64,000 nt of DNA from positions 992,001-1,056,000 of the forward strand of contig JBHYGA010000001.1 of NCBI GenBank assembly GCA_051859245.1. The letters run 5' to 3'. The DNA comes from Gemmatimonadaceae bacterium. Lineage in GTDB: Bacteria > Gemmatimonadota > Gemmatimonadetes > Gemmatimonadales > Gemmatimonadaceae. The position numbers and the translations under genes are program-made. Positions within the stretch are counted from its first letter, which is position 1. Each line of letters starts with the position of its first letter. The notes below the pieces were generated by a model. That model was not told where the DNA came from. It ran no database searches and saw only the letters and a list, made by a program, of their open reading frames with translations. Positions 1 to 64,000 of the stretch are shown one piece after another.

Positions 1-943
1 TCGTATCGAACTGCGCGAGCGTCTTGAGATGCGTGTTGTACACCTCGGCGCCCAGCGGGATGTATCCGGTCTCCGGCACGTACTCAAGCGAGTGTTCCAG
101 ATAGAATCGCACGAAGTCGCGCACCACTGAACGGTTCATGGACTTACGGCTGACATAAATGAGCAGGGGACGCGCCAGCGGCGAATAGGTGCCCGCCTGA
201 ATTGTTTCCGGCGTGGGCTGTACGCAGCCAGTACCAGGATCCACGGCGACACTCTTCAGGCGCGTTTTGTTTTCGGCGTAGTACGCGTAGCCAAAGAAGC
301 CGAGTGCATTGCGATCACCTTCCACGCCTTGCACCAATACGTTGTCGTCTTCACTCGCCGAAAAATCGTCGCGAATGGCGCCAACGCGGCCCATGATGGC
401 CTCGGTGAAATAATCAAACGTTCCGGAGTTCGTGCCCGCGCCGTACAGCTTGATCGGTTCGTTCGGCCACTCGGCGCGCACCTGCGACCAGCTGCTCACC
501 GTGCTACCGGGCTTCCAGATCTGCTCCAGCTCGGCCACCGTCAGACACTCAACAAAGGTGTTGCCGGGATTGACCGCCACGGTCAGTCCATCAATCGCAA
601 TGTTGAACTCGACGTACTCGACGCCGTTTTTTTCGCACAGTTCCCGTTCGCTCTTCTTGATGGGGCGCGATGCATTGCTGATGTCGCGCTCGCCCGCGCA
701 AAACGCCTTAAAGCCACCGCCGGTACCCGATGTCGCAATGGTGACGTTCACCTTCTCCGTGCTCGCGATCCCGAATTCTTCGGCCATCGCCTCGGTAATG
801 GGGTACACGGTGCTGGAACCGTCTACCGACACCGTGTAGCTGGCCGAGCCCGGGCCGCAGGCAACAAGCGTCGCTGCGGAGAGGACACACGCGACCGCGA
901 GTCGAGTCGCGGCCATCGATTGTCGAGCGGAGCGGAAATTCAT
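1..943 (-). CDS. pstS: PstS-family phosphate ABC transporter substrate-binding lipoprotein (PstS2/SphX-like), 3' end outside window
   Basis: Manual translation from ATG at 943: MNFRSARQSMAATRLAVACVLSAATLVAC (lipobox), then VDGSSTVYPITEAMAEEF and GTGGGFKRFC, typical of this SBP subfamily. Absent from the ORF track because it is truncated. Confidence 0.9.
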   Translation of the reverse strand, partial: MNFRSARQSMAATRLAVACVLSAATLVACGPGSASYTVSVDGSSTVYPITEAMAEEFGIASTEKVNVTIATSGTGGGFKAFCAGERDISNASRPIKKSERELCEKNGVEYVEFNIAIDGLTVAVNPGNTFVECLTVAELEQIWKPGSTVSSWSQVRAEWPNEPIKLYGAGTNSGTFDYFTEAIMGRVGAIRDDFSASEDDNVLVQGVEGDRNALGFFGYAYYAENKTRLKSVAVDPGTGCVQPTPETIQAGTYSPLARPLLIYVSRKSMNRSVVRDFVRFYLEHSLEYVPETGYIPLGAEVYNTHLKTLAQFDT

Positions 944-1011
944 GAGAGATCAAAAGATTCCTGTTGAGCGCACGGGCTCCACGCCCGTTGGCTCACACAA
1001 GCCAATCCACA

Positions 1012-1065
1012 AATATCGCCGCCCCGTACCCCGTCGGCCGATTGCTCATGTAACGAACCGGTAAT
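1012..1065 (-). promoter_or_regulatory. Putative Pho box and -10 element upstream of pstS
   Basis: TGTAACGAACCGGTAAT at 1049-1065 (11-bp spaced GTAAC/GTAAT) is 14/17 identical to 12696-12712. Coding-strand GATATT at 1017-1012 is in the same register as at three other sites. Confidence 0.6.
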
Positions 1066-1280
1066 CTCTCCTCGGCAGGGTACATCCCACCAGCCTGAAT
1101 GCGCGCAATTACCACAACTTTCCGACTCGGAGAACATCGGGTCCGTTTGCTGCCGAACGGTTTGTGCGTCCTTTCGATGCGCAGGCTCGACGCCGCGGGC
1201 TTCGACGGTGGTGACGGCCGCGCTATATCTAGCATGCGCCGGCGAGTCACACGACACGCAATCGCGAGGCGACGACCCAC

Positions 1281-3476
1281 TTGGAGAGCACGGACACCAG
1301 CATGATGCCCTATCTCAATCGCGAGCTCAGCTGGCTGGATTTCAACGGTCGGGTGCTGGCCGAGGCTGCTGATTCCCGCGTGCCGCTTCTGGAACGGCTG
1401 AAGTTTCTCGCGATCTTCAGTATGAATCTCGACGAGTTCTATATGGTGCGCGTGGCGGGCCTGCGACGCCGAGTGGCCGCCGGTGCCGGTGTGGAGCCTC
1501 CGGATGCCATGCCGCCGGTCGAGCAGCTCCTGGCCATTAACCAACGCGTGGCGGACCTGCTGGACCAGCGCCGTACACTCTTGCGCGATGAGTTGCTGCC
1601 GGCGCTCTCCCAGCATGGCATCCGCGTCGTCGGGATGAATGATCTGACCGCGTCGGAATGGTCACTCGTGGACCGGTTCTTCGAATCGCAGGTCTTCCCG
1701 GTACTGACGCCCTTGGCCGTCGATCCGGGGCACCCGTTTCCGTACATCTCCAATTTGTCGCTCTCGCTGGCCGTGCAGGTGCGCGATCCGGTCACCGGCG
1801 CCGAGCATTTTGCGCGCGTGAAAGTGCCGCGGTCCTTGTCGCGCTGGGTGCCGATCGGTCGCAAGCACCATTTTGTGCCGCTCGAAGAGGTGATTGGCGC
1901 CAATCTCGGCACACTGTTTCCCGGGATGGAAGTGGTCGGATGGCACACCTTCCGCATCACGCGCTACTCCGATCTTGACCTCGGTCAAATGGAGCAGCCT
2001 GAGGATTTGCTGGCCAGCATTGAGCAGCAGGTGTTTCAGCGTCGGTTCGGCGAAGTGGTGCGACTTGAAGTACAACGCGGCATGCCAGACGATATCCGCG
2101 AGCTGCTGCTGGAAGAGTTGGGCGCAGGTGAGCAGCAGGAGATCGCGCCGCTCACCGTGGAAGACGTGGATATGACGGATGAGTTGCTCGAGCTTGGCGA
2201 CTTCATGACGTTCGCTTCGCTTGATGTGCCGGAACTGCGCGACCCGCCATTCTCACCGCGCGTGCCAGACAAGTTGCGCGATGGACGCTCCATCTTTGAT
2301 GTCATTCGGGAACGCGATGTGCTCGTGCATCATCCGTTCGAGTCGTTCAGTGCCTCGGTCGAGCACTTCCTTGAGTCGGCGGCCGCCGATCCTCAGGTGC
2401 TGGCCATCAAGCTCACGCTCTATCGAACGAGCGGTGACACGGCCATTGTCCGCGCGCTCACGGAAGCGGCACAGCGCGGCAAGCAGGTGGCCGTGTTGAT
2501 CGAACTGCAAGCGCGATTTGATGAGCAGAACAACATCGCCTGGGCGCGCACGCTCGAAAGTTACGGCATTCACGTGGCGTACGGATTACCGGGGTTGAAG
2601 ACGCACGCCAAGACCGTTCTGGTTGTACGACGGGACGCCGACGGCATCCGTCGCTACGTGCACATCGGCACCGGCAACTACAACTCCAAGACGGCGCGCT
2701 TGTACACGGATATCGGGCTGCTCACTTGCAGTCCGTCAATTGGCGCCGATCTGAGTGACCTCTTCAACTCGCTCACCGGCGTCAGTCGTCAGAAGTTCTA
2801 TCGCAAGCTGCTTGTGGCGCCGGCAAACTTGCGCGAACGGACCGTGGAGTTGATCGCGCGTGAAGCGGAGCACGCACGCGCTGGCCGCGGTGGCCGCATC
2901 ATCGCAAAGATGAATGCGCTGGTTGATGCCGGAATTATTGCGTCGCTCTACAGCGCGTCGCAGGCTGGTGTGCAAATCGATCTGATCATTCGCGGCATTT
3001 GCTGCTTGCGTCCGGGCATCAAGGGACTGAGCGAGAATATTCGCGTGCGATCCATCATTGGTCGGTTTCTTGAACACTCGCGCGTGCTGCACGTGGCCAA
3101 CGACGGCCAGCCGGAGTACTACATCGGTTCGGCCGACTGGATGCCGCGTAACCTTGATCGTCGCGTTGAAGTGATGGTGCCAATCGAAGAGCCGTTGTTG
3201 CACCGACAGATTCGCGGCGTGCTCGATGTGTGTCTGCGCGACAATCGCCAGGCCTGGGAGCTGCAGGCCGATGGGACCTATGCGCGTCTGTTCCCCGGTG
3301 GAGAAGCGGAGCGGTCAACGCAGCTACATCTCATGCGCGATCCGTGGGGACTCGATGGTGACGGCAGCGACTCCGAAGTTCACATTCCGGACAGTGAACC
3401 GTCGGCTACCGTGCCGGACGGCGGGCGACTCGGTCGCAAGAGCGGAAAACGGAGCAAGTCCTCGAAGCGGGGGTGA
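1281..3476 (+). CDS. ppk1: Polyphosphate kinase 1
   Basis: NRELSWLDFN, NLDEFYMVRVAGL, HHPFESF, ARFDEQNN, KTHAK, IGTGNYN, RFLEHSR, SADWMPRNLDRRVE. Start could be ATG 1302. Confidence 0.97.
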   Translation: MESTDTSMMPYLNRELSWLDFNGRVLAEAADSRVPLLERLKFLAIFSMNLDEFYMVRVAGLRRRVAAGAGVEPPDAMPPVEQLLAINQRVADLLDQRRTLLRDELLPALSQHGIRVVGMNDLTASEWSLVDRFFESQVFPVLTPLAVDPGHPFPYISNLSLSLAVQVRDPVTGAEHFARVKVPRSLSRWVPIGRKHHFVPLEEVIGANLGTLFPGMEVVGWHTFRITRYSDLDLGQMEQPEDLLASIEQQVFQRRFGEVVRLEVQRGMPDDIRELLLEELGAGEQQEIAPLTVEDVDMTDELLELGDFMTFASLDVPELRDPPFSPRVPDKLRDGRSIFDVIRERDVLVHHPFESFSASVEHFLESAAADPQVLAIKLTLYRTSGDTAIVRALTEAAQRGKQVAVLIELQARFDEQNNIAWARTLESYGIHVAYGLPGLKTHAKTVLVVRRDADGIRRYVHIGTGNYNSKTARLYTDIGLLTCSPSIGADLSDLFNSLTGVSRQKFYRKLLVAPANLRERTVELIAREAEHARAGRGGRIIAKMNALVDAGIIASLYSASQAGVQIDLIIRGICCLRPGIKGLSENIRVRSIIGRFLEHSRVLHVANDGQPEYYIGSADWMPRNLDRRVEVMVPIEEPLLHRQIRGVLDVCLRDNRQAWELQADGTYARLFPGGEAERSTQLHLMRDPWGLDGDGSDSEVHIPDSEPSATVPDGGRLGRKSGKRSKSSKRG

Positions 3477-5060
3477 CTACTCCCCTTCGTCGGCCGACGT
3501 GACCACCACGGTACCATCCGGCGCGACGACTTCGATGGGGTGACCGGCGACCAGCTCCAGCAACTGTCGCTTGCGACTCGCGCCCCACAGCTCGAGTCGC
3601 ACGGTCAGTGCACCCTCGGTTGGGACCGCCTTCACACGAATCGCGCGCTCCGTCCATCGCACTTCGAGATGGTCAACCGCACCCACGTGGCCGCGATCAA
3701 ACCCATCGGCAAAGCGGAGAATCGCCGACAGCTTGACGATGCGATTGCGAAGCACACGATCAAGCTGCGCAAACGCCCGATGCTTTCGCTTGGGCGTGGC
3801 TCCGCGATGGTAACGCGCCACATGCGCAATCGCGATCTGCTCCGCCGGTGTCATGCCCAGCAGTTCGGCGTGTGAAATCAGATGGTACGAATGCTTGTGG
3901 TGATTCTCGTAGTTGATGTGGTAACCCACATCGTGCAGCAGGGCCGCGTCGGCGAGAATCTGCCGATCCACGGCGTTAAGTCGCAGGCGCGGCGCCAGTT
4001 TGTCGAACAACTGAAGGGCGAGCTTGCGCACCTGTTTGGAATGCGGCACTTCGTAGTGACAGCGCTCCGCAAACTCGCGCACCGAGCGTTCACGTGCGTC
4101 GCCCGGATCGGCGATCACCGGCTGCACACGCGCGGATTCAAGCAGCAGTCCTTCCCGAATTCCGTACCCCGACACGAGCAGATCGCGCGGATCGAATCGC
4201 GCCAACACTTCGGCCGCCACGCTGAGACCAGCCACGATGATGTCGGCACGCGCCGGATTCAGTCCCGGCACGGTGGCGCGCTCTTCCGGCGACAACCGCT
4301 GCAGCCAGTCGAGCACATGCTCCAGTTCAACACGCGTAATGCGTGTGCCGTGCGTCGAGCGCGCCGTCACACCGGCCCGCTGCAACACAATGCCGGCAAG
4401 ATTGGTAAACGTGCCGCCGGATCCGATGACCTGTGCACCGCGCCAGTCCTTGACCGGCATGGCTTTGCGTAAGCCATCGCGCACGTGGTCACGCAATGCA
4501 CGCACCGCACGCGGACGTACGTCCGGTGTGAGAAAACGCTCCGTCAGTCGAACCGCGCCAAACGGTAACGATGCCACGCGCTCGATCAAACCATCTTTGG
4601 CAAGCACGAGTTCGAGCGAGCCGCCGCCGATGTCCATGACAAGCGAGCGACCTGAGCCAAGCTCAAAATGTCCGAGCGCACTCCGAAAGCAGAGCAGCGC
4701 CTCTTCTTCACCAGAGAGCACCCGCACCGCAATGCCAGTGTCTTCAAGCACCCGATTGGTAAACTCGGCCGCATTCGACGCGTCGCGAACGGCACTGGTG
4801 GCCACGATTTCAATGCGTTCGGCACTGAGCTGACGCGCCAGCGTGACCATGCGCTGCACCGACGACACACCAATGTCGATGGCCGCGCTGCTCAACGCTC
4901 CCGTTGCCTCAAGCCCTTCGCCCAGTCGTGGCATGGCCTTCATTTCGTCGACCACCCGAATCTGACCGGTGGGCGAGACGTCGGCCACGATTTGTCGGAT
5001 GGAGTTCGACCCGATGTCGATAGCGGCAATGCGTTGGTGCGGCGCGACGGGTTCAGTCAT
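3477..5060 (-). CDS. ppx: Exopolyphosphatase Ppx/GppA with C-terminal HD-like domain
   Basis: AAIDIGSNSIR, ATSAVRDASN, DIGGGSLE, GSGGT, GIREG, LLHDVG. Abuts the ppk1 stop with zero gap; start overlaps the arsA stop (ATGA). Confidence 0.95.
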   Translation of the reverse strand: MTEPVAPHQRIAAIDIGSNSIRQIVADVSPTGQIRVVDEMKAMPRLGEGLEATGALSSAAIDIGVSSVQRMVTLARQLSAERIEIVATSAVRDASNAAEFTNRVLEDTGIAVRVLSGEEEALLCFRSALGHFELGSGRSLVMDIGGGSLELVLAKDGLIERVASLPFGAVRLTERFLTPDVRPRAVRALRDHVRDGLRKAMPVKDWRGAQVIGSGGTFTNLAGIVLQRAGVTARSTHGTRITRVELEHVLDWLQRLSPEERATVPGLNPARADIIVAGLSVAAEVLARFDPRDLLVSGYGIREGLLLESARVQPVIADPGDARERSVREFAERCHYEVPHSKQVRKLALQLFDKLAPRLRLNAVDRQILADAALLHDVGYHINYENHHKHSYHLISHAELLGMTPAEQIAIAHVARYHRGATPKRKHRAFAQLDRVLRNRIVKLSAILRFADGFDRGHVGAVDHLEVRWTERAIRVKAVPTEGALTVRLELWGASRKRQLLELVAGHPIEVVAPDGTVVVTSADEGE

Positions 5061-6949
5061 GCATGCAAAGCTAGCGCACCGGGGGAGGGGGGAGGAGCAC
5101 CCGCGTCACCACCAGGCGTATCACTCTTCGCCACATCCGACTCGCCCACCAGTGCCTGCCACGGCAGCCCCCAGGTGCGCGTGCTGGCACGTGCCACCCG
5201 CGCAAGCGGACCCGCTTCTTGATCAGCGCGCGCCCGCAGTAGCGGATGCTGCACGTTCGTCTGTGACAAAAGTCCGTTCACCACCCAGCCGTACGGTGTG
5301 ATTCCGGCGCGCGCGAGATCTTCCACCAACCGTTCCGCCTCGGCCACCGGAGTAAACTCTGCAAGCGTGACCACCAGAACACGCGTAAACGCCGGGTCGC
5401 GAAGTCGCGGCAGCAACGCGGCGACCTCGGGAGGCACCGCGCCCGTGCTTTTGGCCACCTCGCGATGATACGCCTGGGCCGCATCGAGCAACAGAATCGT
5501 GTGCCCGGTAGGCGCCGTATCAAGTACGACAAACGCATTCTGCGCGTCGGCGAGTATGCGTGCGAAGGCGCGAAACACGGCGATCTCTTCGGTACACGGC
5601 GAACGCAGATCTTCCGCGAGCAGCTCACGTTCGTGTGCGTCGAGTGGACCAGCGGCGCGCATGACTTCATCCGTATACGCGGCGATCTCTGCGGCCGCAT
5701 CGATGCGCGATACGCGCAGTGCGGGAGACGAGTTTGCAAACGCAAAATCCACACCCGCAGGATCGGTGGTCGACAAGTGTACCGGCAAACCGCGTTCCGC
5801 GAGCGCGAGTGCAATGCGACGCGCGACGGTTGTTTTCCCCACACCACCTTTGCCCATGGTGAGAATCGCACCGTGCGATTCGCACGCGAGTGACGCGATC
5901 AAATCGTCAAACGAGGCGAGTGAGGCGTGTGCTGGGTCCGGTGCCTCGAGCGCTGGTCCGACTGTTGCGTGATCCTGCCCACTCGTCGCCGCATCAATCG
6001 CCGCGTCAATCGATTCACCCGACGCGAGTGCTCGCAGCGCGTCGAGTCCCGTCAGATCGCCAGTCAGCATTGGAACGGTGAGGCGCGGCAACGTGGCGAT
6101 GTCCGCAGGCATCTGTTCGAGTGCGCTACGCTGCCGAGCGTACCACGCGCGTGTGACCGCGTCGACTTCGGTTGCATCCACGCTCTTTCCGTTCGCATCG
6201 CTTCGCTCCGGCAACACCGCATTCAGCACGAGTCGCTGGTGCGCCAACCCGATGGCGCGCAGTTCAACGCTGGCACGCGCCGCCTCGAGCAGTGGCGCGT
6301 GGTCGGCGCGCGATACAATCACCACGGTGGTTAGCGCGCCATCAGACAGTGCCCGCACCGCCTCCGCATATCGTGCGCGTTGTTGTTCAAGTCCGGCGAG
6401 TGGTCCAAGACAGCTTGCGCCATTCTCCGCCGATCCAAGAAATCCAGTCCACGCTGCGGGCAGCGCGAGCAATCGCAGTGTGTGTCCGGTGGGCGCGGTG
6501 TCGAACACCACGCGATCAAACTGCGCGAGCAGGGCGGGATCGGTGAGCAATGCAGTGAACTCATCAAACGCCGCGATCTCCACCGTGCATGCGCCGGAGA
6601 GCTGTTCTTCCATTTGCTGCAGCGCCGATGCCGGCAACACGCCGCGATAGGGTGTCACGATGCGTTCGCGGTACGCGGCGGCGGCGGCCACTGGATCGAT
6701 GTCCAGCAAGCTCAGCGCGGGAAGCCCTGCGAGCGGGGTCGGGACCGACTTGTCGACGCGGCCGAACAGATCGCCGAGGTTCGACGCGGGGTCCGTGCTG
6801 ACCAGCAGCGTGCGTTCACCGCGTTCTGCGAGCGCTACGGCTATCGCACAGGCGGTGGTGGTTTTGCCAACGCCCCCCTTGCCGGTGAAAAACGAAAAGC
6901 GCGTGGTGAGTTCGAGTCGAGTGGCGAAATCGCCGAGGGCGGAGTTCAC
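5057..6949 (-). CDS. arsA: Arsenical pump-driving ATPase ArsA
   Basis: Two GKGGVGKT P-loops, two DTAPTGH signatures, metalloid ligands SGACT, ASCLGP and RSPCTEE. Confidence 0.95.
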   Translation of the reverse strand: MNSALGDFATRLELTTRFSFFTGKGGVGKTTTACAIAVALAERGERTLLVSTDPASNLGDLFGRVDKSVPTPLAGLPALSLLDIDPVAAAAAYRERIVTPYRGVLPASALQQMEEQLSGACTVEIAAFDEFTALLTDPALLAQFDRVVFDTAPTGHTLRLLALPAAWTGFLGSAENGASCLGPLAGLEQQRARYAEAVRALSDGALTTVVIVSRADHAPLLEAARASVELRAIGLAHQRLVLNAVLPERSDANGKSVDATEVDAVTRAWYARQRSALEQMPADIATLPRLTVPMLTGDLTGLDALRALASGESIDAAIDAATSGQDHATVGPALEAPDPAHASLASFDDLIASLACESHGAILTMGKGGVGKTTVARRIALALAERGLPVHLSTTDPAGVDFAFANSSPALRVSRIDAAAEIAAYTDEVMRAAGPLDAHERELLAEDLRSPCTEEIAVFRAFARILADAQNAFVVLDTAPTGHTILLLDAAQAYHREVAKSTGAVPPEVAALLPRLRDPAFTRVLVVTLAEFTPVAEAERLVEDLARAGITPYGWVVNGLLSQTNVQHPLLRARADQEAGPLARVARASTRTWGLPWQALVGESDVAKSDTPGGDAGAPPPSPGALALHA

Positions 6950-7362
6950 GCAATGACCTTGTGTTGTGCAGTGCCGAGTGCGTGAAGCAGCTCAGCGCGC
7001 GTGGCGTGCCGTCCGGTCACCAGGAGCGCGCCATTCACCCACGTGGCGGGCAAGGCCTCAACGCCGCCCTCCTGCAACAGCGTGCGGGCCGGAGCGAAGG
7101 CCACGAACGCGCCGGCATCGGTGCCCAGATTGTGGCGGACCACATCAACGCCCTGCGCGGCGAGCCATCGCAGATCTCGCGCTGCGTCAAGCAGCGACGT
7201 GTCGACGGCGGGTCCGCAGACGCCTGTTTCGCAACACATCGCCGGGTCGAACACGCGGACCGTTCCCTTGAGCATGCGCTCGGTGCCGACCGCGTCATCG
7301 GTGGCCGCGTTGGATGCGTTCGGGGCAGGATCGGACAGTTGCGGCAGTGATCGTGCGGCCAT
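6946..7362 (-). CDS. arsD: Arsenite metallochaperone ArsD
   Basis: FDPAMCCETGVCGP (CCxxxxC), RHNL, LP.TWVNG. GGAG RBS precedes ATG 7362; 4-nt overlap with arsA. Confidence 0.92.
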   Translation of the reverse strand: MAARSLPQLSDPAPNASNAATDDAVGTERMLKGTVRVFDPAMCCETGVCGPAVDTSLLDAARDLRWLAAQGVDVVRHNLGTDAGAFVAFAPARTLLQEGGVEALPATWVNGALLVTGRHATRAELLHALGTAQHKVIA

Positions 7363-7398
7363 GTTACGCTCCAGGAGTTGCATTGAACTTGCTTAGCG

Positions 7399-7427
7399 AT
7401 ATTATATCTGTATATGGAGAATATATG
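7399..7427. promoter_or_regulatory. Divergent arsD/arsR promoter with probable ArsR operator
   Basis: AT-rich patch in GC-rich DNA; perfect TATAAT on the minus strand at 7406-7401; imperfect inverted repeat TATAT-N13-ATATA at 7403-7425 overlapping the arsR start. Confidence 0.5.
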
Positions 7428-7823
7428 CGCTTAACCGAATATGCAACGCCCATTGACGCACAGACCGTCGCTGCCGACGCCGCCCAGTGTGCGGATCGAG
7501 CGGCTGGCCTCGCCGACCCCACGCGCGTGCGCATTCTCAACTTGCTCGCCACTGGCGAGCTTTGCGTGTGCGACTTGGTGTCGGTGCTCGAACTGCCGCA
7601 GCCGCTGGTCTCCCGCCATCTGGCGTATTTGCGGCGGAGCGGTTGGGTTGAGGCCACCCGCGGCCCACGATTGGCGCACTACCGGCTCTTGCCGGCTGCC
7701 GACGCGTCGCACGAGGCGCTGCTGGCCTGGATTCGCGACGCGCTTCCGTCCATGACGGGACTACAGGCGGAGCGCGAAGCCGGCGCGATTGCCTGCGAGG
7801 CGCGGCGGTCGAGTCCGTGCTGA
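7425..7823 (+). CDS. arsR: ArsR/SmtB-family arsenite-responsive repressor
   Basis: LADPTRVRILNLL, ELCVCDL metal-binding box, SRHLAYLR HTH; GGAGA RBS. Confidence 0.92.
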   Translation: MRLTEYATPIDAQTVAADAAQCADRAAGLADPTRVRILNLLATGELCVCDLVSVLELPQPLVSRHLAYLRRSGWVEATRGPRLAHYRLLPAADASHEALLAWIRDALPSMTGLQAEREAGAIACEARRSSPC

Positions 7824-7875
7824 GCGTTGCAAAGCTCCGTTCGTTTGCATCGCGCACACATTCAGCCCCAGGCGC

Positions 7876-8631
7876 ATGATCAGCGTTGTTCTGTTGTCCG
7901 ATGTGCACGCCAATATTGAAGCGCTCGACGCTGTGCTCGCTCACGCACGTGAACACGCACCGCACGCTGCGCGGTATCATCTGGGGGACCTGGTTGGCTA
8001 CTCAGCCAATCCCAACGAGGTCATCGCACGCGTTGACGCCGAACACATTGCGGGCGTTGCCGGCAACTACGATAGCACCGTCGCGCACGGCTACAAGCAT
8101 TGCGGCTGTCGTTCAGAAAATGCGCGGCAGGAAGCACTGGCGCATGAGAGTTATGCGTGGACGCTTGCGAATACGAGCCAGGAGAACAAAGCCCGACTCG
8201 CAGCCCTTCCGTTTCGCCTTGACGTGCGTCCACTCGGTGGACACACACCGGGTCCGCGTTTTGTGCTGCTGCATGCGCACAGCACAAGCAACCTGATTTA
8301 TGTGACCGAAGATCGCACCGATGATTTCCTGCGTAAACTCGGCGAGTCGGTGGATGCGAAGTCGGGCGATCTTGTCGCCTTCGGCCACACGCACAAGCCG
8401 TGGCATCGTGTGGTTGACGGCGTGCACTTTGTAAACACGGGGAGTGTTGGTCGGCCAAAGGATCACGATCCGCGCGCTGGTTATGTGCGCGTGGATGTGG
8501 CGGCCGATGGATCAATCGCCGTGCATGTCGTGCGCGTTGCGTACGATGTGGAGCAGGCTGCGGAGAAAGTGGTTGCGGCGGGGCTGCCAACGGAGTTCGC
8601 AGATTTTCTGCGGACGGGCGGGCGGGGGTAG
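7876..8631 (+). CDS. Calcineurin-like metallophosphoesterase (YfcE/PPP-like), arsenic-cassette associated
   Basis: SDVHAN, LGDLVGY, GNYD, FGHTH, NTGSVG motifs; extra HCGC insert. Confidence 0.85.
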   Translation: MISVVLLSDVHANIEALDAVLAHAREHAPHAARYHLGDLVGYSANPNEVIARVDAEHIAGVAGNYDSTVAHGYKHCGCRSENARQEALAHESYAWTLANTSQENKARLAALPFRLDVRPLGGHTPGPRFVLLHAHSTSNLIYVTEDRTDDFLRKLGESVDAKSGDLVAFGHTHKPWHRVVDGVHFVNTGSVGRPKDHDPRAGYVRVDVAADGSIAVHVVRVAYDVEQAAEKVVAAGLPTEFADFLRTGGRG

Positions 8632-8637
8632 GAGTTG

Positions 8638-8883
8638 GTTGCGGTTCCCGATTCGGTCATTCGGCCCAGTAGCAGGAGCCCAGGGCCATCCGGCCATTCG
8701 GCCTCGCAGTTTCGTAGAGCGGCACAAAGCGATGATCTGCTTTCTCGCATCGCAATCTCTGGCGGGACCCCGAAAAGCGCAGCGCCGCTTATGAGTGCGG
8801 CCTTTCGAAACGATCGAGGCCGAAACGCCAAACGGCCTTGGGCTCCTGCTACTGGGCCGAATAACCGAATCGGGAACTGCAAC
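8638..8883. repeat. Palindromic intergenic element copy 1 (MITE/REP-like; ~77-bp inverted arms)
   Basis: 8638-8714 GTTGCGGTTCCCGATTCGGTCATTCGGCCCAGTAGCAGGAGCCC... is the near reverse complement of 8806-8883; second copy at 15690-15921. Confidence 0.85.
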
Positions 8884-10004
8884 TACTGTTTCGGCGCCCC
8901 CAACTCCCTCGCCAACGTCGCCAACATCCGGTCGGCCAGCGGTGCCGGAATCGGTTCGTAACCAAGCTCACGCGCGATCTGATCACCACTGTGCAGCGCC
9001 CACTCGGCGAACCGTTGCACAGACTGCGTTTTTGTCGGGCCAATATGATCAGGCGCGACCAGCATCCAGGTGAACGACGAAATCGGATAGGCACGATCGC
9101 CAGGTGCATTCACAATTGAGAGCCGCAGGTCGAGCGGTTCATTGGCGATCGCGAGTGCACTGGTTGCGGCGGCGGCCATTTCGAATGCTGCCGGCGCAAC
9201 GAAGTTGCCCGCGGCGTTTCGCACCAGCGCGACTGGCAAACGGTTTTGTCGTGCGTACGACGATTCCACATATCCGATCGCGCCAAGCGTTTGCTTGACC
9301 TGTCCGGCTACTCCTTCATTGCCCTGACCGCCTGTGCCAACGGGCCACTGGACATCCTTGCCGCGACCAGGACCGGCGGCCCAATCCGCGCTCACGGCGA
9401 AGAGATAGTCAGAGAAAATGTACGACGTTCCACTGCCATCGGATCGGCGCACCACCTGCACGTCGCGATCGGGCAGCACTGCATCTGGATTGAGCGCGGC
9501 AAGTCGCGGATCATTCCATCGTGTTAACCGACCGAGAAAAACTTCGGCCAGAATCTCTGAAGACACACGGAGCGGTCGTTCGAGTTCTGGAAGGTTGTAC
9601 GTGATCGCAACCGCGCCGAGCACGGTTGGAATGTGCACCACCCGCGCGGTGGGGACGCGTGCAATTTCCTCGTTGCTCAATGGCGCATCGCTGGCCGCAA
9701 AGTCAACGGTGCCCGCGATGAGCCGATCAATGCCACCGCTCGATCCGATAGACTCATAGTTCACGCGCACGCCGGTTTGTGTGGCATACGTGTTGAACCA
9801 GCGTGCGTACAGCGGATACGGAAACGTGGCGCCCGCGCCGAGCAGGTCGACGTCACGAGGGGAGACGGGACTCGAATCAGTGCTTACAGCACCGTCACGC
9901 GTCGCGCCGTCACGCGACGCGCTATCACACCCCGTTGCCGCACCCAGCAACGCGACCACGGCAAGGCGGAGCCATGCCGCCGCACGCCCGTGGCGACGAT
10001 TCAT
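8883..10004 (-). CDS. pstS: Phosphate ABC transporter substrate-binding protein PstS (E. coli-like subfamily), lipoprotein
   Basis: GAGATFPYPLY, IGSSGGI, DFAASDAPL, RSDGSGTS, GNEGVAG, YPISSFTW; lipobox ATGC. Confidence 0.95.
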   Translation of the reverse strand: MNRRHGRAAAWLRLAVVALLGAATGCDSASRDGATRDGAVSTDSSPVSPRDVDLLGAGATFPYPLYARWFNTYATQTGVRVNYESIGSSGGIDRLIAGTVDFAASDAPLSNEEIARVPTARVVHIPTVLGAVAITYNLPELERPLRVSSEILAEVFLGRLTRWNDPRLAALNPDAVLPDRDVQVVRRSDGSGTSYIFSDYLFAVSADWAAGPGRGKDVQWPVGTGGQGNEGVAGQVKQTLGAIGYVESSYARQNRLPVALVRNAAGNFVAPAAFEMAAAATSALAIANEPLDLRLSIVNAPGDRAYPISSFTWMLVAPDHIGPTKTQSVQRFAEWALHSGDQIARELGYEPIPAPLADRMLATLARELGAPKQ

Positions 10005-10009
10005 GAATG

Positions 10010-10768
10010 TCACAGCTCGTTTGAAAAACTCATGAGCTTGAACGTACCGTTGCGCTCGACAATGTGCGACGTGAGCCACAAGGTATCGGTCACTGACTTG
10101 CCGCGGCGGATGATGCCGCATGGACCATGCACGCGGTTCTGACCGAGCACCCTCGGTTCGCGACTGCAGGCCGTGCCAGCTACCGTCGAGTCCGCACCGC
10201 GTGCGCGCTCGAGCGCGCGCGCTAGTCCGCGTCCGCCGTTGTTCGCGAGCAGCAGCCATGAGACGTGCGGCTGCATGCCGTTGGCCGGTTCATCGCTCTC
10301 GGGAAAGTAGAGATACGCAAACTCCGCCTTGCTGAGCACCAACGGCGAGAGCGCGAGCGAATCGCTGCGTACGAGCGTGCTCCAATAGCGACGCAGTAGC
10401 GCATCCACCGATGTCGCACCATCCGCGAGTGCTGTGACGGCCACACCACCGGCTTCGGCCTGAAAGCGACGCAAAGCCTCTTCCGGCGGATAGATGCTGT
10501 CGATGACGTATCCCGGTGTTTTGAGCAACGAGTCGCGCGAAGCGATCAGCGCTCCGTCCGACTGCCATTCTACCATTGCGGGATCAATACCGGCGGGAAT
10601 CGGTTGACGCACGGCGCCGGAATCAAGCGGGGTCGTGTCGTTGGCCATGGCCGCCGCTCGGCGCGCGTCGTCGCTCGAATTCCCGCAGGCGGCCAGCGTG
10701 ATCAAGGACAACGCTACGAACGCACGCACGGTGTGTCGCGCTCGCGTTTCAAAGTGATGCACGTGCAT
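10010..10768 (-). CDS. Hypothetical lipoprotein
   Basis: Lipobox LITLAAC; ends 5 nt before pstS; no recognisable catalytic motif. Confidence 0.7.
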   Translation of the reverse strand: MHVHHFETRARHTVRAFVALSLITLAACGNSSDDARRAAAMANDTTPLDSGAVRQPIPAGIDPAMVEWQSDGALIASRDSLLKTPGYVIDSIYPPEEALRRFQAEAGGVAVTALADGATSVDALLRRYWSTLVRSDSLALSPLVLSKAEFAYLYFPESDEPANGMQPHVSWLLLANNGGRGLARALERARGADSTVAGTACSREPRVLGQNRVHGPCGIIRRGKSVTDTLWLTSHIVERNGTFKLMSFSNEL

Positions 10769-10784
10769 GATCGTCGAGGTGCAT

Positions 10785-10830
10785 AAAAGGAAACGGGGGC
10801 CGGATCCGCACGTTGCGAATCCGGCCCCCG
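10785..10830 (-). terminator. Intrinsic terminator after the large lipoprotein gene
   Basis: Stem CGGGGGCCGGAT / ATCCGGCCCCCG (10794-10830) followed on the minus strand by TTTCCTTTT. Confidence 0.75.
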
Positions 10831-10845
10831 AAAAGATAGTGCGAT

Positions 10846-12609
10846 TTAGTTGCGGTAGTACGTCGTCCAGCCAGCGTACCAAGGCGTCGTGGAGGCAGGA
10901 TCAACCGCTCCCACATACGTGGTGCCGGCCATGGTGCCACCAAAGTAGTTCGTCACCCGCGTTGGAATACGGCCGGGCAGCGTCGCGCCGGTGCCGCCCG
11001 TGGCGAGAATCGAACCAGCCGCCGGACGCCAGTCGAAAGCGAAGTTGTTGGCAACCGTTGTGGCAGCAGCCGGGACGTTCACGAAGAGTGTGTTCGTTGC
11101 GGCGGTGCTTGAACGCATGCCGTTGTTCGCAAACTTGTCCGCGGTGCCGAAGCGATTCGTCGCGCCAGCCGCATCGTAGTCACGCGGGTTGTCCGCAAGC
11201 ACCAGATTGCGAATGTTGAGCGAGTCTTCCGTGATACGGGTGTTCGTTTCCGGATCGAAGATGGAGAACGCCGCTTCCGGCCAGCGTGCCAGCACGCCGT
11301 TCATCCAGACACCACCCGTACCGCGGCGCAGGTTTGCACCAAGGCCACCGTCGCCGACCGGACGCACTGGCAACACACCAGCTCCCGGTCCAACAATCGT
11401 GAAGTTCGCAAAGACCGGCATGTTGTACGGCGTGGAGTTGAATCCCTGCGCACAGCTGCCCGACGTCGAGCCGCAACCGTCCACTTCAAAACCACTCTGT
11501 TCAGCCGAGAGCGAGCCCGGGTTACCCGGACGCGGACTGACGCGAGGTCCCGTCTGCAAGGCGATCAGGAACTGGTGACGGCCGCGGTGTCCTTCTGCGG
11601 CGTCGAAGTGGTCGTCGCCAGACTCGTACGACACGAGATTGCGGCTGTCCACGGTACCGCCGAACCATTCGAACATGTCATCCAGACCACGAACAGCCTG
11701 CAGGAACTCCATGCGTGTGCCGCGACCTACTGCATACATCGAGAACGCGTTGAGCTCAACGTTCAGGATTGCCGCAGCGCCCGCAAACTCTACGCGGATG
11801 TAGCGATAGTCACCTGAGTTATCTGCATCGTTCGTACCGCCGTTCCAGCTGATCGTGTCCGCCGGAGCCGGTCCTTCAACCAAGGTGCGTCCCGTGCGGT
11901 TCGACGTCGCCTGGCCAACGATGATCAAGCCGCCCCAGTCACCCGGAGCGCGCTGTCCTTCCGCCGCCGCTGACGTCATCACAATCGGAGCGGCAGCCGT
12001 GCCGACCGCGTTGATGCGCGCGCCACGAAGCACGATCAGCGCAGTGACCGCTGGCGCCTGACCTGCCGTGATCGGCGCGCCAATGATGCGCGTTCCCGGA
12101 GCGATCGTCAGCGTGGCGCCATTGGCAACCGAGATGATGCGCGTAAGCTGATAGATATTATCTGCGGTCCAGTTGGTGTTCGTGGTGATGTCCGCCGTCA
12201 CCTGCACAGTGGTGCGACTGGCCGAACGCACCGTGGCTTCAGCGGAGAATGGACCCTGCTCGGTGTTGCGCAGTGCGCGCACGCGAAACCGGTAATCTGT
12301 TTCCGGCGCAAGCCCAGTCACCACAAGTTCAGGAGTCGTTGCAGTGCCCGCCGCAGCGAACGCGCCGGCTGCGCCAGTCGCGCGCTCAACTTCGTATGAC
12401 GTTGCACCAGTGACTGCAGTCCACGTTACGCGAATGCTGGTGGGCGAGGGGGAAGTACCAGCAACGCCGGTCGGTGCAACGAGCGCTGGCGGCGGCGGCG
12501 TAACGCCGCCACCATCATCATCATCATCGCCGCAGGCAGCGACCGCAAGCAGACTGGCGAGGGCGCTGACTTTCAGCAACCGACGAGTCAGTGAGTAAGA
12601 CATGAGCAT
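10846..12609 (-). CDS. Surface lipoprotein with fibronectin type III domain and probable beta-helix domain
   Basis: Lipobox AVAAC plus D6 linker; FN3 pattern (APTG..SIRVTW..Y..V..GLAPETDYRFRVRA); GDWGGLII, YIRVEFAG, ELNAF, DDMFEWFGGTV, GDDHFD motifs. Confidence 0.75.
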   Translation of the reverse strand: MLMSYSLTRRLLKVSALASLLAVAACGDDDDDGGGVTPPPPALVAPTGVAGTSPSPTSIRVTWTAVTGATSYEVERATGAAGAFAAAGTATTPELVVTGLAPETDYRFRVRALRNTEQGPFSAEATVRSASRTTVQVTADITTNTNWTADNIYQLTRIISVANGATLTIAPGTRIIGAPITAGQAPAVTALIVLRGARINAVGTAAAPIVMTSAAAEGQRAPGDWGGLIIVGQATSNRTGRTLVEGPAPADTISWNGGTNDADNSGDYRYIRVEFAGAAAILNVELNAFSMYAVGRGTRMEFLQAVRGLDDMFEWFGGTVDSRNLVSYESGDDHFDAAEGHRGRHQFLIALQTGPRVSPRPGNPGSLSAEQSGFEVDGCGSTSGSCAQGFNSTPYNMPVFANFTIVGPGAGVLPVRPVGDGGLGANLRRGTGGVWMNGVLARWPEAAFSIFDPETNTRITEDSLNIRNLVLADNPRDYDAAGATNRFGTADKFANNGMRSSTAATNTLFVNVPAAATTVANNFAFDWRPAAGSILATGGTGATLPGRIPTRVTNYFGGTMAGTTYVGAVDPASTTPWYAGWTTYYRN

Positions 12610-12625
12610 CCTGTGCGTAGAAGTG

Positions 12626-12657
12626 AAAAGGGGATGGGGAGTACATCCCCATCCCCT
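12626..12657 (-). terminator. 12-bp perfect hairpin plus U-run between the TonB receptor and lipoprotein genes
   Basis: AGGGGATGGGGA-GTACA-TCCCCATCCCCT (12629-12657), followed by TTT on the minus strand. Confidence 0.6.
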
Positions 12658-12658
12658 C

Positions 12659-12712
12659 AGACTACCGTCACACTGTCATGCTCCGGCGACTTCTGTGTCA
12701 CGAACCGGTCAC
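12659..12712 (-). promoter_or_regulatory. Putative Pho box array and -10 element for the lipoprotein gene
   Basis: Pentamers GTCAT/GCGAC/GTCAC/GTCAC at 12675, 12686, 12697, 12708 (11-bp period); TAGTCT at 12664-12659 on the coding strand. Confidence 0.7.
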
Positions 12713-15528
12713 TGACGCCACTGCACGCCAACAGCGAGGTTACGTCCAAGACGATACGATTCGCGCGTCACGGGCCCCTGCGTCAGCTTGAACGGCGAAT
12801 CGATCAGGTTGCGTGCATCCATGCGCCACGTCCAGCGATCACCAATCGGCAGACGCAGCGACAGGTCAATCAAGTGTCGCGGCTGTTCGTACACGTCGGG
12901 GAAGGGGATGGTGCCCGCGCTGTAAATGCGCTCACCGACCGCTGAGTACAGCAGTGTGGCCGAGAGTCCGTTCGCGCGACCTGTATATGTGGCGCCTGCG
13001 TTGACCACCCATGGGGCCTGACCCATCATCGGGCGATTCGCATTGGTGTTTGACGACGCATCACTACCGACTTCGATATCACTGCGCATCAGCGTGACGT
13101 TAGAGAACAGCGCGAGCGGTTCAAGAAATTCCGCGATGCCACCAAGTCCCTTTCGTGCTTCGAGTTCCACACCAACGTTGTTCGCGGCGGCGGCGTTGAA
13201 GAACGACACAAACGGCTGACCACCCGTGGAGAGGTCGATGCGCTCGATGGGCTTGTCAAAGCGCTTGACGAACGCACCGATGCTGAGCACTTCGCCAGCG
13301 TTCGGGAAGAGTTCGTACTTTACATCGTAGCTCTGAATAAGTGTGCGTACGAGATCCGCGTTGCCACGCGTGATCTGTCCGCCCACCACTTCGAGGTACT
13401 GCACCGGCGAAAGCTCACGGTACTCCGGACGCGCGAGCGTCTGTGACGCCGAGAGACGCAGCTGGCCGATTTCCCCAGTCTTCACGTTCAGCACAACGGC
13501 AGGCAGCACGTCGGTGTTGTCGAGGCCCGAGTTGAAAAAGTTACCGTTTGAAAGCGACGTGTTGACATCAATCACCGCGTTTTCAATGCGCGCGCCGCCA
13601 ATGAGCTTGACGCGCGATCCGAGCGGCACTTCGGTCATCAGGTAGCCGGCGGTCACTCGCTCCGTCGCGTTGTATACGCCGTCTTCGGCCACGTTGATGA
13701 TGTTGAACACGTTGTCTTCACCGTTGGTGAAGCGACCGTCGAACAGCTCTTCCGCCGGACGCGAACGGTCTGCCGTGGGCACAAACGTCGACACAATGCT
13801 GAACTGACGGTTTACCGCGTCACGGTCGGTGCTGCGATAGGTGGCACCGAGCTTGATGACTGGTGCGTCAACACCGCTTCGGAGTGCGAGCTTGTAGTTG
13901 CTGCCAAAGCTCCAGTTGTTCTCACGCAGGTCACCGAACGTGCGGCGCGCGACGTCGGGGTTGCCGTCGCTCCAGGAGAAGGCGTCTTCGTTGCCGAACT
14001 GTGCGTACACGAGATCCGAGCGATCAGGTTCCTTGCGGATCACGCCGGCGGTTGATGCCGTCCAGTCGAGATTCTGACGCGCGCCCAGGGTGTGCTCACC
14101 CTTGAGCTGCGTGCTGCGAATCGCGCGCTCCACGTACCGCAGCGTCTGCCGTTCGATTGTGGCGAGTGAGAACGAGAATGACTCGCCGGCAGTGCGACGG
14201 GCTTCGCTGTCTGCACTGCGCGTGTACGTATTGTTGAGCGAAATGCGCGTGTTCGGTGTGATCAGGCTGCTGAGATTGAACATGCCGCCCCACGACACAC
14301 CGCGGCTGCTGCCCTGTCCCGTCCACGATTCAAGCACCTGCGGCACGCCGTCACGCTGAATCGGATTGGCCTGATAATCGTCTTCACGAATGTCTTGCGT
14401 TGCCGAGTACGTGAGCGAGGCGAGGTAGCCGACGCGCAAACCAAACATCGGATCCTGTCCGCCAACGGACACACCGAACGATCCGTTCGGCAGTCCGGTC
14501 TGCTGCAGTGGTGACCAGGTGTTACGCAGCGAGTTGATCGCGCCGTTGATCTGCGGACGCGTGGTGAGCTGACCAACGGACGACGCCGAGGCGAGTTCAG
14601 AGGGGAGTGGACGAGCGCTAGCGCCAAATCCGAACCACTCACCGCTGGCGCGTGGTGCCGCCTGAATCGAACGGCCGGTCGCGAGCTCATTCCCACCAAG
14701 TGAGGCCGAGAAGGTCACCGCACGACGCGCCGGAAACTCGCGCGTCTGAATGTCCACCGACGCGCCCGAAAAATCGCCGGAGAGGTCGGGCGTGAATGTT
14801 TTGCTCACATTGATCGCCTGCAACAGGCCCGACGGAAACATGTCGAGCGGCACGAAACGCTTTTCCGGTTCCGGGCTCGGCAGTCGTGTGCCGTTGAGAT
14901 TGGTCACGGTGTAGCGCTCTCCCAGGCCGCGCACAAACACGCTGCGACCATCTTGCACCGTGACGCCGCTGACACGCTGAATCGCTTTGGCAGCGTCACC
15001 GTCGGGGCTCTTTGCGATCTGCTCGGCCGTCACGGCATTCACAATGCCCGTGGCCGTGCGCTGTGCATCAAGCGCGGCGTTCACCGTGCCACGTTCCGCC
15101 GCGGCGGACACGGTAACAGCCGTGAGTTCGAGATTGGCGGCCGACATGGACACATTCTGCTCAAGCGCTGAACCCGCCTGCAGCATGATGCCCGTGACAG
15201 TTTTTTGTGCGTATCCGATGCGACGGAACTGCAGAGTGACTGTGCCCGCCGGAACGCGTGCGATAGTGTAACTGCCATCAACACCGGTCATGGCGCCAAT
15301 CGTGGTGCCAACCAACTGCACGCCAACACCAGCAACCGGCTGGCCCGACTCTGCATCAATCACGCGACCAGCAATGCGACCAACTTGCGCCGCGTCTTGC
15401 GCCGCAGCGGTTGACGCGATTGCGGCAGTTACAATAAGTGCAGCACCTACATGTATTGTCACAGCCTGTGCGCTGCCGACAAAAGCGCGCAACAGAACGG
15501 TGGACACAGCACGACGAGAAATCCGCAT
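12709..15528 (-). CDS. TonB-dependent receptor with N-terminal carboxypeptidase-regulatory-like domain
   Basis: GRIAGRVID..G.P..G N-domain; plug motif RVSGVTVQDGRSVFVRGLGERY; NLID and terminal beta strand; AGGA RBS before ATG 15528. Confidence 0.93.
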   Translation of the reverse strand: MRISRRAVSTVLLRAFVGSAQAVTIHVGAALIVTAAIASTAAAQDAAQVGRIAGRVIDAESGQPVAGVGVQLVGTTIGAMTGVDGSYTIARVPAGTVTLQFRRIGYAQKTVTGIMLQAGSALEQNVSMSAANLELTAVTVSAAAERGTVNAALDAQRTATGIVNAVTAEQIAKSPDGDAAKAIQRVSGVTVQDGRSVFVRGLGERYTVTNLNGTRLPSPEPEKRFVPLDMFPSGLLQAINVSKTFTPDLSGDFSGASVDIQTREFPARRAVTFSASLGGNELATGRSIQAAPRASGEWFGFGASARPLPSELASASSVGQLTTRPQINGAINSLRNTWSPLQQTGLPNGSFGVSVGGQDPMFGLRVGYLASLTYSATQDIREDDYQANPIQRDGVPQVLESWTGQGSSRGVSWGGMFNLSSLITPNTRISLNNTYTRSADSEARRTAGESFSFSLATIERQTLRYVERAIRSTQLKGEHTLGARQNLDWTASTAGVIRKEPDRSDLVYAQFGNEDAFSWSDGNPDVARRTFGDLRENNWSFGSNYKLALRSGVDAPVIKLGATYRSTDRDAVNRQFSIVSTFVPTADRSRPAEELFDGRFTNGEDNVFNIINVAEDGVYNATERVTAGYLMTEVPLGSRVKLIGGARIENAVIDVNTSLSNGNFFNSGLDNTDVLPAVVLNVKTGEIGQLRLSASQTLARPEYRELSPVQYLEVVGGQITRGNADLVRTLIQSYDVKYELFPNAGEVLSIGAFVKRFDKPIERIDLSTGGQPFVSFFNAAAANNVGVELEARKGLGGIAEFLEPLALFSNVTLMRSDIEVGSDASSNTNANRPMMGQAPWVVNAGATYTGRANGLSATLLYSAVGERIYSAGTIPFPDVYEQPRHLIDLSLRLPIGDRWTWRMDARNLIDSPFKLTQGPVTRESYRLGRNLAVGVQWRQ

Positions 15529-15587
15529 AGGGCAGTCCTGGAAAAGTGGCCCGAGCCTGCCATCAGGTTCCTGTGGCAGATGCGAAC

Positions 15588-15641
15588 AATCTCCGTGACG
15601 CGGGTTTCGGATCGTCCACGGATCTGCAACGATTGTGTCAC
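15588..15641 (-). promoter_or_regulatory. Putative Pho box array and -10 element for the TonB receptor
   Basis: Pentamers GTTTC/TCCAC/GCAAC/GTCAC at 15604, 15615, 15626, 15637; GAGATT at 15593-15588. Confidence 0.6.
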
Positions 15642-15689
15642 GGAACACAGGGTCCGGACTCGTTCGACACGTGGTGCCTTGGCCCTACA

Positions 15690-15921
15690 TGCTGTTCCGA
15701 TTCGGTCATTCGGCCCAGCAGCGGGAGCCCACGGCCATTTGGCCTTTCGGCCTCGCAGTTTCGTACGACGGCACGAAGCACTCAAGCTGATATCGGCGTT
15801 GGCGTCGATGGCACACAGGGGTTCGTGCGTTCTATGCAACCTTTCGAAACGGTGAGGCCGAAAGGCCAAATGGCCGTGGGCTCCCGCTACTGGGCCGAAT
15901 GACCGAATCAGGAACTGCAAC
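15690..15921. repeat. Palindromic intergenic element copy 2
   Basis: Same arms as 8638-8883 (GATTCGGTCATTCGGCCCAG...CTGGGCCGAATGACCGAATC), same orientation, divergent central spacer. Confidence 0.85.
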
Positions 15922-15997
15922 TGATCGCAACGAATGCTTGAGAAATTTCGGTGTATATAGTTGCACGTTGGCTCAGACCGTTGCACCTTGGCCAGCG

Positions 15998-16879
15998 ATG
16001 AAAAATCCACCCTCTTCCCGCCGCCATTCGCACGCCGATCCGAGTCGCGCTCGACTCGTTTCGGTTCCCAGCGCTCCGCCAGGCCCCGAGCTCGCCACGG
16101 ATCTGGACGCGGCGCTGACGAACGCCGCGCAGATGCTGCGATCGTCAGAAGTGGTCACGGTCCTGACGGGTGCGGGCGTGTCGGCTGAGAGTGGAATCCC
16201 GACGTTCCGGGATGCGCTCACCGGATGGTGGGCGCAGTTCCGTCCGGAGGAGCTTGCGACCCCCGAGGCCTTTGCGACCGATCCGGCGCGGGTTTGGGGC
16301 TGGTACGCGGCGCGTCGGGCCTCCGTGCGGCGAGCCAAACCGAATCCGGCGCATGAGGCGCTCGCGTACCTCGCCCGTCGGGTCGGTCGCTGCACGCTGC
16401 TTACGCAGAATGTGGACGGACTACACGAGCAGGCCGGCCACGAGGACGTCGTGTCGCTGCATGGCAGCCTCATGCGGGTTCGGTGCAGCGCGGATTGTTC
16501 TCCCGCCTTTGAAGCTCCAGAGTCCATGGACGCCACCGCCGACGCAAATGGACCCATCGCGCCACCGGTTTGCAGCAAGTGCGGCGCGCCACTTCGACCG
16601 GACGTGGTGTGGTTCGGTGAGCCACTGCCGGAGGCCGCGCTCACCAAGGCTCGGTCCGCCACATTCGCGTGCGATGTGTTTCTGTCGGTGGGCACCTCCA
16701 ATATGGTAGAGCCGGCGGCTTCGCTTCCCTGGCTCGCAGCCTCGCACGGTGCGACTGTGCTCGTGATCAATCCCACCATGCAGGGCCAGCGCAACGGTCC
16801 GTCCATTGTGCCGCTCATGGGGAATGCGGCGTCGCTGCTGCCACGATTGATCGCGCGGGCGTGGCCGGCCAAGCGTTAG
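15998..16879 (+). CDS. cobB: NAD-dependent protein deacylase (sirtuin, class III)
   Basis: GAGVSAESGIPTFR, TQNVDGLH, LHGS, Zn-ribbon cysteines, RPDVVWFGE, VGTS; WYAARR desuccinylase-type Tyr/Arg. Start uncertain. Confidence 0.92.
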   Translation: MKNPPSSRRHSHADPSRARLVSVPSAPPGPELATDLDAALTNAAQMLRSSEVVTVLTGAGVSAESGIPTFRDALTGWWAQFRPEELATPEAFATDPARVWGWYAARRASVRRAKPNPAHEALAYLARRVGRCTLLTQNVDGLHEQAGHEDVVSLHGSLMRVRCSADCSPAFEAPESMDATADANGPIAPPVCSKCGAPLRPDVVWFGEPLPEAALTKARSATFACDVFLSVGTSNMVEPAASLPWLAASHGATVLVINPTMQGQRNGPSIVPLMGNAASLLPRLIARAWPAKR

Positions 16880-16942
16880 CGGCCAGCGCGTAGCGCCTAC
16901 CGTGCGATAATGCGCGCGCCAAGCGCTGCGCATGTCGCCAGG

Positions 16943-18349
16943 TCAGGCGATGTCAGATTCCGGTGGCGCGTTCGGAAAGAGCGCCGCGATCGTGGTGCCG
17001 GCACCCAGCACACTCTCCGCGCGCACACGCCCGCCGTGTGCCTCGACTAAATGTCGTACAATGGCCAGGCCGAGTCCGGTACCACCGGCATCGCGGGCAC
17101 GTCCTGGATCGGCTCGATAGAAGCGCTCGAAAATTCTCGGCAGATGTGCTTCGGCAATGCCGGATCCCGTGTCACGGACACCGAGCCACACACCCTCTTC
17201 TGAACGCTCTGAGAAGATTGTCACGCGGCCCTGTGCCGTGTGTCGCAGGGCATTCTGTGTGAGGTTCGACAACACCTGTCGAACCGCTGTTGGATCCGCG
17301 TAGACACGACCGGCCTGCTCGGCCAGCTGCGCTTCGATGCATACGCCTTTGCTTGCCGCCTGATCTTGCAGTGGCGCGAGGATCTCGTTGGTCACTGCGC
17401 GCAGCTCAAGATCGCCGGGTTTGGGCAACCAGCCGCCAGACTCAATGCGCGACAGATCGAGCAGATCATCAACAATGCGCTGCATGCGGCGCACGTTGGA
17501 TGCCGTCATGCCCACAAACTGCCGTCGCAAATCGGGCGGCAGCTCTTCGTCGGCCAGCGTTTCCACGAATCCGGTGATTACCGTGAGCGGTGTGCGCAGC
17601 TCATGCGACACGTTCGCCACAAAATCGCGGCGCACGGCCTCAAGTTTACGAAATGGCGTAAGGTCATACAGCGCGAGAATCGCGCCGCCATCGGGCAACG
17701 GCCGTGCCGTGAGTGACAGCGTGCGATCATCCACGCGCACTTCCGATGGTGTGGCCACTTCACCACGCAAGACATCGGCGAGTGCGTCGCGCATGGTGCG
17801 ATCGCGCGGCAGGTAGTCGGCCGGGAAGGGCACCGGTTCCCGCAGTCGCAGAATCTGTCGAGCCGTTTCATTGATACGTACAACACGCTGACGCGCATCA
17901 ACCGCAATCACACCTTCATTCAACGACTCGGTGAGTGCGACGAGCAAGGCTTCTTCCGCCCGCAGCGCGCCCATGCGCGACGTGGATTGTTCGGCGAGTC
18001 TGCGCAGCGCTTCGGCCAGTTCGCCAACCTCTCCGGACCCGCGCAGACTTGGGCGACGCGTCATATCCCCATCGGCAAGCGCACGCGCTACGCTGCGCAA
18101 GTCTTCAACGGGGCGGGCAATGGAACGCGCGACGAACACACTTCCTGCCATGCCAAGTGCGAGCGCGGCCAAGCCGGTGAGCCAGAGGTTGCGCTGCACC
18201 TCTGATTCAATCGCGGAGACGCGTGCGTCCTCAACGCCAGCGGCGCGCAGCCGAATGCTGACGGAGCGCTGTGTGACGGTTCCCACCACGAGAATCGCGA
18301 CGGCAAGTCCGACCGTCGCGGAGAGGACCAAACGCTGCGTCAGTTTCAC
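16943..18349 (-). CDS. phoR: Sensor histidine kinase PhoR-like (TM-HAMP-PAS-HisKA-HATPase)
   Basis: RRDFVANVSHELRTPLT H-box, NL..NA, DTGSGI, FERFYR, GGTGLGL; follows phoB in a Pho cluster. Start uncertain (18349-18391). Confidence 0.88.
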   Translation of the reverse strand: MKLTQRLVLSATVGLAVAILVVGTVTQRSVSIRLRAAGVEDARVSAIESEVQRNLWLTGLAALALGMAGSVFVARSIARPVEDLRSVARALADGDMTRRPSLRGSGEVGELAEALRRLAEQSTSRMGALRAEEALLVALTESLNEGVIAVDARQRVVRINETARQILRLREPVPFPADYLPRDRTMRDALADVLRGEVATPSEVRVDDRTLSLTARPLPDGGAILALYDLTPFRKLEAVRRDFVANVSHELRTPLTVITGFVETLADEELPPDLRRQFVGMTASNVRRMQRIVDDLLDLSRIESGGWLPKPGDLELRAVTNEILAPLQDQAASKGVCIEAQLAEQAGRVYADPTAVRQVLSNLTQNALRHTAQGRVTIFSERSEEGVWLGVRDTGSGIAEAHLPRIFERFYRADPGRARDAGGTGLGLAIVRHLVEAHGGRVRAESVLGAGTTIAALFPNAPPESDIA

Positions 18350-18431
18350 ACGCACATAGTGTGTAAAACTGACGCCAGTGGCAACACACAAATCCGCAAC
18401 GGTACGATGACCAGCGGGTTGTCAGCGGCCA

Positions 18432-19154
18432 CTACAGGCCGCGCGATTGTGACGAACGCAGGCGGTAGCCGAAACCGCGCACCGTTTCGATCAGGTCGCC
18501 TGCGGCGCCAAGCTTGGAGCGCAGACGCTGCACGTGCATGTCGACGGTACGCGTTTGAATATCGGGCGCCGCTTCCCACACGGTTTCGAGCAGATGACCA
18601 CGCGCCTGCACCCGTCCGCGGCGTTCGGCCAGCGTGATGAGCAGTTTGTATTCGGTGGGCGTCAGCTCAACGGCCTGATCGTCTACGTGCACCGTGAGCG
18701 CGGAGCGGTCGATTTTCATCGGACCGATCGCGAGCACGTCCGAGCTCGACGTTTTGGGCTGCGCAAGACGACGCAGAATGGCCGCCACGCGGAGCACCAG
18801 CTCCTGCGGCGAGAACGGCTTGGTGAGATAGTCGTCAGCACCCAGCGACAGGCCGCGAATGCGATCCACTTCTTCGCGACGCGCGGTGAGCATCAACACG
18901 GCCACTTCCCGGGTTGATTCCTCCGAGCGCAGAATCTCGAGCACTTCAAACCCAGACATGCCGGGGAGCATCAGGTCGAGCACCACGAGCGCTGGACGTT
19001 CGCGACGGGCAATATCGATGGCATCCTGACCGGACGCCGCCGTGGCTACGCGATATCCTGCTTTGGCGAGGTGATAGGCCACCAGCGCAACAATTTCCGG
19101 CTCGTCGTCGACCACCAACACGCGATCCGTGACCGCTGGCGCGACGGCGTTCAT
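18432..19154 (-). CDS. phoB: OmpR-family response regulator PhoB-like
   Basis: VVDDE, LDLMLPG, GADDYLTKPFSPQEL, wHTH RTVDMHVQRLRSKL, ETVRGFGY. Confidence 0.88.
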   Translation of the reverse strand: MNAVAPAVTDRVLVVDDEPEIVALVAYHLAKAGYRVATAASGQDAIDIARRERPALVVLDLMLPGMSGFEVLEILRSEESTREVAVLMLTARREEVDRIRGLSLGADDYLTKPFSPQELVLRVAAILRRLAQPKTSSSDVLAIGPMKIDRSALTVHVDDQAVELTPTEYKLLITLAERRGRVQARGHLLETVWEAAPDIQTRTVDMHVQRLRSKLGAAGDLIETVRGFGYRLRSSQSRGL

Positions 19155-19789
19155 ACGCGCACCGTCGAACGTGCGCTCAAGCGCTGCTGGATTTTGGCCA
19201 CGAGCATTTCAATCGCAATGGTGTTGCTGCCGCCGCGCGGAACGATCACGTCCGCGTAACGTTTGCTCGGTTCGACAAACTGCAGATGCATCGGCTGGAC
19301 CGTAGACAAGTATTGATCAAGGACCGAGTCCAGCGAGCGCCCGCGGCTGGCCATGTCACGCCGGATCCGCCGAATGAGGCGAATGTCCGGATCGGCATCC
19401 ACGAACACCTTCACATCGCAAATCGTCCGTAACCGTTCGTCGGCAAGCAAGAGGATGCCATCGATAACAATGACATCGGTCGGAATCACCCGCCGCACCT
19501 GGACGCTTCGCGAATGCGACGCGAACTCGTAGACCGGGGACTCCACCGGTTCGCCCCGCGCCAGCGCCTCCAGGTGCGAGGCCAGCAGCGGCATATCGAA
19601 CGCGTCGGGGTGATCCCAGTTCACGTGATGGTGCAACTCATGCCGCGACAAGTGCGAGAAATCCCGGTAGTACGAATCCATATCGATGAACGCCACCGAG
19701 GCCTCACCCAGCGCCTCGGCCACCTTGCGTGCAACGGTGGACTTCCCGGACCCCGTGCCGCCGGCGATCCCGATGATCAGCGGCTTCAC
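19151..19789 (-). CDS. udk: Uridine kinase
   Basis: IGIAGGTGSGKST, DSYY, NWDHPDAFD, RLIRRIRRD, FVEPSKRYAD; ATGA overlap with phoB. Confidence 0.95.
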   Translation of the reverse strand: MKPLIIGIAGGTGSGKSTVARKVAEALGEASVAFIDMDSYYRDFSHLSRHELHHHVNWDHPDAFDMPLLASHLEALARGEPVESPVYEFASHSRSVQVRRVIPTDVIVIDGILLLADERLRTICDVKVFVDADPDIRLIRRIRRDMASRGRSLDSVLDQYLSTVQPMHLQFVEPSKRYADVIVPRGGSNTIAIEMLVAKIQQRLSARSTVRV

Positions 19790-19825
19790 GATTGACAGTC
19801 CCGACTCAAACACGACACGATGTAA

Positions 19826-19879
19826 AGGTTGCGGGGATGGCGTTTCCGACCGGCGACGATTGGGTCACGGTTGCGTATC
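19826..19879 (-). promoter_or_regulatory. Putative Pho box array and -10 element for udk-phoB-phoR (autoregulation)
   Basis: Pentamers GTTTC/GCGAC/GTCAC/GTATC at 19842, 19853, 19864, 19875. CGATTGGGTCACGG is 13/14 identical to 15630-15643. CAACCT at 19831-19826. Confidence 0.6.
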
Positions 19880-20042
19880 GACGCTCGTTCGGCATGGTCA
19901 TGGGCAGGCGCCAACCGATGCGGGCACCCGATCCGTTGAAAGCTCGTTACCGAAGGCAGCGGGGGCAACGGTCTACGCCGTTCCCGCACGACGCGCGAGG
20001 CGCTCCTCGGCGCGATACGCTTCGAGAGACTACCATTTCAGC

Positions 20043-23000
20043 ATGCGACTCTTCTCTGATTTTTCAGCCACGCGGCGCCTGGCCGGTGTGTCATGCGTTG
20101 CCGTTCTGGCGCTTTCCTGCGCCCCGGCCACCTCGGCGGAGCGAATCGCGCCCGCGCCCGTTGGTGCTGTCGCGGGAGACGGCGTCCGCACCGAGATTTT
20201 CATTGCCGCCACGACCGATGTGCACGGTCGCCTGCGCGGCTGGGATTACCAGACCGATCGCCCCGATTCGGCGCGCGGTCTGGCCCGGGCTGCGACGGTG
20301 GTGGACTCCCTCCGTCGTGAGCACCCGGATCGCGTGGTGCTGGTCGATGCCGGCGATCTGTTTCAGGGCAACCCGCTCACCTTTGTGGCATCGCGCGTGG
20401 ATCCGCAGCCGCAACACCCGGTGATCGCGGCCATGAATGTGCTGCGCTACGACGCCGCGGTGATCGGCAATCACGAGTTCAACTACGGTGTGAAGACCTG
20501 GGAAACGGCCATGCGTCAGGCGCGTTTTCCGTTTCTCGCGGGCAACGTGCGGTCACGCGATGGGAGTGCGCGATATCCGGGCGTGCACACTGTCGTGCGC
20601 AGCGGCGTTCGCATTGCAATTGTTGGTGCGACAACGCCCGGCAGCATGGTGTGGGACCGAGCGAATCTGGCGGCTGAGGGCATCACGATACGCGACATCG
20701 TGCCGTACGTGCGCGAGACCGTCGCATCGGTGCGCGCGACGCATGACATCGTGGTGGTGGTGATGCACAGCGGGCTCGGTGGTCCGTCGAGCTACGACGA
20801 AGCAACCACCGGCGTGGGACGCGAGAACGTGTCCGGTGTGGTGGCCGCCGAGGTGCCGGGCGTTGATCTCGTCGTGCTTGGTCACTCGCATCGTGAAGTG
20901 ATTGATTCACTCGTGGGCAGTACACTCATTGTGCAGCCGCGCAACTGGGCCGGCAGTGTTGCCATCGCCAACTTTGCGCTTACTCGCGAGAATGGTCGCT
21001 GGCGCGTTGATTCGCGGAAAGGCTCGTCAGTCCGATTGAACAACGTGCCCGAATCACAAGCGGTCATTGCAGCCACGCTCGGCGCGCATGAGCGGACGCT
21101 GGCGTGGGTCAAGGCGCCGCTCGGACAAACCACGGTTGCGTGGCGATCGGACAGCGCGCGTGTGCGTGATGTGCCGATTATTGATTTCATGCTAGAGGTC
21201 ATGCGGAGAACGGCGAACGCAGACATCGCCGCAACCGCCGCGTTTGCGCTGGACGCCGCGTTTGAGCCAGGCGCGATTACCATGGCGCAGCTCGCACGCT
21301 TGTATCCCTATGACAATACGTTGCGCGCCATTCGCATCAGTGGCGCGCAGTTGCGATCGTACCTTGAACATTCGGCGCGCTACTACCGCGCGCTCGGCGC
21401 CGACGGCCGCGTACCCGCAGGTGGTCTCATTGATCCGGACGTACCGGGTTACAATTTCGAGATTGTGTCTGGGGTGGAGTACACGCTCGATATCTCGCGT
21501 CCGATCGGGCAGCGTGTGACCGTGCTGCGTCGCAACGGTCGCGATGTCGCACCAAGTGACTCGTTTACAATGGCGCTCAACAACTATCGCGCCGAAGGCG
21601 GTGGCGGATTCAGCATGCTCGCCGGCGCGCGCACCGTGTACGATGAGGGGCGTGATATTCGAGAGTTGCTGGTGGAAGAAATCCGTCGTGTTGGTACGAT
21701 GAATCCCGCGCAGTATGCGCAGCAGAATTGGTCGTTGGTGGGCCTGCCAGCTGCGGCGAATGCCGCCACCGCTCGCGGAGTTGCGGCAGGCCGTGGTCTT
21801 GCGACAGCGGCACCGCGCGTGGCGCCCGGAACGAAGGTGCTGCGTGTGGTGTCCACGAATGACTTGCACGGCACGCATTCGCCGCGACCTGACGCGCAGG
21901 GCGTGCAGCGCGGTGGTGCGATTCCGTTGGCCGCGGCGATTGCCAAAGCGCGCCGAGAATGTGCGGTGAACTGCGAACTGTTGTTACTCGACGGCGGTGA
22001 CATGTTCACTGGAACGCCGGGCTCTGATTGGCAGTATGGTCGGCCAATGGTGGAATTCATGAACACGGTGGGATACACCGCTGCTGCGCTCGGCAATCAC
22101 GAGTTCGACTACGGTCGCGACACCATGTATTCGCGTTTCCGCGCCATGAAGTTTGCTGTGCTTGGCGCGAATGTTCGCGGGCGCGATGGACAGCGGCCGA
22201 GCTGGGTGCGCGCGGATACGATTGTTGAGCGTGCGGGCGTGAAGGTTGGCATTGTGGGCGCGGCCGGCACGCATACATCGGGCAGCACGAAAGCCATTCA
22301 TGTGAACGATCTCGCGTTTCTTGATCCGGCGCCGATTGTGAGCGAGCACGTGCGCTCGTTGCGTGCGCGCGGCGCGCAGGTGGTCGTGGCCGTTATCCAC
22401 GACGGTGGGCGATGTGAACGCAACGAGCCGGATAACTGCAACGGTGGCGTATTCGAGTTTGTGCAGGCGCTGACCGACAAGCCCGATCTGGTGGTTGCGG
22501 GACATTCACACACCATTTTTGACGCGCGTGTGAACGGCATTCCGGTCGTACAAGCGTCGTCGAGTGGACGCGCCATTTCGGTGACGGATCTGCCGCTTGA
22601 AGGCGCCGATCGTGTGCCGCGCACCGCAGTGCGCGATGTGTTCGGTGACTCGGTGTCGGGTGCAGATCCGGCCGTGGCGCGCGTGATCGAACGCTCGCTG
22701 GCAACGGTTGGCCCACGACTGCGCACGGTTGTCGCGACCAACGCCGTCGAACTGCGCCGCGAGGGGACGGAGTATGGACTTGGCAAGCTGATTGCCGATG
22801 CCACGCGTCTGGTGGGTCGTGGTGATGTGGGCATGTGGAACAACGGCGGTATTCGCGCGACACTTTCTGCCGGGCCCGTCACCATGGGTGCGCTGCACGA
22901 GGTCGTGCCGTTTGCCAACCAATTGGTGAGGGCGCGCGTACGGGGACGGGATCTGGTCACGCTGCTCAACAACTCCACGTACAAGCGCGGTCCCGATCTG

Positions 23001-23288
23001 CATCTCAGCGGCATCGTGCTCACCTGGAACGCTGAACGGAACGACGGTGACCTTGTGGAGAAGGTCACGCTCCCGGATGGACGTGCAATCGACCCGAATG
23101 CGATCTATACTGTGGTGATGAATGACTACCAGTTTGGCGACCCCGCTTCGATCAAGGGTGTGCCGTTTATTTCAGGCGAAGTGCTGACGGTGCGTGATAT
23201 CGACGCGCTGGCGCAGCATTTGCGCTCGCTTCCGCAGCCGGTGCGCGCTCCGTCTGACGCGCGGACGGTCAAGGCGGGTGCGCCGTGA
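20043..23288 (+). CDS. Exported tandem 2',3'-cyclic phosphodiesterase / 5'-nucleotidase (two metallophosphoesterase + 5'-nucleotidase C modules)
   Basis: Two sets of motifs: TTDVHG..DAGDLFQG..GNHEFNYG..GHSH..YPYDN and TNDLHG..DGGDMFTG..GNHEFDYG..GHSH..PFAN; lipobox LALSC. Confidence 0.9.
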   Translation: MRLFSDFSATRRLAGVSCVAVLALSCAPATSAERIAPAPVGAVAGDGVRTEIFIAATTDVHGRLRGWDYQTDRPDSARGLARAATVVDSLRREHPDRVVLVDAGDLFQGNPLTFVASRVDPQPQHPVIAAMNVLRYDAAVIGNHEFNYGVKTWETAMRQARFPFLAGNVRSRDGSARYPGVHTVVRSGVRIAIVGATTPGSMVWDRANLAAEGITIRDIVPYVRETVASVRATHDIVVVVMHSGLGGPSSYDEATTGVGRENVSGVVAAEVPGVDLVVLGHSHREVIDSLVGSTLIVQPRNWAGSVAIANFALTRENGRWRVDSRKGSSVRLNNVPESQAVIAATLGAHERTLAWVKAPLGQTTVAWRSDSARVRDVPIIDFMLEVMRRTANADIAATAAFALDAAFEPGAITMAQLARLYPYDNTLRAIRISGAQLRSYLEHSARYYRALGADGRVPAGGLIDPDVPGYNFEIVSGVEYTLDISRPIGQRVTVLRRNGRDVAPSDSFTMALNNYRAEGGGGFSMLAGARTVYDEGRDIRELLVEEIRRVGTMNPAQYAQQNWSLVGLPAAANAATARGVAAGRGLATAAPRVAPGTKVLRVVSTNDLHGTHSPRPDAQGVQRGGAIPLAAAIAKARRECAVNCELLLLDGGDMFTGTPGSDWQYGRPMVEFMNTVGYTAAALGNHEFDYGRDTMYSRFRAMKFAVLGANVRGRDGQRPSWVRADTIVERAGVKVGIVGAAGTHTSGSTKAIHVNDLAFLDPAPIVSEHVRSLRARGAQVVVAVIHDGGRCERNEPDNCNGGVFEFVQALTDKPDLVVAGHSHTIFDARVNGIPVVQASSSGRAISVTDLPLEGADRVPRTAVRDVFGDSVSGADPAVARVIERSLATVGPRLRTVVATNAVELRREGTEYGLGKLIADATRLVGRGDVGMWNNGGIRATLSAGPVTMGALHEVVPFANQLVRARVRGRDLVTLLNNSTYKRGPDLHLSGIVLTWNAERNDGDLVEKVTLPDGRAIDPNAIYTVVMNDYQFGDPASIKGVPFISGEVLTVRDIDALAQHLRSLPQPVRAPSDARTVKAGAP

Positions 23289-23614
23289 ACGAGACGAATA
23301 CGGCAGAGCCCGCTACCTTTCGCGTGTATGTGAATGAACGCGGCGTGTCAGTGCCGCATGGCGCCACGGCGCTCGATGCGGTTCGCGCGTTTGATTCGAC
23401 GTTCGACCGCAACGAGTCGGAGTTGATCGTGGCGGGCACGCGGCGACTGACGGACAGTCGCGGATTACCCGTCGGCAGCGAAACCGCCGTGCACGGCGGA
23501 GCGATCTACCGCATCGTGGCCGTGCGAGAATCACTAGCTGACAGTGAAGGTCCCACCACCTCTCCTGCGACGACGACTTCGTCGCCACCAATACCCGCCT
23601 CGGAGCTTCCGTGA
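23285..23614 (+). CDS. Small hypothetical protein, possible beta-grasp (ThiS/TGS-like) fold
   Basis: 4-nt overlaps with both neighbours; FRVYVNERGVSVPHGATALDAV pattern. Confidence 0.65.
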   Translation: MNETNTAEPATFRVYVNERGVSVPHGATALDAVRAFDSTFDRNESELIVAGTRRLTDSRGLPVGSETAVHGGAIYRIVAVRESLADSEGPTTSPATTTSSPPIPASELP

Positions 23615-24696
23615 GTCTTTCTGCATCGGCGTACGCGTTGTTACAGCGCCTTCCGAAAGCGGAGTTGCACGTACATCTCGATGGATCCTTGCGCCCATCA
23701 ACACTGCTCGACCTTGCCGCAACACGAGGGGTGGCGCTGCCGGTGCAGGACGTGGAATCGCTCGCGAGTTACATGCTGGTAGACGACGCGCGCAATCTCG
23801 AAGACTACCTGGCCCGATTTGAAATCACGCTGTCAGTCATGCAAGACGCGGAGTCGCTGGAGCGCATCGCGCACGAGTTGGTGATTGATGCAGCGGAGGA
23901 CGGTGTGCGCTACATCGAAGTGCGCTACTGCCCGTGGCTCAATACGCGCGCCGGTCTGGCACTTGAAGACGTGGTGCGCAGCGTGCACCGTGGCCTGGCG
24001 CGCGGTGAAAAGGAAACGGGTACGATTGCGCGCACGATTATCTGCGCCCTGCGAAATCTTGGTCCGTCGCACGCGCTGGACATGGCGCAGTTGGCCGTTT
24101 CACACCGTGCGCACGGCGTGGTTGCGTATGACCTGGCGGGTGCCGAAGCTGGCCATCCGGCCCGCGATTTCGCGGACGCGTTCGCGTTCGCTCGCTCGCA
24201 CGATCTGGCCGTCACTGTGCACGCCGGTGAAGGCGACGGCGCCAGTTCCATTCGTGACGCCGTGCATCTTTGCGGCGCGCATCGCATTGGTCACGGTACG
24301 AGACTCGGCGAAGATGCGTCGCTGCTCGCATACGTTCGTGATCGTCGAATCGCGCTGGAGGTGTGTCCCACGAGCAACGTGCAAACGCGTGTGTCGGAGT
24401 CATTCGCGCAGCATCAGCTCAAGGCGCTGCGGGCGGCTGGTGTTGTGGTCACGATCAATACCGACAACCGGCTCATGAGCGGCGTCACGCTCACCGAAGA
24501 ATACGCGCGCTGCGCGGAGCATCTTGGCTTCAGCATGATGGAGCTTGCTGATCTGTCGCTGGCGGCGTTCGAGGCCAGTTTTCTGCCGTGGCCGGAGCGC
24601 GTGAAGTTGCGTGCGCGCGCTGCGTACGACATTGGCCTGTGGCTGGACGATGTGCACGGAGTGGTCGAGCCGCAAACAGCGGAGGCGATGGTATGA
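23611..24696 (+). CDS. add: Adenosine deaminase
   Basis: LPKAELHVHLDGS, DLAGAE, HAGE, RIGHG, EVCPTSN, NTDN. Confidence 0.95.
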   Translation: MSLSASAYALLQRLPKAELHVHLDGSLRPSTLLDLAATRGVALPVQDVESLASYMLVDDARNLEDYLARFEITLSVMQDAESLERIAHELVIDAAEDGVRYIEVRYCPWLNTRAGLALEDVVRSVHRGLARGEKETGTIARTIICALRNLGPSHALDMAQLAVSHRAHGVVAYDLAGAEAGHPARDFADAFAFARSHDLAVTVHAGEGDGASSIRDAVHLCGAHRIGHGTRLGEDASLLAYVRDRRIALEVCPTSNVQTRVSESFAQHQLKALRAAGVVVTINTDNRLMSGVTLTEEYARCAEHLGFSMMELADLSLAAFEASFLPWPERVKLRARAAYDIGLWLDDVHGVVEPQTAEAMV

Positions 24697-25565
24697 CGAT
24701 GCCGTTTCGCACGGCCACCATGCCGGTGCCGAACGAAGGACCGGGTGCATTCGAAGCGATGCGCGCCGCGGAATCCATTCGCCATCGCCTGGGGAGCGCG
24801 TTTCACACGCCGGCGTGTGGCATTGTGCTCGGTTCGGGGCTGGGCGGGCTTGCAGCACAGGTACAGAATGCCACGTTCATTCCGTTCGCAGATATTCCGG
24901 GCTTTCCGAGTGCAACGGTGGCGGGCCACGCGGGGCAGCTGGTTCTGGGAACACTCGAGAATGTGCCCGTAGCCATGTTTGCGGGTCGACTGCACATGTA
25001 CGAAGGACACGCACCGGCTACGGCCGGATTTCCGGTGCGTGTCCTGCACGCGCTGGGTGCGCGTGTGTACATCGCGTCAAATGCTGCGGGTGGCGTGAAC
25101 CGCACGTACGAGCCTGGTGATCTCATGCTGATTGCGGATCACATCAACATGATGTTCAAGAATCCGCTCCACGGACCGTTGCAAAAGGGCGACGAACGGT
25201 TCCCGGATATGGCCGATCCGTACGCCAGGTCATTGCGAGCGATCATGCATAAAGTGGCGCATGATCGTGGCATTGATTTGAAGGAAGGCGTGTACATGGG
25301 GCTCGTTGGGCCCACCTACGAAACGCCGGCCGAAGTCCGAATGATTGAAAAGTTTGGCGCTGATGCCGTGGGCATGAGCACGGTGCCCGAGGTGATTGTG
25401 GCCACGGCGCTGGGCATGCAGTGCGTGGCGGTCTCGCTGATCACCAACAAGGCGGCCGGCATCAGTCTCGTGCCGCTGGCGCACGATGAGGTGCTGCAGG
25501 TAGGCCGTGAAGCGGCGGTGAAGTTCGAGCAGCTCATCCGCGGGTTTGTGGCGACGCTGGGCTAA
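24693..25565 (+). CDS. punA: Purine nucleoside phosphorylase (trimeric PunA/XapA type)
   Basis: VLGSGLG, GHAG, GRLHMYEG, NAAGG, GPTYETPAE, VGMSTVPE, TN.AAG. Confidence 0.93.
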   Translation: MTMPFRTATMPVPNEGPGAFEAMRAAESIRHRLGSAFHTPACGIVLGSGLGGLAAQVQNATFIPFADIPGFPSATVAGHAGQLVLGTLENVPVAMFAGRLHMYEGHAPATAGFPVRVLHALGARVYIASNAAGGVNRTYEPGDLMLIADHINMMFKNPLHGPLQKGDERFPDMADPYARSLRAIMHKVAHDRGIDLKEGVYMGLVGPTYETPAEVRMIEKFGADAVGMSTVPEVIVATALGMQCVAVSLITNKAAGISLVPLAHDEVLQVGREAAVKFEQLIRGFVATLG

Positions 25566-25576
25566 GGTTCCTGGCC

Positions 25577-25606
25577 TTGACAGATCAACGAAAGTTGATG
25601 TATGCT
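25577..25606 (+). promoter_or_regulatory. sigma70 promoter with ArsR operator 1; probably leaderless arsR2 mRNA
   Basis: TTGACA (25577)-18 nt-TATGCT (25601); perfect palindrome ATCAAC-GAAA-GTTGAT (25584-25599) in the spacer; ATG 5 nt after the -10, no RBS. Confidence 0.8.
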
Positions 25607-25611
25607 TCCAT

Positions 25612-25986
25612 ATGCACACCGCCGCCACCAAGATTGACCCGGCAACATTGGTTCGTCAGTTCCACGCGCTCTCGGATCCAACGCGACTGGCCATCATGGG
25701 CTCGCTTCGGAGCGGGGAGTGCTGCGTGTGCGACCTGCAAAGCTCGCTAGGCGCCGCTCAGTCCCGGCTGTCGTTTCACCTGCGGGTGCTGAAAGACGCG
25801 GGACTGATCGTTGACCGAAAAGACGGACGCTGGAGCTACTACCAGCTGGTGCCTGGCGCGGTGGAGTCGCTGAGCGACGGGCTGCTTCTGCTGGGGAGTC
25901 CGCGGGCTTCGTCGGGGCGCGAGCTGCCGCAGTTGACGGTGATCGGCGAAGGCGCGGAGGCTGATGCCTCAGGGTGCTGCGGCTGA
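25612..25986 (+). CDS. arsR: ArsR/SmtB-family repressor (second)
   Basis: ALSDPTRL, ECCVCDL, QSRLSFHL..L; C-terminal GCCG. Confidence 0.92.
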   Translation: MHTAATKIDPATLVRQFHALSDPTRLAIMGSLRSGECCVCDLQSSLGAAQSRLSFHLRVLKDAGLIVDRKDGRWSYYQLVPGAVESLSDGLLLLGSPRASSGRELPQLTVIGEGAEADASGCCG

Positions 25987-26079
25987 GCGGGCTTCAGACC
26001 AGCCAGCGCCTCTTTTTCATCTTCACCCTCCACACATTCGGATACGTGTTCTGAAGTTCGCTTTCTTGTGGTCCAACGC

Positions 26080-26095
26080 ATCAACAAATTTTGAT
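26080..26095. promoter_or_regulatory. ArsR operator 2 in front of the arsM RBS
   Basis: ATCAA-CAAATT-TTGAT, the same ATCAA-N6-TTGAT as 25584-25599. Confidence 0.75.
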
Positions 26096-26105
26096 CGGAG
26101 AGATT

Positions 26106-27008
26106 ATGACCATCCAGAAGACACTCCCCCTCGCTGACGCCGGCACGATCACCGAAACCGTTCGGCAGCGTTATAGCGCCGCGGCGAGCCAAGCGGCCGC
26201 CGGTCAGCGTGCGTCCTGTTGCAGTCCAGTAGACCTCACGCTGCCGGTTGCTGTCGCCGAACGCGCGTCATGCTGTGGTTCGAACGAGTCAGCGGCATCC
26301 GGTTGCGGCGACCCGATTACGGACAACCTGTACGACGGTGCAGAAACAGCGGGTGTGCCTGCCGGCGCCGTGCTCGCATCGCTCGGCTGCGGCAATCCCA
26401 CGGCACTGGCCGAGCTCAAGGCGGGTGAGGTTGTGCTCGATCTAGGCTCGGGCGGTGGTATTGATGTGCTGCTCTCCGCCCGGCGCGTTGGCCCCACGGG
26501 CAAAGCCTATGGCCTCGATATGACCGACGAGATGCTCGCGCTTGCACGAAAGAATCAGGCGGAGTCAGGGCTTACGAACGTGGAGTTCCTGAAAGGACAC
26601 ATCGAATCAGTCCCACTTCCGGATGCGTCGGTCGACGTGATTATTTCGAACTGCGTGATCAATCTGTCGTCCGACAAACGCACGGTACTGACAGAAGCAT
26701 TCCGTGTGCTGAAGCCCGGCGGCCGGTTGGCAATCAGTGATGTGCTGTCGCGTGGCGAAATCCCCGACGAGATTCGCAGCAGCATGGAAGCCTGGGTTGG
26801 CTGCATTGCCGGTGCGATGGACGAATGCGAGTTTCTTGATCTGGTGCGCGAAGTTGGATTTGTGGATGCGAGCGTTGAACCCACGCGCGAGTATGCACCA
26901 AATGACGCCAAGATGTTTCTCGAGATGGCCGGTGTGAATACCGACGATCTGTTGACTTGTGTCGAAGGCCGTTTCATTTCCGGTTTTGTACGCGCAATCA
27001 AGCCATGA
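26106..27008 (+). CDS. arsM: Arsenite S-adenosylmethionine methyltransferase
   Basis: SLGCGNP, VLDLGSGGGID, SNCVINLS, WVGCIAGA; Cys-rich N-terminus. Confidence 0.95.
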   Translation: MTIQKTLPLADAGTITETVRQRYSAAASQAAAGQRASCCSPVDLTLPVAVAERASCCGSNESAASGCGDPITDNLYDGAETAGVPAGAVLASLGCGNPTALAELKAGEVVLDLGSGGGIDVLLSARRVGPTGKAYGLDMTDEMLALARKNQAESGLTNVEFLKGHIESVPLPDASVDVIISNCVINLSSDKRTVLTEAFRVLKPGGRLAISDVLSRGEIPDEIRSSMEAWVGCIAGAMDECEFLDLVREVGFVDASVEPTREYAPNDAKMFLEMAGVNTDDLLTCVEGRFISGFVRAIKP

Positions 27009-27499
27009 GTGCACACGTTCGCGCAGCGACACCAGATGATCTCCAAGGCATTTGCGCGTTGTTAATCAGCGCGCAGTTGCCCACAGCTGGTGTGGCCGAA
27101 CATCTCGAGTCGTTTCTGGTGGCGGAGCAGGGTGATGCGGCGAGTCGCGATGCTGCGAATCACGATGCTGCGAGTGCCGATGCTGCGAGTCGCGATGTCC
27201 TGCTAGCTACGATCGGCATGGAACGCTACGGTGACGCGGCGCTGCTGCGGTCCATGGCGGTGGCGGAATCAGCGCGCGGCAGTGGCCTTGGTACCCAGCT
27301 CGTGCACGCGCTCGAAGCGAAGGCTGTACATCATGACGTGCGAACGCTGGTGTTGCTGACCACCACGGCCGAGCGCTGGTTCGCAGCACTCGGTTACGAG
27401 TACATCACCCGAGAGGATGTGCCGGACGCGTTGTTGGACTCCGCAGAGTTTCGTGGTGCGCGTCCAGCGAGTGCGATCGTGATGAGGAAGCGGATGTAG
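27005..27499 (+). CDS. arsN2: Arsenic-resistance GNAT N-acetyltransferase ArsN2-like
   Basis: ALLRSMAV, RGSGLG, LLTTTAE.WF, SAEF....P.SA..M.K; ATGA overlap with arsM. Confidence 0.85.
   Translation: MSAHVRAATPDDLQGICALLISAQLPTAGVAEHLESFLVAEQGDAASRDAANHDAASADAASRDVLLATIGMERYGDAALLRSMAVAESARGSGLGTQLVHALEAKAVHHDVRTLVLLTTTAERWFAALGYEYITREDVPDALLDSAEFRGARPASAIVMRKRM
27134..27197 (+). repeat. In-frame 15-bp tandem repeat x4 (DAASR/DAANH/DAASA/DAASR)
   Basis: GATGCGGCGAGTCGC GATGCTGCGAATCAC GATGCTGCGAGTGCC GATGCTGCGAGTCGC GATG. Confidence 0.9.
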
Positions 27500-27519
27500 A
27501 AGCGAGTACGGCGTGTTAA

Positions 27520-28326
27520 CTATGCCCAGTGATTCAACGGGCCGTGCCCACTGCCGAGTTTGGGCGCGGTCAGGATTGCGCGGTGCACATAATCGAGTGA
27601 ATTCCGCACCGAGTCGCGCAGCGAATTGCCGCGCGCCAAATGCGCGGCGATCGCGGCGCTCAGCGTGCAGCCCGTGCCGTGCAAGCTGGTGGTCTCAATA
27701 CGCGGATGATGGAAATGCTCGAACGTGCCGTCGGCGTAGAGCACATCCACCATTTCCAGCCCCGGTAAATGTCCACCCTTCACGAGCGCCGCTTTTGCGC
27801 CGTGATCCTCCACCAGCATGCGGGCGGCATGCTCCATCGTTTGCACATCACTCACCGGCTGATCGAGCAGCACTTGTGCTTCGTCGATATTGGGTGTGAC
27901 GAGTGTTGCCAATGGTACGAGTCGTTCGCGAATGCTCGCGACCGTCCCCGCATTCACCAACAAGTCACCAGACGTAGCGACCATGACCGGATCGAGCACG
28001 TACGGTGTGAGTTTGTGCTCGCTCAAAGCCTCCGCTACTGCCCGTACAATCTCACGGTTGGCGAGCATGCCGCTCTTCACCGCATTCGGCCGCAGGTCGG
28101 CGGCCACACATTCAATCTGCTGACGGACCAGTTTCGACGTCACGGCATCCCAGCTGCTCACGCCGAGTGTATTCTGCGCGGTGATCGCGGTGATCACCGA
28201 CGCGCCGTACACCTGGTAACGATGGAACACCTTCAGGTCGGCCTGTATGCCTGCGCCACCACCTGAATCAGACCCTGCAATTGTCAGCGCGATTGGAGTG
28301 CCGTTGGTATTGGCAGGCGCGGTCAC
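27520..28326 (-). CDS. thiD: Hydroxymethylpyrimidine/phosphomethylpyrimidine kinase
   Basis: TIAGSDSGGGAGIQADLK, TAQNT, DPVMVATSG, KGGH, HGTGCTLS. Confidence 0.96.
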   Translation of the reverse strand: MTAPANTNGTPIALTIAGSDSGGGAGIQADLKVFHRYQVYGASVITAITAQNTLGVSSWDAVTSKLVRQQIECVAADLRPNAVKSGMLANREIVRAVAEALSEHKLTPYVLDPVMVATSGDLLVNAGTVASIRERLVPLATLVTPNIDEAQVLLDQPVSDVQTMEHAARMLVEDHGAKAALVKGGHLPGLEMVDVLYADGTFEHFHHPRIETTSLHGTGCTLSAAIAAHLARGNSLRDSVRNSLDYVHRAILTAPKLGSGHGPLNHWA

Positions 28327-29189
28327 GGCTGACGCATCACCGGCGAAGGCGGCATGGACTTGAGTCGTGCCTTGAACGCCTGAAAGGCACGCGTGTCTTT
28401 CGTCAATGACTGCATGATCACCGGATCAATCTGCGAAATCACGTTCTCCGAATCGGCAACGCGATCTTCGGCCAGCGGATGCGAGGAGAAAAATCCGTCC
28501 ACGCCACCCGGCTTGGACTGGCGTTCTGCCAACAGCGTGCGGAACATCGCTGGCACGCCGCGCGGATCGATGCCGGCGCGCACGACGAACTTGATGCCCT
28601 CGCGGTCAGCATCGCGTTCGTCATCGCGGGAGAACTTGGCGAACGCGCCGCCAGCACCAAGCTGGATGGCGGTTGAGCCGAGTCCACTATTGCACACTTG
28701 CGGGGCGAAGATGCACGCCAGGCTCACACCAACGTTCGCCTGTTGCGCCTTGGCCATTTGCTCCATGGAATGCCGCTCCGTGACGTGCCCGATCTCATGG
28801 CCAAGCACGCCCGCCACTTCCGACATCGTTGCCGCGCGCTCGATGAGACCACGGTTGATGTAGATGTACCCGCCCGGTACCGCGAACGCATTCACATCGG
28901 GCTGGTCCACCACATAGAAGTGCCAGTCGAGATTGCGGTTGTCGGCCACGCGCGCGATGGAGTCGCCCAGCACCGTGATGTAGCGCTGAATCTCCGGATC
29001 GGTGATGATCGGCAGCTCCTTGTTGATCTCAGCGGCGTACTGCGCACCCATCTGCACTTCTTCCTGCGTGGACGGCACGCAAGCGGTGCCGACGGCGGCG
29101 ATCAGGCCGAGCGTCATCAGGTGTCGGGCTCGTGGCCTCGACGCGCCGGTCCGAGCCGGGTGAATGTTGGAGTTGTCTTGCGTGCGCAT
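28323..29189 (-). CDS. M48-family zinc metalloprotease lipoprotein (BepA/YfgC-like)
   Basis: NAFAVPGG, HEIGH, FSRDDERDAD, SSHP; lipobox VGTAC. Start may be 29117. Confidence 0.9.
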   Translation of the reverse strand: MRTQDNSNIHPARTGASRPRARHLMTLGLIAAVGTACVPSTQEEVQMGAQYAAEINKELPIITDPEIQRYITVLGDSIARVADNRNLDWHFYVVDQPDVNAFAVPGGYIYINRGLIERAATMSEVAGVLGHEIGHVTERHSMEQMAKAQQANVGVSLACIFAPQVCNSGLGSTAIQLGAGGAFAKFSRDDERDADREGIKFVVRAGIDPRGVPAMFRTLLAERQSKPGGVDGFFSSHPLAEDRVADSENVISQIDPVIMQSLTKDTRAFQAFKARLKSMPPSPVMRQP

Positions 29190-29287
29190 ATCCCTCTACC
29201 TTCGTCGATCGCGACGGAGTGACTGGTGATCCAGATTGGTCGTTGAGTACGGTGTGTACCGCGAAAAACTCTTGTTCCGGAGCCTGC

Positions 29288-30055
29288 GTGAAGCTGTTGT
29301 CTGTTGCTCGTGACCTCAAGCGCCGCAAGGCGCGGGAACGACTTGGCCTGTTTGTGGCCGAAGGCGTACGCACCGTGGAGGCGCTTGTCGCAAGCCCCCT
29401 GCGAGTGCGTGGCACGCTGCACACAAAGGAGGCGACAAACGATCTTCGCACCAACCAGCTGCTAACGCTACTCGCCAGCCGAGACGTGCCCTCGGAAGAA
29501 ATCAGCGAGCAGGATTTTGCGAGTGCTGCCGACACGGAGTCGCCGCAAGGCATTCTCGCACTCGCAGAAATACCCCACAGGCCGCTCCACGGATTCCCGG
29601 CAACGGGAACAGCACTGTTGCTCGACGCGGTGCAGGACCCGGGGAACGTAGGAACCATTGTACGATCTGCGGCCGCACTGGGCGTGTCTGTGACTATTTC
29701 ACTTCCGGGCACGGTTGACGTGTGGAATGCCAAGGTGGTGCGCAGCAGCATGGGCGCCCTGTTCACGCACCACGTCGCTTCTATGGACTGGGCCGAGGCC
29801 GAACAGTGGCTGGCGAGCCACCAGGTTCCGCTGTGGGTGGCCGCCGCCGACGGCGCGGACCTCGCGCGCGTGGCGGTAACGCGTCCCGCTCGTCTTGCAT
29901 TGGTCGTGGCCAACGAAGGCGCCGGCGTTTCCCCGCACGTCGCGACCGCGGCTGCGCAACGCGTAGCCATTCCCATGGCCCACGGGTCTGAATCGCTCAA
30001 TGTGGCGGTGGCAACGGGCATTCTGCTGTACGTGCTTGGCGCCGCGGCTCCCTAA
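29288..30055 (+). CDS. TrmH/SpoU-family RNA 2'-O-methyltransferase
   Basis: FVAEG, QDPGNVGTIVRSA, RSSMGA, NEGAG, IPM....ESLNVAVA. Confidence 0.92.
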   Translation: MKLLSVARDLKRRKARERLGLFVAEGVRTVEALVASPLRVRGTLHTKEATNDLRTNQLLTLLASRDVPSEEISEQDFASAADTESPQGILALAEIPHRPLHGFPATGTALLLDAVQDPGNVGTIVRSAAALGVSVTISLPGTVDVWNAKVVRSSMGALFTHHVASMDWAEAEQWLASHQVPLWVAAADGADLARVAVTRPARLALVVANEGAGVSPHVATAAAQRVAIPMAHGSESLNVAVATGILLYVLGAAAP

Positions 30056-30067
30056 TTTTGGAGTGAG

Positions 30068-30919
30068 ATGCTGTCCTCGTTTCCGTTCGAGATTTTCTGG
30101 CCGTACTATCTCGCCACGTTTATCGTGGGCGCGTGTTTCGGGTCGTTCCTGAATGTGTGTGTGGCGCGCTGGCCCGCCGATCTGAGTGTGATTTCGCCGC
30201 CCTCGCGTTGTCCGAACTGTGAGCGACAGATCAAATGGCATGAGAACGTGCCAATCTTTGGCTGGCTGCGACTCGGTGGGAAATGTGCCGGATGTCACAA
30301 GCGCATCTCGGCGCAGTATCCACTCATCGAACTCTTCGTGGCGCTGTCGTGGGTGGGGATCGCGGTGGCGTTCGGATTCACGTTTGAGGCCATGCGCATT
30401 GCCGTGGTCAGCACCATTCTGCTCGGTATCGCGCTCACGGACGCACAGCACTATCTGATTCCCGATGGCTTCACGATTACGGGGCTCGCCTTCGCGCTGA
30501 TTACCGCCGTGGTGGCGGCTCTGTACATCGAAGGCCCGTCGCATTTTGTGGGACCGTGGGACGCGGTGCTCGGGGCCTGCGTTGGCGCGGGCGCCATTCG
30601 CATTATCGGCTGGCTCGGTGAGGTGGCGCTCAAGAAAGAAGCCATGGGTTTTGGCGACGAAACGCTTATGGCGTTCGTGGGAGCCATGCTTGGCCCGCCG
30701 CGGTCGCTGCTCACCATTGTTGGCGGTGCGGCGCTCGGTGCGTTTTTGTTCATTGGTATTGTGGGTCCGATCGTGTACGTACGAACAAAGCGCACGGGTG
30801 AAGAGTTCGCCTTTCCCGACGTACCGTTCGGTGTATTCCTTGCGCCCGCCGCGCTCCTTGCCTTGCTTTGGGGAGACCCGCTGATCTCGTGGTACCTTGA
30901 GCGCGCACTCGGCTTGTAA
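30068..30919 (+). CDS. pilD: Prepilin peptidase / N-methyltransferase (A24)
   Basis: GSFLNVC, two CxxC, IPD, MGFGD, PFGVFL. Confidence 0.93.
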   Translation: MLSSFPFEIFWPYYLATFIVGACFGSFLNVCVARWPADLSVISPPSRCPNCERQIKWHENVPIFGWLRLGGKCAGCHKRISAQYPLIELFVALSWVGIAVAFGFTFEAMRIAVVSTILLGIALTDAQHYLIPDGFTITGLAFALITAVVAALYIEGPSHFVGPWDAVLGACVGAGAIRIIGWLGEVALKKEAMGFGDETLMAFVGAMLGPPRSLLTIVGGAALGAFLFIGIVGPIVYVRTKRTGEEFAFPDVPFGVFLAPAALLALLWGDPLISWYLERALGL

Positions 30920-30957
30920 GTCGTGGTGCGCGTACCGCTTCCGCTAATACGCGTACT

Positions 30958-32277
30958 GTGCACACACGTTTCCTGAAGTCCACGCACGTTGTTGCCGTTG
31001 GTGCCCTGGTGTTGATCTCCGCCTGCGAGAGTGCACCGTCCGTGGGTGACGGCCCTTACGCCAAAACACTTGGCCGTGCCATTCCAAAGGTGGAAGAAGC
31101 CACGGGTCTCAAGTTCAAGACGGAACCCGTGCTGGAAACGCGCAGCAAGGAACAGGTGCGCGAGTTTCTGCTCAATCAACTCACCAGCGAACGCGCGAAA
31201 ACCCTGCTGGAAGGACAGCAGGGTGTGTACAAGCGGCTGGGGTTGATTCCCGATACGATGGACGTGGGGCTGTTGCTGCGCCGGTTGCTCGAAGAGCAGA
31301 TCGTGGGATACTACGATCCCAAAACCAAGGTGCTCTATGTGGTAGACGGTGGTCGCCCCGAGCTGGTCGAGGTCACTATCACGCACGAACTGGTGCACGC
31401 GCTGCAGGATCAGTATGTGAACATTGATTCCATTCAGAGTGCAACGGCGGATGCAGATCGTCAGGTCACCGCGCAAGCCATTCTGGAGGGCCAGGCCGTG
31501 TACGCGCAGTTGCGCGCATCACTTGGCGAAACGGGGCTGCGACTGGGCGGTTGGGACCGCGCCAAGATGGCCATGCGCGATGGGCAGGAAGGCATGCCCA
31601 TTTTCTCAAGTGCCCCCATGGTGATTCGGGAGTCGCTGCTGTTTCCGTACACCGGCGGTGCGGACTTTGTGTATCGATTCGTGAATCGAAAGCCGAACGG
31701 CAACGTATTGGAAGACATGCCCATTTCCACACGACAGCTGCTCGGCGATGCCGCGTTTTTCGGTACGGGTGATACCGTACTCGAAGCGCCAGCGCGTGAA
31801 CTGCCAACACGTGTCACGCTACCAGCGCCATCACGCGGCACGGTGAAGTTCACCAATGTGTTTGGCGAGTTCGAGACGCGGCTTGTGATGTATCAGTTCG
31901 TGCGCAACGAAACGCAGGCCGCGCGTGCGGCGCAGGGTGTTGATGGAGATCGCTACGCGCTTATTGAGCTCCCGCAGGGTGATGCACTGGTGTGGGCGAG
32001 TGTGTGGGACAACACGGTTGATGTGGCCGAGTTTACTGACGCATTTGGACAGTGGATCAAAAAGCGCTATCCGAACGTGTACACGGCGGACGCAGAAGAC
32101 GCGGTGTTGCGCCGCTGGATCGCGCCCAAGGACGACACCAAGGGAAGCCCGGCACATCGTTCAATCCAGATGCAGGTGCTGCAGCAGGGTGGACGTACGC
32201 TCGTTGTGATCACCGATGCGCCGTTCGGTTTGGCCGAGAATCTGATCGACGTGTCCAAGATTACGCTTGAGCAATAA
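30958..32277 (+). CDS. Putative zinc metallopeptidase lipoprotein (HExxH)
   Basis: Lipobox LISAC; GYYDP, THELVHALQDQ, EGQA, FPY. Confidence 0.7.
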   Translation: MHTRFLKSTHVVAVGALVLISACESAPSVGDGPYAKTLGRAIPKVEEATGLKFKTEPVLETRSKEQVREFLLNQLTSERAKTLLEGQQGVYKRLGLIPDTMDVGLLLRRLLEEQIVGYYDPKTKVLYVVDGGRPELVEVTITHELVHALQDQYVNIDSIQSATADADRQVTAQAILEGQAVYAQLRASLGETGLRLGGWDRAKMAMRDGQEGMPIFSSAPMVIRESLLFPYTGGADFVYRFVNRKPNGNVLEDMPISTRQLLGDAAFFGTGDTVLEAPARELPTRVTLPAPSRGTVKFTNVFGEFETRLVMYQFVRNETQAARAAQGVDGDRYALIELPQGDALVWASVWDNTVDVAEFTDAFGQWIKKRYPNVYTADAEDAVLRRWIAPKDDTKGSPAHRSIQMQVLQQGGRTLVVITDAPFGLAENLIDVSKITLEQ

Positions 32278-32289
32278 CGGGCGCGTGCG

Positions 32290-33618
32290 GTGAGCACTGA
32301 GCCGAGTGTCCCGGAGAAATCGGCGACTGGCGCGACGCCTGCAGTGATCGTGCCGCCTGCGCTGCAGATCACGCCAGACGACGAAATCAAACGTCAGCGT
32401 CTTGCCAGCATGAAGCGTACGGCCACCGGTATGTTGGTGGTGGTCGCGGTGCTCTTTGCCGTGTCCAAGTACTACGAGCCGTTCTACCCCTGGCTCGCCT
32501 GGGTGCGCGCGTTTTCTGAAGCCGCCATGGTGGGCGGCATTGCCGACTGGTTCGCGGTGACTGCGCTGTTCAGGCATCCGCTCGGGATTCCGATTCCGCA
32601 CACGGCGATCGTACCGGCGCGCAAAGACCGCATTGGTACGGCGCTGGGCAACTTTGTGCAACGCAACTTCTTGCAACGGGAAGTCGTCGCGCAAAAAATC
32701 GCGGCGATGAAGCTTGGCGAGCGCGCTGCGCGCTGGCTGGCCGAGCCTGAGAACTCGCGGCGATTGGCGCGACATGTGGCAAGCGGGTTGTCTGGTGCCG
32801 TGAATGTGCTCAAAGATGACGACGTGCAGGCCGTGGCTGACCGAGCGGTTGTCGCACGCTTGCGCACCATGCAGGTCGCCCCGCTCCTCGCGCGAGGCTT
32901 TGAGTTGCTCACGGTTGGCGGCCGTCACCAAGGATTGCTGGATGACGCGCTGCGCCTGGCGGCGCGATTTGTCGCTGACAACGAAGAAGTGATCCGCGAT
33001 CGCATCAAGGCCGAAAGCCCGTGGTGGGTGCCCGGCATGGTGGAGAACAAGCTGCACGATCGCATTGTCACGGGTGTGGAGAACACACTCGCTGCGGTCG
33101 CTGCTGATCCTGACCATCCGCTGCGTGTGCGCTACGACGAATCGGTGCAGCGGTTTGTCGAGTCGCTGCGCTCGTCTCCGGAAGTGATTGCGCGTGCGGA
33201 ACAGCTCAAGCTGGAGTTGCTGGAGCATCCGTCGGTCGCAGACTTTTCGCGTGAAGTGTGGACCGATGTCAAGGGACGCATCACGCGCTACGCGGAGCGG
33301 CTCGCCGAGGAAGAACAGTCAGAGCCCGACGCGATCGAGCGCTGGGTGAGCGGGCTGGGTCGCAGCGTGCTGGCGGACCCCGCGCTCAGCGCCAAGGTGG
33401 ATCTGTGGATCGTGGAGCTGGTGACGTACGCGGTGGAACACGCGCGCGGCGAAGTGGCGCAACTGATCGCCACCACCGTTGCGCAGTGGGACGCCGACGC
33501 AACATCGCGCAAGATCGAACTGCAGATCGGTCGTGATCTGCAGTTCATCCGCATTAACGGAACGGTGGTAGGCGGCCTTGTGGGTCTGCTACTGCACGCG
33601 ATCGCGACGGCGCTCTGA
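32290..33618 (+). CDS. DUF445-family membrane protein
   Basis: EAAMVGGIADWFAVTALFRHP..IPHTAI; IGRDLQFIRINGTVVGG. Confidence 0.9.
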   Translation: MSTEPSVPEKSATGATPAVIVPPALQITPDDEIKRQRLASMKRTATGMLVVVAVLFAVSKYYEPFYPWLAWVRAFSEAAMVGGIADWFAVTALFRHPLGIPIPHTAIVPARKDRIGTALGNFVQRNFLQREVVAQKIAAMKLGERAARWLAEPENSRRLARHVASGLSGAVNVLKDDDVQAVADRAVVARLRTMQVAPLLARGFELLTVGGRHQGLLDDALRLAARFVADNEEVIRDRIKAESPWWVPGMVENKLHDRIVTGVENTLAAVAADPDHPLRVRYDESVQRFVESLRSSPEVIARAEQLKLELLEHPSVADFSREVWTDVKGRITRYAERLAEEEQSEPDAIERWVSGLGRSVLADPALSAKVDLWIVELVTYAVEHARGEVAQLIATTVAQWDADATSRKIELQIGRDLQFIRINGTVVGGLVGLLLHAIATAL

Positions 33619-36105
33619 TCGACGCATTGGCGTCTCAGCAGACGGCGCGTCATCAAGCGGCAGCACGAGGGATTCGTCTACACGATCAGCAGGCGTCACC
33701 GACGGTTTGGCCAAGAGCGCGAGATGCAGCACTTCGTCCATTGTGGCGGCGAAGGTGAACGCCATGCCAGCACGCACCTCCGCCGGCACATCACGCAAAT
33801 CCTTCTCGTTGGCCTTGGGCAGAATCACTTCGCGCAATCCAGCACGATAGGCCGCAAGTACCTTTTCCTTCACGCCACCGATCTCGAGCACTTTGCCGCG
33901 CAGTGTGACTTCGCCGGTGAGCGCGACATCACGTCGCACTGGTCGGCGTGAGAGCGCACTCGCGAGCGCGAGCGTGACCGCAATTCCAGCCGACGGTCCG
34001 TCTTTTGGAATCGCGCCAGCGGGGAAGTGCAAATGCAGATCTGATTCTCGAAAATCTGCGTCGGAGATGTTGAGTGTTGCGGCGCGCGAGCGAACAAACG
34101 AATACGCGGCGTCTACCGATTCACGCATCACACCGCCGAGCTGACCGGTCACGGTGAGTTTGCCCGTGCCCTGCATGCGCAGCGCTTCAATGGTCATGAG
34201 CTCGCCGCCGGTTGCCGTCCACGCAAGACCGGTGACCGCGCCAATCTCCGGTTCTTTCTCGGCCTCTTCCATACTGTAGCGCGGCGCGCCGAGAATATCT
34301 TCGATGCGGGCGTTATCAATGATCCACGTGCTCAGATCGCCGTCAGCCTTGGCGCGCGCGCGTTTGCGCATGACCGATGCGATGCATCGCTCAAACGTGC
34401 GCAGACCTGCTTCCCGTGAATAGCGCGAGGTGATGTGGCCGAGGACCGGTTCAGGAATTGCAAGATCGATGGGGTCGAGCCCGTGATCAGCAAGCAGTCG
34501 CGGCATGATATAGCGCTCGGCGATTTCCACCTTTTCTTCAATCGTGTATCCCGCAATGCGGATCACTTCCATGCGGTCGCGCAGCGCCGGTGGAATGTCG
34601 TACAAATTGTTGGCCGTGCAAATGAACAGCACGCTCGACAGGTCGAACGGAAGGTTCAGATAGTGATCAACGAACGAATCGTTCTGCGCCGGATCGAGCA
34701 CTTCGAGCATGGCAGCGGTGGGATCACCACTCGCGCCGCCGTTCCCCATTTTGTCGATCTCGTCAATCATGATCACGGGATCACGCACCTGCACGCGGCG
34801 CAGCGCTTGCAGCAGCATGCCAGGCATGGCGCCAACGTAGGTGCGGCGATGTCCACGGATTTCCGCTTCGTCGCGCACGCCACCAACAGAGATGCGATAG
34901 AACGCGCGACCGATGCTGTTGGCGATCGCTTCACCGAGTGATGTCTTACCGGTGCCCGGCGGGCCGACAAAACAGAGAATCGGGCCGTTCGGATCGCCGC
35001 CGCGCAGTTTGCGTACGGCCAGGTATTCGGTGATGCGTTCCTTGGCTTCGTCGAGGCCGTAATGACGGTCTTCGAGTGCCTCTTCAACTTTTTCGAGTGC
35101 GATATCCGAGTCGTTCGCGGAGCGCGCGTGCCATGGCAGGGCGAGCAGCGTGTCGAGATACGTGCGCAGCACCTGGTACTCGCTGCTGGCGGGTGAGAGC
35201 TGACGCAGACGTTCCGTTTCGCGTCGGGCTTCCTGGGCCACCTTTTCCGGCAGCTGTGCCTCTTCAATGCGGCGCAGCAGGTCGACGGATTCCTTTTCGT
35301 TCGGGTCCGCTTCGCCGAGTTCTGATTGAATGGCGCGAAGCTGCTGTCGCAGATAAAACTCTCGCTGATGCTGCTCGATCTTGACTTCCGTTTGCTTCTT
35401 CACGTCTTCCATCACGCGGGCGCGGGCGACTTCGCGCTCGAGGCGTGAGAGAATAAATCGAATGCGCTGCCCGATATCGAGGCGCTGCAGCACTTCGTCT
35501 TTGTCGGCAATGCGCAGATTCATGTTGGTGGCCGCGAGGTCGGCAAAGCGACCCGGATCGGACACGTTCATTTTGAGAATCTGCGGTACTTCGGCCGGAA
35601 TGCGTTCGATGAGTTCGGCGAGTGTCTCGGCCGCGGATACCGTGCGAGCCACCAGTTCGTCGAGCTCCACCGGATCGGCGGGCGTCTCGCGGGCGCCTTG
35701 CACCGATGCAATCGCGTACGGCTGGATCTGTTCAATGCGATCGAGGGTGATGCGTCGCAGTCCCTGCAGCGTGATCTGTACCGTGTCGCCTGGCAGGTTG
35801 ATGCGTTCGTGCACGCGCGCGGCCACGGCCACTTTGCCAACGAACACGTTGGGATCGATCGGATCTTCCTGGTCCGTGCCAGCCACGACGAGGGCCACAA
35901 TGAGGCCTGACTCTTCGTGCGCCCGAAGCAGCGCGAGATTTTCCGGGGCGCCCATCTGTACAGCGATGGTGCCGAGCGGAAATACGATCGTGGAGCGCAG
36001 GGCCATGAGCGGCAGCGTGGGCGGCAGCTCGGAGCGGAGGATCTCTTCCTTCTTTTGCCCGCGCGGCATGGGCAAAGAGGGGAATCGCGAAGCAGGTCGG
36101 GACAC
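33589..36105 (-). CDS. lon: ATP-dependent Lon protease
   Basis: LON N domain, [39 protein letters not shown]; 30-nt convergent overlap with the DUF445 gene. Confidence 0.96.
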
Positions 36106-36307
36106 GGCGGGGCTGTTGCGGGAAGTGACTCAGACTACAAAGAGTGTCGGTCGCAGGTCACATCACTGTAGCAGCGTGGAATGTACGGCTTGTTTGTGTG
36201 GGCGCAAATCGTGTGTGCAAGCCAAGTTAGGTGGCTTTGGGAACGAGGTGTTACATTGCTGGCACGGTCACAAATGTGGTGGGGGAAAACCATGCACCGG
36301 AGCACTC

Positions 36308-37210
36308 ATGCGGCGCCGCGCCTTTATCCAGCAGTCTGCCTTCGCGCTTGGCGCGGTGCCGATGATCCCCGTCTCGAGTCTTCGCGCCGAGCAGGTGCCA
36401 TTGGCAGGCGCCGAGCCATTCCAGATCTCCCTGGCGCAGTGGTCGTTTCACAAAGCGCTCTTCGCGAAACAGATGGACCATCTCGATCTCGCACGCGTAG
36501 CGCGCCGCGACTACGGCATCGAAGCGATTGAGTATGTCAACGTGTTCTTCAAGGACAATGCTACCGACGCCGCGTATCTCGCCGAGATGAACACGCGGGC
36601 GCGAGGTGAGGGTGTGTATCAGCACCTGATCATGGTCGATGGCGAAGGTGCGTTGGGTGATCCGGATAGTGCGAAGCGGACCCTGGCCGTTGACAATCAT
36701 CGCAAGTGGCTCGACGCCGCGAAGACACTGGGGTGCGCGACAATCCGCGTGAACGCGCAGAGTACGGGCACGCCTGAGGAGCAGGAGCGGCTGGCTGCAG
36801 ACGGGCTACGACGTCTCGTTGAGATCGCAGCGCCGTTGAACCTGAACGTGATTGTCGAGAACCATGGCGGCCTTTCCTCGCATGGCGACTGGCTGGTGCG
36901 TGTGATGAAGCGCGTGGATCATCCGCGCTGCGGCACGTTGCCGGACTTTGGTAACTTCTACGATTACGATCGCTACCAGGCCGTCGAAGAAATGATGCCG
37001 TACGCCAAGGCGGTGAGTGCGAAGTCGCACGACTTCGATGCCGCGGGCAACGAGACGAAGACAGACTACAAGCGCATGCTGCAGATCGTGCTGCGTGCGA
37101 AGTTCCAGTCGTGGGTGGGCATTGAGTACGAGGGGGCGACGCTATCTGAGGCGGAGGGCGTGCGCGCGACGCTCAAGCTGCTGCAACGCATGCAGGTGGA
37201 GTTGGCGTGA
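36308..37210 (+). CDS. Tat-exported sugar phosphate isomerase/epimerase (xylose-isomerase-like TIM barrel)
   Basis: MRRRAFI Tat signal; ISLAQWS, ENHGG, LPDFGNF, SAKS, GIEYEG. Confidence 0.85.
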
Positions 37211-37290
37211 TCACTGCGAAGTCGAAAAGACCCGGCCGCACGCGCCACTCCACCAGATATTGCGAGCCCTGACTGCTGGCGGTCCGTCCG

Positions 37291-38721
37291 CTACGGCGTA
37301 GCCGGCTGAAACAGCACGCCAGCGGTACCAACAGCCTTCACTGTCCAACCCATCGCACGGGCCCGTTCGCGCGCAACCGCAATGTCCAGCGGCGTCACCG
37401 CATCCGGCAGGTACAGCCAACCGTTGTGCGCCGAGAACGCCATGAGCGAGCCCGGTGTGTTGGGAAGATCGAGCGGCTCAAGGTTCATGCGATATGCGCC
37501 ACTGCCAATTGTCATGCCGGATTTCACACGCGTGAGTCCGCGCACGGGTCGAGACGCGCCTTCAAAGATGCGTCGTAACGACGCTTCTGAGGCTTGTGAG
37601 ACGTACACCGGGATTCCACGGTCGACGGCGGTAAAAACGCCCCCGTTGGTGGCCGTAATGGAGGTCGCGGCGAGCACCGCTGTGATTGGTGTCGCACCAA
37701 GTGAATCGAGCAATCGTGCGCCGTATGCGTAGCTGAAGGTTGTATGGCCAGCGCCAAGCATGAGCCAGCCATCGCCGATCTTCGCAGCACCGGCCTGAAT
37801 GCCGAACGCATTGATCATCGCGAGATCGGGCGTGGCCATATTCACGGCACGTCGAACCACGTTTTCGTGCATCGGTCTGGTAGCAGTCGATGTCAGATAC
37901 ATGGCGCGCTGTTCCGGCGTAACAGCGAACGAGTCTGCAGCAAATTCCGCGTTGAAGTTCGCGCTCTGCACAGTCATGCGTTTATAGGGCACGCCAACGC
38001 GCAGAATGTCCCACTGCGCGGGAGTGCTGATTGCGCCAAACGTGCGCCACGCGGAGTACCATACTTCCACGGGCATCACACCCCAGGCGACGAGGCCAAA
38101 GTCGTTCGGGTGTCCGGCGCGAAAGCGCAGCATGGTGGGAAGCCCAGTGCCGCGGTGAAAGAACACGGTGCCACGAAAACGGCCGGCGAGCGTTGCGGTC
38201 ACGCGCGTGTGGCGTTCTCCGCCGATTACGGTGTCCGCGCCGAGCGCGAGGTCGGCCGCGTCTCGCAAGGCCAACACCAGGCGGTCGGGAGTGTACACGA
38301 ACAACTCGGCCCGCTCATCTACGTAGGCAATGCTCAGGGGTTGGACAGCGGTGCCCATGGTGGTGAGCGCAATCGAATCGCGAATCACGTTGATAATGCG
38401 GTTCGTCCCGAACTCACGCGTGTTACGCCACGCGGGGAGTGTGTAGTCCCGGACGTCGGTGTGCGGCTCGAATGACGGTTGATCCACGTACGGTACGTTA
38501 CGGAAGTTCGCGCGCTGCCACTGCGTCATCATCCGGTACGCCACGCGCTCAACGTTTCGCAGCGTCTGCTCACCACCCATGAGCGCAAGCGCACGGCTGA
38601 TCACACGATCTGCGGACACGCGAGTGGGGGCAACCGGCGTTGCCTGCGCCCCCAGCGGCGGATGGACGAACGAGACAGCGCCAACGATTGCGAGTACAGC
38701 GATCGATCGCGAGGTTGTCAT
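37291..38721 (-). CDS. Secreted hypothetical protein, possibly with a degenerate metallo-beta-lactamase-like C-terminus
   Basis: Signal peptide (LGA-Q); A..LMGG...L..V N-terminus; no HxHxDH motif. Confidence 0.6.
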   Translation of the reverse strand: MTTSRSIAVLAIVGAVSFVHPPLGAQATPVAPTRVSADRVISRALALMGGEQTLRNVERVAYRMMTQWQRANFRNVPYVDQPSFEPHTDVRDYTLPAWRNTREFGTNRIINVIRDSIALTTMGTAVQPLSIAYVDERAELFVYTPDRLVLALRDAADLALGADTVIGGERHTRVTATLAGRFRGTVFFHRGTGLPTMLRFRAGHPNDFGLVAWGVMPVEVWYSAWRTFGAISTPAQWDILRVGVPYKRMTVQSANFNAEFAADSFAVTPEQRAMYLTSTATRPMHENVVRRAVNMATPDLAMINAFGIQAGAAKIGDGWLMLGAGHTTFSYAYGARLLDSLGATPITAVLAATSITATNGGVFTAVDRGIPVYVSQASEASLRRIFEGASRPVRGLTRVKSGMTIGSGAYRMNLEPLDLPNTPGSLMAFSAHNGWLYLPDAVTPLDIAVARERARAMGWTVKAVGTAGVLFQPATP

Positions 38722-38801
38722 GGCTCACGGAAGAGGAGGGGGAAGAAAACGGACCCGCCACCATACCGCGTTGCACCTCGTGCGCACTATCGTTCAAAAG
38801 G

Positions 38802-40118
38802 ATGAAGACTGACACGGACGATGTAGTATCGCAGCTGCAGCGGGCCAATGCGGCACTGACAGAAGGCCGCATGCGCGATCTGCTTTTACACACGCGCCAA
38901 GCCGCAGATTGGGCAGACGCGCGCGACTTTGTTGACGTGTCGATTCACATGCGTGTCGCGAGCATGTTGCAGGCGGCGTTTCGATTTTCCGGCGAACCGG
39001 ACATGTTCGAACGCGCACTGGCGGCCTGCGTCCGCGTTGGCGATCAGACGACGGTGCCGCAGTGGGCGATCCCGGCAAGGGCGTTAGCGGGCAACATCCT
39101 GATGATGGCAGGTCGGCTTCATCAAGCAATCGAAATGTGTGACGCGTCGCTGGCGCTCGCTCAGGCGTGTACGCTGCATGATGATCGGGTCGCATCCATG
39201 GGCCATCAGTTTCGTGGCTATGTACTCATGGAGTGGAATCGCCTGGAGGAAGCGCGAAGCAGTCTACTGACCGCGTGGCGAGTGTCCGCGGTTACCGATG
39301 CTGGTGTGCGCAGCGGCGTGGCGCGCATGATGGCGGAGCTTGAACTTGCCATTGGTGATATCGAAGCGGCGCAGCAGTGGAGCAACGATCTGGCCGCGAT
39401 TGTTTCCGAACCAATGACGCTGCGCAATCGCGAGTGGTTGGCGGCGGTTCGCACGCGCCACGGATTCGCCGTCACGCGTGATCTACGCGCACTCGATGCA
39501 TGGCAGCGCCGTCACGACTACCAGATTGACTCGCTCGTGCGCCTTGCCAAAGCCGACGTTACCGCGCGCCTGCACGAGGTCGCGCACCTGGCCACCATGC
39601 TTGAATCCACAAGACAGTGGACCACTCTGGCGCAGCTCAGCGAGGTGATCGAGCGCGGCGCGCGTGAGCTGCGAGTGGGATACGTTATCAGCGCACTGTG
39701 TGCACGTGCCGTTGCACGAGACGCGTTGGGCGCTGTGGATGAGGCGCTCGAACTGTGGCTGCAGGCGCTGGAGTACGGCGAGGCGGGCGGTTTTGTTCGC
39801 GTCTATATCGAGGGTTCGCCAGCACGCGTGCGGCTCTTGCGGCGCGCGGCCGAACATCCACGTGGCGCAACCCACGCGCGTCGTGTCCTGGACGCGGCCG
39901 GTCTGATGCATCGTGAAGACGCGCTTGTTCCGCTCACGGATCGTCAGCGCGATGTGCTGCAACTTGTGGCACGCGGACTCAGCGACCGCGAGATCGCGGT
40001 GGAGTCAGGGCTTAGCGTGGCCACGGTGAAAACGCACCTGCGTGCGGTGTATGCGCGGCTCGGCGTACGCTCGCGCACGGCTGCGGTGGCGAAGGCTGCG
40101 GGGGAGGGGATAGTCTAA
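38802..40118 (+). CDS. LuxR-family regulator with MalT-like TPR/SUPR region, no ATPase domain
   Basis: C-terminal LTDRQRDVLQLVARGLSDREIA...TVKTHLRAVYARLGV; GFVRVYIE linker as in MalT-like proteins. Confidence 0.85.
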   Translation: MKTDTDDVVSQLQRANAALTEGRMRDLLLHTRQAADWADARDFVDVSIHMRVASMLQAAFRFSGEPDMFERALAACVRVGDQTTVPQWAIPARALAGNILMMAGRLHQAIEMCDASLALAQACTLHDDRVASMGHQFRGYVLMEWNRLEEARSSLLTAWRVSAVTDAGVRSGVARMMAELELAIGDIEAAQQWSNDLAAIVSEPMTLRNREWLAAVRTRHGFAVTRDLRALDAWQRRHDYQIDSLVRLAKADVTARLHEVAHLATMLESTRQWTTLAQLSEVIERGARELRVGYVISALCARAVARDALGAVDEALELWLQALEYGEAGGFVRVYIEGSPARVRLLRRAAEHPRGATHARRVLDAAGLMHREDALVPLTDRQRDVLQLVARGLSDREIAVESGLSVATVKTHLRAVYARLGVRSRTAAVAKAAGEGIV

Positions 40119-40213
40119 CGTACAGGTGCAGCGCGTGCGCTCGCAGCGCAACGCCCAGCCAGTGCGTTAGCCTTCCGTCAGATCATCGTCTCTCCCGCCA
40201 GCCCCCACCTCTT

Positions 40214-43200
40214 GTGAATCGCAACGCTTTGCTCGCCGCCAGCACGTGTCTGGCGCTCGCCGCTGTCTCCACGCTTTCCGCACAACCGCGCGGTGGTGCG
40301 CGGGCCGCTGGGGCCGACACCAGCTTTGGTGTCACGTGGCGCAACATTGGCCCGAATCAATCCGGTCGTATGGTAGCCGTGGCCGGCTCGACCGCGCGCC
40401 CGGATGAGTACTACATGGGCACGACCGGCGGTGGCGTGTTCAAGACCACTGACGGCGGCAAGACGGCGTTTCCGGTGACCGATGCGTACTTCGGCGGCAC
40501 CATCGGATCCATCGATGTCCAGCAGTCGAATCCGGACGTGGTGTGGGTCGGTGGCGGCGAAACGCCAATCCGAGGCAACGTGTCGCACGGCGAAGGCGTG
40601 TGGAAGAGCACCGATGCGGGAAAGACGTGGCAGTACATGGGACTGAAAGAGACGCAGTACATCTCGCGCGTACGCATTCACCCAACGAATCCCGACATCG
40701 TGTATGTGGGTGCGCTTGGACATGTGTTTGGTCCGAACAAGGAACGCGGAGTGTTTCGCACCACCGACGGCGGCAAAACGTGGCAGAACATTCTGTTTCG
40801 CAATGACTCGACCGGTGTTGCGGATATGATCCTGGATCCGAGCAATCCGAAAATCATTTACGTCACGTTCTGGCAAGCCGGTCGCAAACCGTGGCTGCTG
40901 GTGAGCGGTGGACCGCACAGCGGCATTTTCAAGACAACGGATGGTGGTGATACGTGGACGGAGATCACACGCAATCCCGGACTGCCACAAACCGGCATGC
41001 TGGGTGCGATTGGCATCACGGTGTCACCAGCCAAGCCGAGTCGGCTGTGGGCGATTGTTGAACACGAAGCAAACGGCGGCGTATATCGCAGCGATGATTC
41101 GGGCGCCACGTGGACGTTCATGACGGGCGATCGCAATCTGCGTCAGCGTTCGTGGTACTACTCCAAGTTGTACGCCGATCCGAAAGACACAAATGTCGTG
41201 TACGGTCCGCAGGTGAGTCCGCTGATTTCAAAGGACGGTGGCAAAACGTTCGTGCGCGGATTCGGCGGCGGTGACAATCACGATATCTGGATTGATCCCA
41301 CGGATCCGAAGCGCGTCGCGGTTGCGCACGACAACGGCTTGATCATCACCAAAGACGGTGGCACCACGTCAACGCGCGTGGCGGTGGCCACGGGTCAGTA
41401 CTATCACGTGCACCTGACCAATCACTTCCCGTATCACGTCTGCGGCGCCAAACAGGACGCCGGGTCATCGTGTGGACCGGTGCGTGCCGCACAGGGTGGT
41501 CGTGGTGGTTTCGGTGGCGGCGGTGGAGCGCCGGCCGCCGCGGCGTCGCCGTTCTCCGAGTTTTACGGCGTGGCCGGCGGTGAGTCGGGGTACATCTCGT
41601 CGAATCCGAAAGATCCCGACATCATGTACGGTGCGAACTACGGCGGCAGCATGGACATGCTCAATCGTCGCACGGGCAAGTCCACGTCCATCGATCCGTG
41701 GCCGCTCAATCCGATGGGCCACGATGCAAAAGACTCGAAGTATCGCTTTCAGTGGACGTACCCGATTGTGCACTCGCCACATGATGCGAACACGATCTAT
41801 GTTGGATCGAACGTCGTGTTTCGCAGCACCAACGGCGGCATTACATGGACACCGATCTCACGCGACCTGACGCGCAACGATCCGAGCACGCTTGGTCCGT
41901 CGGGCGGTCCGATCACCAAAGATCAGACGAGCGTTGAGTACTACGGCACGGTGTTCACGCTGGCCGAGTCGAAGTTGGTGAAAGGCTTGATCTGGACGGG
42001 CTCAGATGATGGCTTGATTCACGTGTCGCGCGACAACGGTGTCACGTGGAAGAACGTGACGCCGAAGGGACTGCCCGAGTGGATGCGCTGGTCGATCATC
42101 GAAGCCGGTCAGCACGCGCCAGGCACGGCGTGGGCGGCGGGCAATCGCTATCAGATGGACGACTTCACGCCGTATCTGTATCGCACCACCGACTACGGTG
42201 TGACGTGGACGAAGATCACGAACGGTATCACGGCCGATCATTTCACCCGCGCGATTCGTGAAGACTTGCATCGTCCCGGCATGGTGTACGCGGCGACAGA
42301 ACGCGGCGTGTGGGTGTCGTACGATGCGGGCAACAACTGGCAGAGTCTGCAGAAAAATCTGCCGCCAGTGCCGGTGAGTGACATGATGTTGCGCGACGAC
42401 GATCTCGCGATTTCCACGCATGGTCGTGCGTTCTGGGTAATGGAGAATCTCACACCGCTGCGTTGGGCGCCGGAACAGGAAAAGGCCGCGAGCGCGCCGT
42501 ATCTGTTCAAGCCGGTGCCGGTGTATCGCCTGAATGGTCAGGCGTCGCCCACCTTTGTGTATCGTCTCCCGGCTGATTCAATGCCGGTGACGTTCGAGTT
42601 CTTCGACAAGGCTGGCAAGTTGCTCAAGACGGTGGCGAGCACCGACAGCACGCCAACACCGGCCGCTGGTGGTGGTGGTGGTGGTTTCGGCGGTGCGGCG
42701 CAGGGCGCCAAGCCGACGTCGCGTCGCGGTGTGAATCGATTTACGTGGAGCATGCGGCATGACAACGCCGTCGTGTTCCGCGGCATGATCAACTGGGCCG
42801 GTCGTGGCGGTGCGCCTGCGATGGCGCCCGGCACGTACACCGTGAAGATGACGGCCGGCAACAGTGCACCGGTGTCGTATGCGTTTGAGGTATTGCCCGA
42901 TCCGCGTAGTGACGCGACCGTGGCCGATCTTACGGAACAAGTCCGTTTCGGATTGCAGATTCGCGATCGCGTGACGCAGGCGAATCAGGGCGTGATCGAA
43001 ATCCGCAATCTCAAGAAGGAACTTGAGGATCGCACCGCAAAGATGACGGCGAACGCGACGTTTGCTCCGATGGTGAAACGGTTTGTCGATTCACTGAGTG
43101 CGGTGGAAGACTCGCTGTATCAGACGAAGAACCAGTCCGGCCAGGATCCGCTGAACTATCCCATTCGACTCAACGATCAGATGGGCGGTTTGATGAGCTT

Positions 43201-43447
43201 TGTGATCAGCGGAGAACGCCGTCCGCCGAAGCAGGCCTACGATGTGTACAACGTGCTTGGCCCGAAGCTCGATGTGCAGGTTGCGCGCCTTGAGCGCATC
43301 ATCACGGCCGATCTGCCCAAGGTGAACGCTGCACTGAAAGCGGCGGGATTGCCGGTTATCACACGCAGCAAGGTCGAGGTGGGCGGGAGTGGGCCCACAC
43401 CGCCGGCCTTTGTGCCTGAGGAAGGGGAGAATAATCGAGGACGCTGA
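40214..43447 (+). CDS. Secreted VPS10/BNR-repeat glycosyl hydrolase-like protein
   Basis: WRNIGP..SGR, many S/T.DGG.TW Asp-boxes, RFQWTYP, STHGR.FW. Confidence 0.88.
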   Translation: MNRNALLAASTCLALAAVSTLSAQPRGGARAAGADTSFGVTWRNIGPNQSGRMVAVAGSTARPDEYYMGTTGGGVFKTTDGGKTAFPVTDAYFGGTIGSIDVQQSNPDVVWVGGGETPIRGNVSHGEGVWKSTDAGKTWQYMGLKETQYISRVRIHPTNPDIVYVGALGHVFGPNKERGVFRTTDGGKTWQNILFRNDSTGVADMILDPSNPKIIYVTFWQAGRKPWLLVSGGPHSGIFKTTDGGDTWTEITRNPGLPQTGMLGAIGITVSPAKPSRLWAIVEHEANGGVYRSDDSGATWTFMTGDRNLRQRSWYYSKLYADPKDTNVVYGPQVSPLISKDGGKTFVRGFGGGDNHDIWIDPTDPKRVAVAHDNGLIITKDGGTTSTRVAVATGQYYHVHLTNHFPYHVCGAKQDAGSSCGPVRAAQGGRGGFGGGGGAPAAAASPFSEFYGVAGGESGYISSNPKDPDIMYGANYGGSMDMLNRRTGKSTSIDPWPLNPMGHDAKDSKYRFQWTYPIVHSPHDANTIYVGSNVVFRSTNGGITWTPISRDLTRNDPSTLGPSGGPITKDQTSVEYYGTVFTLAESKLVKGLIWTGSDDGLIHVSRDNGVTWKNVTPKGLPEWMRWSIIEAGQHAPGTAWAAGNRYQMDDFTPYLYRTTDYGVTWTKITNGITADHFTRAIREDLHRPGMVYAATERGVWVSYDAGNNWQSLQKNLPPVPVSDMMLRDDDLAISTHGRAFWVMENLTPLRWAPEQEKAASAPYLFKPVPVYRLNGQASPTFVYRLPADSMPVTFEFFDKAGKLLKTVASTDSTPTPAAGGGGGGFGGAAQGAKPTSRRGVNRFTWSMRHDNAVVFRGMINWAGRGGAPAMAPGTYTVKMTAGNSAPVSYAFEVLPDPRSDATVADLTEQVRFGLQIRDRVTQANQGVIEIRNLKKELEDRTAKMTANATFAPMVKRFVDSLSAVEDSLYQTKNQSGQDPLNYPIRLNDQMGGLMSFVISGERRPPKQAYDVYNVLGPKLDVQVARLERIITADLPKVNAALKAAGLPVITRSKVEVGGSGPTPPAFVPEEGENNRGR

Positions 43448-43612
43448 CTGTTTCGCCCGCGCAACAGCTGGGCGTGCATAGCCCACGAGGTTGCGGTCAA
43501 TACGACCGATTTGTTCGCTCGAGCACAGTCAGTATCGCAGCAGATGCAGCTCTAGTATCGGCCTCCGTTCGTCAAGAATCGCGTAACTGTATTCAAGATA
43601 ATCGTTTAACTC

Positions 43613-43673
43613 TGTTGCTCATTTGTGACACAAGGGACCGGTTTGTTTTCGAGAATTGGGAATGTCTCTTGCA
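43613..43673 (+). promoter_or_regulatory. Putative sigma54 promoter and enhancer-like site upstream of the PEP-CTERM gene
   Basis: GG-AATGTCTCTT-GCA (GG 43659-60, GC 43671-72; GG-N10-GC); TGT-N12-ACA at 43613-43630. Confidence 0.5.
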
Positions 43674-43726
43674 ATCAGCGTAGGCGTTCCCGCTTGTCCC
43701 AGTTCACGCGTACGACGGAGTACACA

Positions 43727-44407
43727 GTGATTTCAGTTGCTCGGCTATTTGCGGCTTCGGCCGCTCTCGTAGTGCTCGCCTCCTCGGCGGAGGCACAGTT
43801 TACCTCGGTTGGTGGGTTCGATTTGCGCCGAGAGGGTACTGATCGTGAGCTCCTGTACGGTCAGTCACCCTCAGGCCCAGGACAAGTCGGCGCGGCGAAT
43901 ACCGATGGTTCAGGGTTTCACACGAATACGTTCGCGCCGTTCAGAATCAGCTACAACGCGACGCTTGGCACGATGCTGTTCTCCTGGGACCTGTTCAACT
44001 TCGGTGCGACCTACGCGATCAATCCGGTGTCGAACACGTTCAACGCGATTCAGTTCAACGTTCGCGGCGCAGCTGGTAACGGGGGCGTTGCGATCGACAA
44101 CGTCACGTACAATGGTTTGTCGTTGCTCGGCCTGCAGGAGTCGGGTGCAAACAACGTCTTCCTCCCGTTCGGCGGCGTCGATGCCTCGCAGGATTTCGAG
44201 ATCGAAGGCGATCTCAAGTTCGGAGCCGTCGCGAATCCACAGGGCAGCGCCGAGGCGCAGCGTTTTTCGTTTCGTTATGGCACGATCGAGGGTGATTTCA
44301 CTTCAGTGCCAACGTCCGAAGTGCCGGAGCCCACACAGATTGCGCTGATGGGACTTGGGTTGGCCGGATTGGCCGTCGCGGCTCGCCGTCGCCAGCAGAC
44401 GCGCTAA
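43727..44407 (+). CDS. PEP-CTERM sorting-domain surface protein
   Basis: GGAG RBS + GTG; signal peptide (AEA-Q); C-terminal VPEP-TM-RRR. Confidence 0.92.
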   Translation: MISVARLFAASAALVVLASSAEAQFTSVGGFDLRREGTDRELLYGQSPSGPGQVGAANTDGSGFHTNTFAPFRISYNATLGTMLFSWDLFNFGATYAINPVSNTFNAIQFNVRGAAGNGGVAIDNVTYNGLSLLGLQESGANNVFLPFGGVDASQDFEIEGDLKFGAVANPQGSAEAQRFSFRYGTIEGDFTSVPTSEVPEPTQIALMGLGLAGLAVAARRRQQTR

Positions 44408-44440
44408 CGCGAGAGCACTTCGCAAAAGTTCGTTGTTATT

Positions 44441-44488
44441 CACCAGACACTTGCTGCCGCGAAGCGCAAGCGAGTGTCTGGTGTTTTG
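44441..44488 (+). terminator. Intrinsic terminator
   Basis: CACCAGACACTTGCT ... AGCGAGTGTCTGGTG followed by TTTT. Confidence 0.8.
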
Positions 44489-44580
44489 TATCCGTGCGCC
44501 TGTCGGTCATCAAATGCATAAACGGGGCGGGCTGTCCTCCTGTCGACGCAACCTCGGATGACCGCGCTGCCGCAGGGCGG

Positions 44581-47500
44581 CTACTGTCTCACCACCGAAC
44601 GCACGCCGTCTGAGAAGACCAACTCCAGGCGCCGTCCGTTGGTGACAACCGAATCGCCGGAGCGACGCACAAAGCCCATGATCTGACCGCTTGTTGCATC
44701 GCGGACCATCGCCATCGGGTAGGCCGCACTGTTCCAGCTGATGCGTGCACTGTTCGAGCTGACCGATGTGACACGCGACTCCGGATCCGGGCGCACCGTA
44801 GCGCGTGCAACGGCCGACTGCAGCACACTCGCGCGTGATGACTGTGCCTCGCGCACGCGCACGGTCGCCAGTCGCGATTCGAGCGACGCGGTCCACGGCA
44901 CCACCACGGCAAAGTGCCGCTCGTCGCGATCCGTGATGTGGTCAACGCGCTCGGCACTGAAGAACACCGCTTGCAGCGCCGCACCGGTGTTGTCGAGCAG
45001 TTCGGCGCGGTGCGTGCCGGTAAATGTGGTCGCCACGGGCGCACGCACACGAAAAGCGGGTTCAAGCGTGATGCGACCGTTCACGATGCGGCCCCAGACC
45101 AACAAGCCTTCGGTAGACGCGGACGGAGCAGAGGCTGCGCGCGATGCGGAGACACGCGGCTGCGTGCCGCGGTATTGCAGCACCGCGCTCCAGTTGTAAT
45201 CGCTGATCCAGTTGTTGTCGCAGTAGCTCATGATGTCGGTGGCGTTTGACTGCACCAGCGTGTTGGTGCTCGCATTCCAGCCGATCTGGCCAATCACACC
45301 GCCCGGGTACGGATAGCCTGGCGCGCCTCCCACATCACACGGCGCATGACCACGCGAAAAATTGTGTCCCCATTCGTGCGCGGCCACGTTGTCACCGCTC
45401 GGCATTTTGTCCCACCCGATCGCAGTGAGTCCCGGTACATAGCCGTAGCCGGCGATGCCGCTGTTGTAATTGGTGGCCACGACGCCGTAGTAATGCTGGT
45501 CAGGTGCTCCCTCAACCGTGCGCAGCGCGTTCATCTCGCTGAGCAGAGTCGACCAGCCGCTGGCGTTATTCGCATCCAGTTCCGTCACGCTTGATGTAAA
45601 GGGTGCACGCACGTCGGTAACGACAGCGTTGACGGGGAACAGTTGGCGCAACGTGACGAGAAACTGCTGGTGATTGGCGATGGTCACGTTGCCACTGAGT
45701 GCGCCCGTTACGACCGGCACAAAGCGCACGGTAAACGGAGGCACATTGCGCGTGGCGATCGCCTGCGGCGTTCCACCGGCCGGCCACACGTTGTCGGCGG
45801 CGTTGCCGTCAGGGAATGCGCCCGTGGGATCAAGCTCGGCCAGCACGCGCAATCCCGGTCGCATGTTCGCCGCCGGAATCGCGAGATTCCAGCTCGATTG
45901 TAGCACGCTCTGCGCGTCTGATAGTCGTACGCTCGACTCCGGCGCCGGAATGGTCGCGTTCTGCAGAAGCGTCGCGCCGTCGTACACACGCACGCGCACG
46001 GCCGGTTGTGCCGTGTTGGCCACGGTGGATCGTACGAACACACGCAGCAGTGCATCGCGACCGGCCACAAGTTCCACCGAACCGTCGAGTCGCTGCGTTG
46101 CCTGCGTTACGTGCACATGACTGATGAAGTAGTTCAGGCCGCCCGAGGCAGCGTACGTAAACGAGACAGGTACGCTGGTGTTCGCGACCACGTTCACGTT
46201 CGCGGCCGATGGTGAAGGCGTGTACGTGCTTCCGCCGCTGTTGTGCATTGATGCAGACACGGTGTAGCTGCCCGGGCTCAGGCCTGACACCGTTTGTGCG
46301 CCAAAGACTTGTTGCGTGCCCGAGGCGTTGGTGAGCGTAAACGTGGGCGTGATTCCCGGCGGCAGTCCCGACGCAGCAATGGCGATGGACCCGGAGGCCT
46401 GACCGTACGAAACGGACACGGTCACCGGCTGCGCCGATGCGCTGACCAGACGCTGCTGCGTGAGTGGAGTCGGTGTGTACGTGGCGCCAAGATGCGACAG
46501 TGAACTCGCCGAAATGATATAGGTGCCGGGTGTGAGTTGTGTGAGCGTGGTCGACGACGAAACGCCTTGCGAGAAATTGTTCGGTCCGGTTACGGTGATG
46601 CCGGCGGCGATACCATTCGGAACACCACTCACATTGATCGCGAGCGAACCGGTGCTGATGGTGTAGTGCACGGGCAATCGCAGGGTATCACCGGCGGTCG
46701 CGGTGCCTTGTGCTGTTGGGGGCGTGGGTACGTACGTAGCACCAGCGCTCGTGACCGATGTCGCGAGTACGCGCCAGATGCCCACGGCAGCAGGCGCAAT
46801 GTGTGTGGTGCGCGTGACGGACTGCGCTGCACCAGCTGGCGGAGTGAGCGTGATGCTTGCGTTCACGCCATCCGGCAGTCCGGTAACGGGGATGGCGACA
46901 ACGGTCGGCACCACCGAAAACGCAACGTTCACAGCTGTTGTTGCACCGGTGCTGATCACAACATTCTGTGTCACCAACGCCGGTGTGTATTTCACGTTGT
47001 CGGCAATGAACGATGCGGCGGTGAGCTGATACGATCCCACCGGCAGCGAGTCGAGCGTGGTGGCACCGTTGAGCGTACGTACGCTGTTCGCACCGGTGAG
47101 TGTAAGCGTTGGTACGGCGTTTGGCGGCAACCCGCTGGTGGTCACAGTGAGTCGGCCCACCTGTGCCGCGTATGCAACGTTCGCCGGCGAGGCCACCAGT
47201 GATGCCGATACGGTCACCTCGGTGCTGTCGGGCAGCGGATGATAGGTGACGCCTTGGCCCGACACAGGAAGGGCCGTTACGCGGTACGTTCCCGGCGCGA
47301 GATCGGTGACTGTTGCACTCGCGGCGATGGCGCGAGCAAATGCGTTCGGCCCGCGCACGCGAACCTGCGCATCGAGTCCCAGTGGCAGCCCAGAGACCGC
47401 CACGGCAATCGCTCCGCTCGCGAGTGTGTAGTTCACGTTCAGTCGCGCCGTGTCGCCAAAGAGCACACTCGCTTCAGCGGAGGCTGGCACCGGCGCGTAT

Positions 47501-48060
47501 CGAAAGCCACCCGTGCGCAGCGTATCGGCGACAAATCGCCAGACGCCGCCGTTCGCGTGCGTGAACACGCGCGAGCTTTCCGTGCGGATCGCAGAGTCTG
47601 TGGGGGTGAATACGGTGACCGGCGCGGCGACACCCGATGGTACGCCAGTGATGGTGAACGCCAGCGCCGATGGCACGGGCTCATATCGCACCACGGCCGT
47701 TGTTGGCGGCGCGCCGCTGACCACCGTCGCGCTGATCGTTGACGGGTTCGACGCATAGGTGCCGGTGGCGGCGCGTACGGGAATCACCGTGATGGTGTAG
47801 CTGCCGCCTGGCAAGTCACTCCAACTGGTGGTGCCCGTGGCCGCTCGATTGATGCCGGGTCCGCTGAGCGTGATACTCGCCGGTACACCGGGCAACCCTT
47901 CAACCGTGAGGATCAGAAGGCCGGGCGGCTGCGGCTGCGCCGCTGGCGGCGGTACCGTTGGTGGCGGACCCACAACGGTTTGCGTATCGCCGCCGGAACA
48001 GGCAGCGAGCAGGACAATCGCGAACGGCAGAACACCGCGAAGCATGGGCAGTCGGATCAC
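44581..48060 (-). CDS. Lipoprotein metzincin peptidase (M66-like) on a stalk of ~7 Ig-like repeats
   Basis: Lipobox LLAAC; seven ~85-aa G.L.V...GLP.G....TL.GP repeats; AHEWGHNFSRGHAPC and DIMSY Met-turn. Confidence 0.85.
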   Translation of the reverse strand: MIRLPMLRGVLPFAIVLLAACSGGDTQTVVGPPPTVPPPAAQPQPPGLLILTVEGLPGVPASITLSGPGINRAATGTTSWSDLPGGSYTITVIPVRAATGTYASNPSTISATVVSGAPPTTAVVRYEPVPSALAFTITGVPSGVAAPVTVFTPTDSAIRTESSRVFTHANGGVWRFVADTLRTGGFRYAPVPASAEASVLFGDTARLNVNYTLASGAIAVAVSGLPLGLDAQVRVRGPNAFARAIAASATVTDLAPGTYRVTALPVSGQGVTYHPLPDSTEVTVSASLVASPANVAYAAQVGRLTVTTSGLPPNAVPTLTLTGANSVRTLNGATTLDSLPVGSYQLTAASFIADNVKYTPALVTQNVVISTGATTAVNVAFSVVPTVVAIPVTGLPDGVNASITLTPPAGAAQSVTRTTHIAPAAVGIWRVLATSVTSAGATYVPTPPTAQGTATAGDTLRLPVHYTISTGSLAINVSGVPNGIAAGITVTGPNNFSQGVSSSTTLTQLTPGTYIISASSLSHLGATYTPTPLTQQRLVSASAQPVTVSVSYGQASGSIAIAASGLPPGITPTFTLTNASGTQQVFGAQTVSGLSPGSYTVSASMHNSGGSTYTPSPSAANVNVVANTSVPVSFTYAASGGLNYFISHVHVTQATQRLDGSVELVAGRDALLRVFVRSTVANTAQPAVRVRVYDGATLLQNATIPAPESSVRLSDAQSVLQSSWNLAIPAANMRPGLRVLAELDPTGAFPDGNAADNVWPAGGTPQAIATRNVPPFTVRFVPVVTGALSGNVTIANHQQFLVTLRQLFPVNAVVTDVRAPFTSSVTELDANNASGWSTLLSEMNALRTVEGAPDQHYYGVVATNYNSGIAGYGYVPGLTAIGWDKMPSGDNVAAHEWGHNFSRGHAPCDVGGAPGYPYPGGVIGQIGWNASTNTLVQSNATDIMSYCDNNWISDYNWSAVLQYRGTQPRVSASRAASAPSASTEGLLVWGRIVNGRITLEPAFRVRAPVATTFTGTHRAELLDNTGAALQAVFFSAERVDHITDRDERHFAVVVPWTASLESRLATVRVREAQSSRASVLQSAVARATVRPDPESRVTSVSSNSARISWNSAAYPMAMVRDATSGQIMGFVRRSGDSVVTNGRRLELVFSDGVRSVVRQ

Positions 48061-48139
48061 AGAGAGCTCGGTAGAGGGCTACCTCTCAGACGAGTCTCAG
48101 CGATTTGGGCCACGCGGTGTTACATGGGTGGCACGAGTG

Positions 48140-49147
48140 TCACGCCAGCGACCTGCGACGCCATGTTGCGAGCAGTGCTACGCACAACAGCATGGCATTC
48201 GCGGTCCACATGGCGACAAACGGTGACACAACGTGTCGATCGGCGAGGGTTTCGCCGGTCATGAGCAACATGTAGTACATGCCGATCACCGCGACGCTCG
48301 CGAGCACCACGAGTACTGATCCGCCGCGTGGCAGGGCAAACGCGATTGCCATGCCAGTCATCGCAAACACGAGACAGGCGGCGGGCAGCGCGGCCTTTTT
48401 GTGTACTTCCACCTCGAACATCGACGCGCGTGTGCTGACTGTATCAACAATCCGCGCGTTTCGCGCGGCTTCACGCAGCTGACCGAATGTCATTTCGCGT
48501 TCGCCCCTGCCAACTGGTGTGCCGGCGAAAACTTCGCTCAACCGGTGATTTGTTCGCGGCACAAGCTCGGCGGTAACAACGAACGCGAGTGCCGTTATGC
48601 CCGTGGCGGCCAGCAGCACCGGTTGGACAAGGCGACGCACTCCATGGCGAGTTGCTCGCGCTGCGGCGAGTGTGCCGTTTGCACCCAGTCGCGTGAACTG
48701 CACAAGCACGGCAAGCAACACTGCGATCGGAATGGTCAGCGCAGCGTTAAATGGGATCGCCAGAAGCAGCACTTCCGGGATCGTGCCCGACGCGCCCCGA
48801 GCAGAAAGCATCGGTATGATGTGCCGCGCATACAAACCAACGAGCGCCAATGTGAAGAGCACGAATGAAACCGCGAAAGATGCCGCGAGACCGCGCAGCA
48901 GCTCATGCGATGTTGGCAGTGGCGTATTCGGATCAAACTTGTCGCTGGGTCGCACGCGTTCGTACGCCGCACGCACGAGTACATCCCACAAGCCGCGCAG
49001 AGTTGCAAGCACAACGCGTAGTGACCCGTGCTCACGTGCCTGATCAAGCTCGCGTTGAAATGACCGCTCGATTGCGGGTGACTGTTTGCTCTGCAAATCG
49101 GCAGGCAACAATCGCAGCACTGCTCGATACAATTGCGGCGCGATCAT
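48140..49147 (-). CDS. LptF/LptG-like membrane permease with PadR-partner-type N-terminal domain
   Basis: LTIPIAVLLAVL..F.RL, EREMT..QL, EVHKKAALPAAC, G..LA......P..AMW.AN; ATGA overlap with padR. Confidence 0.75.
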   Translation of the reverse strand: MIAPQLYRAVLRLLPADLQSKQSPAIERSFQRELDQAREHGSLRVVLATLRGLWDVLVRAAYERVRPSDKFDPNTPLPTSHELLRGLAASFAVSFVLFTLALVGLYARHIIPMLSARGASGTIPEVLLLAIPFNAALTIPIAVLLAVLVQFTRLGANGTLAAARATRHGVRRLVQPVLLAATGITALAFVVTAELVPRTNHRLSEVFAGTPVGRGEREMTFGQLREAARNARIVDTVSTRASMFEVEVHKKAALPAACLVFAMTGMAIAFALPRGGSVLVVLASVAVIGMYYMLLMTGETLADRHVVSPFVAMWTANAMLLCVALLATWRRRSLA

Positions 49148-49464
49148 GCGCCCCCCAACGCCAGTCGCGTACGCGCCACCCGAGCGAGTGACTGCAGTCG
49201 CTCGGCTTCGCGTTCCAGTGCGGCGCGTCCTGAGGGGGACAGTCGGTAGAATCGCTCTCGTCCTGAGATGCCTTCCGGGCGATCGTCTTCGGCCACTTCT
49301 TCAAGCCATTGTTGCTCGACGAGTTCTTCGAGCGAGCCGTACAGTGTAGCCGGCCAAAGGCGCACGCTCCCGTCGCTGAGGGCACGCACGTCGTCTTGAA
49401 TCGCCGAACCGTATCTCGGTGCGGCAGAGACGGAGAGCAGGATGAAGAAGTGGTGGGGCTTCAT
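49144..49464 (-). CDS. PadR-family transcriptional regulator
   Basis: ILLS....PRYG..I, L.PATLYGSL..L, R.FYRLS..GR. Confidence 0.88.
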   Translation of the reverse strand: MKPHHFFILLSVSAAPRYGSAIQDDVRALSDGSVRLWPATLYGSLEELVEQQWLEEVAEDDRPEGISGRERFYRLSPSGRAALEREAERLQSLARVARTRLALGGA

Positions 49465-49491
49465 CGGACGGGTCGAAGTGGCGGAGGGTAG

Positions 49492-49524
49492 ATACTATGA
49501 AAGCATACTATTGAGCAATAGTAT
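49492..49524. promoter_or_regulatory. Probable PadR operator (two overlapping palindromes)
   Basis: ATACTATTG-AG-CAATAGTAT (49505-49524, perfect) and ATACTATG-AAAG-CATACTAT (49492-49511, one mismatch). Confidence 0.7.
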
Positions 49525-49727
49525 ACCTCGCAAGTACCTGCGCGCACTTCGACGAACTCCACCGGTAGCATGCCTGCATCCTTGAGTGTTTGCCGAGACG
49601 CAAGCACGCGCGCCTCCGCTGATAGCGCGGGGTCAACGCTTGCGCGGACTCAGCGCCGGCGACTGTAACAGATCTGCATCAGAACGACGCTGGCCGTCAC
49701 GCTTCGCGTTCAACGCTAATTTTCGGC

Positions 49728-50426
49728 ATGCAAACGGCCACGCAGTCCATGCTGAATACCTCTACGCTGATCGAGTTTTTGATCAGTCTGGTGAAGTTCT
49801 GGCAGATCATCGTATTCATGTTTGGCGCGTATCAGTTCTGGGCGAATCGCCGCGAGCGTCTGGCTGCTGACAAGGTACGCGAAATTGCCGAGCGCACCGA
49901 TACCAACTATCAGGCATGGCAGGTGGTCAACAGTGCACAGGGGAAAGGCGGGAGCGGCGGACGTATCGATGCACTAGCCAATCTCGTCAGGAATGATCAG
50001 TCGCTGGCGGGCGTGAATGTGGATGGGGCGTGGCTCGTCGGGATCGACCTGCGCGGGGCAGATCTCGCCTCTGCCAGCTTCAAGGAGGCCAATCTGCAAG
50101 GCGCCAACCTGTCAGCTGCCAACTTGAAGGGAGCCAACCTCGAAGGCGCGAATCTTGCGGCCGCCCAACTCGATGGCGCGATCCTCCAAGGCGCCAATGT
50201 GAAGGGCGCGCGCATGTCGGCCGCGTCGCTGCTCGGCGCCGATCTGCACGATCTGATCGGCTGGCGCGACATCGCGAGTGTCAACTACGCGAGGGTGGAA
50301 AACGTGCAGCGCGCGCCGCTGGGGTTTCGCGAATGGGCGCTCAGTGAAGGTGCCGAGGGGGGCGATCTCGCCAGTCGGGAGTCGTCGCCCGAGAGCTCCT
50401 ACTCCACGCAGTTTCGCGCCATCTAA
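49728..50426 (+). CDS. Membrane-anchored pentapeptide repeat protein
   Basis: N-terminal TM segment; A(D/N)LxG repeats. Confidence 0.85.
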   Translation: MQTATQSMLNTSTLIEFLISLVKFWQIIVFMFGAYQFWANRRERLAADKVREIAERTDTNYQAWQVVNSAQGKGGSGGRIDALANLVRNDQSLAGVNVDGAWLVGIDLRGADLASASFKEANLQGANLSAANLKGANLEGANLAAAQLDGAILQGANVKGARMSAASLLGADLHDLIGWRDIASVNYARVENVQRAPLGFREWALSEGAEGGDLASRESSPESSYSTQFRAI

Positions 50427-50581
50427 CGATCAACAGGCGCGGTGCCATGTGATGCGCGGACGGCACCAAAAGGCCTCCGCGTGCACTTACCTGCATACGC
50501 TCGTACTTCGGCGCCTCGCGTGAACGGTTGATGCGGTGACACTCACCGCAGACACTTCATCATCTATCCGGAAGCCTGCTC

Positions 50582-50929
50582 ATGGAAACCGCCGTTGCAG
50601 CCGCGCAGGTGATCGTCGCGTTGTCCGTCCTGTTTGTGTGGATCGTCCGGCTCCCCAATGTCGAGCAGGAGTTTCGCGAATACGCGCTCAGTGATGTTAT
50701 GCGCAACTTCGTTGGCGCCACCAAAATCTCGGCTGCGGCGCTGCTCCTGGCGGGGCTGTGGTATCCTGGCTTGGTCTTTCCGGCGTCGGTCGTCATGGCC
50801 TTCTTCATGATCTGCGCCCAGTTCTTTCACTACAAGGCCCGGCACCCGGCCTCGAAATACGCAGCTTCACTGCTACTGCTGCTGCTCTCATTGTTTGTTG
50901 CTTATGCGTCGCGCGGCAGCGTGCTGTAG
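50582..50929 (+). CDS. DoxX-like membrane protein
   Basis: 115 aa, 4 TM, EF.EY.L, H.KA. Confidence 0.7.
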   Translation: METAVAAAQVIVALSVLFVWIVRLPNVEQEFREYALSDVMRNFVGATKISAAALLLAGLWYPGLVFPASVVMAFFMICAQFFHYKARHPASKYAASLLLLLLSLFVAYASRGSVL

Positions 50930-51277
50930 ATGTCTTTGTTCTTGATCCTGACCGTGCTGTCAGGCGTGTCATTTCTGGTGTACGGGGCAAGCTGTGTGTT
51001 CAGCAACGCGATGATGCAGGAGTTTGATCGCTTTGGTCTGGCGAAGTTTCGCGTGCTCACCGGCGTGCTCGAGTTACTCGGCGGAGCGGGGTTGTTGCTT
51101 GGCCTGTTGTACCTTCCGGTGCTCTGCCTCTCGGCGTCCGGGCTCGCCGTGTTGATGCTGCTTGGCGTAGGTGTGCGCGTGCGGTTGCGCGACGGTGTGT
51201 TGCTCACGCTGCCCGCGCTGCTGCTCATGATCGTGAACGGCTGGATTGCCGTTGAGGCGTGGCGGCGAATCGTGTAG
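50930..51277 (+). CDS. DoxX-like membrane protein
   Basis: 115 aa, 4 TM, EFDRFGL..R.LTG.LELLG..GLL. Confidence 0.75.
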   Translation: MSLFLILTVLSGVSFLVYGASCVFSNAMMQEFDRFGLAKFRVLTGVLELLGGAGLLLGLLYLPVLCLSASGLAVLMLLGVGVRVRLRDGVLLTLPALLLMIVNGWIAVEAWRRIV

Positions 51278-51279
51278 CG

Positions 51280-52221
51280 CTACGCCGGAAACAATCCCGT
51301 GCTCAGGTAGCGATCTCCACGGTCGCAGATGATAAAGACGATCGTCGCGTTGCTCACTTCTGCAGCGACGCGCAACGCGATGACCAAGGCACCAGCAGCT
51401 GATGGGCCGCAAAAGATTCCCTCTTCGGCCGCCATTCTACGCGCCATCTGCTCGGCGTCTGTCTGCGACACCTGCTCTATGCGATCCACACCGTTCGCGT
51501 TGTAGATACGCGGTTGATACGGCGGCGACCATTTGCGAATGCCGGCAATTTGTGAACCTTCGGACGGTTGCGCACCAACAACTGTGATCGATGGATTCTG
51601 TTCGCGCAGAAAGCGACCGACGCCCATGATGGTGCCCGTCGTGCCCATGGCGCTGACAAAGTGTGTGATGCGCCCACCGGTATCGCGCCAGATTTCGGGG
51701 CCGGTAGTGTCGTAGTGCGCGCGCGGATTGTCGGGATTGGCAAACTGATCAAGTACGCGACCCTCGCCGCGCTGTTGCATTTGTGCCGCGAGATCACGCG
51801 CATATTCCATACCACCGTTGGCCGCGGGGGTCAGAATCAGCTCGGCGCCATACGCCGTCATCGAAGCGCGGCGTTCGGCACTGAGATTGTCGGGCATGAT
51901 CAGCGTCATGCGGTAACCGGTCATGGCCGCGATCATCGCCATAGCGATACCGGTGTTGCCGCTGGTGGCTTCGATCAGGCGGTCCCCAGGCTTGATCTCA
52001 CCACGCGCTTCGGCACCGCGAATCATTGACAGCACCGGGCGGTCTTTCACAGAACCGCCGGGGTTGTTGCCCTCGAGTTTTCCGAGAATGACCGTGCCGT
52101 TGGCCTGAATAGCGGGGTCGGGAATACGCTGCAGGCGGACGAGTGGCGTGTTGCCGATCGTTCGATCGATGCTTCGGCTGAGCGTCTGCGCGAACGCATC
52201 GCTGGCGCTGGTAGAGGACAT
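51280..52221 (-). CDS. cysM: Cysteine synthase B
   Basis: IGNTPLV, KLEGNNPGGSVKDR, EATSGNTG, MGTTGT, GIRKW, CDRGDRYLSTG. Confidence 0.93.
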   Translation of the reverse strand: MSSTSASDAFAQTLSRSIDRTIGNTPLVRLQRIPDPAIQANGTVILGKLEGNNPGGSVKDRPVLSMIRGAEARGEIKPGDRLIEATSGNTGIAMAMIAAMTGYRMTLIMPDNLSAERRASMTAYGAELILTPAANGGMEYARDLAAQMQQRGEGRVLDQFANPDNPRAHYDTTGPEIWRDTGGRITHFVSAMGTTGTIMGVGRFLREQNPSITVVGAQPSEGSQIAGIRKWSPPYQPRIYNANGVDRIEQVSQTDAEQMARRMAAEEGIFCGPSAAGALVIALRVAAEVSNATIVFIICDRGDRYLSTGLFPA

Positions 52222-52381
52222 AGAGTGCCGAGGGTACGTGGACAAGAGGCGGAACGAATCCCTGTCCTTTCGCAACGCTTGATGTCACGCCAGGGTTGCC
52301 AGCTAGTCCCATTGAGCAATAGCGGCCCCGGACCTTCGAAGGCGATGATGAAGCTTCACGAAGTGCAACCCCAGGAGTTCG

Positions 52382-52900
52382 ATGCTCGAAGACGATGTCG
52401 CGACCGCAGACGCACGTGAAGCCGCTCGGCTTGAGGCAATGAAGGCGGATGTGGGCCGCGAAGTGCGCGCCGAGATCGGAGGGCAGGCCGCGGTGGCATC
52501 TCCCGGAGATCGCGCGCGTGTATCGGAAGTAGCAGCCGGCATGCGACAGTCTGCGATCAACGAAACCGTGCACGCCGACCGGAAAATTGAGCACGCCCGA
52601 ACCGCCGCTCGCGGTTCACAGTTCCTGGACTACGCGTTCTACGTGCTGTACACGCTGCTCGGCGTGCGGCTGATTCTGGCGCTAATTGCCGCGAACTCAA
52701 ACAACGGGTTCGTGCAGTTCATCTCGACGATCACGAATCCGTTTTATGCGCCCTTCCGTGGGATTGTAGAGAGTCCCACCACCGAAGCTGGTAACACGCT
52801 CGTATTCCCGATTGTGATTGCCATGGTGGTGTACGCCATTGTTCACGTGGCGATCAACGGGTTGTTGCGCATGGTAGGCAATCGGAAAACGTCGATCTGA
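52382..52900 (+). CDS. YggT-family membrane protein
   Basis: AGGAG RBS; R..L.L..AN..N.FV.FI..IT.PF.APF.GI. Confidence 0.75.
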   Translation: MLEDDVATADAREAARLEAMKADVGREVRAEIGGQAAVASPGDRARVSEVAAGMRQSAINETVHADRKIEHARTAARGSQFLDYAFYVLYTLLGVRLILALIAANSNNGFVQFISTITNPFYAPFRGIVESPTTEAGNTLVFPIVIAMVVYAIVHVAINGLLRMVGNRKTSI

Positions 52901-52986
52901 TTCGCCGGTGGATCGACGGCAGGCGGTCACTGCGAATCACCAATACGCAGTGGGCGCGCGGCGAGGTGTGGGGATAGCTTTCCAGC

Positions 52987-53862
52987 ATGATCGATCCTCA
53001 TCTCCTCATTGTCGATGCCCAGTCACTCGCGGCGCGCGCGGCGCATGTCGCTGCAGGTGATGTCAACAACGGCGTGCGTCTCTGGTCTCAGATGGCGCGC
53101 GGCGCGGCGCTGGACGTTGGCGCCACGCACCTGGTGGCTGCATGGGATCACGACGGCCCAACCTTCCGGCACGCGCTATTCCCTTCCTACAAGCACAGGC
53201 GCACCGGCGGCATGCGATTACGCGTGACGCCGATTCGTGAAGGCGTGGAAAGAACGGGAATCACGAGCGTCAGCGTACCCGAGTTTGAAGGCGATGATGT
53301 GGTGGCCTCGCTCATGGCGAGGTTTCGTGCCGAAGCCCGTGTAACGCTGTTATCGAACGACTCGGATTTGCTGCAATTCATTGCCGACGATGTTGATGTG
53401 GCGACGTATGTGGGCGCGGGCAAGGGCGCTAATGGTACGCGCATCAAAGTCTGGAGTGACGCCGATGTGATGGAGCGGTTTGGTGTGCCTCCCGCCAATC
53501 TTTCCGCGTTCAAAGCGCTGTGTGGTGAAGAAGGCGACGACATTCCGGGCGTAAAGAGTATCGGCAAGGGGACTGCCGCCAAGTTGCTGCGTCGTTGGAA
53601 AACAATCGACAAGGCAATCGAGGCCTGCGAGTTTGTCAGTGCGCGCGATGAAACGTCCAAACTGGCGGGACAGGCCGCACACATTGCGCTCATGCTGCAA
53701 CTCACCACGATCCGACAGGATGCGCCGCTGCCAACGTTCGAGTTCGCGCAGTGCGCGCTGGCGAACGTTGGCTGGCCCAGTAACTCCGCCGCGCGTAGCG
53801 CGGACGTCGTGACGCGCGTGGCCGCCGGACCGGGACTAGAGGACGTGCCGTTCCCAGAGTAG
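52987..53862 (+). CDS. Stand-alone 5'-3' exonuclease / flap endonuclease (PolA N-terminal-like)
   Basis: LIVD, AWD, YK..R, EGDD, SNDSDLLQ, H3TH GEEGDDIPGVKSIGKGTA. Confidence 0.88.
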   Translation: MIDPHLLIVDAQSLAARAAHVAAGDVNNGVRLWSQMARGAALDVGATHLVAAWDHDGPTFRHALFPSYKHRRTGGMRLRVTPIREGVERTGITSVSVPEFEGDDVVASLMARFRAEARVTLLSNDSDLLQFIADDVDVATYVGAGKGANGTRIKVWSDADVMERFGVPPANLSAFKALCGEEGDDIPGVKSIGKGTAAKLLRRWKTIDKAIEACEFVSARDETSKLAGQAAHIALMLQLTTIRQDAPLPTFEFAQCALANVGWPSNSAARSADVVTRVAAGPGLEDVPFPE

Positions 53863-53875
53863 CGGCAGAAGGCCG

Positions 53876-54142
53876 CTACACAAACATGGCGGGACTGATT
53901 TCCAGCGAGACTTCGGAAATTCGATGAGCGGGAATACCACTCCGACGCGCGTGCTCCAGTACGGCTTCCGGGTTGGGCGCAATGTACTCACAATAGATCT
54001 TGCCTTCGGCGTCGGACACGTAGCTCTTAACCCAGACCACCTCAGGCATATCTGCGAGCACGGCGTTCGAACTGCGGCCCGCAGCGGCGAGCTGTTCCGG
54101 TGTGAGTTGACCAACATTGCGTTCAATGATGTAACGCGGCAC
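53876..54142 (-). CDS. DUF4242-family small protein
   Basis: MPRYIIER, W..SYV...KIYC.Y.AP..E....HAR.SG.PA.RI.EV; GGAG RBS. Confidence 0.85.
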   Translation of the reverse strand: MPRYIIERNVGQLTPEQLAAAGRSSNAVLADMPEVVWVKSYVSDAEGKIYCEYIAPNPEAVLEHARRSGIPAHRISEVSLEISPAMFV

Positions 54143-54175
54143 GAGGACTCCAGGGTGAAGAGTGTTCCAAGAGGA

Positions 54176-57100
54176 TCAGGAAAGGGATACTGCGTGCAAC
54201 AAGCCCGGTTCATTCAGTTCCTGCGCGATCTCTCGCGCGGCTGCAGCGGCTTTCGCAGCCCCAGCGACATCATTCAGCAATGTGTTCGCGTGAGCGAGTC
54301 GATGCTGCATCCAGCCTTCACCACGTCGATCCGCGAGATCAACGCGGAGCAGCAACGACTGCGTGAAGCGTTCGCGCGCCTCTTCAAGTCGTCCGCTGGC
54401 GATGGCCACGTCACCAAGCGTAGCGTACGCGTGCGCGCGCAATTGCAGCTCACCGGTTTGCTCGGTGACTCGCACCGCCTCCACGAGTGCCGTGCGCGCT
54501 TCATCCCATCGTTTGAGCTGATGCAGTGATGCGCCAAGACTGTTCAGAATCAGCGCTTCGTGCACGCGGTCTGCATTTTCGCGGCAAAGTCGCAGCGCAA
54601 CCTCATAATGGTTCACGGCTTCCCGATACTCGCCGCGCTGCCAGTGCACGATACCGAGGGCGTTGCGCACCGTCAGCTCACGCTTGCGATCACCCACACG
54701 CACGGCGAGCGCGAGTGCGTCTTCGTATCGCGCGATAATCTGTTCGGGCGCGACATCGAGCTGTCGCTCGGCACGCGCGAGCCCGTCCAGCGCTTCGGCC
54801 TCTCCGGCCGCGTTGCCCGACGAGAGATGCACCGCACGCGCACGTTCCCAACTGTCGCGCGCCTGCTCCGGCTCGTGGAGTCGTTCGTAAGCCAGGGCCA
54901 GTCGACGCCACATCATGGCGGTATTGACGTGATCCTCAAGCTGCGCAAAGAGCTCCGCCGCGCGACGCAGATGCGGCAGGGCCTCAGACAACCGGCTGAG
55001 CCCCACCAATACCTCACCGAGTGATCGACTGGCGTGCGCCGAGCCTTCTGCGAAGCGTGCCTTCAGGTTGATGTCGAGCGCCTGCTGATACGTGGCGAGC
55101 GATTCCTCTACCAACCCCTGCTGCAACTGAATGTGCGCGATAGCGGGCAGTGTGAATGACGAGATCACTGGATGGCGATGTTCGAGGCCGTCGTTCATAA
55201 GCCGATGAAAGTATTCGAGCGCACGATCGTAGTCGCCGAGGTCGCGATGCACGGTGCCGATCACGTTGAGCAGTGCACCGTAGCGTACGGGATTGTCAGT
55301 CGCGGCCGTACGTTCCAGAGCGGCTTCCAGCACGGTGAGTGCTCGCGCCGAATCGCCCATCGCGCGCAGGATATTGGCCATGGTTGCCAGGTCGCCGGCT
55401 TCCGCACGCGTATCCGACGCTTCCCGGCCGAGCTCCAGCACGCGCTCGATGATGGCCAGCGCATCGGCATGTCGTCCTTCATGTGATCGGAGCAGGGCAA
55501 TGCTGCGTAATGCGTTGCGCTCACCGGCCGAATCAGCGCGTTCGTTGGCAATGTGTAGCGATGTCTCCAGGGCCCGCTCCGCCGATTGAAATCGGCGCAG
55601 CAACGTGAATGCATCTCCCTGTCGCAAGTACGCCTGCGCCAGTCGCTCCGACGGACCAAACGGCGCCAGCAGCGCAATCAATCGCTCCACCAGTCCCAAC
55701 TGACGGTTCCGCATGCCGAGTGTCTCGGAGAGGCGCTCCTGTCGAAACAGCACGTCCGCTTCGAGGTCGCGCCGCGAACTGTCGTCTGGCATGCGCGCGA
55801 GCCAGCGCTCAACACGTTCGAGCGTATGCAGTGCATCCGCGTTCTGATTAAGGTCCATGGTGCGATCAGCAGACTGCAAACCGTAGTTCACGGCTTCGGC
55901 CCACGACTCGGCACGTCCAAAATGATGCGCGAGTTTATCGACGTGTGATTCCAACCGGCCGGCATAGCGCGCTTCGATTGCCCGACCAACCGCCAGATGC
56001 ATGGACGCACGCTGATGCTCAAGCAAACTGTCGTACGCGACTTCCTGCGTCAGTGCATGCTTGAAGCGAAAGAGGGGCTCCGGCACGACACCGACTTGTT
56101 GCACCAGACCAGAGGCTTTCAGTCGTTCGAGGGCCTGCGGCAGTGCATCGCGCGATTCATACACCGCGTCAAGCACGCCGCGTGCAAAATCTCGACCGAT
56201 CACTGAAGCAATGCGTACCACATCAAGCGCGTGCACGTCAAGCCGATCAATGCGCGTGCGCAGCACGGCTTGTACAGTCTCCGGTACCAGTACTGTTCCT
56301 GTGTCACCCGAGGTGGTGGCCACACCGTCGAGTACCGCCACCGCACCGACTTCACGCAACGCTTCGCACACTTCCTCAAGGAAGAACGGGTTGCCGCCCG
56401 TCCGCTCATGCAGCTGTTGCGCGAGTTCCGGGGAGATATGCGACGCGCCGAGTACCCCGCACGCAATCGCCCAGGTGGCGGCGCCGTCGAGTGGCGTGAG
56501 ATGCAGCACACGCAGGTGATCCGAACTCCCCCACTCGATTGTTGCATCGGGCCGCGAGGTCGCGACGAGCATGAGAGGAGAGTTGGCCAGAATTTCGGAC
56601 AGGTTGCGAAGTGCCGCTCGTGACGCTTCATCCGCCCAGTGCCAGTCTTCCAGCAGCAACAACGTTGGCTGCGCGTGCGATCCCACGGTGAGAAGTGCGG
56701 CAATCGCGTCGAGCATGGCGCTTTGCAGGAGCTCGCCACGCAACTGTTCGGGCACAGGATACGCTGCACTTGGTATGGAGAGCAGCGCGAGCAAAAGCGG
56801 AAGGAACTCTTCGAGTGAGCGATCAATCGCGCGTGTCGAGAGCAGCAGGGCTTCGTGGCGCTCGGAGGGTGTTCCGCCTTCCGGCATCGCGAGTGCGTCG
56901 GCGATGGTTTCGATAAACGGTGCGAATGGGGTACTTCGGGCGTACGCATCGCAGTGCCCCACAAGCACTCGGACATCCGACGCGAAGGCGCCCGCGCGAA
57001 GCTCTCGCAACAAACGGCTCTTGCCAACACCTGCCTCGCCCACGATGGCGGTGAAGCTCCCGCTCCCCTGACGCACCGCCGCAAGTCGGGCCAACAGTTC

Positions 57101-58855
57101 GGCGCGTTCGCGTTCGCGACCAACGAATGGTGTCAGCGAATCGATCGCCGCTCCATCGAGACGAGATCGTACGTCCGATTCGCCAATCACCACGAACGTG
57201 CCAACGGGTATGCCATCCGAGGACGTGGTCGTTCCTCGCGCTGCCGCTGTGCGCACGAATGGCGTGACCAACCGCCGTGCTTCTGCGCTGATCACGATGG
57301 TATCGGGATCCGCGGCCGCATTCAGTCGTGAGGCGACGTCAACCGGTGCGCCACTCAGCCGATAACGTCGGTCTTCATTGGCGGACTGCTGCACGACCAC
57401 CGGACCTACGTGCACTCCAACGCGCAAACGCAGTGCGATCGGAATCCTTGCTGGTAGCGTTGTTGTGAGATCGCGGACACGCGCCTGCAGCCCGATGGCA
57501 GCTCGAACACCAGAGAGCGCGTCTTCATCGTGCGCCGTTGGTACCCCGAACAACATGACCAGACTGTCGCCGGTCACCTGATTCAACACGCCGCCGTGGG
57601 CCTTGGCCGTCTCCGCAGCGGCTTCGCGAATCTGCGCCAGGACACCGTCTGCCTCGTCTGGAGCGAGACGTTCAAACAGTGCATCGTGACCATCAATCGT
57701 GCACACGACGAGCGTCACATGTCGCCGCTCGCCGCTGCGCGAAATGCGCGTGTCCCGCGTGGGATCTGGCGCAGCGCGGCCCTCATTTAGACTGGCCGGT
57801 TCTGCGGTGATTGGGCGCGTGGTGCAGGCGAGCAACGCGCCGAGCAGCTGCGCGGCGTCGGCATAACGATCGCCGGGACGTTTCGCGAGGAGGGTGCGCA
57901 CGACGGCTTCAACATCGGGTGGCACATCGGAGCGCGCCTGCGAAAACGGGGCCGGGTCGGCCGAAAGCGTTGCCACCAGCAACGCCTGATCCGCGCTCCC
58001 ACGAAACGGTCGAACTCCCGCCAGCATTTCGTACATCACGACGCCGAGCGACCAAAGATCGGTGCGGTGATCGACTGTTTCGCCGAAGGCCTGCTCCGGA
58101 CTCATGTAGGCAAGCGTACCGATTACGGCCGTTGCCTGCGTGGCTGTGACATCCGACAACTTGGCAATCCCGAAATCGAGGATCTTGACCAGACCGTCGG
58201 CCGTGATCATGACATTCGCCGGCTTGATGTCGCGGTGCACGATGCCGCGCTGGTGCGCCTTGATCAGTCCGCGCGTGATCTCTGCGCTGATACGAATCGC
58301 TTCCGCCACCGGGAGCGGGCCGCGCGCGATGCAACGGTCGAGCGTTTCGCCGTCATAACACGCCATGACGATGTGCAATGTGCCGTCGGACATTTCGCCG
58401 ATTTCGTGCACCGTGCAAATGTTCGGATGCTCAATGGCCGCCGCGGCACGTGCCTCGACAAGGAAGCGCTTCTTCGCCACCGGATCTTCGCTGAGATGCG
58501 TTGGAAGAAACTTCAGCGCGACCTCTCGACCAAGTCGATCATCGCTGGCGCGATAGACCACACCCATGCCGCCTTTGCCCAGCTGTTCGAGCAGGCGGTA
58601 ACGCGAGTGCGCCGGAAGAGACAGCGCCGGCGTCGACACAAGCGCGGGTGAGGGCAGCAGTGGAGACATGACTTCTTCCACCAGCTGGTCCAGTACGCCC
58701 CGTCGCTCGTGCGCGGCGAGCAGCGCTTGAACCTCGGCTCGTACGCTTGCGTCGGGCGCCACGCGCAGAAGAAACGATTCGCGCTCAGGTCGCGGCTGCG
58801 TTAGCGCGTCCTGAAACAACGCCTCCACGGCGGCCCATTTTTCGGCGGCGTTCAC
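54176..58855 (-). CDS. Ser/Thr kinase - degenerate class III cyclase - STAND (AAA_16) ATPase - TPR multidomain protein
   Basis: GKGGMG, VALK, HRDIKPAN, DFG, YMSPEQ; GERRHVT..GD..FG..RVGVH cyclase fold; FVGRERE, GEAGVGKS, LLEDWHWAD, GGNPFF, F.H.L; long TPR array; no TM. Confidence 0.9.
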   Translation of the reverse strand: MNAAEKWAAVEALFQDALTQPRPERESFLLRVAPDASVRAEVQALLAAHERRGVLDQLVEEVMSPLLPSPALVSTPALSLPAHSRYRLLEQLGKGGMGVVYRASDDRLGREVALKFLPTHLSEDPVAKKRFLVEARAAAAIEHPNICTVHEIGEMSDGTLHIVMACYDGETLDRCIARGPLPVAEAIRISAEITRGLIKAHQRGIVHRDIKPANVMITADGLVKILDFGIAKLSDVTATQATAVIGTLAYMSPEQAFGETVDHRTDLWSLGVVMYEMLAGVRPFRGSADQALLVATLSADPAPFSQARSDVPPDVEAVVRTLLAKRPGDRYADAAQLLGALLACTTRPITAEPASLNEGRAAPDPTRDTRISRSGERRHVTLVVCTIDGHDALFERLAPDEADGVLAQIREAAAETAKAHGGVLNQVTGDSLVMLFGVPTAHDEDALSGVRAAIGLQARVRDLTTTLPARIPIALRLRVGVHVGPVVVQQSANEDRRYRLSGAPVDVASRLNAAADPDTIVISAEARRLVTPFVRTAAARGTTTSSDGIPVGTFVVIGESDVRSRLDGAAIDSLTPFVGRERERAELLARLAAVRQGSGSFTAIVGEAGVGKSRLLRELRAGAFASDVRVLVGHCDAYARSTPFAPFIETIADALAMPEGGTPSERHEALLLSTRAIDRSLEEFLPLLLALLSIPSAAYPVPEQLRGELLQSAMLDAIAALLTVGSHAQPTLLLLEDWHWADEASRAALRNLSEILANSPLMLVATSRPDATIEWGSSDHLRVLHLTPLDGAATWAIACGVLGASHISPELAQQLHERTGGNPFFLEEVCEALREVGAVAVLDGVATTSGDTGTVLVPETVQAVLRTRIDRLDVHALDVVRIASVIGRDFARGVLDAVYESRDALPQALERLKASGLVQQVGVVPEPLFRFKHALTQEVAYDSLLEHQRASMHLAVGRAIEARYAGRLESHVDKLAHHFGRAESWAEAVNYGLQSADRTMDLNQNADALHTLERVERWLARMPDDSSRRDLEADVLFRQERLSETLGMRNRQLGLVERLIALLAPFGPSERLAQAYLRQGDAFTLLRRFQSAERALETSLHIANERADSAGERNALRSIALLRSHEGRHADALAIIERVLELGREASDTRAEAGDLATMANILRAMGDSARALTVLEAALERTAATDNPVRYGALLNVIGTVHRDLGDYDRALEYFHRLMNDGLEHRHPVISSFTLPAIAHIQLQQGLVEESLATYQQALDINLKARFAEGSAHASRSLGEVLVGLSRLSEALPHLRRAAELFAQLEDHVNTAMMWRRLALAYERLHEPEQARDSWERARAVHLSSGNAAGEAEALDGLARAERQLDVAPEQIIARYEDALALAVRVGDRKRELTVRNALGIVHWQRGEYREAVNHYEVALRLCRENADRVHEALILNSLGASLHQLKRWDEARTALVEAVRVTEQTGELQLRAHAYATLGDVAIASGRLEEARERFTQSLLLRVDLADRRGEGWMQHRLAHANTLLNDVAGAAKAAAAAREIAQELNEPGLLHAVSLS

Positions 58856-58862
58856 TCGGCGT

Positions 58863-59450
58863 TCACTCCGCGCTCAGTTCACGATTTAACCACGCGCGTG
58901 CCGCCGTCCAGTCACGCTTTACCGTGGCCGGTGAAAGATTCAGCGCCTCAGCCGTTTCTTCGATACTCAAGCCAACGAAAAAGCGGCATTCGACAATCCG
59001 ACCGTGTCGCGGATTGAGTGCGGCCAATCGCTCGAGCGCGTCATCGAGTGCGGTGAGATGATCGAGGTTCTGATCCACCGCAGACATCTGTGCATCAGCG
59101 TGCTCAAGCGGCACCAGCAGCTCGCCGCCACCGCGTTTCTGGGCGCGTCGCGTTTCGGCATAGTCGACCAGCACGCGTCGCATTGTGCGCGCCGCCATGG
59201 CCAAGACATGTGTGCGGTCTCGCCATTGCATCCGATCCAGACCTTCCAAACGCAAGAACGCCTCGTGGACCAGTCCGTCCGTCTCAAGCGTATGCCCCTC
59301 GGCCTCACCAGCAAGTTGACGCCGCGCAATAAGCCGCAGACGGTCGTGTAGTAAACCCAGCACTTGCTTGAGTGCGTTAGCGTCACCGTGACTGGCGATA
59401 TGCAGCAGCCGAGTGACGTCGCCTTGATCGGGGATCTCTTGGACGGTCAT
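58863..59450 (-). CDS. ECF sigma factor, TIGR02999/ECF43-like (kinase-associated)
   Basis: VT.LL...G, HTL....LVHEAFLRL, W.DR.H, MRRVLVD.A..R.A.KRGG, ECRFF.GL, TVKRDW..ARAWL. Confidence 0.92.
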   Translation of the reverse strand: MTVQEIPDQGDVTRLLHIASHGDANALKQVLGLLHDRLRLIARRQLAGEAEGHTLETDGLVHEAFLRLEGLDRMQWRDRTHVLAMAARTMRRVLVDYAETRRAQKRGGGELLVPLEHADAQMSAVDQNLDHLTALDDALERLAALNPRHGRIVECRFFVGLSIEETAEALNLSPATVKRDWTAARAWLNRELSAE

Positions 59451-59631
59451 GCCAGGGCAGTAAGGGAAGGGAGGCCGTTCACTTAAGGAGGCGGGAACGT
59501 CAGGCGAAACGGCTCATCCGCCTTGTGGGCAGGTCAATCTACGTCTTCTGGCGAATAGCCCCACGCGGTCGCGTGATCGAGTTTGAAGGAACGCTACCAC
59601 TTGAACCACACATCAGTGAACGGAGAGTGTC

Positions 59632-60195
59632 ATGGAAGACCGACTCGCGACCGAACGTAGCACCGCAGGAACCACTGGCCGTCTGGACAACACGACCGCC
59701 GGCCAGCTCATGCACCTAAGCGACATGAACGACTACGAAATCGCAGACGGCGAACCGGATATCCGAGGTTGGGATGTGCGGGCGAGCAACGGCGACAAGA
59801 TTGGGGACGTGGAGGATCTGCTGGTTGACTCGGCGACACTGCGCGTCCGGTACATCGAAGTCAAGCTCGAGAAGGATCTTGTCGCTAATGCCGATCGTCG
59901 CCATGCGTTGCTGCCCATCGGTTCGGCGCGCCTCGACGATGATGACGACAATGTGCTCGTCAGCATGGACAGTGAGCGGTTGCGTGCACTGCCGCCCTAT
60001 GTACGCGGCACGCTGAATCGCGAATATGAGCAGTCGGTGGTGGACGGATTTCGCCGCCCGGACGATCGCGTCATGTCGACGGACGCCGACCGCGATTTTT
60101 ATGACGGCGACCAGTTCGACGATCGCCGCACGTTCGAGACACGTCGGACTCCCGGCCGTGAAGACACCGGGTACATGCGTCGATTGGGCGAGTAA
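59632..60195 (+). CDS. PRC-barrel domain protein
   Basis: EPDIRGW.V....G.KIG.V.DLLVD....VRY; GGAG RBS. Confidence 0.85.
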   Translation: MEDRLATERSTAGTTGRLDNTTAGQLMHLSDMNDYEIADGEPDIRGWDVRASNGDKIGDVEDLLVDSATLRVRYIEVKLEKDLVANADRRHALLPIGSARLDDDDDNVLVSMDSERLRALPPYVRGTLNREYEQSVVDGFRRPDDRVMSTDADRDFYDGDQFDDRRTFETRRTPGREDTGYMRRLGE

Positions 60196-60204
60196 CGATT
60201 GGTC

Positions 60205-62109
60205 CTACGTTGGGGTTGGTTGATACAGCAGCGCGTCGTGCACTTCGCGACGCGCTGCGGTTAACCGGTCCACGTCTTCGCCAACCGCTCGCGCGGCCTC
60301 AATGAGCGTCGTGAGCGGCGCCACGTCTGACTCACCGGCGTGCAGGCGCAACAGATCGAGTCGTATTGCCTCGAGTGCCGCAACGCTCCGGGCCAGTCGT
60401 GCGCCGGCCGCGTTTCGTCGATCAGCCAGTAGCTCGTTGTTGGCGGAGTCGGGCGCCAGGGCGGCCACCACATCCAGATCGGCGCGTGCCTCTGCTGCCT
60501 GCGCCTCGAGCGCGGCGACCGTCGCGGGCAGATCGCGCAGCTGTTCACGATACGCTTGCGGCAGCGCAGCAAACAGTTCGCCCGCCGCAACGCCGAGCGC
60601 GGCTTCCGTGGCGCGAAACACGCCTCCGCCCACTGCGCGTGAACGAGCCGGTGCGCCAAGCCGTTTTGCCAGCCACGCGCCGGCGCGACTGCTCCAGAGT
60701 CGTTCGCGAATACCGGTCTGCAACAGATCACGCACACGGTGTGGAATGAACTGCACATCCAGCGCGTTGCTGATGGCGCCAAACAACATGGTGGTCAGCA
60801 CGGGCGCCACGATCACAATTGGCGCCATTTCATTTTCCCTGATCGTACCGGCAATCAGCAGGCCGATCGTGCTGGCCAACCAGCCAGCCGCCCCCAACGT
60901 CGCAACGCGCAACAACCGCGGCCCTGGGCCTTCTGGTGTGCTCCGTATGAGCGCGTCCGTCTCGCTCCGCTCCCGACGCGCCACGCCGAGTGCCGTGCGC
61001 AGATCGGCCAGCGTATGCCCGGCTTTGAACTGAAGGCGGGCCTGATTGAGGTGGTACCCGATGATCGGAAACAATGGCAGCGACGTAATTGCCGCGAGGA
61101 GGACGATGTCGGCTGGACCATCCGGCCGATTGCCGGTGACCCACGCAATAAGATTGGCCAGCGTCATAAAGCCAAAGACTGCTGACCAACCCGCGTACGG
61201 CACCAGAAGCGGGTTGCGCGCCGAGAGCCACGCACGAAGCGATGTGGGCAGCACCGGACGTGCATCGGATGACGGCGCGAGCGCTGCGGCAACAGCTTCG
61301 CCGTCCTGAAAGCGATGTGCAGGATCACGTTCAAGACATCGATCGATTGTGGTGCCGATCACACTCGGCAATCCCGGTGCGATCTGCAGGACGCTCGTTG
61401 GTACCTCGGTTGCCTGACGGACAAGAAGCGCCGGAAGATTACTCGTCTCGAATGGCAGACGCCCACTCACGGCGAGGTACCCCACGACGCCGAGCGCGTA
61501 AATGTCGCTGCGTCCGTCGATTGATGAACCGGCCGCCTGTTCAGGGCTCATGAAATGCGCGGTGCCCATGAGCATGCCGGGATCGGTGCTCGGGCCCGCG
61601 TGTGTTGCGCCGTGCGCAATGCCGAAATCGGTGACGAGCGCGCGCCCCGTACTGGCTTCGAGCAGAATGTTATCTGGTTTCACGTCACGGTGAACGATGC
61701 CACGTCCATGGGCGTATGCGAGTGCCCAGGCAACCTCGCGCAGGACACGCGCGGCATCGGCGGGAGGGAGCGGACCCCGGGTGCGCAGCCGCTCGCCGAG
61801 CGTTTCGCCTTCCACGTACGCCATCACGAAATACACGATGCCGCGCGCTTCACCAACGCGGTGAATGGGCACGATATGCGGATGTGACAGACCGGCCGCG
61901 GTTCGCGCCTCGCGCAAGAATCGAGCGCGCGTTGCTTCCGACGCGAGTTGCGAGGGGAGCGTCTTGATTGCCACATCGCGGTCGAGCTGCACGTCTCGCG
62001 CGAGGTAGACAATGCCCATGCCGCCGCGGCCCAATTCGCGCTGTAGCGAGTATTCGCCCGCCAGAGCGGACTGCAGCGCGAGGAATTCGTTGTCGTGGGG
62101 TGAGGTCAT
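60205..62109 (-). CDS. Ser/Thr protein kinase with ~4 TM helices and C-terminal helical domain
   Basis: ELGRGGMG, VAIK, HRDVKPDN, DFG, MSPEQ; hydrophobic segments after the kinase domain. Confidence 0.9.
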   Translation of the reverse strand: MTSPHDNEFLALQSALAGEYSLQRELGRGGMGIVYLARDVQLDRDVAIKTLPSQLASEATRARFLREARTAAGLSHPHIVPIHRVGEARGIVYFVMAYVEGETLGERLRTRGPLPPADAARVLREVAWALAYAHGRGIVHRDVKPDNILLEASTGRALVTDFGIAHGATHAGPSTDPGMLMGTAHFMSPEQAAGSSIDGRSDIYALGVVGYLAVSGRLPFETSNLPALLVRQATEVPTSVLQIAPGLPSVIGTTIDRCLERDPAHRFQDGEAVAAALAPSSDARPVLPTSLRAWLSARNPLLVPYAGWSAVFGFMTLANLIAWVTGNRPDGPADIVLLAAITSLPLFPIIGYHLNQARLQFKAGHTLADLRTALGVARRERSETDALIRSTPEGPGPRLLRVATLGAAGWLASTIGLLIAGTIRENEMAPIVIVAPVLTTMLFGAISNALDVQFIPHRVRDLLQTGIRERLWSSRAGAWLAKRLGAPARSRAVGGGVFRATEAALGVAAGELFAALPQAYREQLRDLPATVAALEAQAAEARADLDVVAALAPDSANNELLADRRNAAGARLARSVAALEAIRLDLLRLHAGESDVAPLTTLIEAARAVGEDVDRLTAARREVHDALLYQPTPT

Positions 62110-62164
62110 GGGGGTCCGTACGCGTTGCCGACGGAGAGGTTTCCTGTTGCGCAGACACCCCGTG

Positions 62165-63253
62165 TCAGGGCGGTGAGTCCGCGTGGTGTGTGAAACTCAG
62201 CTCGAAGGGTCTCGTGAAGTATCGCTCCCGCCAGGTGGGGTCGTGCGCATCAAGAACGATGGCGACTGCAGCTCCTACAGGATATACCACCTCGCGCCGA
62301 TGTTTCGCGAGGTTGGCGCCTGCGGTCCCACGCACGATGGCGCGAAAAATGGAGTCGCGGACGGTTGGCCACGAACGACCGTAGAGAGCGCTGGCGTGAG
62401 CATCTGCCGCGGCAACGGAAGCCACGCGGTACTCCGTGTAGCGTGCGACGCCCTCCTGCCACAGCTGAAAGTTGAGATAGCGCGCGTCGTTTGCAGAAAG
62501 CGCGGCGTGCAATGCGGCATACGCAGTGCGCACCTCTGCAATTCGTGACGGGCGTACGGAGACACTGAACGTGTCAAGCGCAGCAACAAGTGCGTGCGTC
62601 AACTGATCGAAGCGTTGCTGCACACGCGCGGAGTCGTACGGGAAGGCGTAGTTGAGCGCCCACATGCCGGTAGTGTCGCCGCGCGCGAGGTCAAGCGCGT
62701 TCACGCCGTCGTAATAGCGTGGCTGCGCGAACTGGAGTTGATGAAAATGTTCGTGCAGCAACGTAAGCACCCATTCTGCGGGTGATTTCCCCGTGGCTTC
62801 GGCCTGTCCGATCACGACAACGGGTGACGCGTTGCCAAGGGGAAAAGTGGCGAGCAGTGCGGACGGGAAGATGCGCGTTCGCGTGTGCACGGCTGCGCGA
62901 AGCATCGAGTCGATGCCCACGCTCGCGAAGCCCGCAGGCACGCGCGTCTCGGTAGTCGTTGGCGACGACAGCGGCGTGACGAGATACTCGCGCTCGCCTG
63001 CTACGAGCAGTATTGGAAACGCCGTTGCGCCCCAGCCCGTCCACGCGCTGTCACCATAACGCGCGGCCAGTGTGTACGCGTCGAGAATCCCCGCGCGATC
63101 CACTGTCGGCAGTGTGTCGATAGATCGCGACGCCTTGGCGCGTGCGAACGGTGGCGCTCCTGGCGTCGGGCTGAAGCGGACAACGCCGGTGTCACGTGAA
63201 AGGGCGACGCACGCGAAGAGCACCACGCCGAGCATCGGAATCTGACGCATCAC
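62165..63253 (-). CDS. Secreted putative metallopeptidase (HExxH)
   Basis: Signal peptide; LLHEHFHQLQ and downstream QEGVARY. Confidence 0.65.
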   Translation of the reverse strand: MMRQIPMLGVVLFACVALSRDTGVVRFSPTPGAPPFARAKASRSIDTLPTVDRAGILDAYTLAARYGDSAWTGWGATAFPILLVAGEREYLVTPLSSPTTTETRVPAGFASVGIDSMLRAAVHTRTRIFPSALLATFPLGNASPVVVIGQAEATGKSPAEWVLTLLHEHFHQLQFAQPRYYDGVNALDLARGDTTGMWALNYAFPYDSARVQQRFDQLTHALVAALDTFSVSVRPSRIAEVRTAYAALHAALSANDARYLNFQLWQEGVARYTEYRVASVAAADAHASALYGRSWPTVRDSIFRAIVRGTAGANLAKHRREVVYPVGAAVAIVLDAHDPTWRERYFTRPFELSFTHHADSPP

Positions 63254-63518
63254 GAAAGAGCAAATGTTGGGGAGGGATGGCGTGCGCTCTGCGCACCGCT
63301 ATTGCGACACGTTGCCGGCGTGATTGGGTTGCCCCGAGGGGGACGCCCAGTGCGGGGAACTTCCGGACCCTCCCCTCAGGAAGACCCTGACTGCCTCGCC
63401 GATGCTGAACGACTAGCGTAGGCGTGCGAACGTGTGGCATGACCTGCGGCGTTCGCCTGCCGCGACTCGATCGCCGTCTGATTGGGTGCGCAGTTCTCTC
63501 GCGACCTCGGGAGTTGTT

Positions 63519-64000
63519 ATGCGATCGCTTGCGATCATTATGGCCGCCAGTGCAGTAACTCTCACACCACTATGCGCGAAAGCGCAGCTGGCGCGCGAAA
63601 CATCACGAACATCAATGGAGTTCCTGGTTGATGGTGCGTTCCCAACCAACAAGCTTGGTGACGCAGAACTCGATGCCGGCCTCGGTTTTGGCGCAAATAT
63701 CCGCGTGCGACTCCAGCCGCACTTGCTCGCATACGCGGGATGGGAGTGGAAACACTTCGTGACCGACCAACTGGTCTCCACGCAGGAACTGGATGTTGAG
63801 GAAACCGGGTACACGTTTGGCCTGCGCTTTGAGCATCCGCTCCGCGGGGAGACCTCGAGTGAGAGATCCACACTCGGCTACTGGCTGCGCGCGGGCGGCG
63901 TGTTCAATCACATCGAAGTTGAAAATGACGACGGTGATATTGTTGCCGACACTGATCACGCCATTGGGTGGGAAGCTGGCGGTGGTCTGACCGTGCCGCT
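63519..64000 (+). CDS. Outer-membrane beta-barrel protein, 3' end outside window
   Basis: Manual translation MRSLAIIMAASAVTLTPLCAKAQ... with alternating strands (LAYAGWEW, GYTFGLRF, GWEAGGG); GGAG RBS. Confidence 0.8.
   Translation, partial: MRSLAIIMAASAVTLTPLCAKAQLARETSRTSMEFLVDGAFPTNKLGDAELDAGLGFGANIRVRLQPHLLAYAGWEWKHFVTDQLVSTQELDVEETGYTFGLRFEHPLRGETSSERSTLGYWLRAGGVFNHIEVENDDGDIVADTDHAIGWEAGGGLTVP

Follow-up and report, generated by a model that had tools for sequence, protein, structure and literature searches.

An ars cassette lacking a known permease gene lies directly upstream of ppx in a phosphate island of a Gemmatimonadaceae bacterium: likely read-through as a lineage-specific side effect

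The closest described systems to the locus analyzed here are the R773-type arsenic operons (arsRDAB or arsRD-A-acr3), with which it shares ArsR, ArsD and a two-domain ArsA carrying the diagnostic motifs, adjacent and coupled arsD and arsA genes, and a divergent ArsR-type promoter region. Unlike these operons, it is accompanied by neither ArsB, Acr3 nor ArsP in the operon or in the genome, its arsA is followed by ppx, and its ArsD carries an N-terminal extension of ∼30 residues. Linkage of ars and phosphate genes has been described in arsenic islands carrying pst/pho genes (Li et al. 2013, cited in 10.1101/870428); according to the excerpted text of the citing paper, those islands pair aio with pst/phoBR, whereas the present ars genes lie inside a native Pho island. 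In the polyphosphate (polyP) model of Cu and Cd tolerance in acidophiles, a toxic ion stimulates polyP hydrolysis by Ppx, which releases phosphate (Pi); the cations there leave with the Pi via Pit or Pho84, and the excerpts of that source draw no link to arsenite or to an ars-gene fusion (PMC5859850). Applying the same logic to an ars-ppx pair is conceivable by analogy. No description of an arsA-ppx junction was found in the literature searched.

The window, a 64 kb stretch of DNA, belongs to an assembly of 11 contigs that is 99.87% complete (G000; relatives carry G-numbers in the same way), and genes were called from Pfam and NCBIfam profile scores. At its start lies a pstS-family phosphate-binding protein gene (2..943, minus strand; TIGR02136 284 bits, cut-off 206.6) whose 3' end is beyond the window and whose position beside ppk1 is kept in genus relatives. 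Next come ppk1, encoding polyphosphate kinase 1 (1281-3476, plus strand; TIGR03705 836 bits; four PPK Pfam domains), and ppx (3477-5060, minus strand), encoding a Ppx/GppA-family exopolyphosphatase with an HD-type domain III. The two genes converge head-on with zero gap, as both stop codons confirm (3474-3476 and 3479-3477, respectively). Ppx-GppA domains I/II (PF02541, 200 bits) and domain III (PF21447, 101 bits) are all present in the ppx product, which scores 266.9 against the TIGR03706 cut-off of 307, with the GppA and Ppx equivalogs far below their own cut-offs; the conserved pairing with ppk1 favours Ppx over GppA. The gene is single-copy in G000 and has orthologues, paired with ppk1, in 39 of 41 relatives. 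Further along the same island are a pstS gene (8883..10259, minus strand; TIGR00975 345.7, cut-off 205) and a PhoR/PhoB-like two-component system (16943..19154, minus strand), which matches PnpS/PhoR and PhoB models best, though below the equivalog cut-offs in both cases (TIGR02154 243 vs 296). The island order pstS-ppk1> <ppx-(phoU or car1)-pstS-fn3-TBDR was recovered in the loci of 16 relatives. In relatives, the counterpart of the 8883..10259 gene heads a pstS(CAB)-phoU->ppx run.

Upstream of ppx lie arsA, for a two-domain arsenite-stimulated ATPase (5057-6949, minus strand; TIGR04291 699.6 bits, cut-off 650), and arsD, for an arsenite metallochaperone (6946..7362, minus strand; NF033727 97.4-97.6, cut-off 90). 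The arsD frame is open to 7383, and its start is probably at 7362, judging from a GGAG 9 nt upstream and an N-terminal peptide (x-R-R-S-L-P-Q) that recurs in G005 and G013; the ArsD domain itself begins at 7275, after the extension. Across a putative A+T-rich control region (7363..7424, no strand) is the divergent arsR (7425-7823, plus strand; NF033788 70.8, cut-off 55), encoding an ArsR/SmtB repressor with an HTH_5 domain above cut-off and, in the helix preceding the HTH, a CVC site within ELCVCDL that we take to be the As(III)-sensing site.

The 4-nt overlaps by which arsD, arsA and ppx had been described as chained can be read directly: arsD ends ...GCG TGA where arsA starts GTG A.. (GTGA, 6949-6946), and arsA ends ...GCA TGA where ppx starts ATG A.. 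(ATGA, 5060-5057). A TATAAT promoter had been proposed ahead of them. This -10-like box is present on the minus strand at 7406-7401, within the 62-bp arsR/arsD spacer, the two sister species have TACTAT and TATTAT, and the control region holds an ATATTC..GAATAT-like dyad in a block conserved across the three species; but a two-hexamer sigma-70 scan of positions 3000-9000, using a consensus that may not be this lineage's, returned 0 sites, and there is therefore no good -35. The three genes share a strand and overlapping frames with no terminator between them. No terminator-like hairpin was found at the arsA-ppx junction, where structure is not unusual, and the overlap leaves no room for a separate ppx promoter; a promoter inside the arsA 3' end may provide an alternative start. 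Given the missing spacer and hairpin, read-through into ppx, or translational coupling, from an ArsR-controlled arsD promoter is plausible in G000.

On the other side of the control region, 52 nt downstream of arsR, is a metallophosphoesterase gene (7876-8631, plus strand) whose product has a calcineurin-like metallophosphoesterase fold (PF12850 69.9 bits; closest solved structure 3rqz, E 1.7e-12). In the excerpted report on Car1 of Rufibacter tibetensis (Shen et al. 2024, PMC12124457), that protein is a metallophosphoesterase-fold As(V) reductase in which Cys74 and Cys76 are essential. The window protein resembles it in its Metallophos_2 fold, its position directly downstream of arsR and the nearly equal position of its Cys-x-Cys pair (76/78 here, 74/76 in Car1), a likeness of motif and context. 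The pair forms part of HCGC (residues 75-78), which is invariant in 27/27 orthologues. Of 110 other genomes in the family, 57 encode an orthologue, and in 16 of 20 family loci sampled by similarity the gene lay ≤5 kb from ars genes (arsR, arsM, arsN2 or acr3); ars genes are also found ≤5 kb away at L151 and L153. Similar ars-linked metallophosphoesterases have been called uncharacterised in Mucilaginibacter (PMC10652896) and Deinococcus indicus (PMC9807832). We conclude that this is an ars-operon gene, probably encoding a Car1-type arsenate reductase, so the unit of the cassette is arsR-car1 / arsD-arsA.

The reported absence of arsB and acr3 from the window extends to the whole G000 genome, in which none of the four permease models searched, Acr3 (TIGR00832), ArsB (PF02040), SBF (PF01758) and ArsP (PF03773), had a match and four Acr3 proteins of the genus, used as tblastn queries, reached E 0.06 at best. 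The matching statement about arsC is correct for canonical ArsC-type proteins, none of whose matches falls within the window (PF03960 on C4; LMWPc on C1 at 1.707 Mb and on C9), but not for reductases in general if the Car1-like candidate is one. The idea that ppx stands here instead of an efflux pump is not supported by comparison with G326, a genome from another genus of the family that holds the nearest ArsD, ArsA and ArsR outside the genus (ArsD 62%, ArsA 56-60% identical). Its cassette has the same genes in the same divergent layout (car1<-acr3<-arsR / arsD->arsA), differing in that acr3 sits between arsR and car1 and that ppx is not adjacent; because this same cassette carries acr3, the window's version is better read as having lost it. 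A related gene set is found in the arsR-arsM-arsN2-acr3-car1-arsD-arsA cluster of G260 and G413. Genomes of this family often go without the permease: of 110 others examined, only 29 have Acr3, and many clusters there consist of arsR-arsM-(arsN2)-car1 without acr3. The window itself holds a second ars cluster 18 kb from arsD-arsA (25546-27499, plus strand; NCBIfam profiles), made up of arsR (25546-25986; NF033788 96.3, cut-off 55), arsM (26091-27008; NF008823 343.7, cut-off 263), which is the one ArsM-grade match in the genome, and arsN2 (26957-27499; NF040501 136.3, cut-off 125).

ArsA motifs were aligned for G000, G005, G013 and eight other ArsA proteins. The three ppx-linked species retain the two P-loops (GKGGVGKT), the two DTAPTGH motifs and three conserved cysteines, presumably Cys113/172/422 of R773 numbering, as well as the ArsD motif CCxTGVC (read as AMCCETGVCGP), whose cysteines we take to be of the Cys12-Cys13-Cys18 type. 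One reading of this retention of catalytic and metalloid-binding motifs over a long divergence is that ArsD and ArsA still energise export via an unrecognised arsenite or methylarsenite permease encoded at another site, or perhaps pass As(III) to ArsM, encoded 18 kb away, and that the adjacency of ppx is irrelevant. In G005 and G013 an acr3 gene does exist at another genomic position (the two are 87.6% identical), so that partnership in trans is the norm in this clade, and the excerpted survey of Castillo and Saier counted 5 of 24 arsA genes of cluster 1 that lay outside transporter operons, 3 of these 5 in genomes with a transporter gene at another site (PMC2963123). Set against the lack of Acr3, ArsB and ArsP in a 99.87%-complete genome, we regard this explanation as possible and somewhat doubtful.

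Within the genus, arsR, arsD and arsA occur in the island only in G000, G005 and G013 (3 of 15 genomes); the cassette is missing from 11 other genus genomes and from the nearest relative, G002, which has a 97% identical Ppx and no arsRDA at all. Where G002 has 130 bp, G000 has 2798 bp, and homology between the two breaks off 15 nt upstream of the ppx ATG, restarting 2 nt upstream of the car1 ATG. By this comparison the ars cassette is inserted into a conserved Pho-type island. The adjacency of arsA and ppx is not unique, being common to two other species of the genus, but the overlap is found only in G000: the arsA-ppx spacer measures 83 nt in G005 and 88 nt in G013. These spacers carry a palindromic element, CACTGGCG..TCATGCnnGCATGA, found before ppx in cassette-free species as well, and ppx keeps its own upstream element in both sisters; no hairpin that would block read-through was found in either spacer. 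The 4-nt overlap is, on these alignments, specific to the G000 lineage.

The three ppx-linked ArsA proteins form one clade (SH-aLRT 100) with a topology matching that of the Ppx+Ppk1 tree. Its branches are long (stem 0.71; tips 0.42-0.65): between the same species, ArsA distances are ∼4.3-4.8 times those of Ppx+Ppk1. Because of this clade and its branch lengths, the cassette appears to be old, and a single old acquisition is indicated. Were the cassette present in the ancestor of the genus, no fewer than 5-6 losses would have to be assumed, with repeated gain at the same slot as the alternative. An earlier note on this DNA had cautioned that the ArsA tail might be read through an insertion junction and that the coupling might be a recent promoter capture. 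The final 5-6 codons of arsA do extend into what is native ppx leader, although the tail exceeds usual ArsA C-termini by only ∼10 residues. The caution is only half right: the cassette is old, and it is the 4-nt overlap that belongs to this lineage alone.

Outside the genus, ppx was not found ≤6 kb from any of 99 ArsA loci (0/80 and 0/19). Ars cassettes do occur at ppk1/ppx in two further genera of the family, in differing orientations: that of G118 converges on ppk1 as well as on ppx, giving no coupling, and that of G449 is co-directional with ppk1, giving coupling to ppk1 rather than ppx. By rough arithmetic, ars cassettes ≤4 kb from ppk1/ppx in three genera compare with ∼0.2 expected among 57 genomes, an excess that hints at selection for linkage. 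This recurrent linkage of ars and polyP genes is real and is not explained by a purely incidental reading.

The model first put forward for this locus is a selected arsD-arsA-ppx circuit, in which arsenite derepression would raise Ppx, polyP hydrolysis would raise cytosolic Pi, Pi would compete with arsenate and damp Pst uptake, and head-on transcription would cut polyP synthesis by ppk1. The spacer-free, terminator-free overlaps and the zero-gap convergence are as such a circuit would have them, the cassette has stayed beside ppx in three species that span the deepest split within the genus, without a blocking hairpin in the sisters, and the recurrence in two further genera also speaks for it. 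Excerpted reports that cyanobacterial arsenate detoxification genes respond to Pi limitation (PMC11665274) and that arsenic islands can carry pst/pho genes (10.1101/870428) are in keeping with it. Against it are an overlap unique to G000, the palindrome retained before ppx in G005 and G013, the absence of the cassette from G002 and the 11 other genomes, and the 0/99 result; the arrangement in G449 would raise synthesis instead of hydrolysis, that in G118 is convergent, and no arsA-ppx operon was found described in the literature searched. We therefore consider the circuit unlikely: its first step, derepression reaching ppx, is plausible from the junctions, but there is no support for a dedicated arsenic-to-polyphosphate switch. 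That arsD and arsA are functionless leftovers decaying after acr3 loss, with only the promoter mattering if anything, would suit the missing permease, the long ArsA branches and the loss of the cassette in most of the genus, but is very improbable given intact frames and all diagnostic motifs in three species, profile scores above curated cut-offs (TIGR04291, NF033727) and acr3 in two of the three.

The explanation we favour, and hold to be reasonably probable, is a lineage-specific side effect of lodging a pump-less cassette before ppx rather than a conserved arsenic-to-polyP design. An ArsR-controlled divergent cassette, with arsR->car1-like reductase on one side and arsD->arsA on the other, would have lost the acr3 that its counterpart in a related genus still has, and sits directly upstream of ppx in a conserved phosphate-starvation island of pstS, ppk1/ppx, pstS, phosphatases, a TonB receptor and the PhoBR-like system. 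The spacer would then have shrunk to the 4-nt overlap in G000, making ppx most likely the last gene of an arsenite-derepressed arsD-arsA transcript, perhaps translationally coupled. The coupling would be a consequence of cassette position, since the ppx element persists in the sisters, G002 has no cassette and other genera orient theirs in ways that give other couplings or none. ArsD and ArsA would bind As(III) without a known permease as partner; their intact, motif-perfect state in such a genome is a feature that the favoured explanation leaves unexplained. Arsenic in this organism is probably handled by Car1-type reduction and ArsM methylation, as its gene content suggests. Read-through into ppx from the ArsR-controlled promoter is likely in G000 and, if it takes place, arsenite may switch ppx on in this bacterium.

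Gene order in the window was established from the ORF list together with Pfam and NCBIfam scans. A pstS-family gene (2-943, minus strand) and ppk1 (1281-3476, plus strand) are followed on the minus strand by ppx (3477-5060), arsA (5057-6949; TIGR04291, 699.6 vs. a cut-off of 650) and arsD (6946-7362/7383; 97.6 vs. a cut-off of 90). A 62-bp, A+T-rich spacer separates arsD from the divergent arsR (7425-7823, plus strand), which is followed by a Metallophos_2 gene resembling car1 (7876-8631, plus strand). Beyond this cassette lie minus-strand genes for PstS (8883-10259), an fn3 protein with a weak match to the purple-acid-phosphatase N-domain (10846-12609) and a TonB-dependent receptor (12709-15648). 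The layout described in the earlier note was correct: the sequence itself shows the ATGA and GTGA overlaps, with ppk1 and ppx converging at zero gap. No spacer separates the stop codons of ppk1 and ppx, which adjoin at 3474-3479; relatives have ∼20-110 nt there, and in G118, a genome from another genus of the family, the same gap is the site of an entire ars cassette. ArsD carries an N-terminal extension of ∼30 residues (7276-7362, minus strand), whose start, M/V-x-R-R-S-L-P-Q, is conserved in the window's genome (G000) and in two sister species (G005 and G013), followed by a variable, low-complexity linker.

The phosphate-scavenging character of the island extends further (16943-24696), through a PhoR/PhoB-like two-component pair (16943-19154), a 1200-residue double nucleotidase/phosphoesterase (19686-23288) and an adenosine deaminase. 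A second ars cluster (plus-strand region 25546-27499), 18 kb from arsRDA, comprises arsR (25546-25986), arsM (26091-27008; NF008823, 343.7 vs. 263) and arsN2 (26957-27499; NF040501, 136.3 vs. 125), and is without car1, with which such clusters end in relatives. Elsewhere in the window, a 1559-residue protein (54176-58855) combines Ser/Thr kinase, adenylate/guanylate cyclase, AAA_16 and TPR domains, and its gene adjoins one for an ECF sigma factor (58863-59450).

Of 110 further genomes in the family, 57 encode an orthologue of the 7876-8631 product, at 55-65% identity. This count, like that for Ppx, takes in two genomes flagged as unpublished (G021 and G434), on which none of the individual claims depends. 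Among 20 car1-like loci fetched by similarity, 16 had ars genes no more than 5 kb from the gene, arranged as arsR-arsM-(arsN2)-(acr3)-metallophosphoesterase, and two of the remaining four were cut by contig ends; ars clusters in the family usually finish with this gene. Car1 of Rufibacter tibetensis is described as a metallophosphoesterase that acts as an As(V) reductase, with Cys74 and Cys76 essential and similar genes coming after arsR in ars operons (PMC12124457). An HCGC motif (residues 75-78 of the window protein) was invariant in all 27 aligned orthologues, and the product is probably a Car1-type arsenate reductase, termed "Car1-like" here as Car1 was compared by description. The absence of arsC from the window, pointed out in the earlier note, holds for canonical ArsC, but the cassette would contain its own arsenate reductase if this assignment is right. 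Canonical arsC was likewise not seen adjoining the ars genes examined in the family, and in G000 a PF03960 match (34.5 bits) and two LMWPc matches adjoin unrelated genes (Sua5, metH and a dicarboxylate symporter) and were rejected as ars genes.

In the textbook view, ArsD and ArsA are accessory proteins to an arsenite pump. Profile searches of the G000 genome (99.87% complete, 11 contigs) returned no match to Acr3, ArsB, the wider SBF family or ArsP, and tblastn with four same-genus Acr3 proteins found nothing better than E 0.06; the missing acr3/arsB noted for the window therefore extends to the genome. Nor was acr3 at its expected site: in the relatives G008 and G014 it adjoins an aminotransferase gene, and the corresponding position in G000 (C4:∼717 kb) is occupied by an AHSA1-domain gene. 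The sister species G005 and G013 each carry acr3 elsewhere in the genome (87.6% identical to each other), whereas G000 has none. Neither ArsA nor ArsD is degenerate: ArsA retains its two P-loops, two DTAPTGH motifs and three cysteines, and ArsD its CCxTGVC motif. Acr3 was found in only 29 of 110 other family genomes, and the fetched loci often showed arsR-arsM-(arsN2)-car1 clusters without a permease; methylation-based arsenic handling therefore seems common in the family. Orphan arsDA has precedent in the report by Castillo and Saier, where 5 of 24 E. coli-type arsA genes were not part of a transporter operon, and in three of the five cases a transporter was encoded elsewhere in the genome (PMC2963123). 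In G000, ArsD and ArsA could work with an unrecognised permease, hand As(III) to ArsM or buffer As(III); they could also be in slow decay.

In most members of the genus, ppx comes after pstS(CAB)-phoU in the same direction, or directly after pstS. To the question in the earlier note of whether pstS is normally adjacent to ppx, the answer is that ppx is natively a Pho-island gene. Against the nearest relative, G002, a congener without arsRDA at ppx, G000 shows 97% identity in Ppx and 95% in Ppk1, and only ∼80-88% at the nucleotide level. Homology between the two ends 15 nt upstream of the ppx ATG and restarts 2 nt before the car1 ATG, enclosing 2798 bp in G000 vs. 130 bp in G002. None of the G002-type intergenic promoter region survives in G000, and the last 5-6 codons of arsA are native ppx leader sequence.

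The sister species differ at this junction. In G005 and G013, arsA stops 83 and 88 nt before ppx, respectively, and the spacer contains the element CACTGGCG-N∼20-TCATGCnnGCATGA. Since the same element is found upstream of ppx in two cassette-free species (G004 and G006; it is degenerate in G007), ppx in G005 and G013 has kept its own upstream element. TCATGCnnGCATGA is a 14-bp palindrome lying ∼30-45 nt upstream of ppx in four species of the genus (L019:11785-11798, L020:7914-7927, L039:9610-9623 and L038:7947-7960), with CACTGGCG ∼20 nt earlier, and may serve ppx specifically, as an operator or a promoter element. A regulon-wide motif was rejected, as the 4.7-Mb G000 genome held no exact and 11 one-mismatch sites, and in relatives' loci it occurred only upstream of ppx; in G000 and G002 it could not be recognised ahead of ppx. 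No hairpin that would block read-through was seen in the G005 and G013 spacers. At the G000 arsA-ppx junction, structure was not outstanding (z-scores +0.5 to +1.05), and of the three terminator-like sites between 3000 and 9000, against 4.6 in shuffled sequence, none lies at the junction. A Ppx homologue within 6 kb was found at none of 80 ArsA loci outside the genus drawn from all GTDB species, and at none of 19 from a 400-genome sample of the phylum. Given these counts and the sister spacers, the 4-nt arsA-ppx overlap is specific to the G000 lineage. Judging from architecture alone, the simplest reading of ppx in G000 is as the final gene on the arsD transcript; if it is merely read through, this would be an ordinary case of a cassette lodging in an island. 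The arsenic-triggered polyphosphate mobilisation proposed in the earlier note is thus possible in the G000 strain but not conserved beyond it. A literature search linking arsA or arsenic with exopolyphosphatase or ppx found only genome surveys. The ars cassette itself is known; what is new here is that it has lost the permease and become fused to ppx within a Pho island.

Outside the genus, the closest ArsA is that of G326, from another genus of the family, where car1, acr3 and arsR are divergent from arsD-arsA (car1<-acr3<-arsR / arsD->arsA), i.e. the window layout plus acr3; G260 and G413 have arsR-arsM-arsN2-acr3-car1-arsD-arsA. ArsA was present in 6 of 14 other genomes of the window's genus and in none of 26 sampled genomes of other genera. 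Within the genus, the arsR/arsD-arsA-ppx arrangement of G000 is common only to G005 and G013; the other four carriers have unrelated ArsA lineages at other sites, with acr3 after arsA only in G002. In one carrier, G010 (L021, G010:C4), arsD-arsA nests among Pirellulaceae ArsA, by either lateral transfer or bin contamination, and is followed by a sortilin/BNR gene with no pump, Acr3 also being absent from that genome; a similar sortilin/BNR gene lies at 40214-43447 of the window.

The three ppx-linked ArsA form a long-branched clade (SH-aLRT 100) in a tree whose G005 row included ∼100 spurious N-terminal residues from ORF extension. The shape of this clade, G000 vs. G005 plus G013, corresponds to the deepest split in the Ppx+Ppk1 tree, and the similar ratios of ArsA to Ppx+Ppk1 distance in both comparisons (∼4.3 and ∼4.8) would fit one old acquisition of the cassette followed by losses. 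The lone car1 adjoining ppx in G002 and G006 looks like a remnant of it. On the locus tree the three carriers do not group as a clade (AU p 2e-38), so a single acquisition needs at least 5-6 losses; the alternative is that the same slot gained the cassette repeatedly. A recent recombination tract into G000 was rejected, as sliding nucleotide identity to G002 (∼70-90% along 1-16000) shows no step at the cassette borders.

Intersecting the family-wide positions of car1, Ppx and Acr3 revealed two further genera with an arsR/acr3/car1 cassette at the polyphosphate pair. In G118 (L170, G118:C3:40548-51282) it lies between convergent ppk1 and ppx (ppk1-> <-car1<-arsR acr3-> <-ppx), which makes co-transcription impossible; G047, of the same genus, is without it. 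In G449 (L190, G449:C139:1-7994) the order is arsR->acr3->car1->(0.9 kb)->ppk1-> <-ppx, upstream of and co-directional with ppk1, and any coupling would be to the kinase. In G102 and G457, acr3 and car1 share a contig with ppx at a distance of 36-39 kb. As the layouts differ, the placements are probably independent, and their differing orientations argue against a single regulatory logic. Rough arithmetic, not a formal test and with kin not independent, gives ∼0.2 expected adjacencies among 57 genomes; the recurrence in three genera argues that the linkage is not pure chance, and reflects either an island that tolerates insertions or selection favouring co-location. Arsenic-phosphate gene linkage is reported for aio/pst islands (10.1101/870428), and a response of arsenate-detoxification genes to Pi limitation for cyanobacteria (PMC11665274).

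In a further reading, which we consider unlikely, selection would repeatedly place ArsR-controlled arsenic genes by ppk1/ppx (three genera, three arrangements, with arsA-ppx fused in a permease-less genome), arsenite sensing would directly drive polyphosphate hydrolysis, and ArsD/ArsA would act as a cytosolic As(III) buffer feeding ArsM methylation with no pump. If true, this would be a pump-free arsenic strategy coupling Car1 reduction, methylation and Pi release. Motif-perfect ArsD and ArsA, joined to ppx in a genome that is almost complete and has no known arsenite permease, raise the question of what ArsA does without a pump. Furthermore, the recently described Car1-type arsenate reductase would, on the above assignment, extend to a whole bacterial family, in which its gene usually stands last in the ars cluster. 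Lastly, cross-talk of arsenate stress with the phosphate and polyphosphate economy has long been suspected, and ars cassettes at ppk1/ppx in three genera provide a concrete, testable handle on it.

Follow-up and report, generated by a model that had tools for sequence, protein, structure and literature searches.

In the 64,000-nt stretch of DNA from a soil-type Gemmatimonadaceae bacterium analysed here (the window), three co-directional minus-strand ORFs encode, in this order, an ECF sigma factor, a 1559-aa kinase/cyclase/STAND/TPR protein and a small DUF4242 protein. We regard it as moderately probable that they constitute a three-gene cytoplasmic unit, in which a STAND receptor-kinase is accompanied by a leader-coupled ECF43-like sigma and a DUF4242 partner. 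This reading draws on the domain anatomy, on the conservation of the triad and on two separate co-occurrence patterns, one joining the N-terminal leader of the large protein to the sigma and the other joining DUF4242 to the STAND body, all of which were observed directly.

The sigma gene (58863..59450, minus strand; 195 aa, ATG start) is separated by 7 nt (58856-58862) from the gene of the large protein (54176..58855, minus strand; GTG start), which is followed after 33 nt (54143-54175) by the DUF4242 gene (53876..54142, minus strand; 88 aa, GTG start), with GGAG located 7 nt ahead of the DUF4242 start. The ORF coordinates bear out the initial annotation of three co-directional genes with 7- and 33-nt gaps, which presumably form an operon, and each part of the triad is present in one copy within the window. 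The presumed promoter lies in the intergenic region upstream of the sigma (59451..59631, minus strand), common to a divergent PRC-barrel gene. No sigma-70-like site was found in this region, the aligned upstream regions of the window and four close relatives contain no conserved blocks, and a bipartite k-mer search of 20 upstream regions revealed no enrichment, its maximum count of 6 equalling that of mononucleotide shuffles. The only terminator-like site is inside a coding region, a count below that of shuffles. The neighbouring genes of the window are housekeeping-like (according to Pfam, a PALP enzyme, LptF/G, YGGT and a 5'-3' exonuclease), and none of them is common to at least three loci, giving no conserved-neighbour hints of the regulon. 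An acyl-CoA-dehydrogenase-like gene recurs near some of the distant loci only.

Behind its leader, the large protein carries a Hanks-type Ser/Thr kinase domain (residues 86-334; 57854..58600, minus strand; Pkinase 5.4e-47), in which the Gly-rich loop (G93/G95/G98), the catalytic K115, E134, H207-R208-D209, K211, N214, D227-F228-G229 and the APE-like S252-P253-E254 are invariant in 12 full-length homologues. These complete catalytic motifs support an intact kinase. It is followed by a class III cyclase-homology domain (residues 378-531; 57263..57724, minus strand; Guanylate_cyc 3.1e-11). Active class III cyclases rely on two metal-binding Asp residues, a Lys for the substrate, and Asn and Arg for the transition state; when aligned to 2w01 and 3r5g, the window domain has T386 in place of the first metal Asp, Q426 in place of the Lys and D506 in place of the Asn, retaining D430 and R510 only. 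The fold is degenerate in all 13 complete orthologous loci described below, the first Asp being missing in every one, and the domain is probably non-catalytic. The next module shows the features of STAND NTPases, namely a P-loop with both Walker motifs that leads into a helical region and then into a repeat-type sensor: the STAND P-loop NTPase module (55706..57130, minus strand) comprises AAA_16 (residues 576-764, 1.2e-26) and a helical region to ~1050, with Walker A GxxGxGKS (606-613; G606...G611-K612-S613), Walker B E736-D737 and R768 unchanged throughout the 12 full-length homologues. The C-terminal TPR array, the presumed sensor (residues ~1090-1550; 54206..55588, minus strand), is matched by TPR_12 in 7 stretches (5.3e-43), while TPR_MalT, at 9.1e-11 and 42 bits, stays under its 45-bit cut-off. 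A crude hydropathy scan detected no transmembrane segment, the top Kyte-Doolittle 19-residue window reaching 1.60 at residues 684-702 within AAA_16. Thus, the kinase that had initially been called intact, the cyclase-fold/STAND/TPR body and the missing transmembrane segment where one was expected are all upheld.

Related loci were collected in one scan with two patterns, one covering a kinase motif and the other a motif of the NTPase region, which yielded 73 loci whose domain content was Pfam-confirmed on a sample and whose co-occurrence counts are not phylogenetically independent. Complete kinase-cyclase-NTPase-TPR genes are present in 13 of them. The neighbourhood search for the triad proposed in the initial annotation recovered all three genes in 11 of the 13 complete orthologous loci, with DUF4242 directly downstream in 13/13 and the sigma directly upstream in 11/13. 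One complete orthologue (L009) has neither sigma nor leader and keeps DUF4242, and another without a sigma (L010) carries an alpha/beta-hydrolase fused ahead of the leader. In one locus (L001), the end of the sigma gene runs 4 nt into the kinase gene; another (L072) has the same overlap, provided that translation begins at the leader Met at 10001.

The leader (residues 1-63; 58667..58855, minus strand) forms a three-helix module, behind which comes a linker of low model confidence (64-83). Its AlphaFold2 model places helices at residues 3-18, 22-32 and 36-63, with block-mean pLDDT of 90-96 over residues 1-50, and W7, R25, R39, L45 and A48 are each shared by 90% or more of the 20 sequences compared. 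A profile of the 20 leaders matches residues 5-65 of PknS (PDB 9eed_A) with E=2.5e-8; by sequence, it is thus a homologue of the N-terminal part of PknS, the kinase proven for EcfK, and the window protein thereby shares with PknS a helical segment that precedes the kinase domain. Pfam and NCBIfam contain no significant match to the leader (best E=0.085), and in the protein atlas it falls into 'hypothetical protein' clusters only, even though it occurs in ~60,000 representative proteins. In the PknS paper (PMC13147305), the role of this leader is called unknown. Among our loci, 19 of the 21 leader-bearing kinases have a sigma upstream, as opposed to 1 of the 67 leaderless ones, and the pairing spans C-terminal modules ranging from TPR to REC-SpoIIE. 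These counts and the homology to PknS agree with the initial description of the leader as typical of sigma-associated kinases, and it is likely a sigma-coupling module.

The sigma matches the Pfam family Sigma70_ECF (PF07638, E=4.9e-49, residues 10-193) and NCBIfam TIGR02999 (191 bits; cut-off 126). According to the supplement text of PMC7826278, from which we took the ECF43 criteria, ECF43 sigmas match PF07638 whole, not the separate sigma-2 and sigma-4 models, and the window sigma does the same. Moreover, a Ser/Thr kinase occupies position +1 and no anti-sigma family is present among the neighbours scanned (small ORFs in part), which supports the ECF43-like assignment made at the outset. The same layout, that is, a Sigma70_ECF-type sigma with a kinase directly downstream and no anti-sigma, characterizes EcfK-PknS of Xanthomonas citri and EcfP-PknT of Vibrio parahaemolyticus. 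As described in PMC13147305, PknS spans the membrane as a receptor whose TPRs are periplasmic, and it phosphorylates EcfK; the supplement of PMC7826278 attributes one transmembrane helix to 87.8% of ECF43 kinases, from which a share of 12.2% lacking this one helix can be derived. Unlike the kinases of these two pairs, the window kinase shows no hydrophobic stretch of the kind expected for a membrane helix, and it extends into a pseudo-cyclase/STAND/TPR body, with its TPRs following a cytoplasmic NTPase; the locus further differs by the added DUF4242 gene and by an Asp at the phospho-threonine position of the sigma.

In ECF43 sigmas, S/T residues that include a phospho-acceptor Thr take the place of the acidic DAED motif in sigma-2.2, giving x-T-T-A, whereas the window sigma reads E56-T57-D58-G59, so that the EcfK phospho-threonine T51 aligns to Asp58. 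The T51-equivalent position is acidic in 120/120 of the closest sigma clusters (Asp in 119, Glu in 1), and a simple phospho-switch at this site is therefore unlikely, contrary to the initial annotation, in which the kinase was supposed to switch on the sigma as in EcfK and EcfP. More distant relatives do have x-T-T-A, with Thr at the T51-equivalent position in 13/21 and Ser in 1/21, and among the STAND-linked sigmas 6/13, with the window included, have Thr or Ser there.

The third gene product matches the SCO4226-like family (PF14026, 1.6e-26), and its model (pLDDT 88.9) finds as its best PDB match 4oi6 (TM 0.74/0.79, E=5.6e-7), sharing family and ferredoxin-like fold with SCO4226 of Streptomyces coelicolor (PDB 4OI3/4OI6). 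Unlike SCO4226, it has S43/E46/S76 instead of the Ni-1 ligands D43/S46/H76 (HMMER alignment to 4oi3) and 2 His residues versus 9, and it scores 31.5 bits against the 125-bit cut-off of NF033706. With the Ni-1 ligands missing, the metal-sensor role considered initially is without support, and a nickel sensor was rejected as a candidate. Another difference from SCO4226 is a 2-residue hairpin insertion combined with a C-terminal P-x-M-F tail, which assigns the window protein to a STAND-associated subtype: the STAND-linked DUF4242 proteins of both phyla have this insertion and a P-x-(M/I/S)-F tail, both missing in 5 other copies.

The distribution of DUF4242 follows the STAND body. It lies directly downstream of 13/14 STAND kinases and of 0/64 kinases without a STAND body, and it is missing from 8/8 sigma-linked kinases that have no STAND body; one kinase with cyclase and AAA_16 (L024) has no DUF4242. 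Kinase-less AAA_16-type neighbours of DUF4242 occur in five proteobacterial genera. SAM-cyclase-AAA_16(-TPR) proteins of Rhizobium, Paraburkholderia and Ruegeria resemble the window protein in their cyclase-AAA_16 body and in having DUF4242 directly downstream (41, 56 and 26 nt), but carry a SAM N-terminus in place of leader and kinase and no adjacent sigma; TPRs were detected in the Rhizobium and Ruegeria proteins, and no TPR family at threshold in that of Paraburkholderia. Of the residues needed for cyclase catalysis, the Rhizobium protein retains every one, and that of Paraburkholderia retains both metal Asp residues and the Arg but neither the Lys nor the Asn. In Ruegeria, an unrelated sigma-70 family gene lies ~3.6 kb from the SAM-cyclase-AAA_16-TPR gene. 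In Caballeronia, DUF4242 adjoins a split cyclase/AAA gene set (read without a domain scan), and in Ralstonia, the gene of an AAA_16-TPR-LuxR protein comes directly after the DUF4242 gene. Fused forms were limited to three longer proteins, each with PF14026 alone, which is weak evidence. Judged by gene neighbourhood, DUF4242 belongs with the STAND/TPR receptor and not with the sigma. MalT-type STAND activators (AAA_16-TPR-LuxR) likewise combine an AAA_16 NTPase with a TPR sensor, yet their output is a fused DNA-binding domain, while the window protein would act on a sigma through its N-terminal kinase. MalT is restrained by small protein partners, which provide a model for the role proposed for DUF4242.

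In the reading that we favour, the 1559-aa protein would be a STAND-type receptor, with the TPR array and the AAA_16 NTPase serving as a nucleotide-dependent switch and the N-terminal Hanks kinase as the output domain. By analogy with STAND proteins and dimerization-activated Hanks kinases, a signal would relieve autoinhibition, upon which the NTPase module would oligomerize and the kinase domains would meet and autophosphorylate, the degenerate cyclase fold possibly acting as a dimerizing spacer. The three-helix leader on its flexible linker would couple the kinase to the co-encoded ECF43-like sigma, probably by docking, and the sigma would then drive transcription of its regulon. For DUF4242, the most likely role is that of a protein partner determining the state of the STAND/TPR receptor, either as a co-sensor or as an inhibitor. 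Considering that an Asp already occupies the phospho-threonine position in this clade, kinase control would have to proceed via another site (T57 or elsewhere) or via leader-mediated holding and release. Asp58 speaks against the only mechanism that has been demonstrated in ECF43 sigmas and counts against our main reading.

An alternative that we consider rather unlikely gives the kinase protein the main role of a holder in the cytoplasm, similar to an anti-sigma, whose leader sequesters a core-binding-competent sigma (E56/D58) until STAND activation or autophosphorylation releases it, sigma phosphorylation not being the switch. It would account for the fixed acidic residue, is in line with the activity of the EcfK T51E phosphomimetic without its kinase (PMC8999054), and agrees with the leader being an independent helical module strictly tied to the sigma and with the lack of a separate anti-sigma family among the scanned neighbours. 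Nevertheless, the catalytic kinase residues are all invariant in the family, which implies selection for kinase activity, and among more distant STAND-linked sigmas there are some that keep Thr or Ser at the critical site. A fold search with the leader model likewise brings no help, returning 0 PDB matches at E<=0.001 (best E=2.2), so that the fold is uninformative for or against an anti-sigma-like fold or sigma binding.

Still less probable is an ordinary ECF43-type phospho-switch, in which the kinase would activate the sigma by phosphorylating T57 or linker sites, and DUF4242 would be no more than a target or passenger gene transcribed along with the other two. T57 is conserved in 90% or more of the 20 sigmas compared, the kinase is intact, and the EcfK linker harbours further functional phosphosites according to PMC13147305; yet EcfK T106 and S108 correspond to Pro and Glu in the window sigma, by a hand alignment of the linker in which the loop alignment is uncertain. 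The occurrence of DUF4242 beside STAND bodies that have no kinase, leader or sigma (in Rhizobium, Ruegeria, Ralstonia and others), together with its absence from the sigma-linked kinases without a STAND body, also argues against this scheme. Finally, it is highly improbable that the protein serves in anti-phage defence, as an Avs-like STAND protein whose effector is the kinase, or regulates a TOMM/RiPP cluster, and both readings were rejected: the protein does match the PADLOC PD-T4-6 and mad6 kinase models and, across residues 109-1033, TIGR03903 (TOMM system kinase/cyclase fusion protein), with which it shares the kinase-cyclase-NTPase order, but the 25 of 34 PADLOC matches listed are generic, comprising 24 kinase models and one TPR model, with 22 of the 24 listed kinase matches within residues ~77-363 and the other two ending at 396 and 512, neither the sigma nor DUF4242 has a PADLOC match, TIGR03903 reaches 459.6 bits against a cut-off of 705.75, no TOMM genes are nearby, and the Pfam matches of the housekeeping-like neighbours include no RiPP or defence family.

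Ser/Thr-kinase control of ECF sigmas is a route proven only recently, with two studied pairs, both involving membrane kinases, and the favoured reading would place the same sigma-leader coupling on a cytoplasmic NLR-like receptor. A survey of >900 ECF43 members by Iyer et al. 2020 (EcfP/PknT) reportedly exists in which kinase architectures may already be listed. Kinase-STAND proteins as such are already known: PknK of Mycobacterium tuberculosis (Rv3080c) is described in PMC9045387 as a soluble Ser/Thr kinase which belongs to the STAND family and has transcription regulators under its control, a likeness to the window protein drawn from that description, and the portion consulted mentions for PknK neither a leader nor a cyclase fold, nor a neighbouring ECF sigma or DUF4242. 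NCBI gives the name 'PknK' to two orthologues of the window protein in Gemmatimonas. The original statement that no characterized example was known consequently goes too far as regards the kinase, given PknK and the 12.2% of ECF43-linked kinases that lack the one transmembrane helix; going by the parts of the literature consulted, the novelty lies in a wiring of known parts that was not studied before.

A more far-reaching proposal, which we advance tentatively and hold to be unlikely, is that DUF4242 of the hairpin and P-x-M-F subtype is a dedicated partner of AAA_16-TPR STAND receptors across phyla whatever their output (kinase, cyclase or LuxR), and that in Gemmatimonadota such a receptor was rewired to transcription via a Hanks kinase whose leader holds an ECF sigma independently of a phospho-threonine. 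If true, the kinase-borne leader would act as an anti-sigma that can be released, a way of controlling ECF sigmas for which there is as yet no description. At the level of what was observed, DUF4242, a domain without an assigned function, accompanies a clade of STAND receptors in more than one phylum, and an acidic phospho-site substitution fixed in a whole sigma clade next to an intact kinase raises the question of the role of the kinase there. The leader, without a Pfam or NCBIfam model despite its abundance, offers a testable lead on sigma coupling, and because cultured Gemmatimonas species have orthologues, the system is open to laboratory study.

The unit consists of three minus-strand ORFs encoding an ECF sigma factor of 195 aa (58863-59450; Pfam Sigma70_ECF, 4.9e-49; TIGR02999, 191 bits, cut-off 126), a large protein of 1559 aa (54176-58855) and a protein of 88 aa belonging to the SCO4226-like family, formerly DUF4242 (53876-54142; 1.6e-26). 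The ORF list and the junction sequences read from the window bear out the co-directional arrangement described in the initial annotation, with gaps of 7 nt between the sigma and large genes and 33 nt between the large gene and DUF4242. Just upstream of the triad, a second Hanks kinase (60205-62109, minus strand; 634 aa, Pkinase at residues 20-268) is devoid of the leader, the three-helix module that precedes the kinase domain of the large protein, and has, by eye, a C-terminal half rich in hydrophobic stretches; a divergent PRC-barrel gene (59632-60195, plus strand) separates it from the sigma gene. Elsewhere in the window, a 1159-aa ORF without a Pfam match (44581-48060, minus strand) displays, by eye, a hydrophobic stretch at the N-terminus, a long central part that is repetitive and an HExxH motif close to the C-terminus, and adjoins a gene for a PEP-CTERM protein (43625-44407, plus strand).

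According to Pfam, the large protein carries kinase (Pkinase, residues 86-334), cyclase (Guanylate_cyc, 378-531) and NTPase (AAA_16, 576-764) domains followed by a long TPR array (TPR_12 in seven stretches), and the nearest relatives belong to Gemmatimonadaceae, among them Gemmatimonas groenlandica and G. phototrophica. In a hydropathy scan, as distinct from a dedicated transmembrane predictor, no window exceeds 1.60, a maximum lying inside the NTPase; the suggested lack of a transmembrane segment is upheld at this level, and the protein is therefore most likely cytoplasmic. The kinase is indeed intact, every catalytic motif being invariant among 12 full-length homologues (47-100% identity). 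The invariance extends to R768 and both Walker motifs (A and B) of the NTPase. Alignment of the cyclase domain to two cyclase structures (2w01 and 3r5g), at positions whose catalytic roles we take to be as in class III cyclases, shows the first metal Asp, the substrate Lys and the transition-state Asn replaced by Thr386, Gln426 and Asp506, respectively, with only Asp430 and Arg510 kept. The first Asp is missing in 13 of 13 orthologous loci, and the second is gone in four of them. With these three replacements, and AAA_16 and TPR matched by Pfam, the pseudo-cyclase/STAND/TPR body holds, and 'pseudo-cyclase' is a fair description of the fold.

Species-representative genomes were scanned with an alignment of homologues of the large protein (A1), giving more than 619 pattern matches; the top 80 yielded 73 loci, whose six-frame ORFs were searched with the window sigma, the window DUF4242 and A1 sub-profiles for leader, kinase, cyclase, NTPase and TPR; a sample of the domain calls was confirmed by Pfam. 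A complete kinase-cyclase-NTPase-TPR gene is present in 13 of these loci, and two further such genes (L004 and L012) are truncated at contig ends. In this neighbourhood check, DUF4242 lies directly downstream of the complete gene in 13/13 loci and the sigma directly upstream in 11/13. Neither sigma nor leader accompanies the gene in L009, from a MAG labelled gammaproteobacterial, and in L010 (9080-14773) an alpha/beta-hydrolase (Abhydrolase_1, residues 42-262) is fused ahead of the leader, with DUF4242 downstream and no sigma upstream. Apart from L009 and a full triad in L006, a MAG labelled Acidobacteriota, the STAND-kinase loci are all from Gemmatimonadota; these two labels could reflect gene transfer or binning error. 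In L001, a close relative, the stop codon of the sigma gene overlaps the kinase start by 4 nt, as it does in L072 if translation there begins at the leader Met at 10001; this arrangement fits co-translation. In the window, a perfect 11-nt tandem duplication (58845-58870, minus strand) spans both the stop codon of the sigma gene and the GTG with which the kinase gene starts, which accounts for the 7-nt gap as compared with the L001 overlap (-4 + 11 = 7). An acyl-CoA-dehydrogenase-like gene, absent from the window, occurs upstream or downstream at several distant orthologous loci, on the opposite strand beside the triad in L005 (15077-16489), L007 (7710-8951), L013 (7671-8873) and also L006; it could be a target gene.

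When each kinase ORF with a visible flank in the scanned loci is counted, two separate linkages emerge. A sigma gene lies upstream of 19 of the 21 kinases with a leader and of 1 of the 67 without (Fisher p = 5e-16), and DUF4242 lies downstream of 13 of the 14 with a STAND NTPase match and of none of the 64 without (p = 6e-14), both p-values overstating independence because a single scan supplied all the rows and their sequences are related. Eight leader-kinases have no STAND body, their C-termini being, for example, TPR, PD40 or REC-SpoIIE; seven of them (not that of L027) have the sigma and none has DUF4242. The leader therefore tracks the sigma factor, and DUF4242 tracks the receptor body.

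The leader (residues 1-63) is predicted to form three helices (3-18, 22-32 and 36-63), with ten-residue block means of pLDDT of 90-96 over residues 1-50, and is joined to the kinase by a linker modelled at low confidence. It has no match among Pfam or NCBIfam models. Of 1.84 billion searched, 60,313 representative proteins matched a profile built from 20 leader sequences at E<=0.001; tightening the threshold to E<=1e-10 left 12,227. All 34 long matches scanned, out of 150 listed, contain a Pkinase domain, in most cases directly behind the leader; in two (P0147 and P0215) the best leader match is N-terminal and the kinase lies ~800 residues downstream. Their other domains include TPR, a PD40 propeller, AAA_16 with or without the cyclase fold, NB-ARC with TPR, and ankyrin. 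One matched protein (P0127, 1156 aa) has ten leader stretches, one of them (449-513) just ahead of its lone kinase domain (520-783); if the leader docks a sigma, this protein would hold many docking sites. The profile also matches residues 5-65 of PDB 9eed chain A (E=2.5e-8), which is PknS(1-364) of Xanthomonas citri. PknS has been shown to phosphorylate the ECF43 sigma EcfK; its N-terminal 83-residue segment was invisible in the crystal, and its authors give the role of that segment as unknown (PMC13147305). This match and the upstream sigma genes agree with the initial description of the leader as typical of sigma-associated kinases.

As described in reviews and in the PknS study, region 2.2 of ECF43 sigmas has S/T where an acidic DAED motif would otherwise stand, and phosphorylation of one Thr provides the charge for core polymerase binding, the motif being STTA in EcfP of Vibrio parahaemolyticus and QATE, with T51, in EcfK (PMC8999054, PMC13147305, PMC7826278); the T51E phosphomimetic of EcfK is active without the kinase (PMC8999054, PMC13147305). 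With the register set by the EcfK phosphopeptide from the supplement (T51 followed by E-L-V-H-E-A), the corresponding residues of the window sigma are E56-T57-D58-G59, which puts Asp58 at the phospho-position. Across the window sigma and 20 locus sigmas, 13 have T here, one has S, two have G and five have D, and all seven without S or T come from STAND-type loci. Of the 120 sigma clusters nearest to the window sigma (69-100% identity; one entry read by eye), 119 carry Asp at this position and one carries Glu; the classical switch is therefore absent from this clade, while the kinase is still intact. The triad shares three ECF43 features: the sigma matches the Pfam model, the kinase occupies +1 and no anti-sigma was found, and the leader is of the PknS type. 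It departs in two, the S/T that takes the place of DAED and the membrane location of the kinase, with its TPRs outside. The label 'ECF43-like' survives on the shared features, but not with respect to the phospho-Thr. By analogy, the triad may work like an ECF43 sigma/kinase pair.

The link between DUF4242 and STAND proteins extends beyond the phylum. We searched a plasmid collection by tblastn (55 records) and inspected contexts in ten genera. Three of them, Rhizobium, Paraburkholderia and Ruegeria, encode a SAM-cyclase-AAA_16 protein of 1175-1207 aa whose gene stops 26-56 nt ahead of DUF4242; TPR families are present in the Rhizobium and Ruegeria proteins, and none reached threshold in that of Paraburkholderia. 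In Caballeronia, the corresponding position beside DUF4242 is taken by genes annotated one by one as cyclase, AAA-ATPase and hypothetical, the first two matched by our cyclase and NTPase profiles, and in Ralstonia an AAA_16-TPR-LuxR protein begins 12 nt after it. The context is unrelated in Mycolicibacterium, Deinococcus and Paracoccus; the contexts in Neorhizobium and Gemmatirosa fit neither pattern clearly. Across 24 aligned DUF4242 proteins, the Cys at C51 is always present. Two residues inserted in the central hairpin and a P-x-(M/I/S)-F tail at the C-terminus mark the 19 that are STAND-linked, which come from both phyla; neither occurs in the other five. The DUF4242 model (pLDDT 88.9) is ferredoxin-like and matches SCO4226 (4oi6, TM 0.74/0.79), for which the original study gives Asp43, Ser46 and His76 as the sole complete, conserved nickel site, surface-exposed and weakly binding (Kd 10 uM) (PMC4186839). 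In the HMMER alignment to 4oi3, these ligands become Ser43, Glu46 and Ser76 in the window protein, which scores 31.5 bits on the Ni-binding NCBIfam model (cut-off 125); we therefore rejected a nickel sensor, and the metal-sensor role offered initially is not supported. Two Streptomyces DUF4242 homologues were named 'guanylate cyclase' in 2014 NCBI records (Figure 2 legend of the same paper, PMC4186839), names that may echo the DUF4242-cyclase neighbourhood.

Hanks kinases are usually activated by bringing kinase domains together, and MalT is restrained by small proteins. Going beyond the observed domain anatomy and gene linkages, and reasoning from other STAND proteins, we somewhat favour a scheme in which the TPR/NTPase body would be a nucleotide-dependent switch whose oligomerisation draws the kinase domains together, the leader would dock the sigma, and DUF4242, by likeness to MalT, would act on the receptor as a co-sensor or inhibitor; the sigma would have to be controlled via another residue or via holding and release by the leader. 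A variant in which the leader simply holds and releases the sigma appears unlikely; the acidic phospho-site speaks for it and the invariant kinase motifs speak against it. A simple phospho-switch in which DUF4242 is only a passenger is a shade more doubtful still; the intact kinase speaks for it, and the linkage of DUF4242 to the STAND body speaks against it. A role in defence or with RiPPs is highly improbable, and the small remainder belongs to something outside these readings.

Kinase-STAND fusions are already known: PknK of Mycobacterium tuberculosis is described as a soluble kinase of the STAND family that acts on transcription regulators (PMC9045387). Two Gemmatimonas orthologues are named 'PknK' by NCBI, and the domain order of TIGR03903 is common with the large protein, although the score falls below the model cut-off. 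The initial statement that no characterised example was known is too strong for the kinase; for the whole triad, no published account of a sigma/STAND-kinase/DUF4242 unit, or of a DUF4242-STAND link, was found in a search lying mostly outside subscription journals. Overall, the initial observation is borne out and its interpretation holds in part. The triad represents a known type of signalling in a variant that is conserved and uncharacterised. Two things about it are surprising: DUF4242 partners STAND receptors and, as the chief unexplained point, the phospho-site is fixed as an acidic residue next to a kinase that is intact.

Follow-up and report, generated by a model that had tools for sequence, protein, structure and literature searches.

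A Gemmatimonadaceae clade of ECF sigma factors has, by alignment, an aspartate fixed in the column at which kinase-activated relatives carry their phosphorylated threonine. The member described here is encoded on a stretch of 64,000 nucleotides (the window), next to an intact gene for a Hanks-type kinase, and is called ECF43-type in the sense of TIGR02999/PF07638 membership together with an adjacent kinase, not of the Casas-Pastor group models. As aligned, the canonical phospho-acceptor is absent from this sigma. Given that Asp58 is not phosphorylatable by a Hanks kinase, the switch described for EcfP is unavailable, yet the pair is still coupled, and the control of sigma and kinase must depart from that of the textbook systems. 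The reading favoured here, which has about an even chance of being correct, is that the charge of region 2.2 is hard-wired and that control has moved to hold and release by the kinase and/or to another phosphosite.

Register of the acceptor column

The sigma protein scores 191 bits against TIGR02999 (cut-off 126.15) and 167.2 bits against PF07638 (cut-off 21.1). The minus-strand codons of its region 2.2 motif are CAT ACG CTT GAG ACG GAC GGA CTG GTC CAC GAG, which read H53 T54 L55 E56 T57 D58 G59 L60 V61 H62 E63 and confirm the HTLETDGLVHE of the initial annotation, with GAC at 59279-59277 encoding D58. Glu56 is the first position of the DAED-equivalent motif, and ETDG, whose fourth position is Gly59, has two acidic residues to the three of DAED. 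An uncharged region 2.2 with a Thr acceptor at position 3, by which the group is defined, was not found: the sequence is E56-T57-D58-G59, with Asp in the acceptor column.

In the supplement of PMC13147305, the EcfK phosphopeptide AGLQATELVHEAWMR carries its phosphate at residue 6, corresponding to T51. This places the acceptor two residues ahead of L-V-H-E, just as D58 stands ahead of L60-V61-H62-E63. For EcfP, two reviews give STTA at the DAED position, with the second T phosphorylated. The window sigma was aligned by MAFFT with the 150 best 50%-identity representatives from a library of 1.84 billion proteins, and the motif aligns without gaps, anchored on the invariant H-T-L and L-V-H-E. In the 150 representatives the D58 column holds Thr 133 times (G3, V3, N3, S2, A2, D1, H1, R1 and one gap otherwise), in agreement with the 88% Thr published for the acceptor position (PMC13147305). 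The Thr57 column, directly before the acceptor column, is made up of T70, P44, A18, S10, R5, G1, D1 and one gap; the Glu56 column (position 1) is acidic in 21 of the 150 and the Gly59 column (position 4) in 17.

The initial annotation had placed Asp at the Thr position and Glu at the first position of the motif, and both the EcfK phosphopeptide register and the alignment of 150 representatives bear this out. Thr57, which it had weighed as the possible phosphosite, falls one column before the phosphosite of EcfK and EcfP, and D58 falls on it. The QPTA consensus that it had given is real, L-Q-P-T being the commonest form (35 of the 150 best representatives); the form quoted in PMC13147305 is QTTA. 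A PDB sequence search with the sigma gave one weak match, 9isn_F (E 2.4e-4), in which the motif is gapped and which is of no use for the register. The motif stretch is identical to the window in an independent contig of run X1.

Table 1. Features of the window, with positions counted from its first letter, and the further sigma-kinase pairs of the host genome, with positions by contig (C).
Feature	Position	Strand	Basis
DUF4242 / SCO4226-like gene, 88 aa, 33 nt downstream of the kinase gene	53876..54142	-	PF14026, 92.8 bits
Partner gene, 1559 aa: N-terminal helical domain, Hanks kinase, cyclase-homology domain, AAA_16 (STAND-like) NTPase, TPR array	54176..58855	-	ORF and profiles
TPR / MalT-like repeats, about residues 1090-1559, with stop codon	54176..55588	-	TPR_12, 145.5 bits; several further TPR families
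AAA_16 NTPase domain, residues 576-764	56564..57130	-	PF13191, 94.6 bits
Class III cyclase-homology domain, residues 378-531 (putative catalysis)	57263..57724	-	PF00211, 43.7 bits
Hanks-type Ser/Thr kinase domain, residues 86-334	57854..58600	-	PF00069, 160.8 bits
Three-helix domain, kinase residues 1-72, predicted sigma domain 4 binder	58640..58855	-	No Pfam family; models
11-bp tandem duplication (GAGTGAACGCC twice) at sigma stop / kinase start	58847..58868	-	Sequence
ECF sigma gene, 195 aa (sigma-2 and sigma-4), TIGR02999/PF07638	58863..59450	-	ORF and profile scores
Region 2.2 motif H53-T-L-E56-T57-D58-G59-L-V-H-E63, DAED/STTA-equivalent position	59262..59294	-	Sequence and alignment
GAC codon of Asp58, column of phospho-Thr EcfK T51 / EcfP T63	59277..59279	-	Alignment
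Promoter-like bipartite motif TGAGCC-N16-TCCCGCCT, about 40 nt upstream of sigma start	59489..59516	-	Upstream-region alignment
PRC-barrel protein gene (weak puhA-like match), divergent from the sigma gene	59632..60195	+	Pfam
Second Ser/Thr kinase gene, 634 aa, beyond the PRC-barrel gene	60205..62109	-	Pfam
Further sigma-kinase pairs of the host genome	C4:124319-127240, C4:264920-267613, C4:568301-571003, C5:312238-314835, C1:550888-554097

Spread and ancestry of the aspartate

Among the 120 nearest 90%-identity clusters, which are 69-100% identical to the window sigma, position 58 is D in 119 and E in one, and E56 and T57 are each present in all 120. The Asp58 codon at 27 genome loci is GAC 14 times and GAT 13 times, and ACC, ACG, ACT and ACA are all used for Thr57. 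To judge from these sequences, T57 and D58 are held by selection, beyond recent descent alone. The host genome contains seven TIGR02999 genes above cut-off, and the six other than the window sigma read QPTA, DTTA (twice), QPTE and STTD (twice), all with Thr in the D58 column. The ETD motif is found in 10 of 121 genomes of the same GTDB family, that is, in the host and nine others, in a sample that partly shares contigs with the 27 loci and includes two genomes (G007 and G076) counted only as genomes without an ETD copy. In the two congeners no match exceeded 53% identity to the window sigma query.

A tree of 86 sigmas places the window sigma among Thr-type TIGR02999 sigmas. The 27 Asp rows together with L040 are split from the 58 other rows with an SH-aLRT of 100, and the same split is recovered at 99 with the eight motif columns removed, L040 then lying outside the Asp rows with weak support (27). 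The L040 sigma reads ETSG, its Ser codon being TCC, and two close relatives of the Asp clade read ETSA (L080) and ETGA (L054); the tree groups neighbouring the Asp clade are dominated by Thr. The root of the tree was not inferred, and a root anywhere outside the Asp group makes Asp the derived state. The aspartate thus looks evolutionarily derived, in a clade among Thr-type relatives. A second small Asp lineage, QTDA, accounts for three of the 120 clusters around P0143 (P0143, P0271 and P0283) and has Thr-type neighbours; it suggests more than one origin for the substitution.

The partner kinase and the three-gene cassette

The kinase ORF begins 8 nt past the sigma stop. Its motifs G-x-G-G-M-G, ALK, HRDxKPxN, DFG and SPE are intact in the window protein, in 16 Asp-type relatives and in the kinases of L040, L046 and L054 (20 of 20 aligned kinases). 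The repeats of the partner match TPR_MalT at 42 bits, under the cut-off of 45, and TIGR03903 gives a partial match over residues 109-1033 at 459.6 bits, below its cut-off of 705.75. A kinase ORF lies directly downstream of the sigma in 23 of the 27 Asp-type loci, the remaining four stopping at a contig edge, and the domain order is identical to that of the window partner in all 16 full-length Asp-type relatives, with sizes of about 1560-1690 aa. The claim of the initial annotation that the partner kinase is intact therefore stands, the catalytic motifs being kept and the gene conserved across the clade. The tie between Asp and STAND-type kinases that it had proposed to check does not: the same kinase/cyclase/AAA/TPR architecture is found beside DTTA (L046), ETGA (L054) and ETSG (L040) sigmas, which rules out a STAND architecture specific to Asp-type sigmas and indicates that the architecture predates the Asp.

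Sigma stop and kinase start overlap by 4 nt in the relatives, as ATGA or GTGA. In the window the two genes are parted by the tandem duplication, and neither frame is broken. The GTG of the first copy opens a mini-ORF of four codons and the GTG of the second copy is the kinase start. Two further contigs, the independent one of run X1 and one from a second study (X2), carry the duplication without a gap; the X2 contig differs from the window at 29 positions over 530 bases (about 95% alike), run X2 not covering 59144-59415.

Of the related loci, 18 extend beyond the kinase stop, L040, L046 and L054 included, and every one of them has a DUF4242 gene after the kinase, with 61-95% identity by tblastn. 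Sigma, kinase/STAND protein and DUF4242 protein form a conserved three-gene cassette. In most of the 18 loci conservation of the DUF4242 protein exceeds that of the sigma. The PRC-barrel gene and the second kinase gene on the other side of the sigma were rejected as parts of the module, being common only to the closest relative, L018. Among the neighbours (PRC-barrel protein, second kinase, DUF4242, exonuclease and YGGT) Pfam found no anti-sigma family, and an ORF at 62165-63253 has no family match.

An upstream promoter-like motif

In an alignment of 21 upstream regions from Asp-type loci, 80% or more of the sequences retain the TGAGC and CCGCCT columns of the promoter-like motif upstream of the sigma gene. 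The conserved TGAGCC-N16-TCCCGCCT is a candidate for an autoregulated promoter of the sigma gene. Across the host genome the loose pattern TGAGC-N15-19-CCGCCT is not enriched, with 29 matches against 25 in the control, and a stricter pattern has four matches against one in the reversed/complement control. Near-identical copies, TGAGCC-N16-T(C/T)CCGCCT, stand at C1:423798 (+) (L098) and C4:547509 (+) (L099) of this genome. The genes behind them encode a 193-aa ORF product without a family and a 219-aa PEP-CTERM protein, and both are possible members of a putative regulon.

The N-terminal domain of the kinase and its predicted docking

A Pfam search with 20 members of the N-terminal domain, at E up to 10, returned eight families with one member each, none of them recurrent, and AlphaFold2 models the domain as three helices with a mean pLDDT of 81.3. 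An HMM built from residues 4-72 of 20 sigma-adjacent-type kinases matches six ORFs in the whole genome (E up to 0.0052), exactly the six kinases that adjoin TIGR02999 genes, and none of the 33 other Pkinase matches. Of the seven TIGR02999 sigmas in this genome, which has 39 Pkinase matches in all, six have a kinase directly downstream; the N-terminal helical domain is common to these six pairs, and the seventh sigma (C5:931966-932454) has no adjacent kinase. Given that the domain is also found in the kinases of the Thr-type paralogues, it is no innovation of the Asp clade.

The complex of the sigma (42-row alignment) with kinase residues 4-72 (20-row alignment) was predicted with an ipSAE of 0.72, 0.72 and 0.73, three controls scoring 0.00 at best; 116 of 157 solved complexes reach the mark for this score, compared with 2 of 215 mismatched pairs, counts that apply only roughly here, as custom alignments were used. 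The partner has a pLDDT of at least 82, and at least 84% of the contacts are common between runs. The predicted interface on the sigma comprises residues 31-35, 120-135, 145-146, 157-160 and 179-193, and takes in two helices of domain 4, helix 4.1 and the C-terminal one. This surface of sigma domain 4 is needed for the beta-flap and -35 contacts, and the predicted docking surface would overlap them. The model supports binding of the N-terminal domain to sigma domain 4; its score expresses model confidence and may reflect likeness to solved sigma/anti-sigma complexes.

A VIA-align fold search of the N-terminal domain against 48,161 chains gave generic helical matches with a best Z of 5.8 and no anti-sigma or other specific fold among the best 50 listed. 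The initial annotation had proposed that the partner might act as an anti-sigma, inverting the usual logic. The role itself gains some ground from a domain that is confined to sigma-adjacent kinases and predicted to bind sigma domain 4; the inverted logic is something we can only infer.

Other possible acceptors in the sigma

Eight residues are at least 90% Ser/Thr across the 120 clusters of the clade (T13, T54, T57, T89, S162, T166, S173 and T176). The last four fall by position in the sigma-4 helix-turn-helix, and T54 is kept family-wide, in 135 of the 150 best representatives. Thr57 remains, on its conservation, a live and obvious candidate for an alternative acceptor. The column of EcfK T106, aligned from the K-R-G-G-G anchor, is published as T 43% and S 12% (PMC13147305 Table S6) and holds Pro114 in the window sigma, so that the second acceptor of EcfK has no counterpart at this position. 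The same column is S/T in 24 of 120 clusters of the clade and P/A/G in 91, and comprises S43, T24 and P34 in the 150 best representatives; no linker position exceeds 24 of 120 Ser/Thr in the clade.

An acidobacterial QS[TASG]A group (loci L060-L097) forms a clade of 28 rows in which the acceptor column reads T10, A12, S4 and G2 and the preceding residue is Ser in all 28. In this Acidobacteriota-type clade the canonical Thr seems dispensable, and the Ser at -1 may serve as an acceptor.

Proposed mechanism and alternatives

In the favoured reading, Asp58 and Glu56 would give region 2.2 a permanent negative charge, so that binding to the RNA polymerase beta-prime clamp would be independent of phosphorylation at position 58. 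By analogy with EcfK T51E, Asp58 with Glu56 probably confers intrinsic competence for the clamp, and from the same kind of analogy we infer that the sigma may be active without phosphorylation. The most likely route of control would be that the N-terminal three-helix domain of the kinase holds sigma domain 4, and that activation of the STAND/TPR sensor and the kinase releases it. Phosphorylation at Thr57 or another residue could add to this hold and release, or could replace it as the real switch. Several points count against this reading. Compared with Glu or phospho-Thr, Asp is shorter and a weaker mimic; the Gly at position 4 leaves the motif one acidic residue short of DAED; and position 58 may not be the sole determinant, given that EcfK has multiple phosphosites and tolerates T51A (PMC13147305). 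The docking domain, being common to Thr-type pairs, may be only a substrate-recruiting module and not an inhibitor, and the fold search turned up no anti-sigma among its 50 listed matches. A more complete reading joins these parts: the logic would be inverted, the sigma competent through Glu56 and Asp58, and the kinase/cyclase-like/STAND protein an anti-sigma that clamps domain 4 and frees it when the STAND/TPR sensor fires, with the N-terminal domain as the general sigma-docking module of all ECF43-type kinases. That all of this holds together is possible, albeit unlikely.

It is also conceivable, though we are doubtful of it, that the kinase still activates the sigma by the classical logic through a shifted acceptor, Thr57, with Asp58 and Glu56 providing only partial charge. 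Thr57 is kept in 120 of 120 clusters of the clade with four codons in use, in a column that is variable in the family (T70, P44, A18, S10 of 150), and the catalytic motifs of the kinase are conserved. EcfK, moreover, is phosphorylated at five sites (PMC13147305), and the acidobacterial Ser at -1, present in 28 of 28 rows beside a variable acceptor column, hints that a hydroxyl at this position can matter. However, the STTA of EcfP is reported in a review to be phosphorylated only on the second Thr, and Thr is in any case the commonest residue of the Thr57 column family-wide. A kinase-independent Asp58 sigma, controlled by transcription or stability, with the partner kept for other substrates or outputs (cyclic nucleotides, the DUF4242 protein), would fit the extra output and sensor domains of the partner, the constant presence of the DUF4242 gene in the cassette and the conserved promoter-like motif upstream of the sigma, which suggests autoregulation. 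This uncoupling of the pair is nevertheless distinctly improbable: the sigma-kinase start-stop coupling is kept across the clade, and the sigma-linked N-terminal domain is present in all Asp-type kinases and is predicted to bind the window sigma, which argues for a lasting physical link. There is hardly any chance that a sequencing error or an isolated substitution produced the Asp, or that the acceptor column lies elsewhere. Every one of the 120 nearest clusters has D or E at position 58, the 27 loci in which the motif was read come from separate assemblies, ETD occurs in nine other genomes of the 121-genome sample, the independent contig of run X1 is identical, and the alignment is ungapped and anchored on H-T-L and L-V-H-E. 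Artefact, chance and misalignment were rejected on these grounds, the evidence for the register being alignment throughout.

Comparison with known systems

The window pair resembles EcfP/PknT of Vibrio parahaemolyticus (ECF43) in having a TIGR02999/PF07638 sigma, an adjacent Hanks kinase and the region 2.2 position as a regulatory hotspot, as described in PMC8999054, PMC8103513 and PMC13147305. It differs in the motif itself: in the same accounts EcfP carries STTA, which is uncharged, and needs phosphorylation of the second Thr to become active, whereas in the window sigma the motif is ETDG, where Asp stands in place of that Thr and position 1 is Glu. The partner, at 1559 aa and with cyclase-like, AAA and TPR domains, also differs from PknT. 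All ECF43 members lack the DAED motif according to a review. The window pair is, by its sequence, a TIGR02999 member with the ECF43 hallmark of an adjacent kinase, minus the defining uncharged, Thr-bearing region 2.2.

EcfK/PknS of Xanthomonas citri is likewise an ECF43 sigma with a kinase, and as PMC13147305 describes it, the engineered T51E variant is constitutively active and makes PknS dispensable; it is the laboratory counterpart of the natural Asp58. The same source reports five phosphorylated sites in EcfK, tolerance of T51A, and PknS as a transmembrane receptor kinase whose N-terminal extension of about 81 residues, with three to four predicted helices and no assigned function, is comparable to the domain modelled here. 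In that account EcfK still has Thr51 (in QATE) as well as T106, a second functional site, whereas the window sigma has Asp58 and Pro114. The T6SS regulon of the EcfK system is not seen at the window locus.

RseA, RslA, ChrR and other ECF regulators have class I anti-sigma domains, small and helical, that are placed on sigma domain 4. The window domain is similar to them in being a small helical domain predicted to lie over sigma domain 4 surfaces, and unlike them in being fused to a kinase, in having three model helices instead of four and in lacking a sequence-family or specific fold match. In the TOMM kinase/cyclase fusion (TIGR03903) the domains follow one another as they do in the window partner (kinase, cyclase-homology, AAA/TPR), although the partner stays under the cut-off for this family and no TOMM genes lie near the window locus. 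Unlike the TOMM fusion, the partner has a sigma-linked domain at its N-terminus and is coupled to an ECF sigma. PknK of M. tuberculosis is a STAND kinase with a similar domain order.

What is new, on the sequences compared, is that a sigma copy with an acidic acceptor retains its kinase and that a whole clade is fixed in this state. For a natural acidic residue at the acceptor, no description turned up in the literature searched, although Iyer et al. 2020 may cover it and may list the non-Thr 12%. Neither the conserved sigma, kinase/STAND and DUF4242 cassette nor a small N-terminal domain that sets sigma-linked kinases apart, with predicted docking on sigma domain 4, was found described in the same literature. 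A natural lineage has at its switch an acidic residue of the phosphomimetic type used by experimenters, with the kinase still under selection. The pair therefore offers a ready-made test of what else such kinases do to their sigma, and of whether the charge of region 2.2 suffices.
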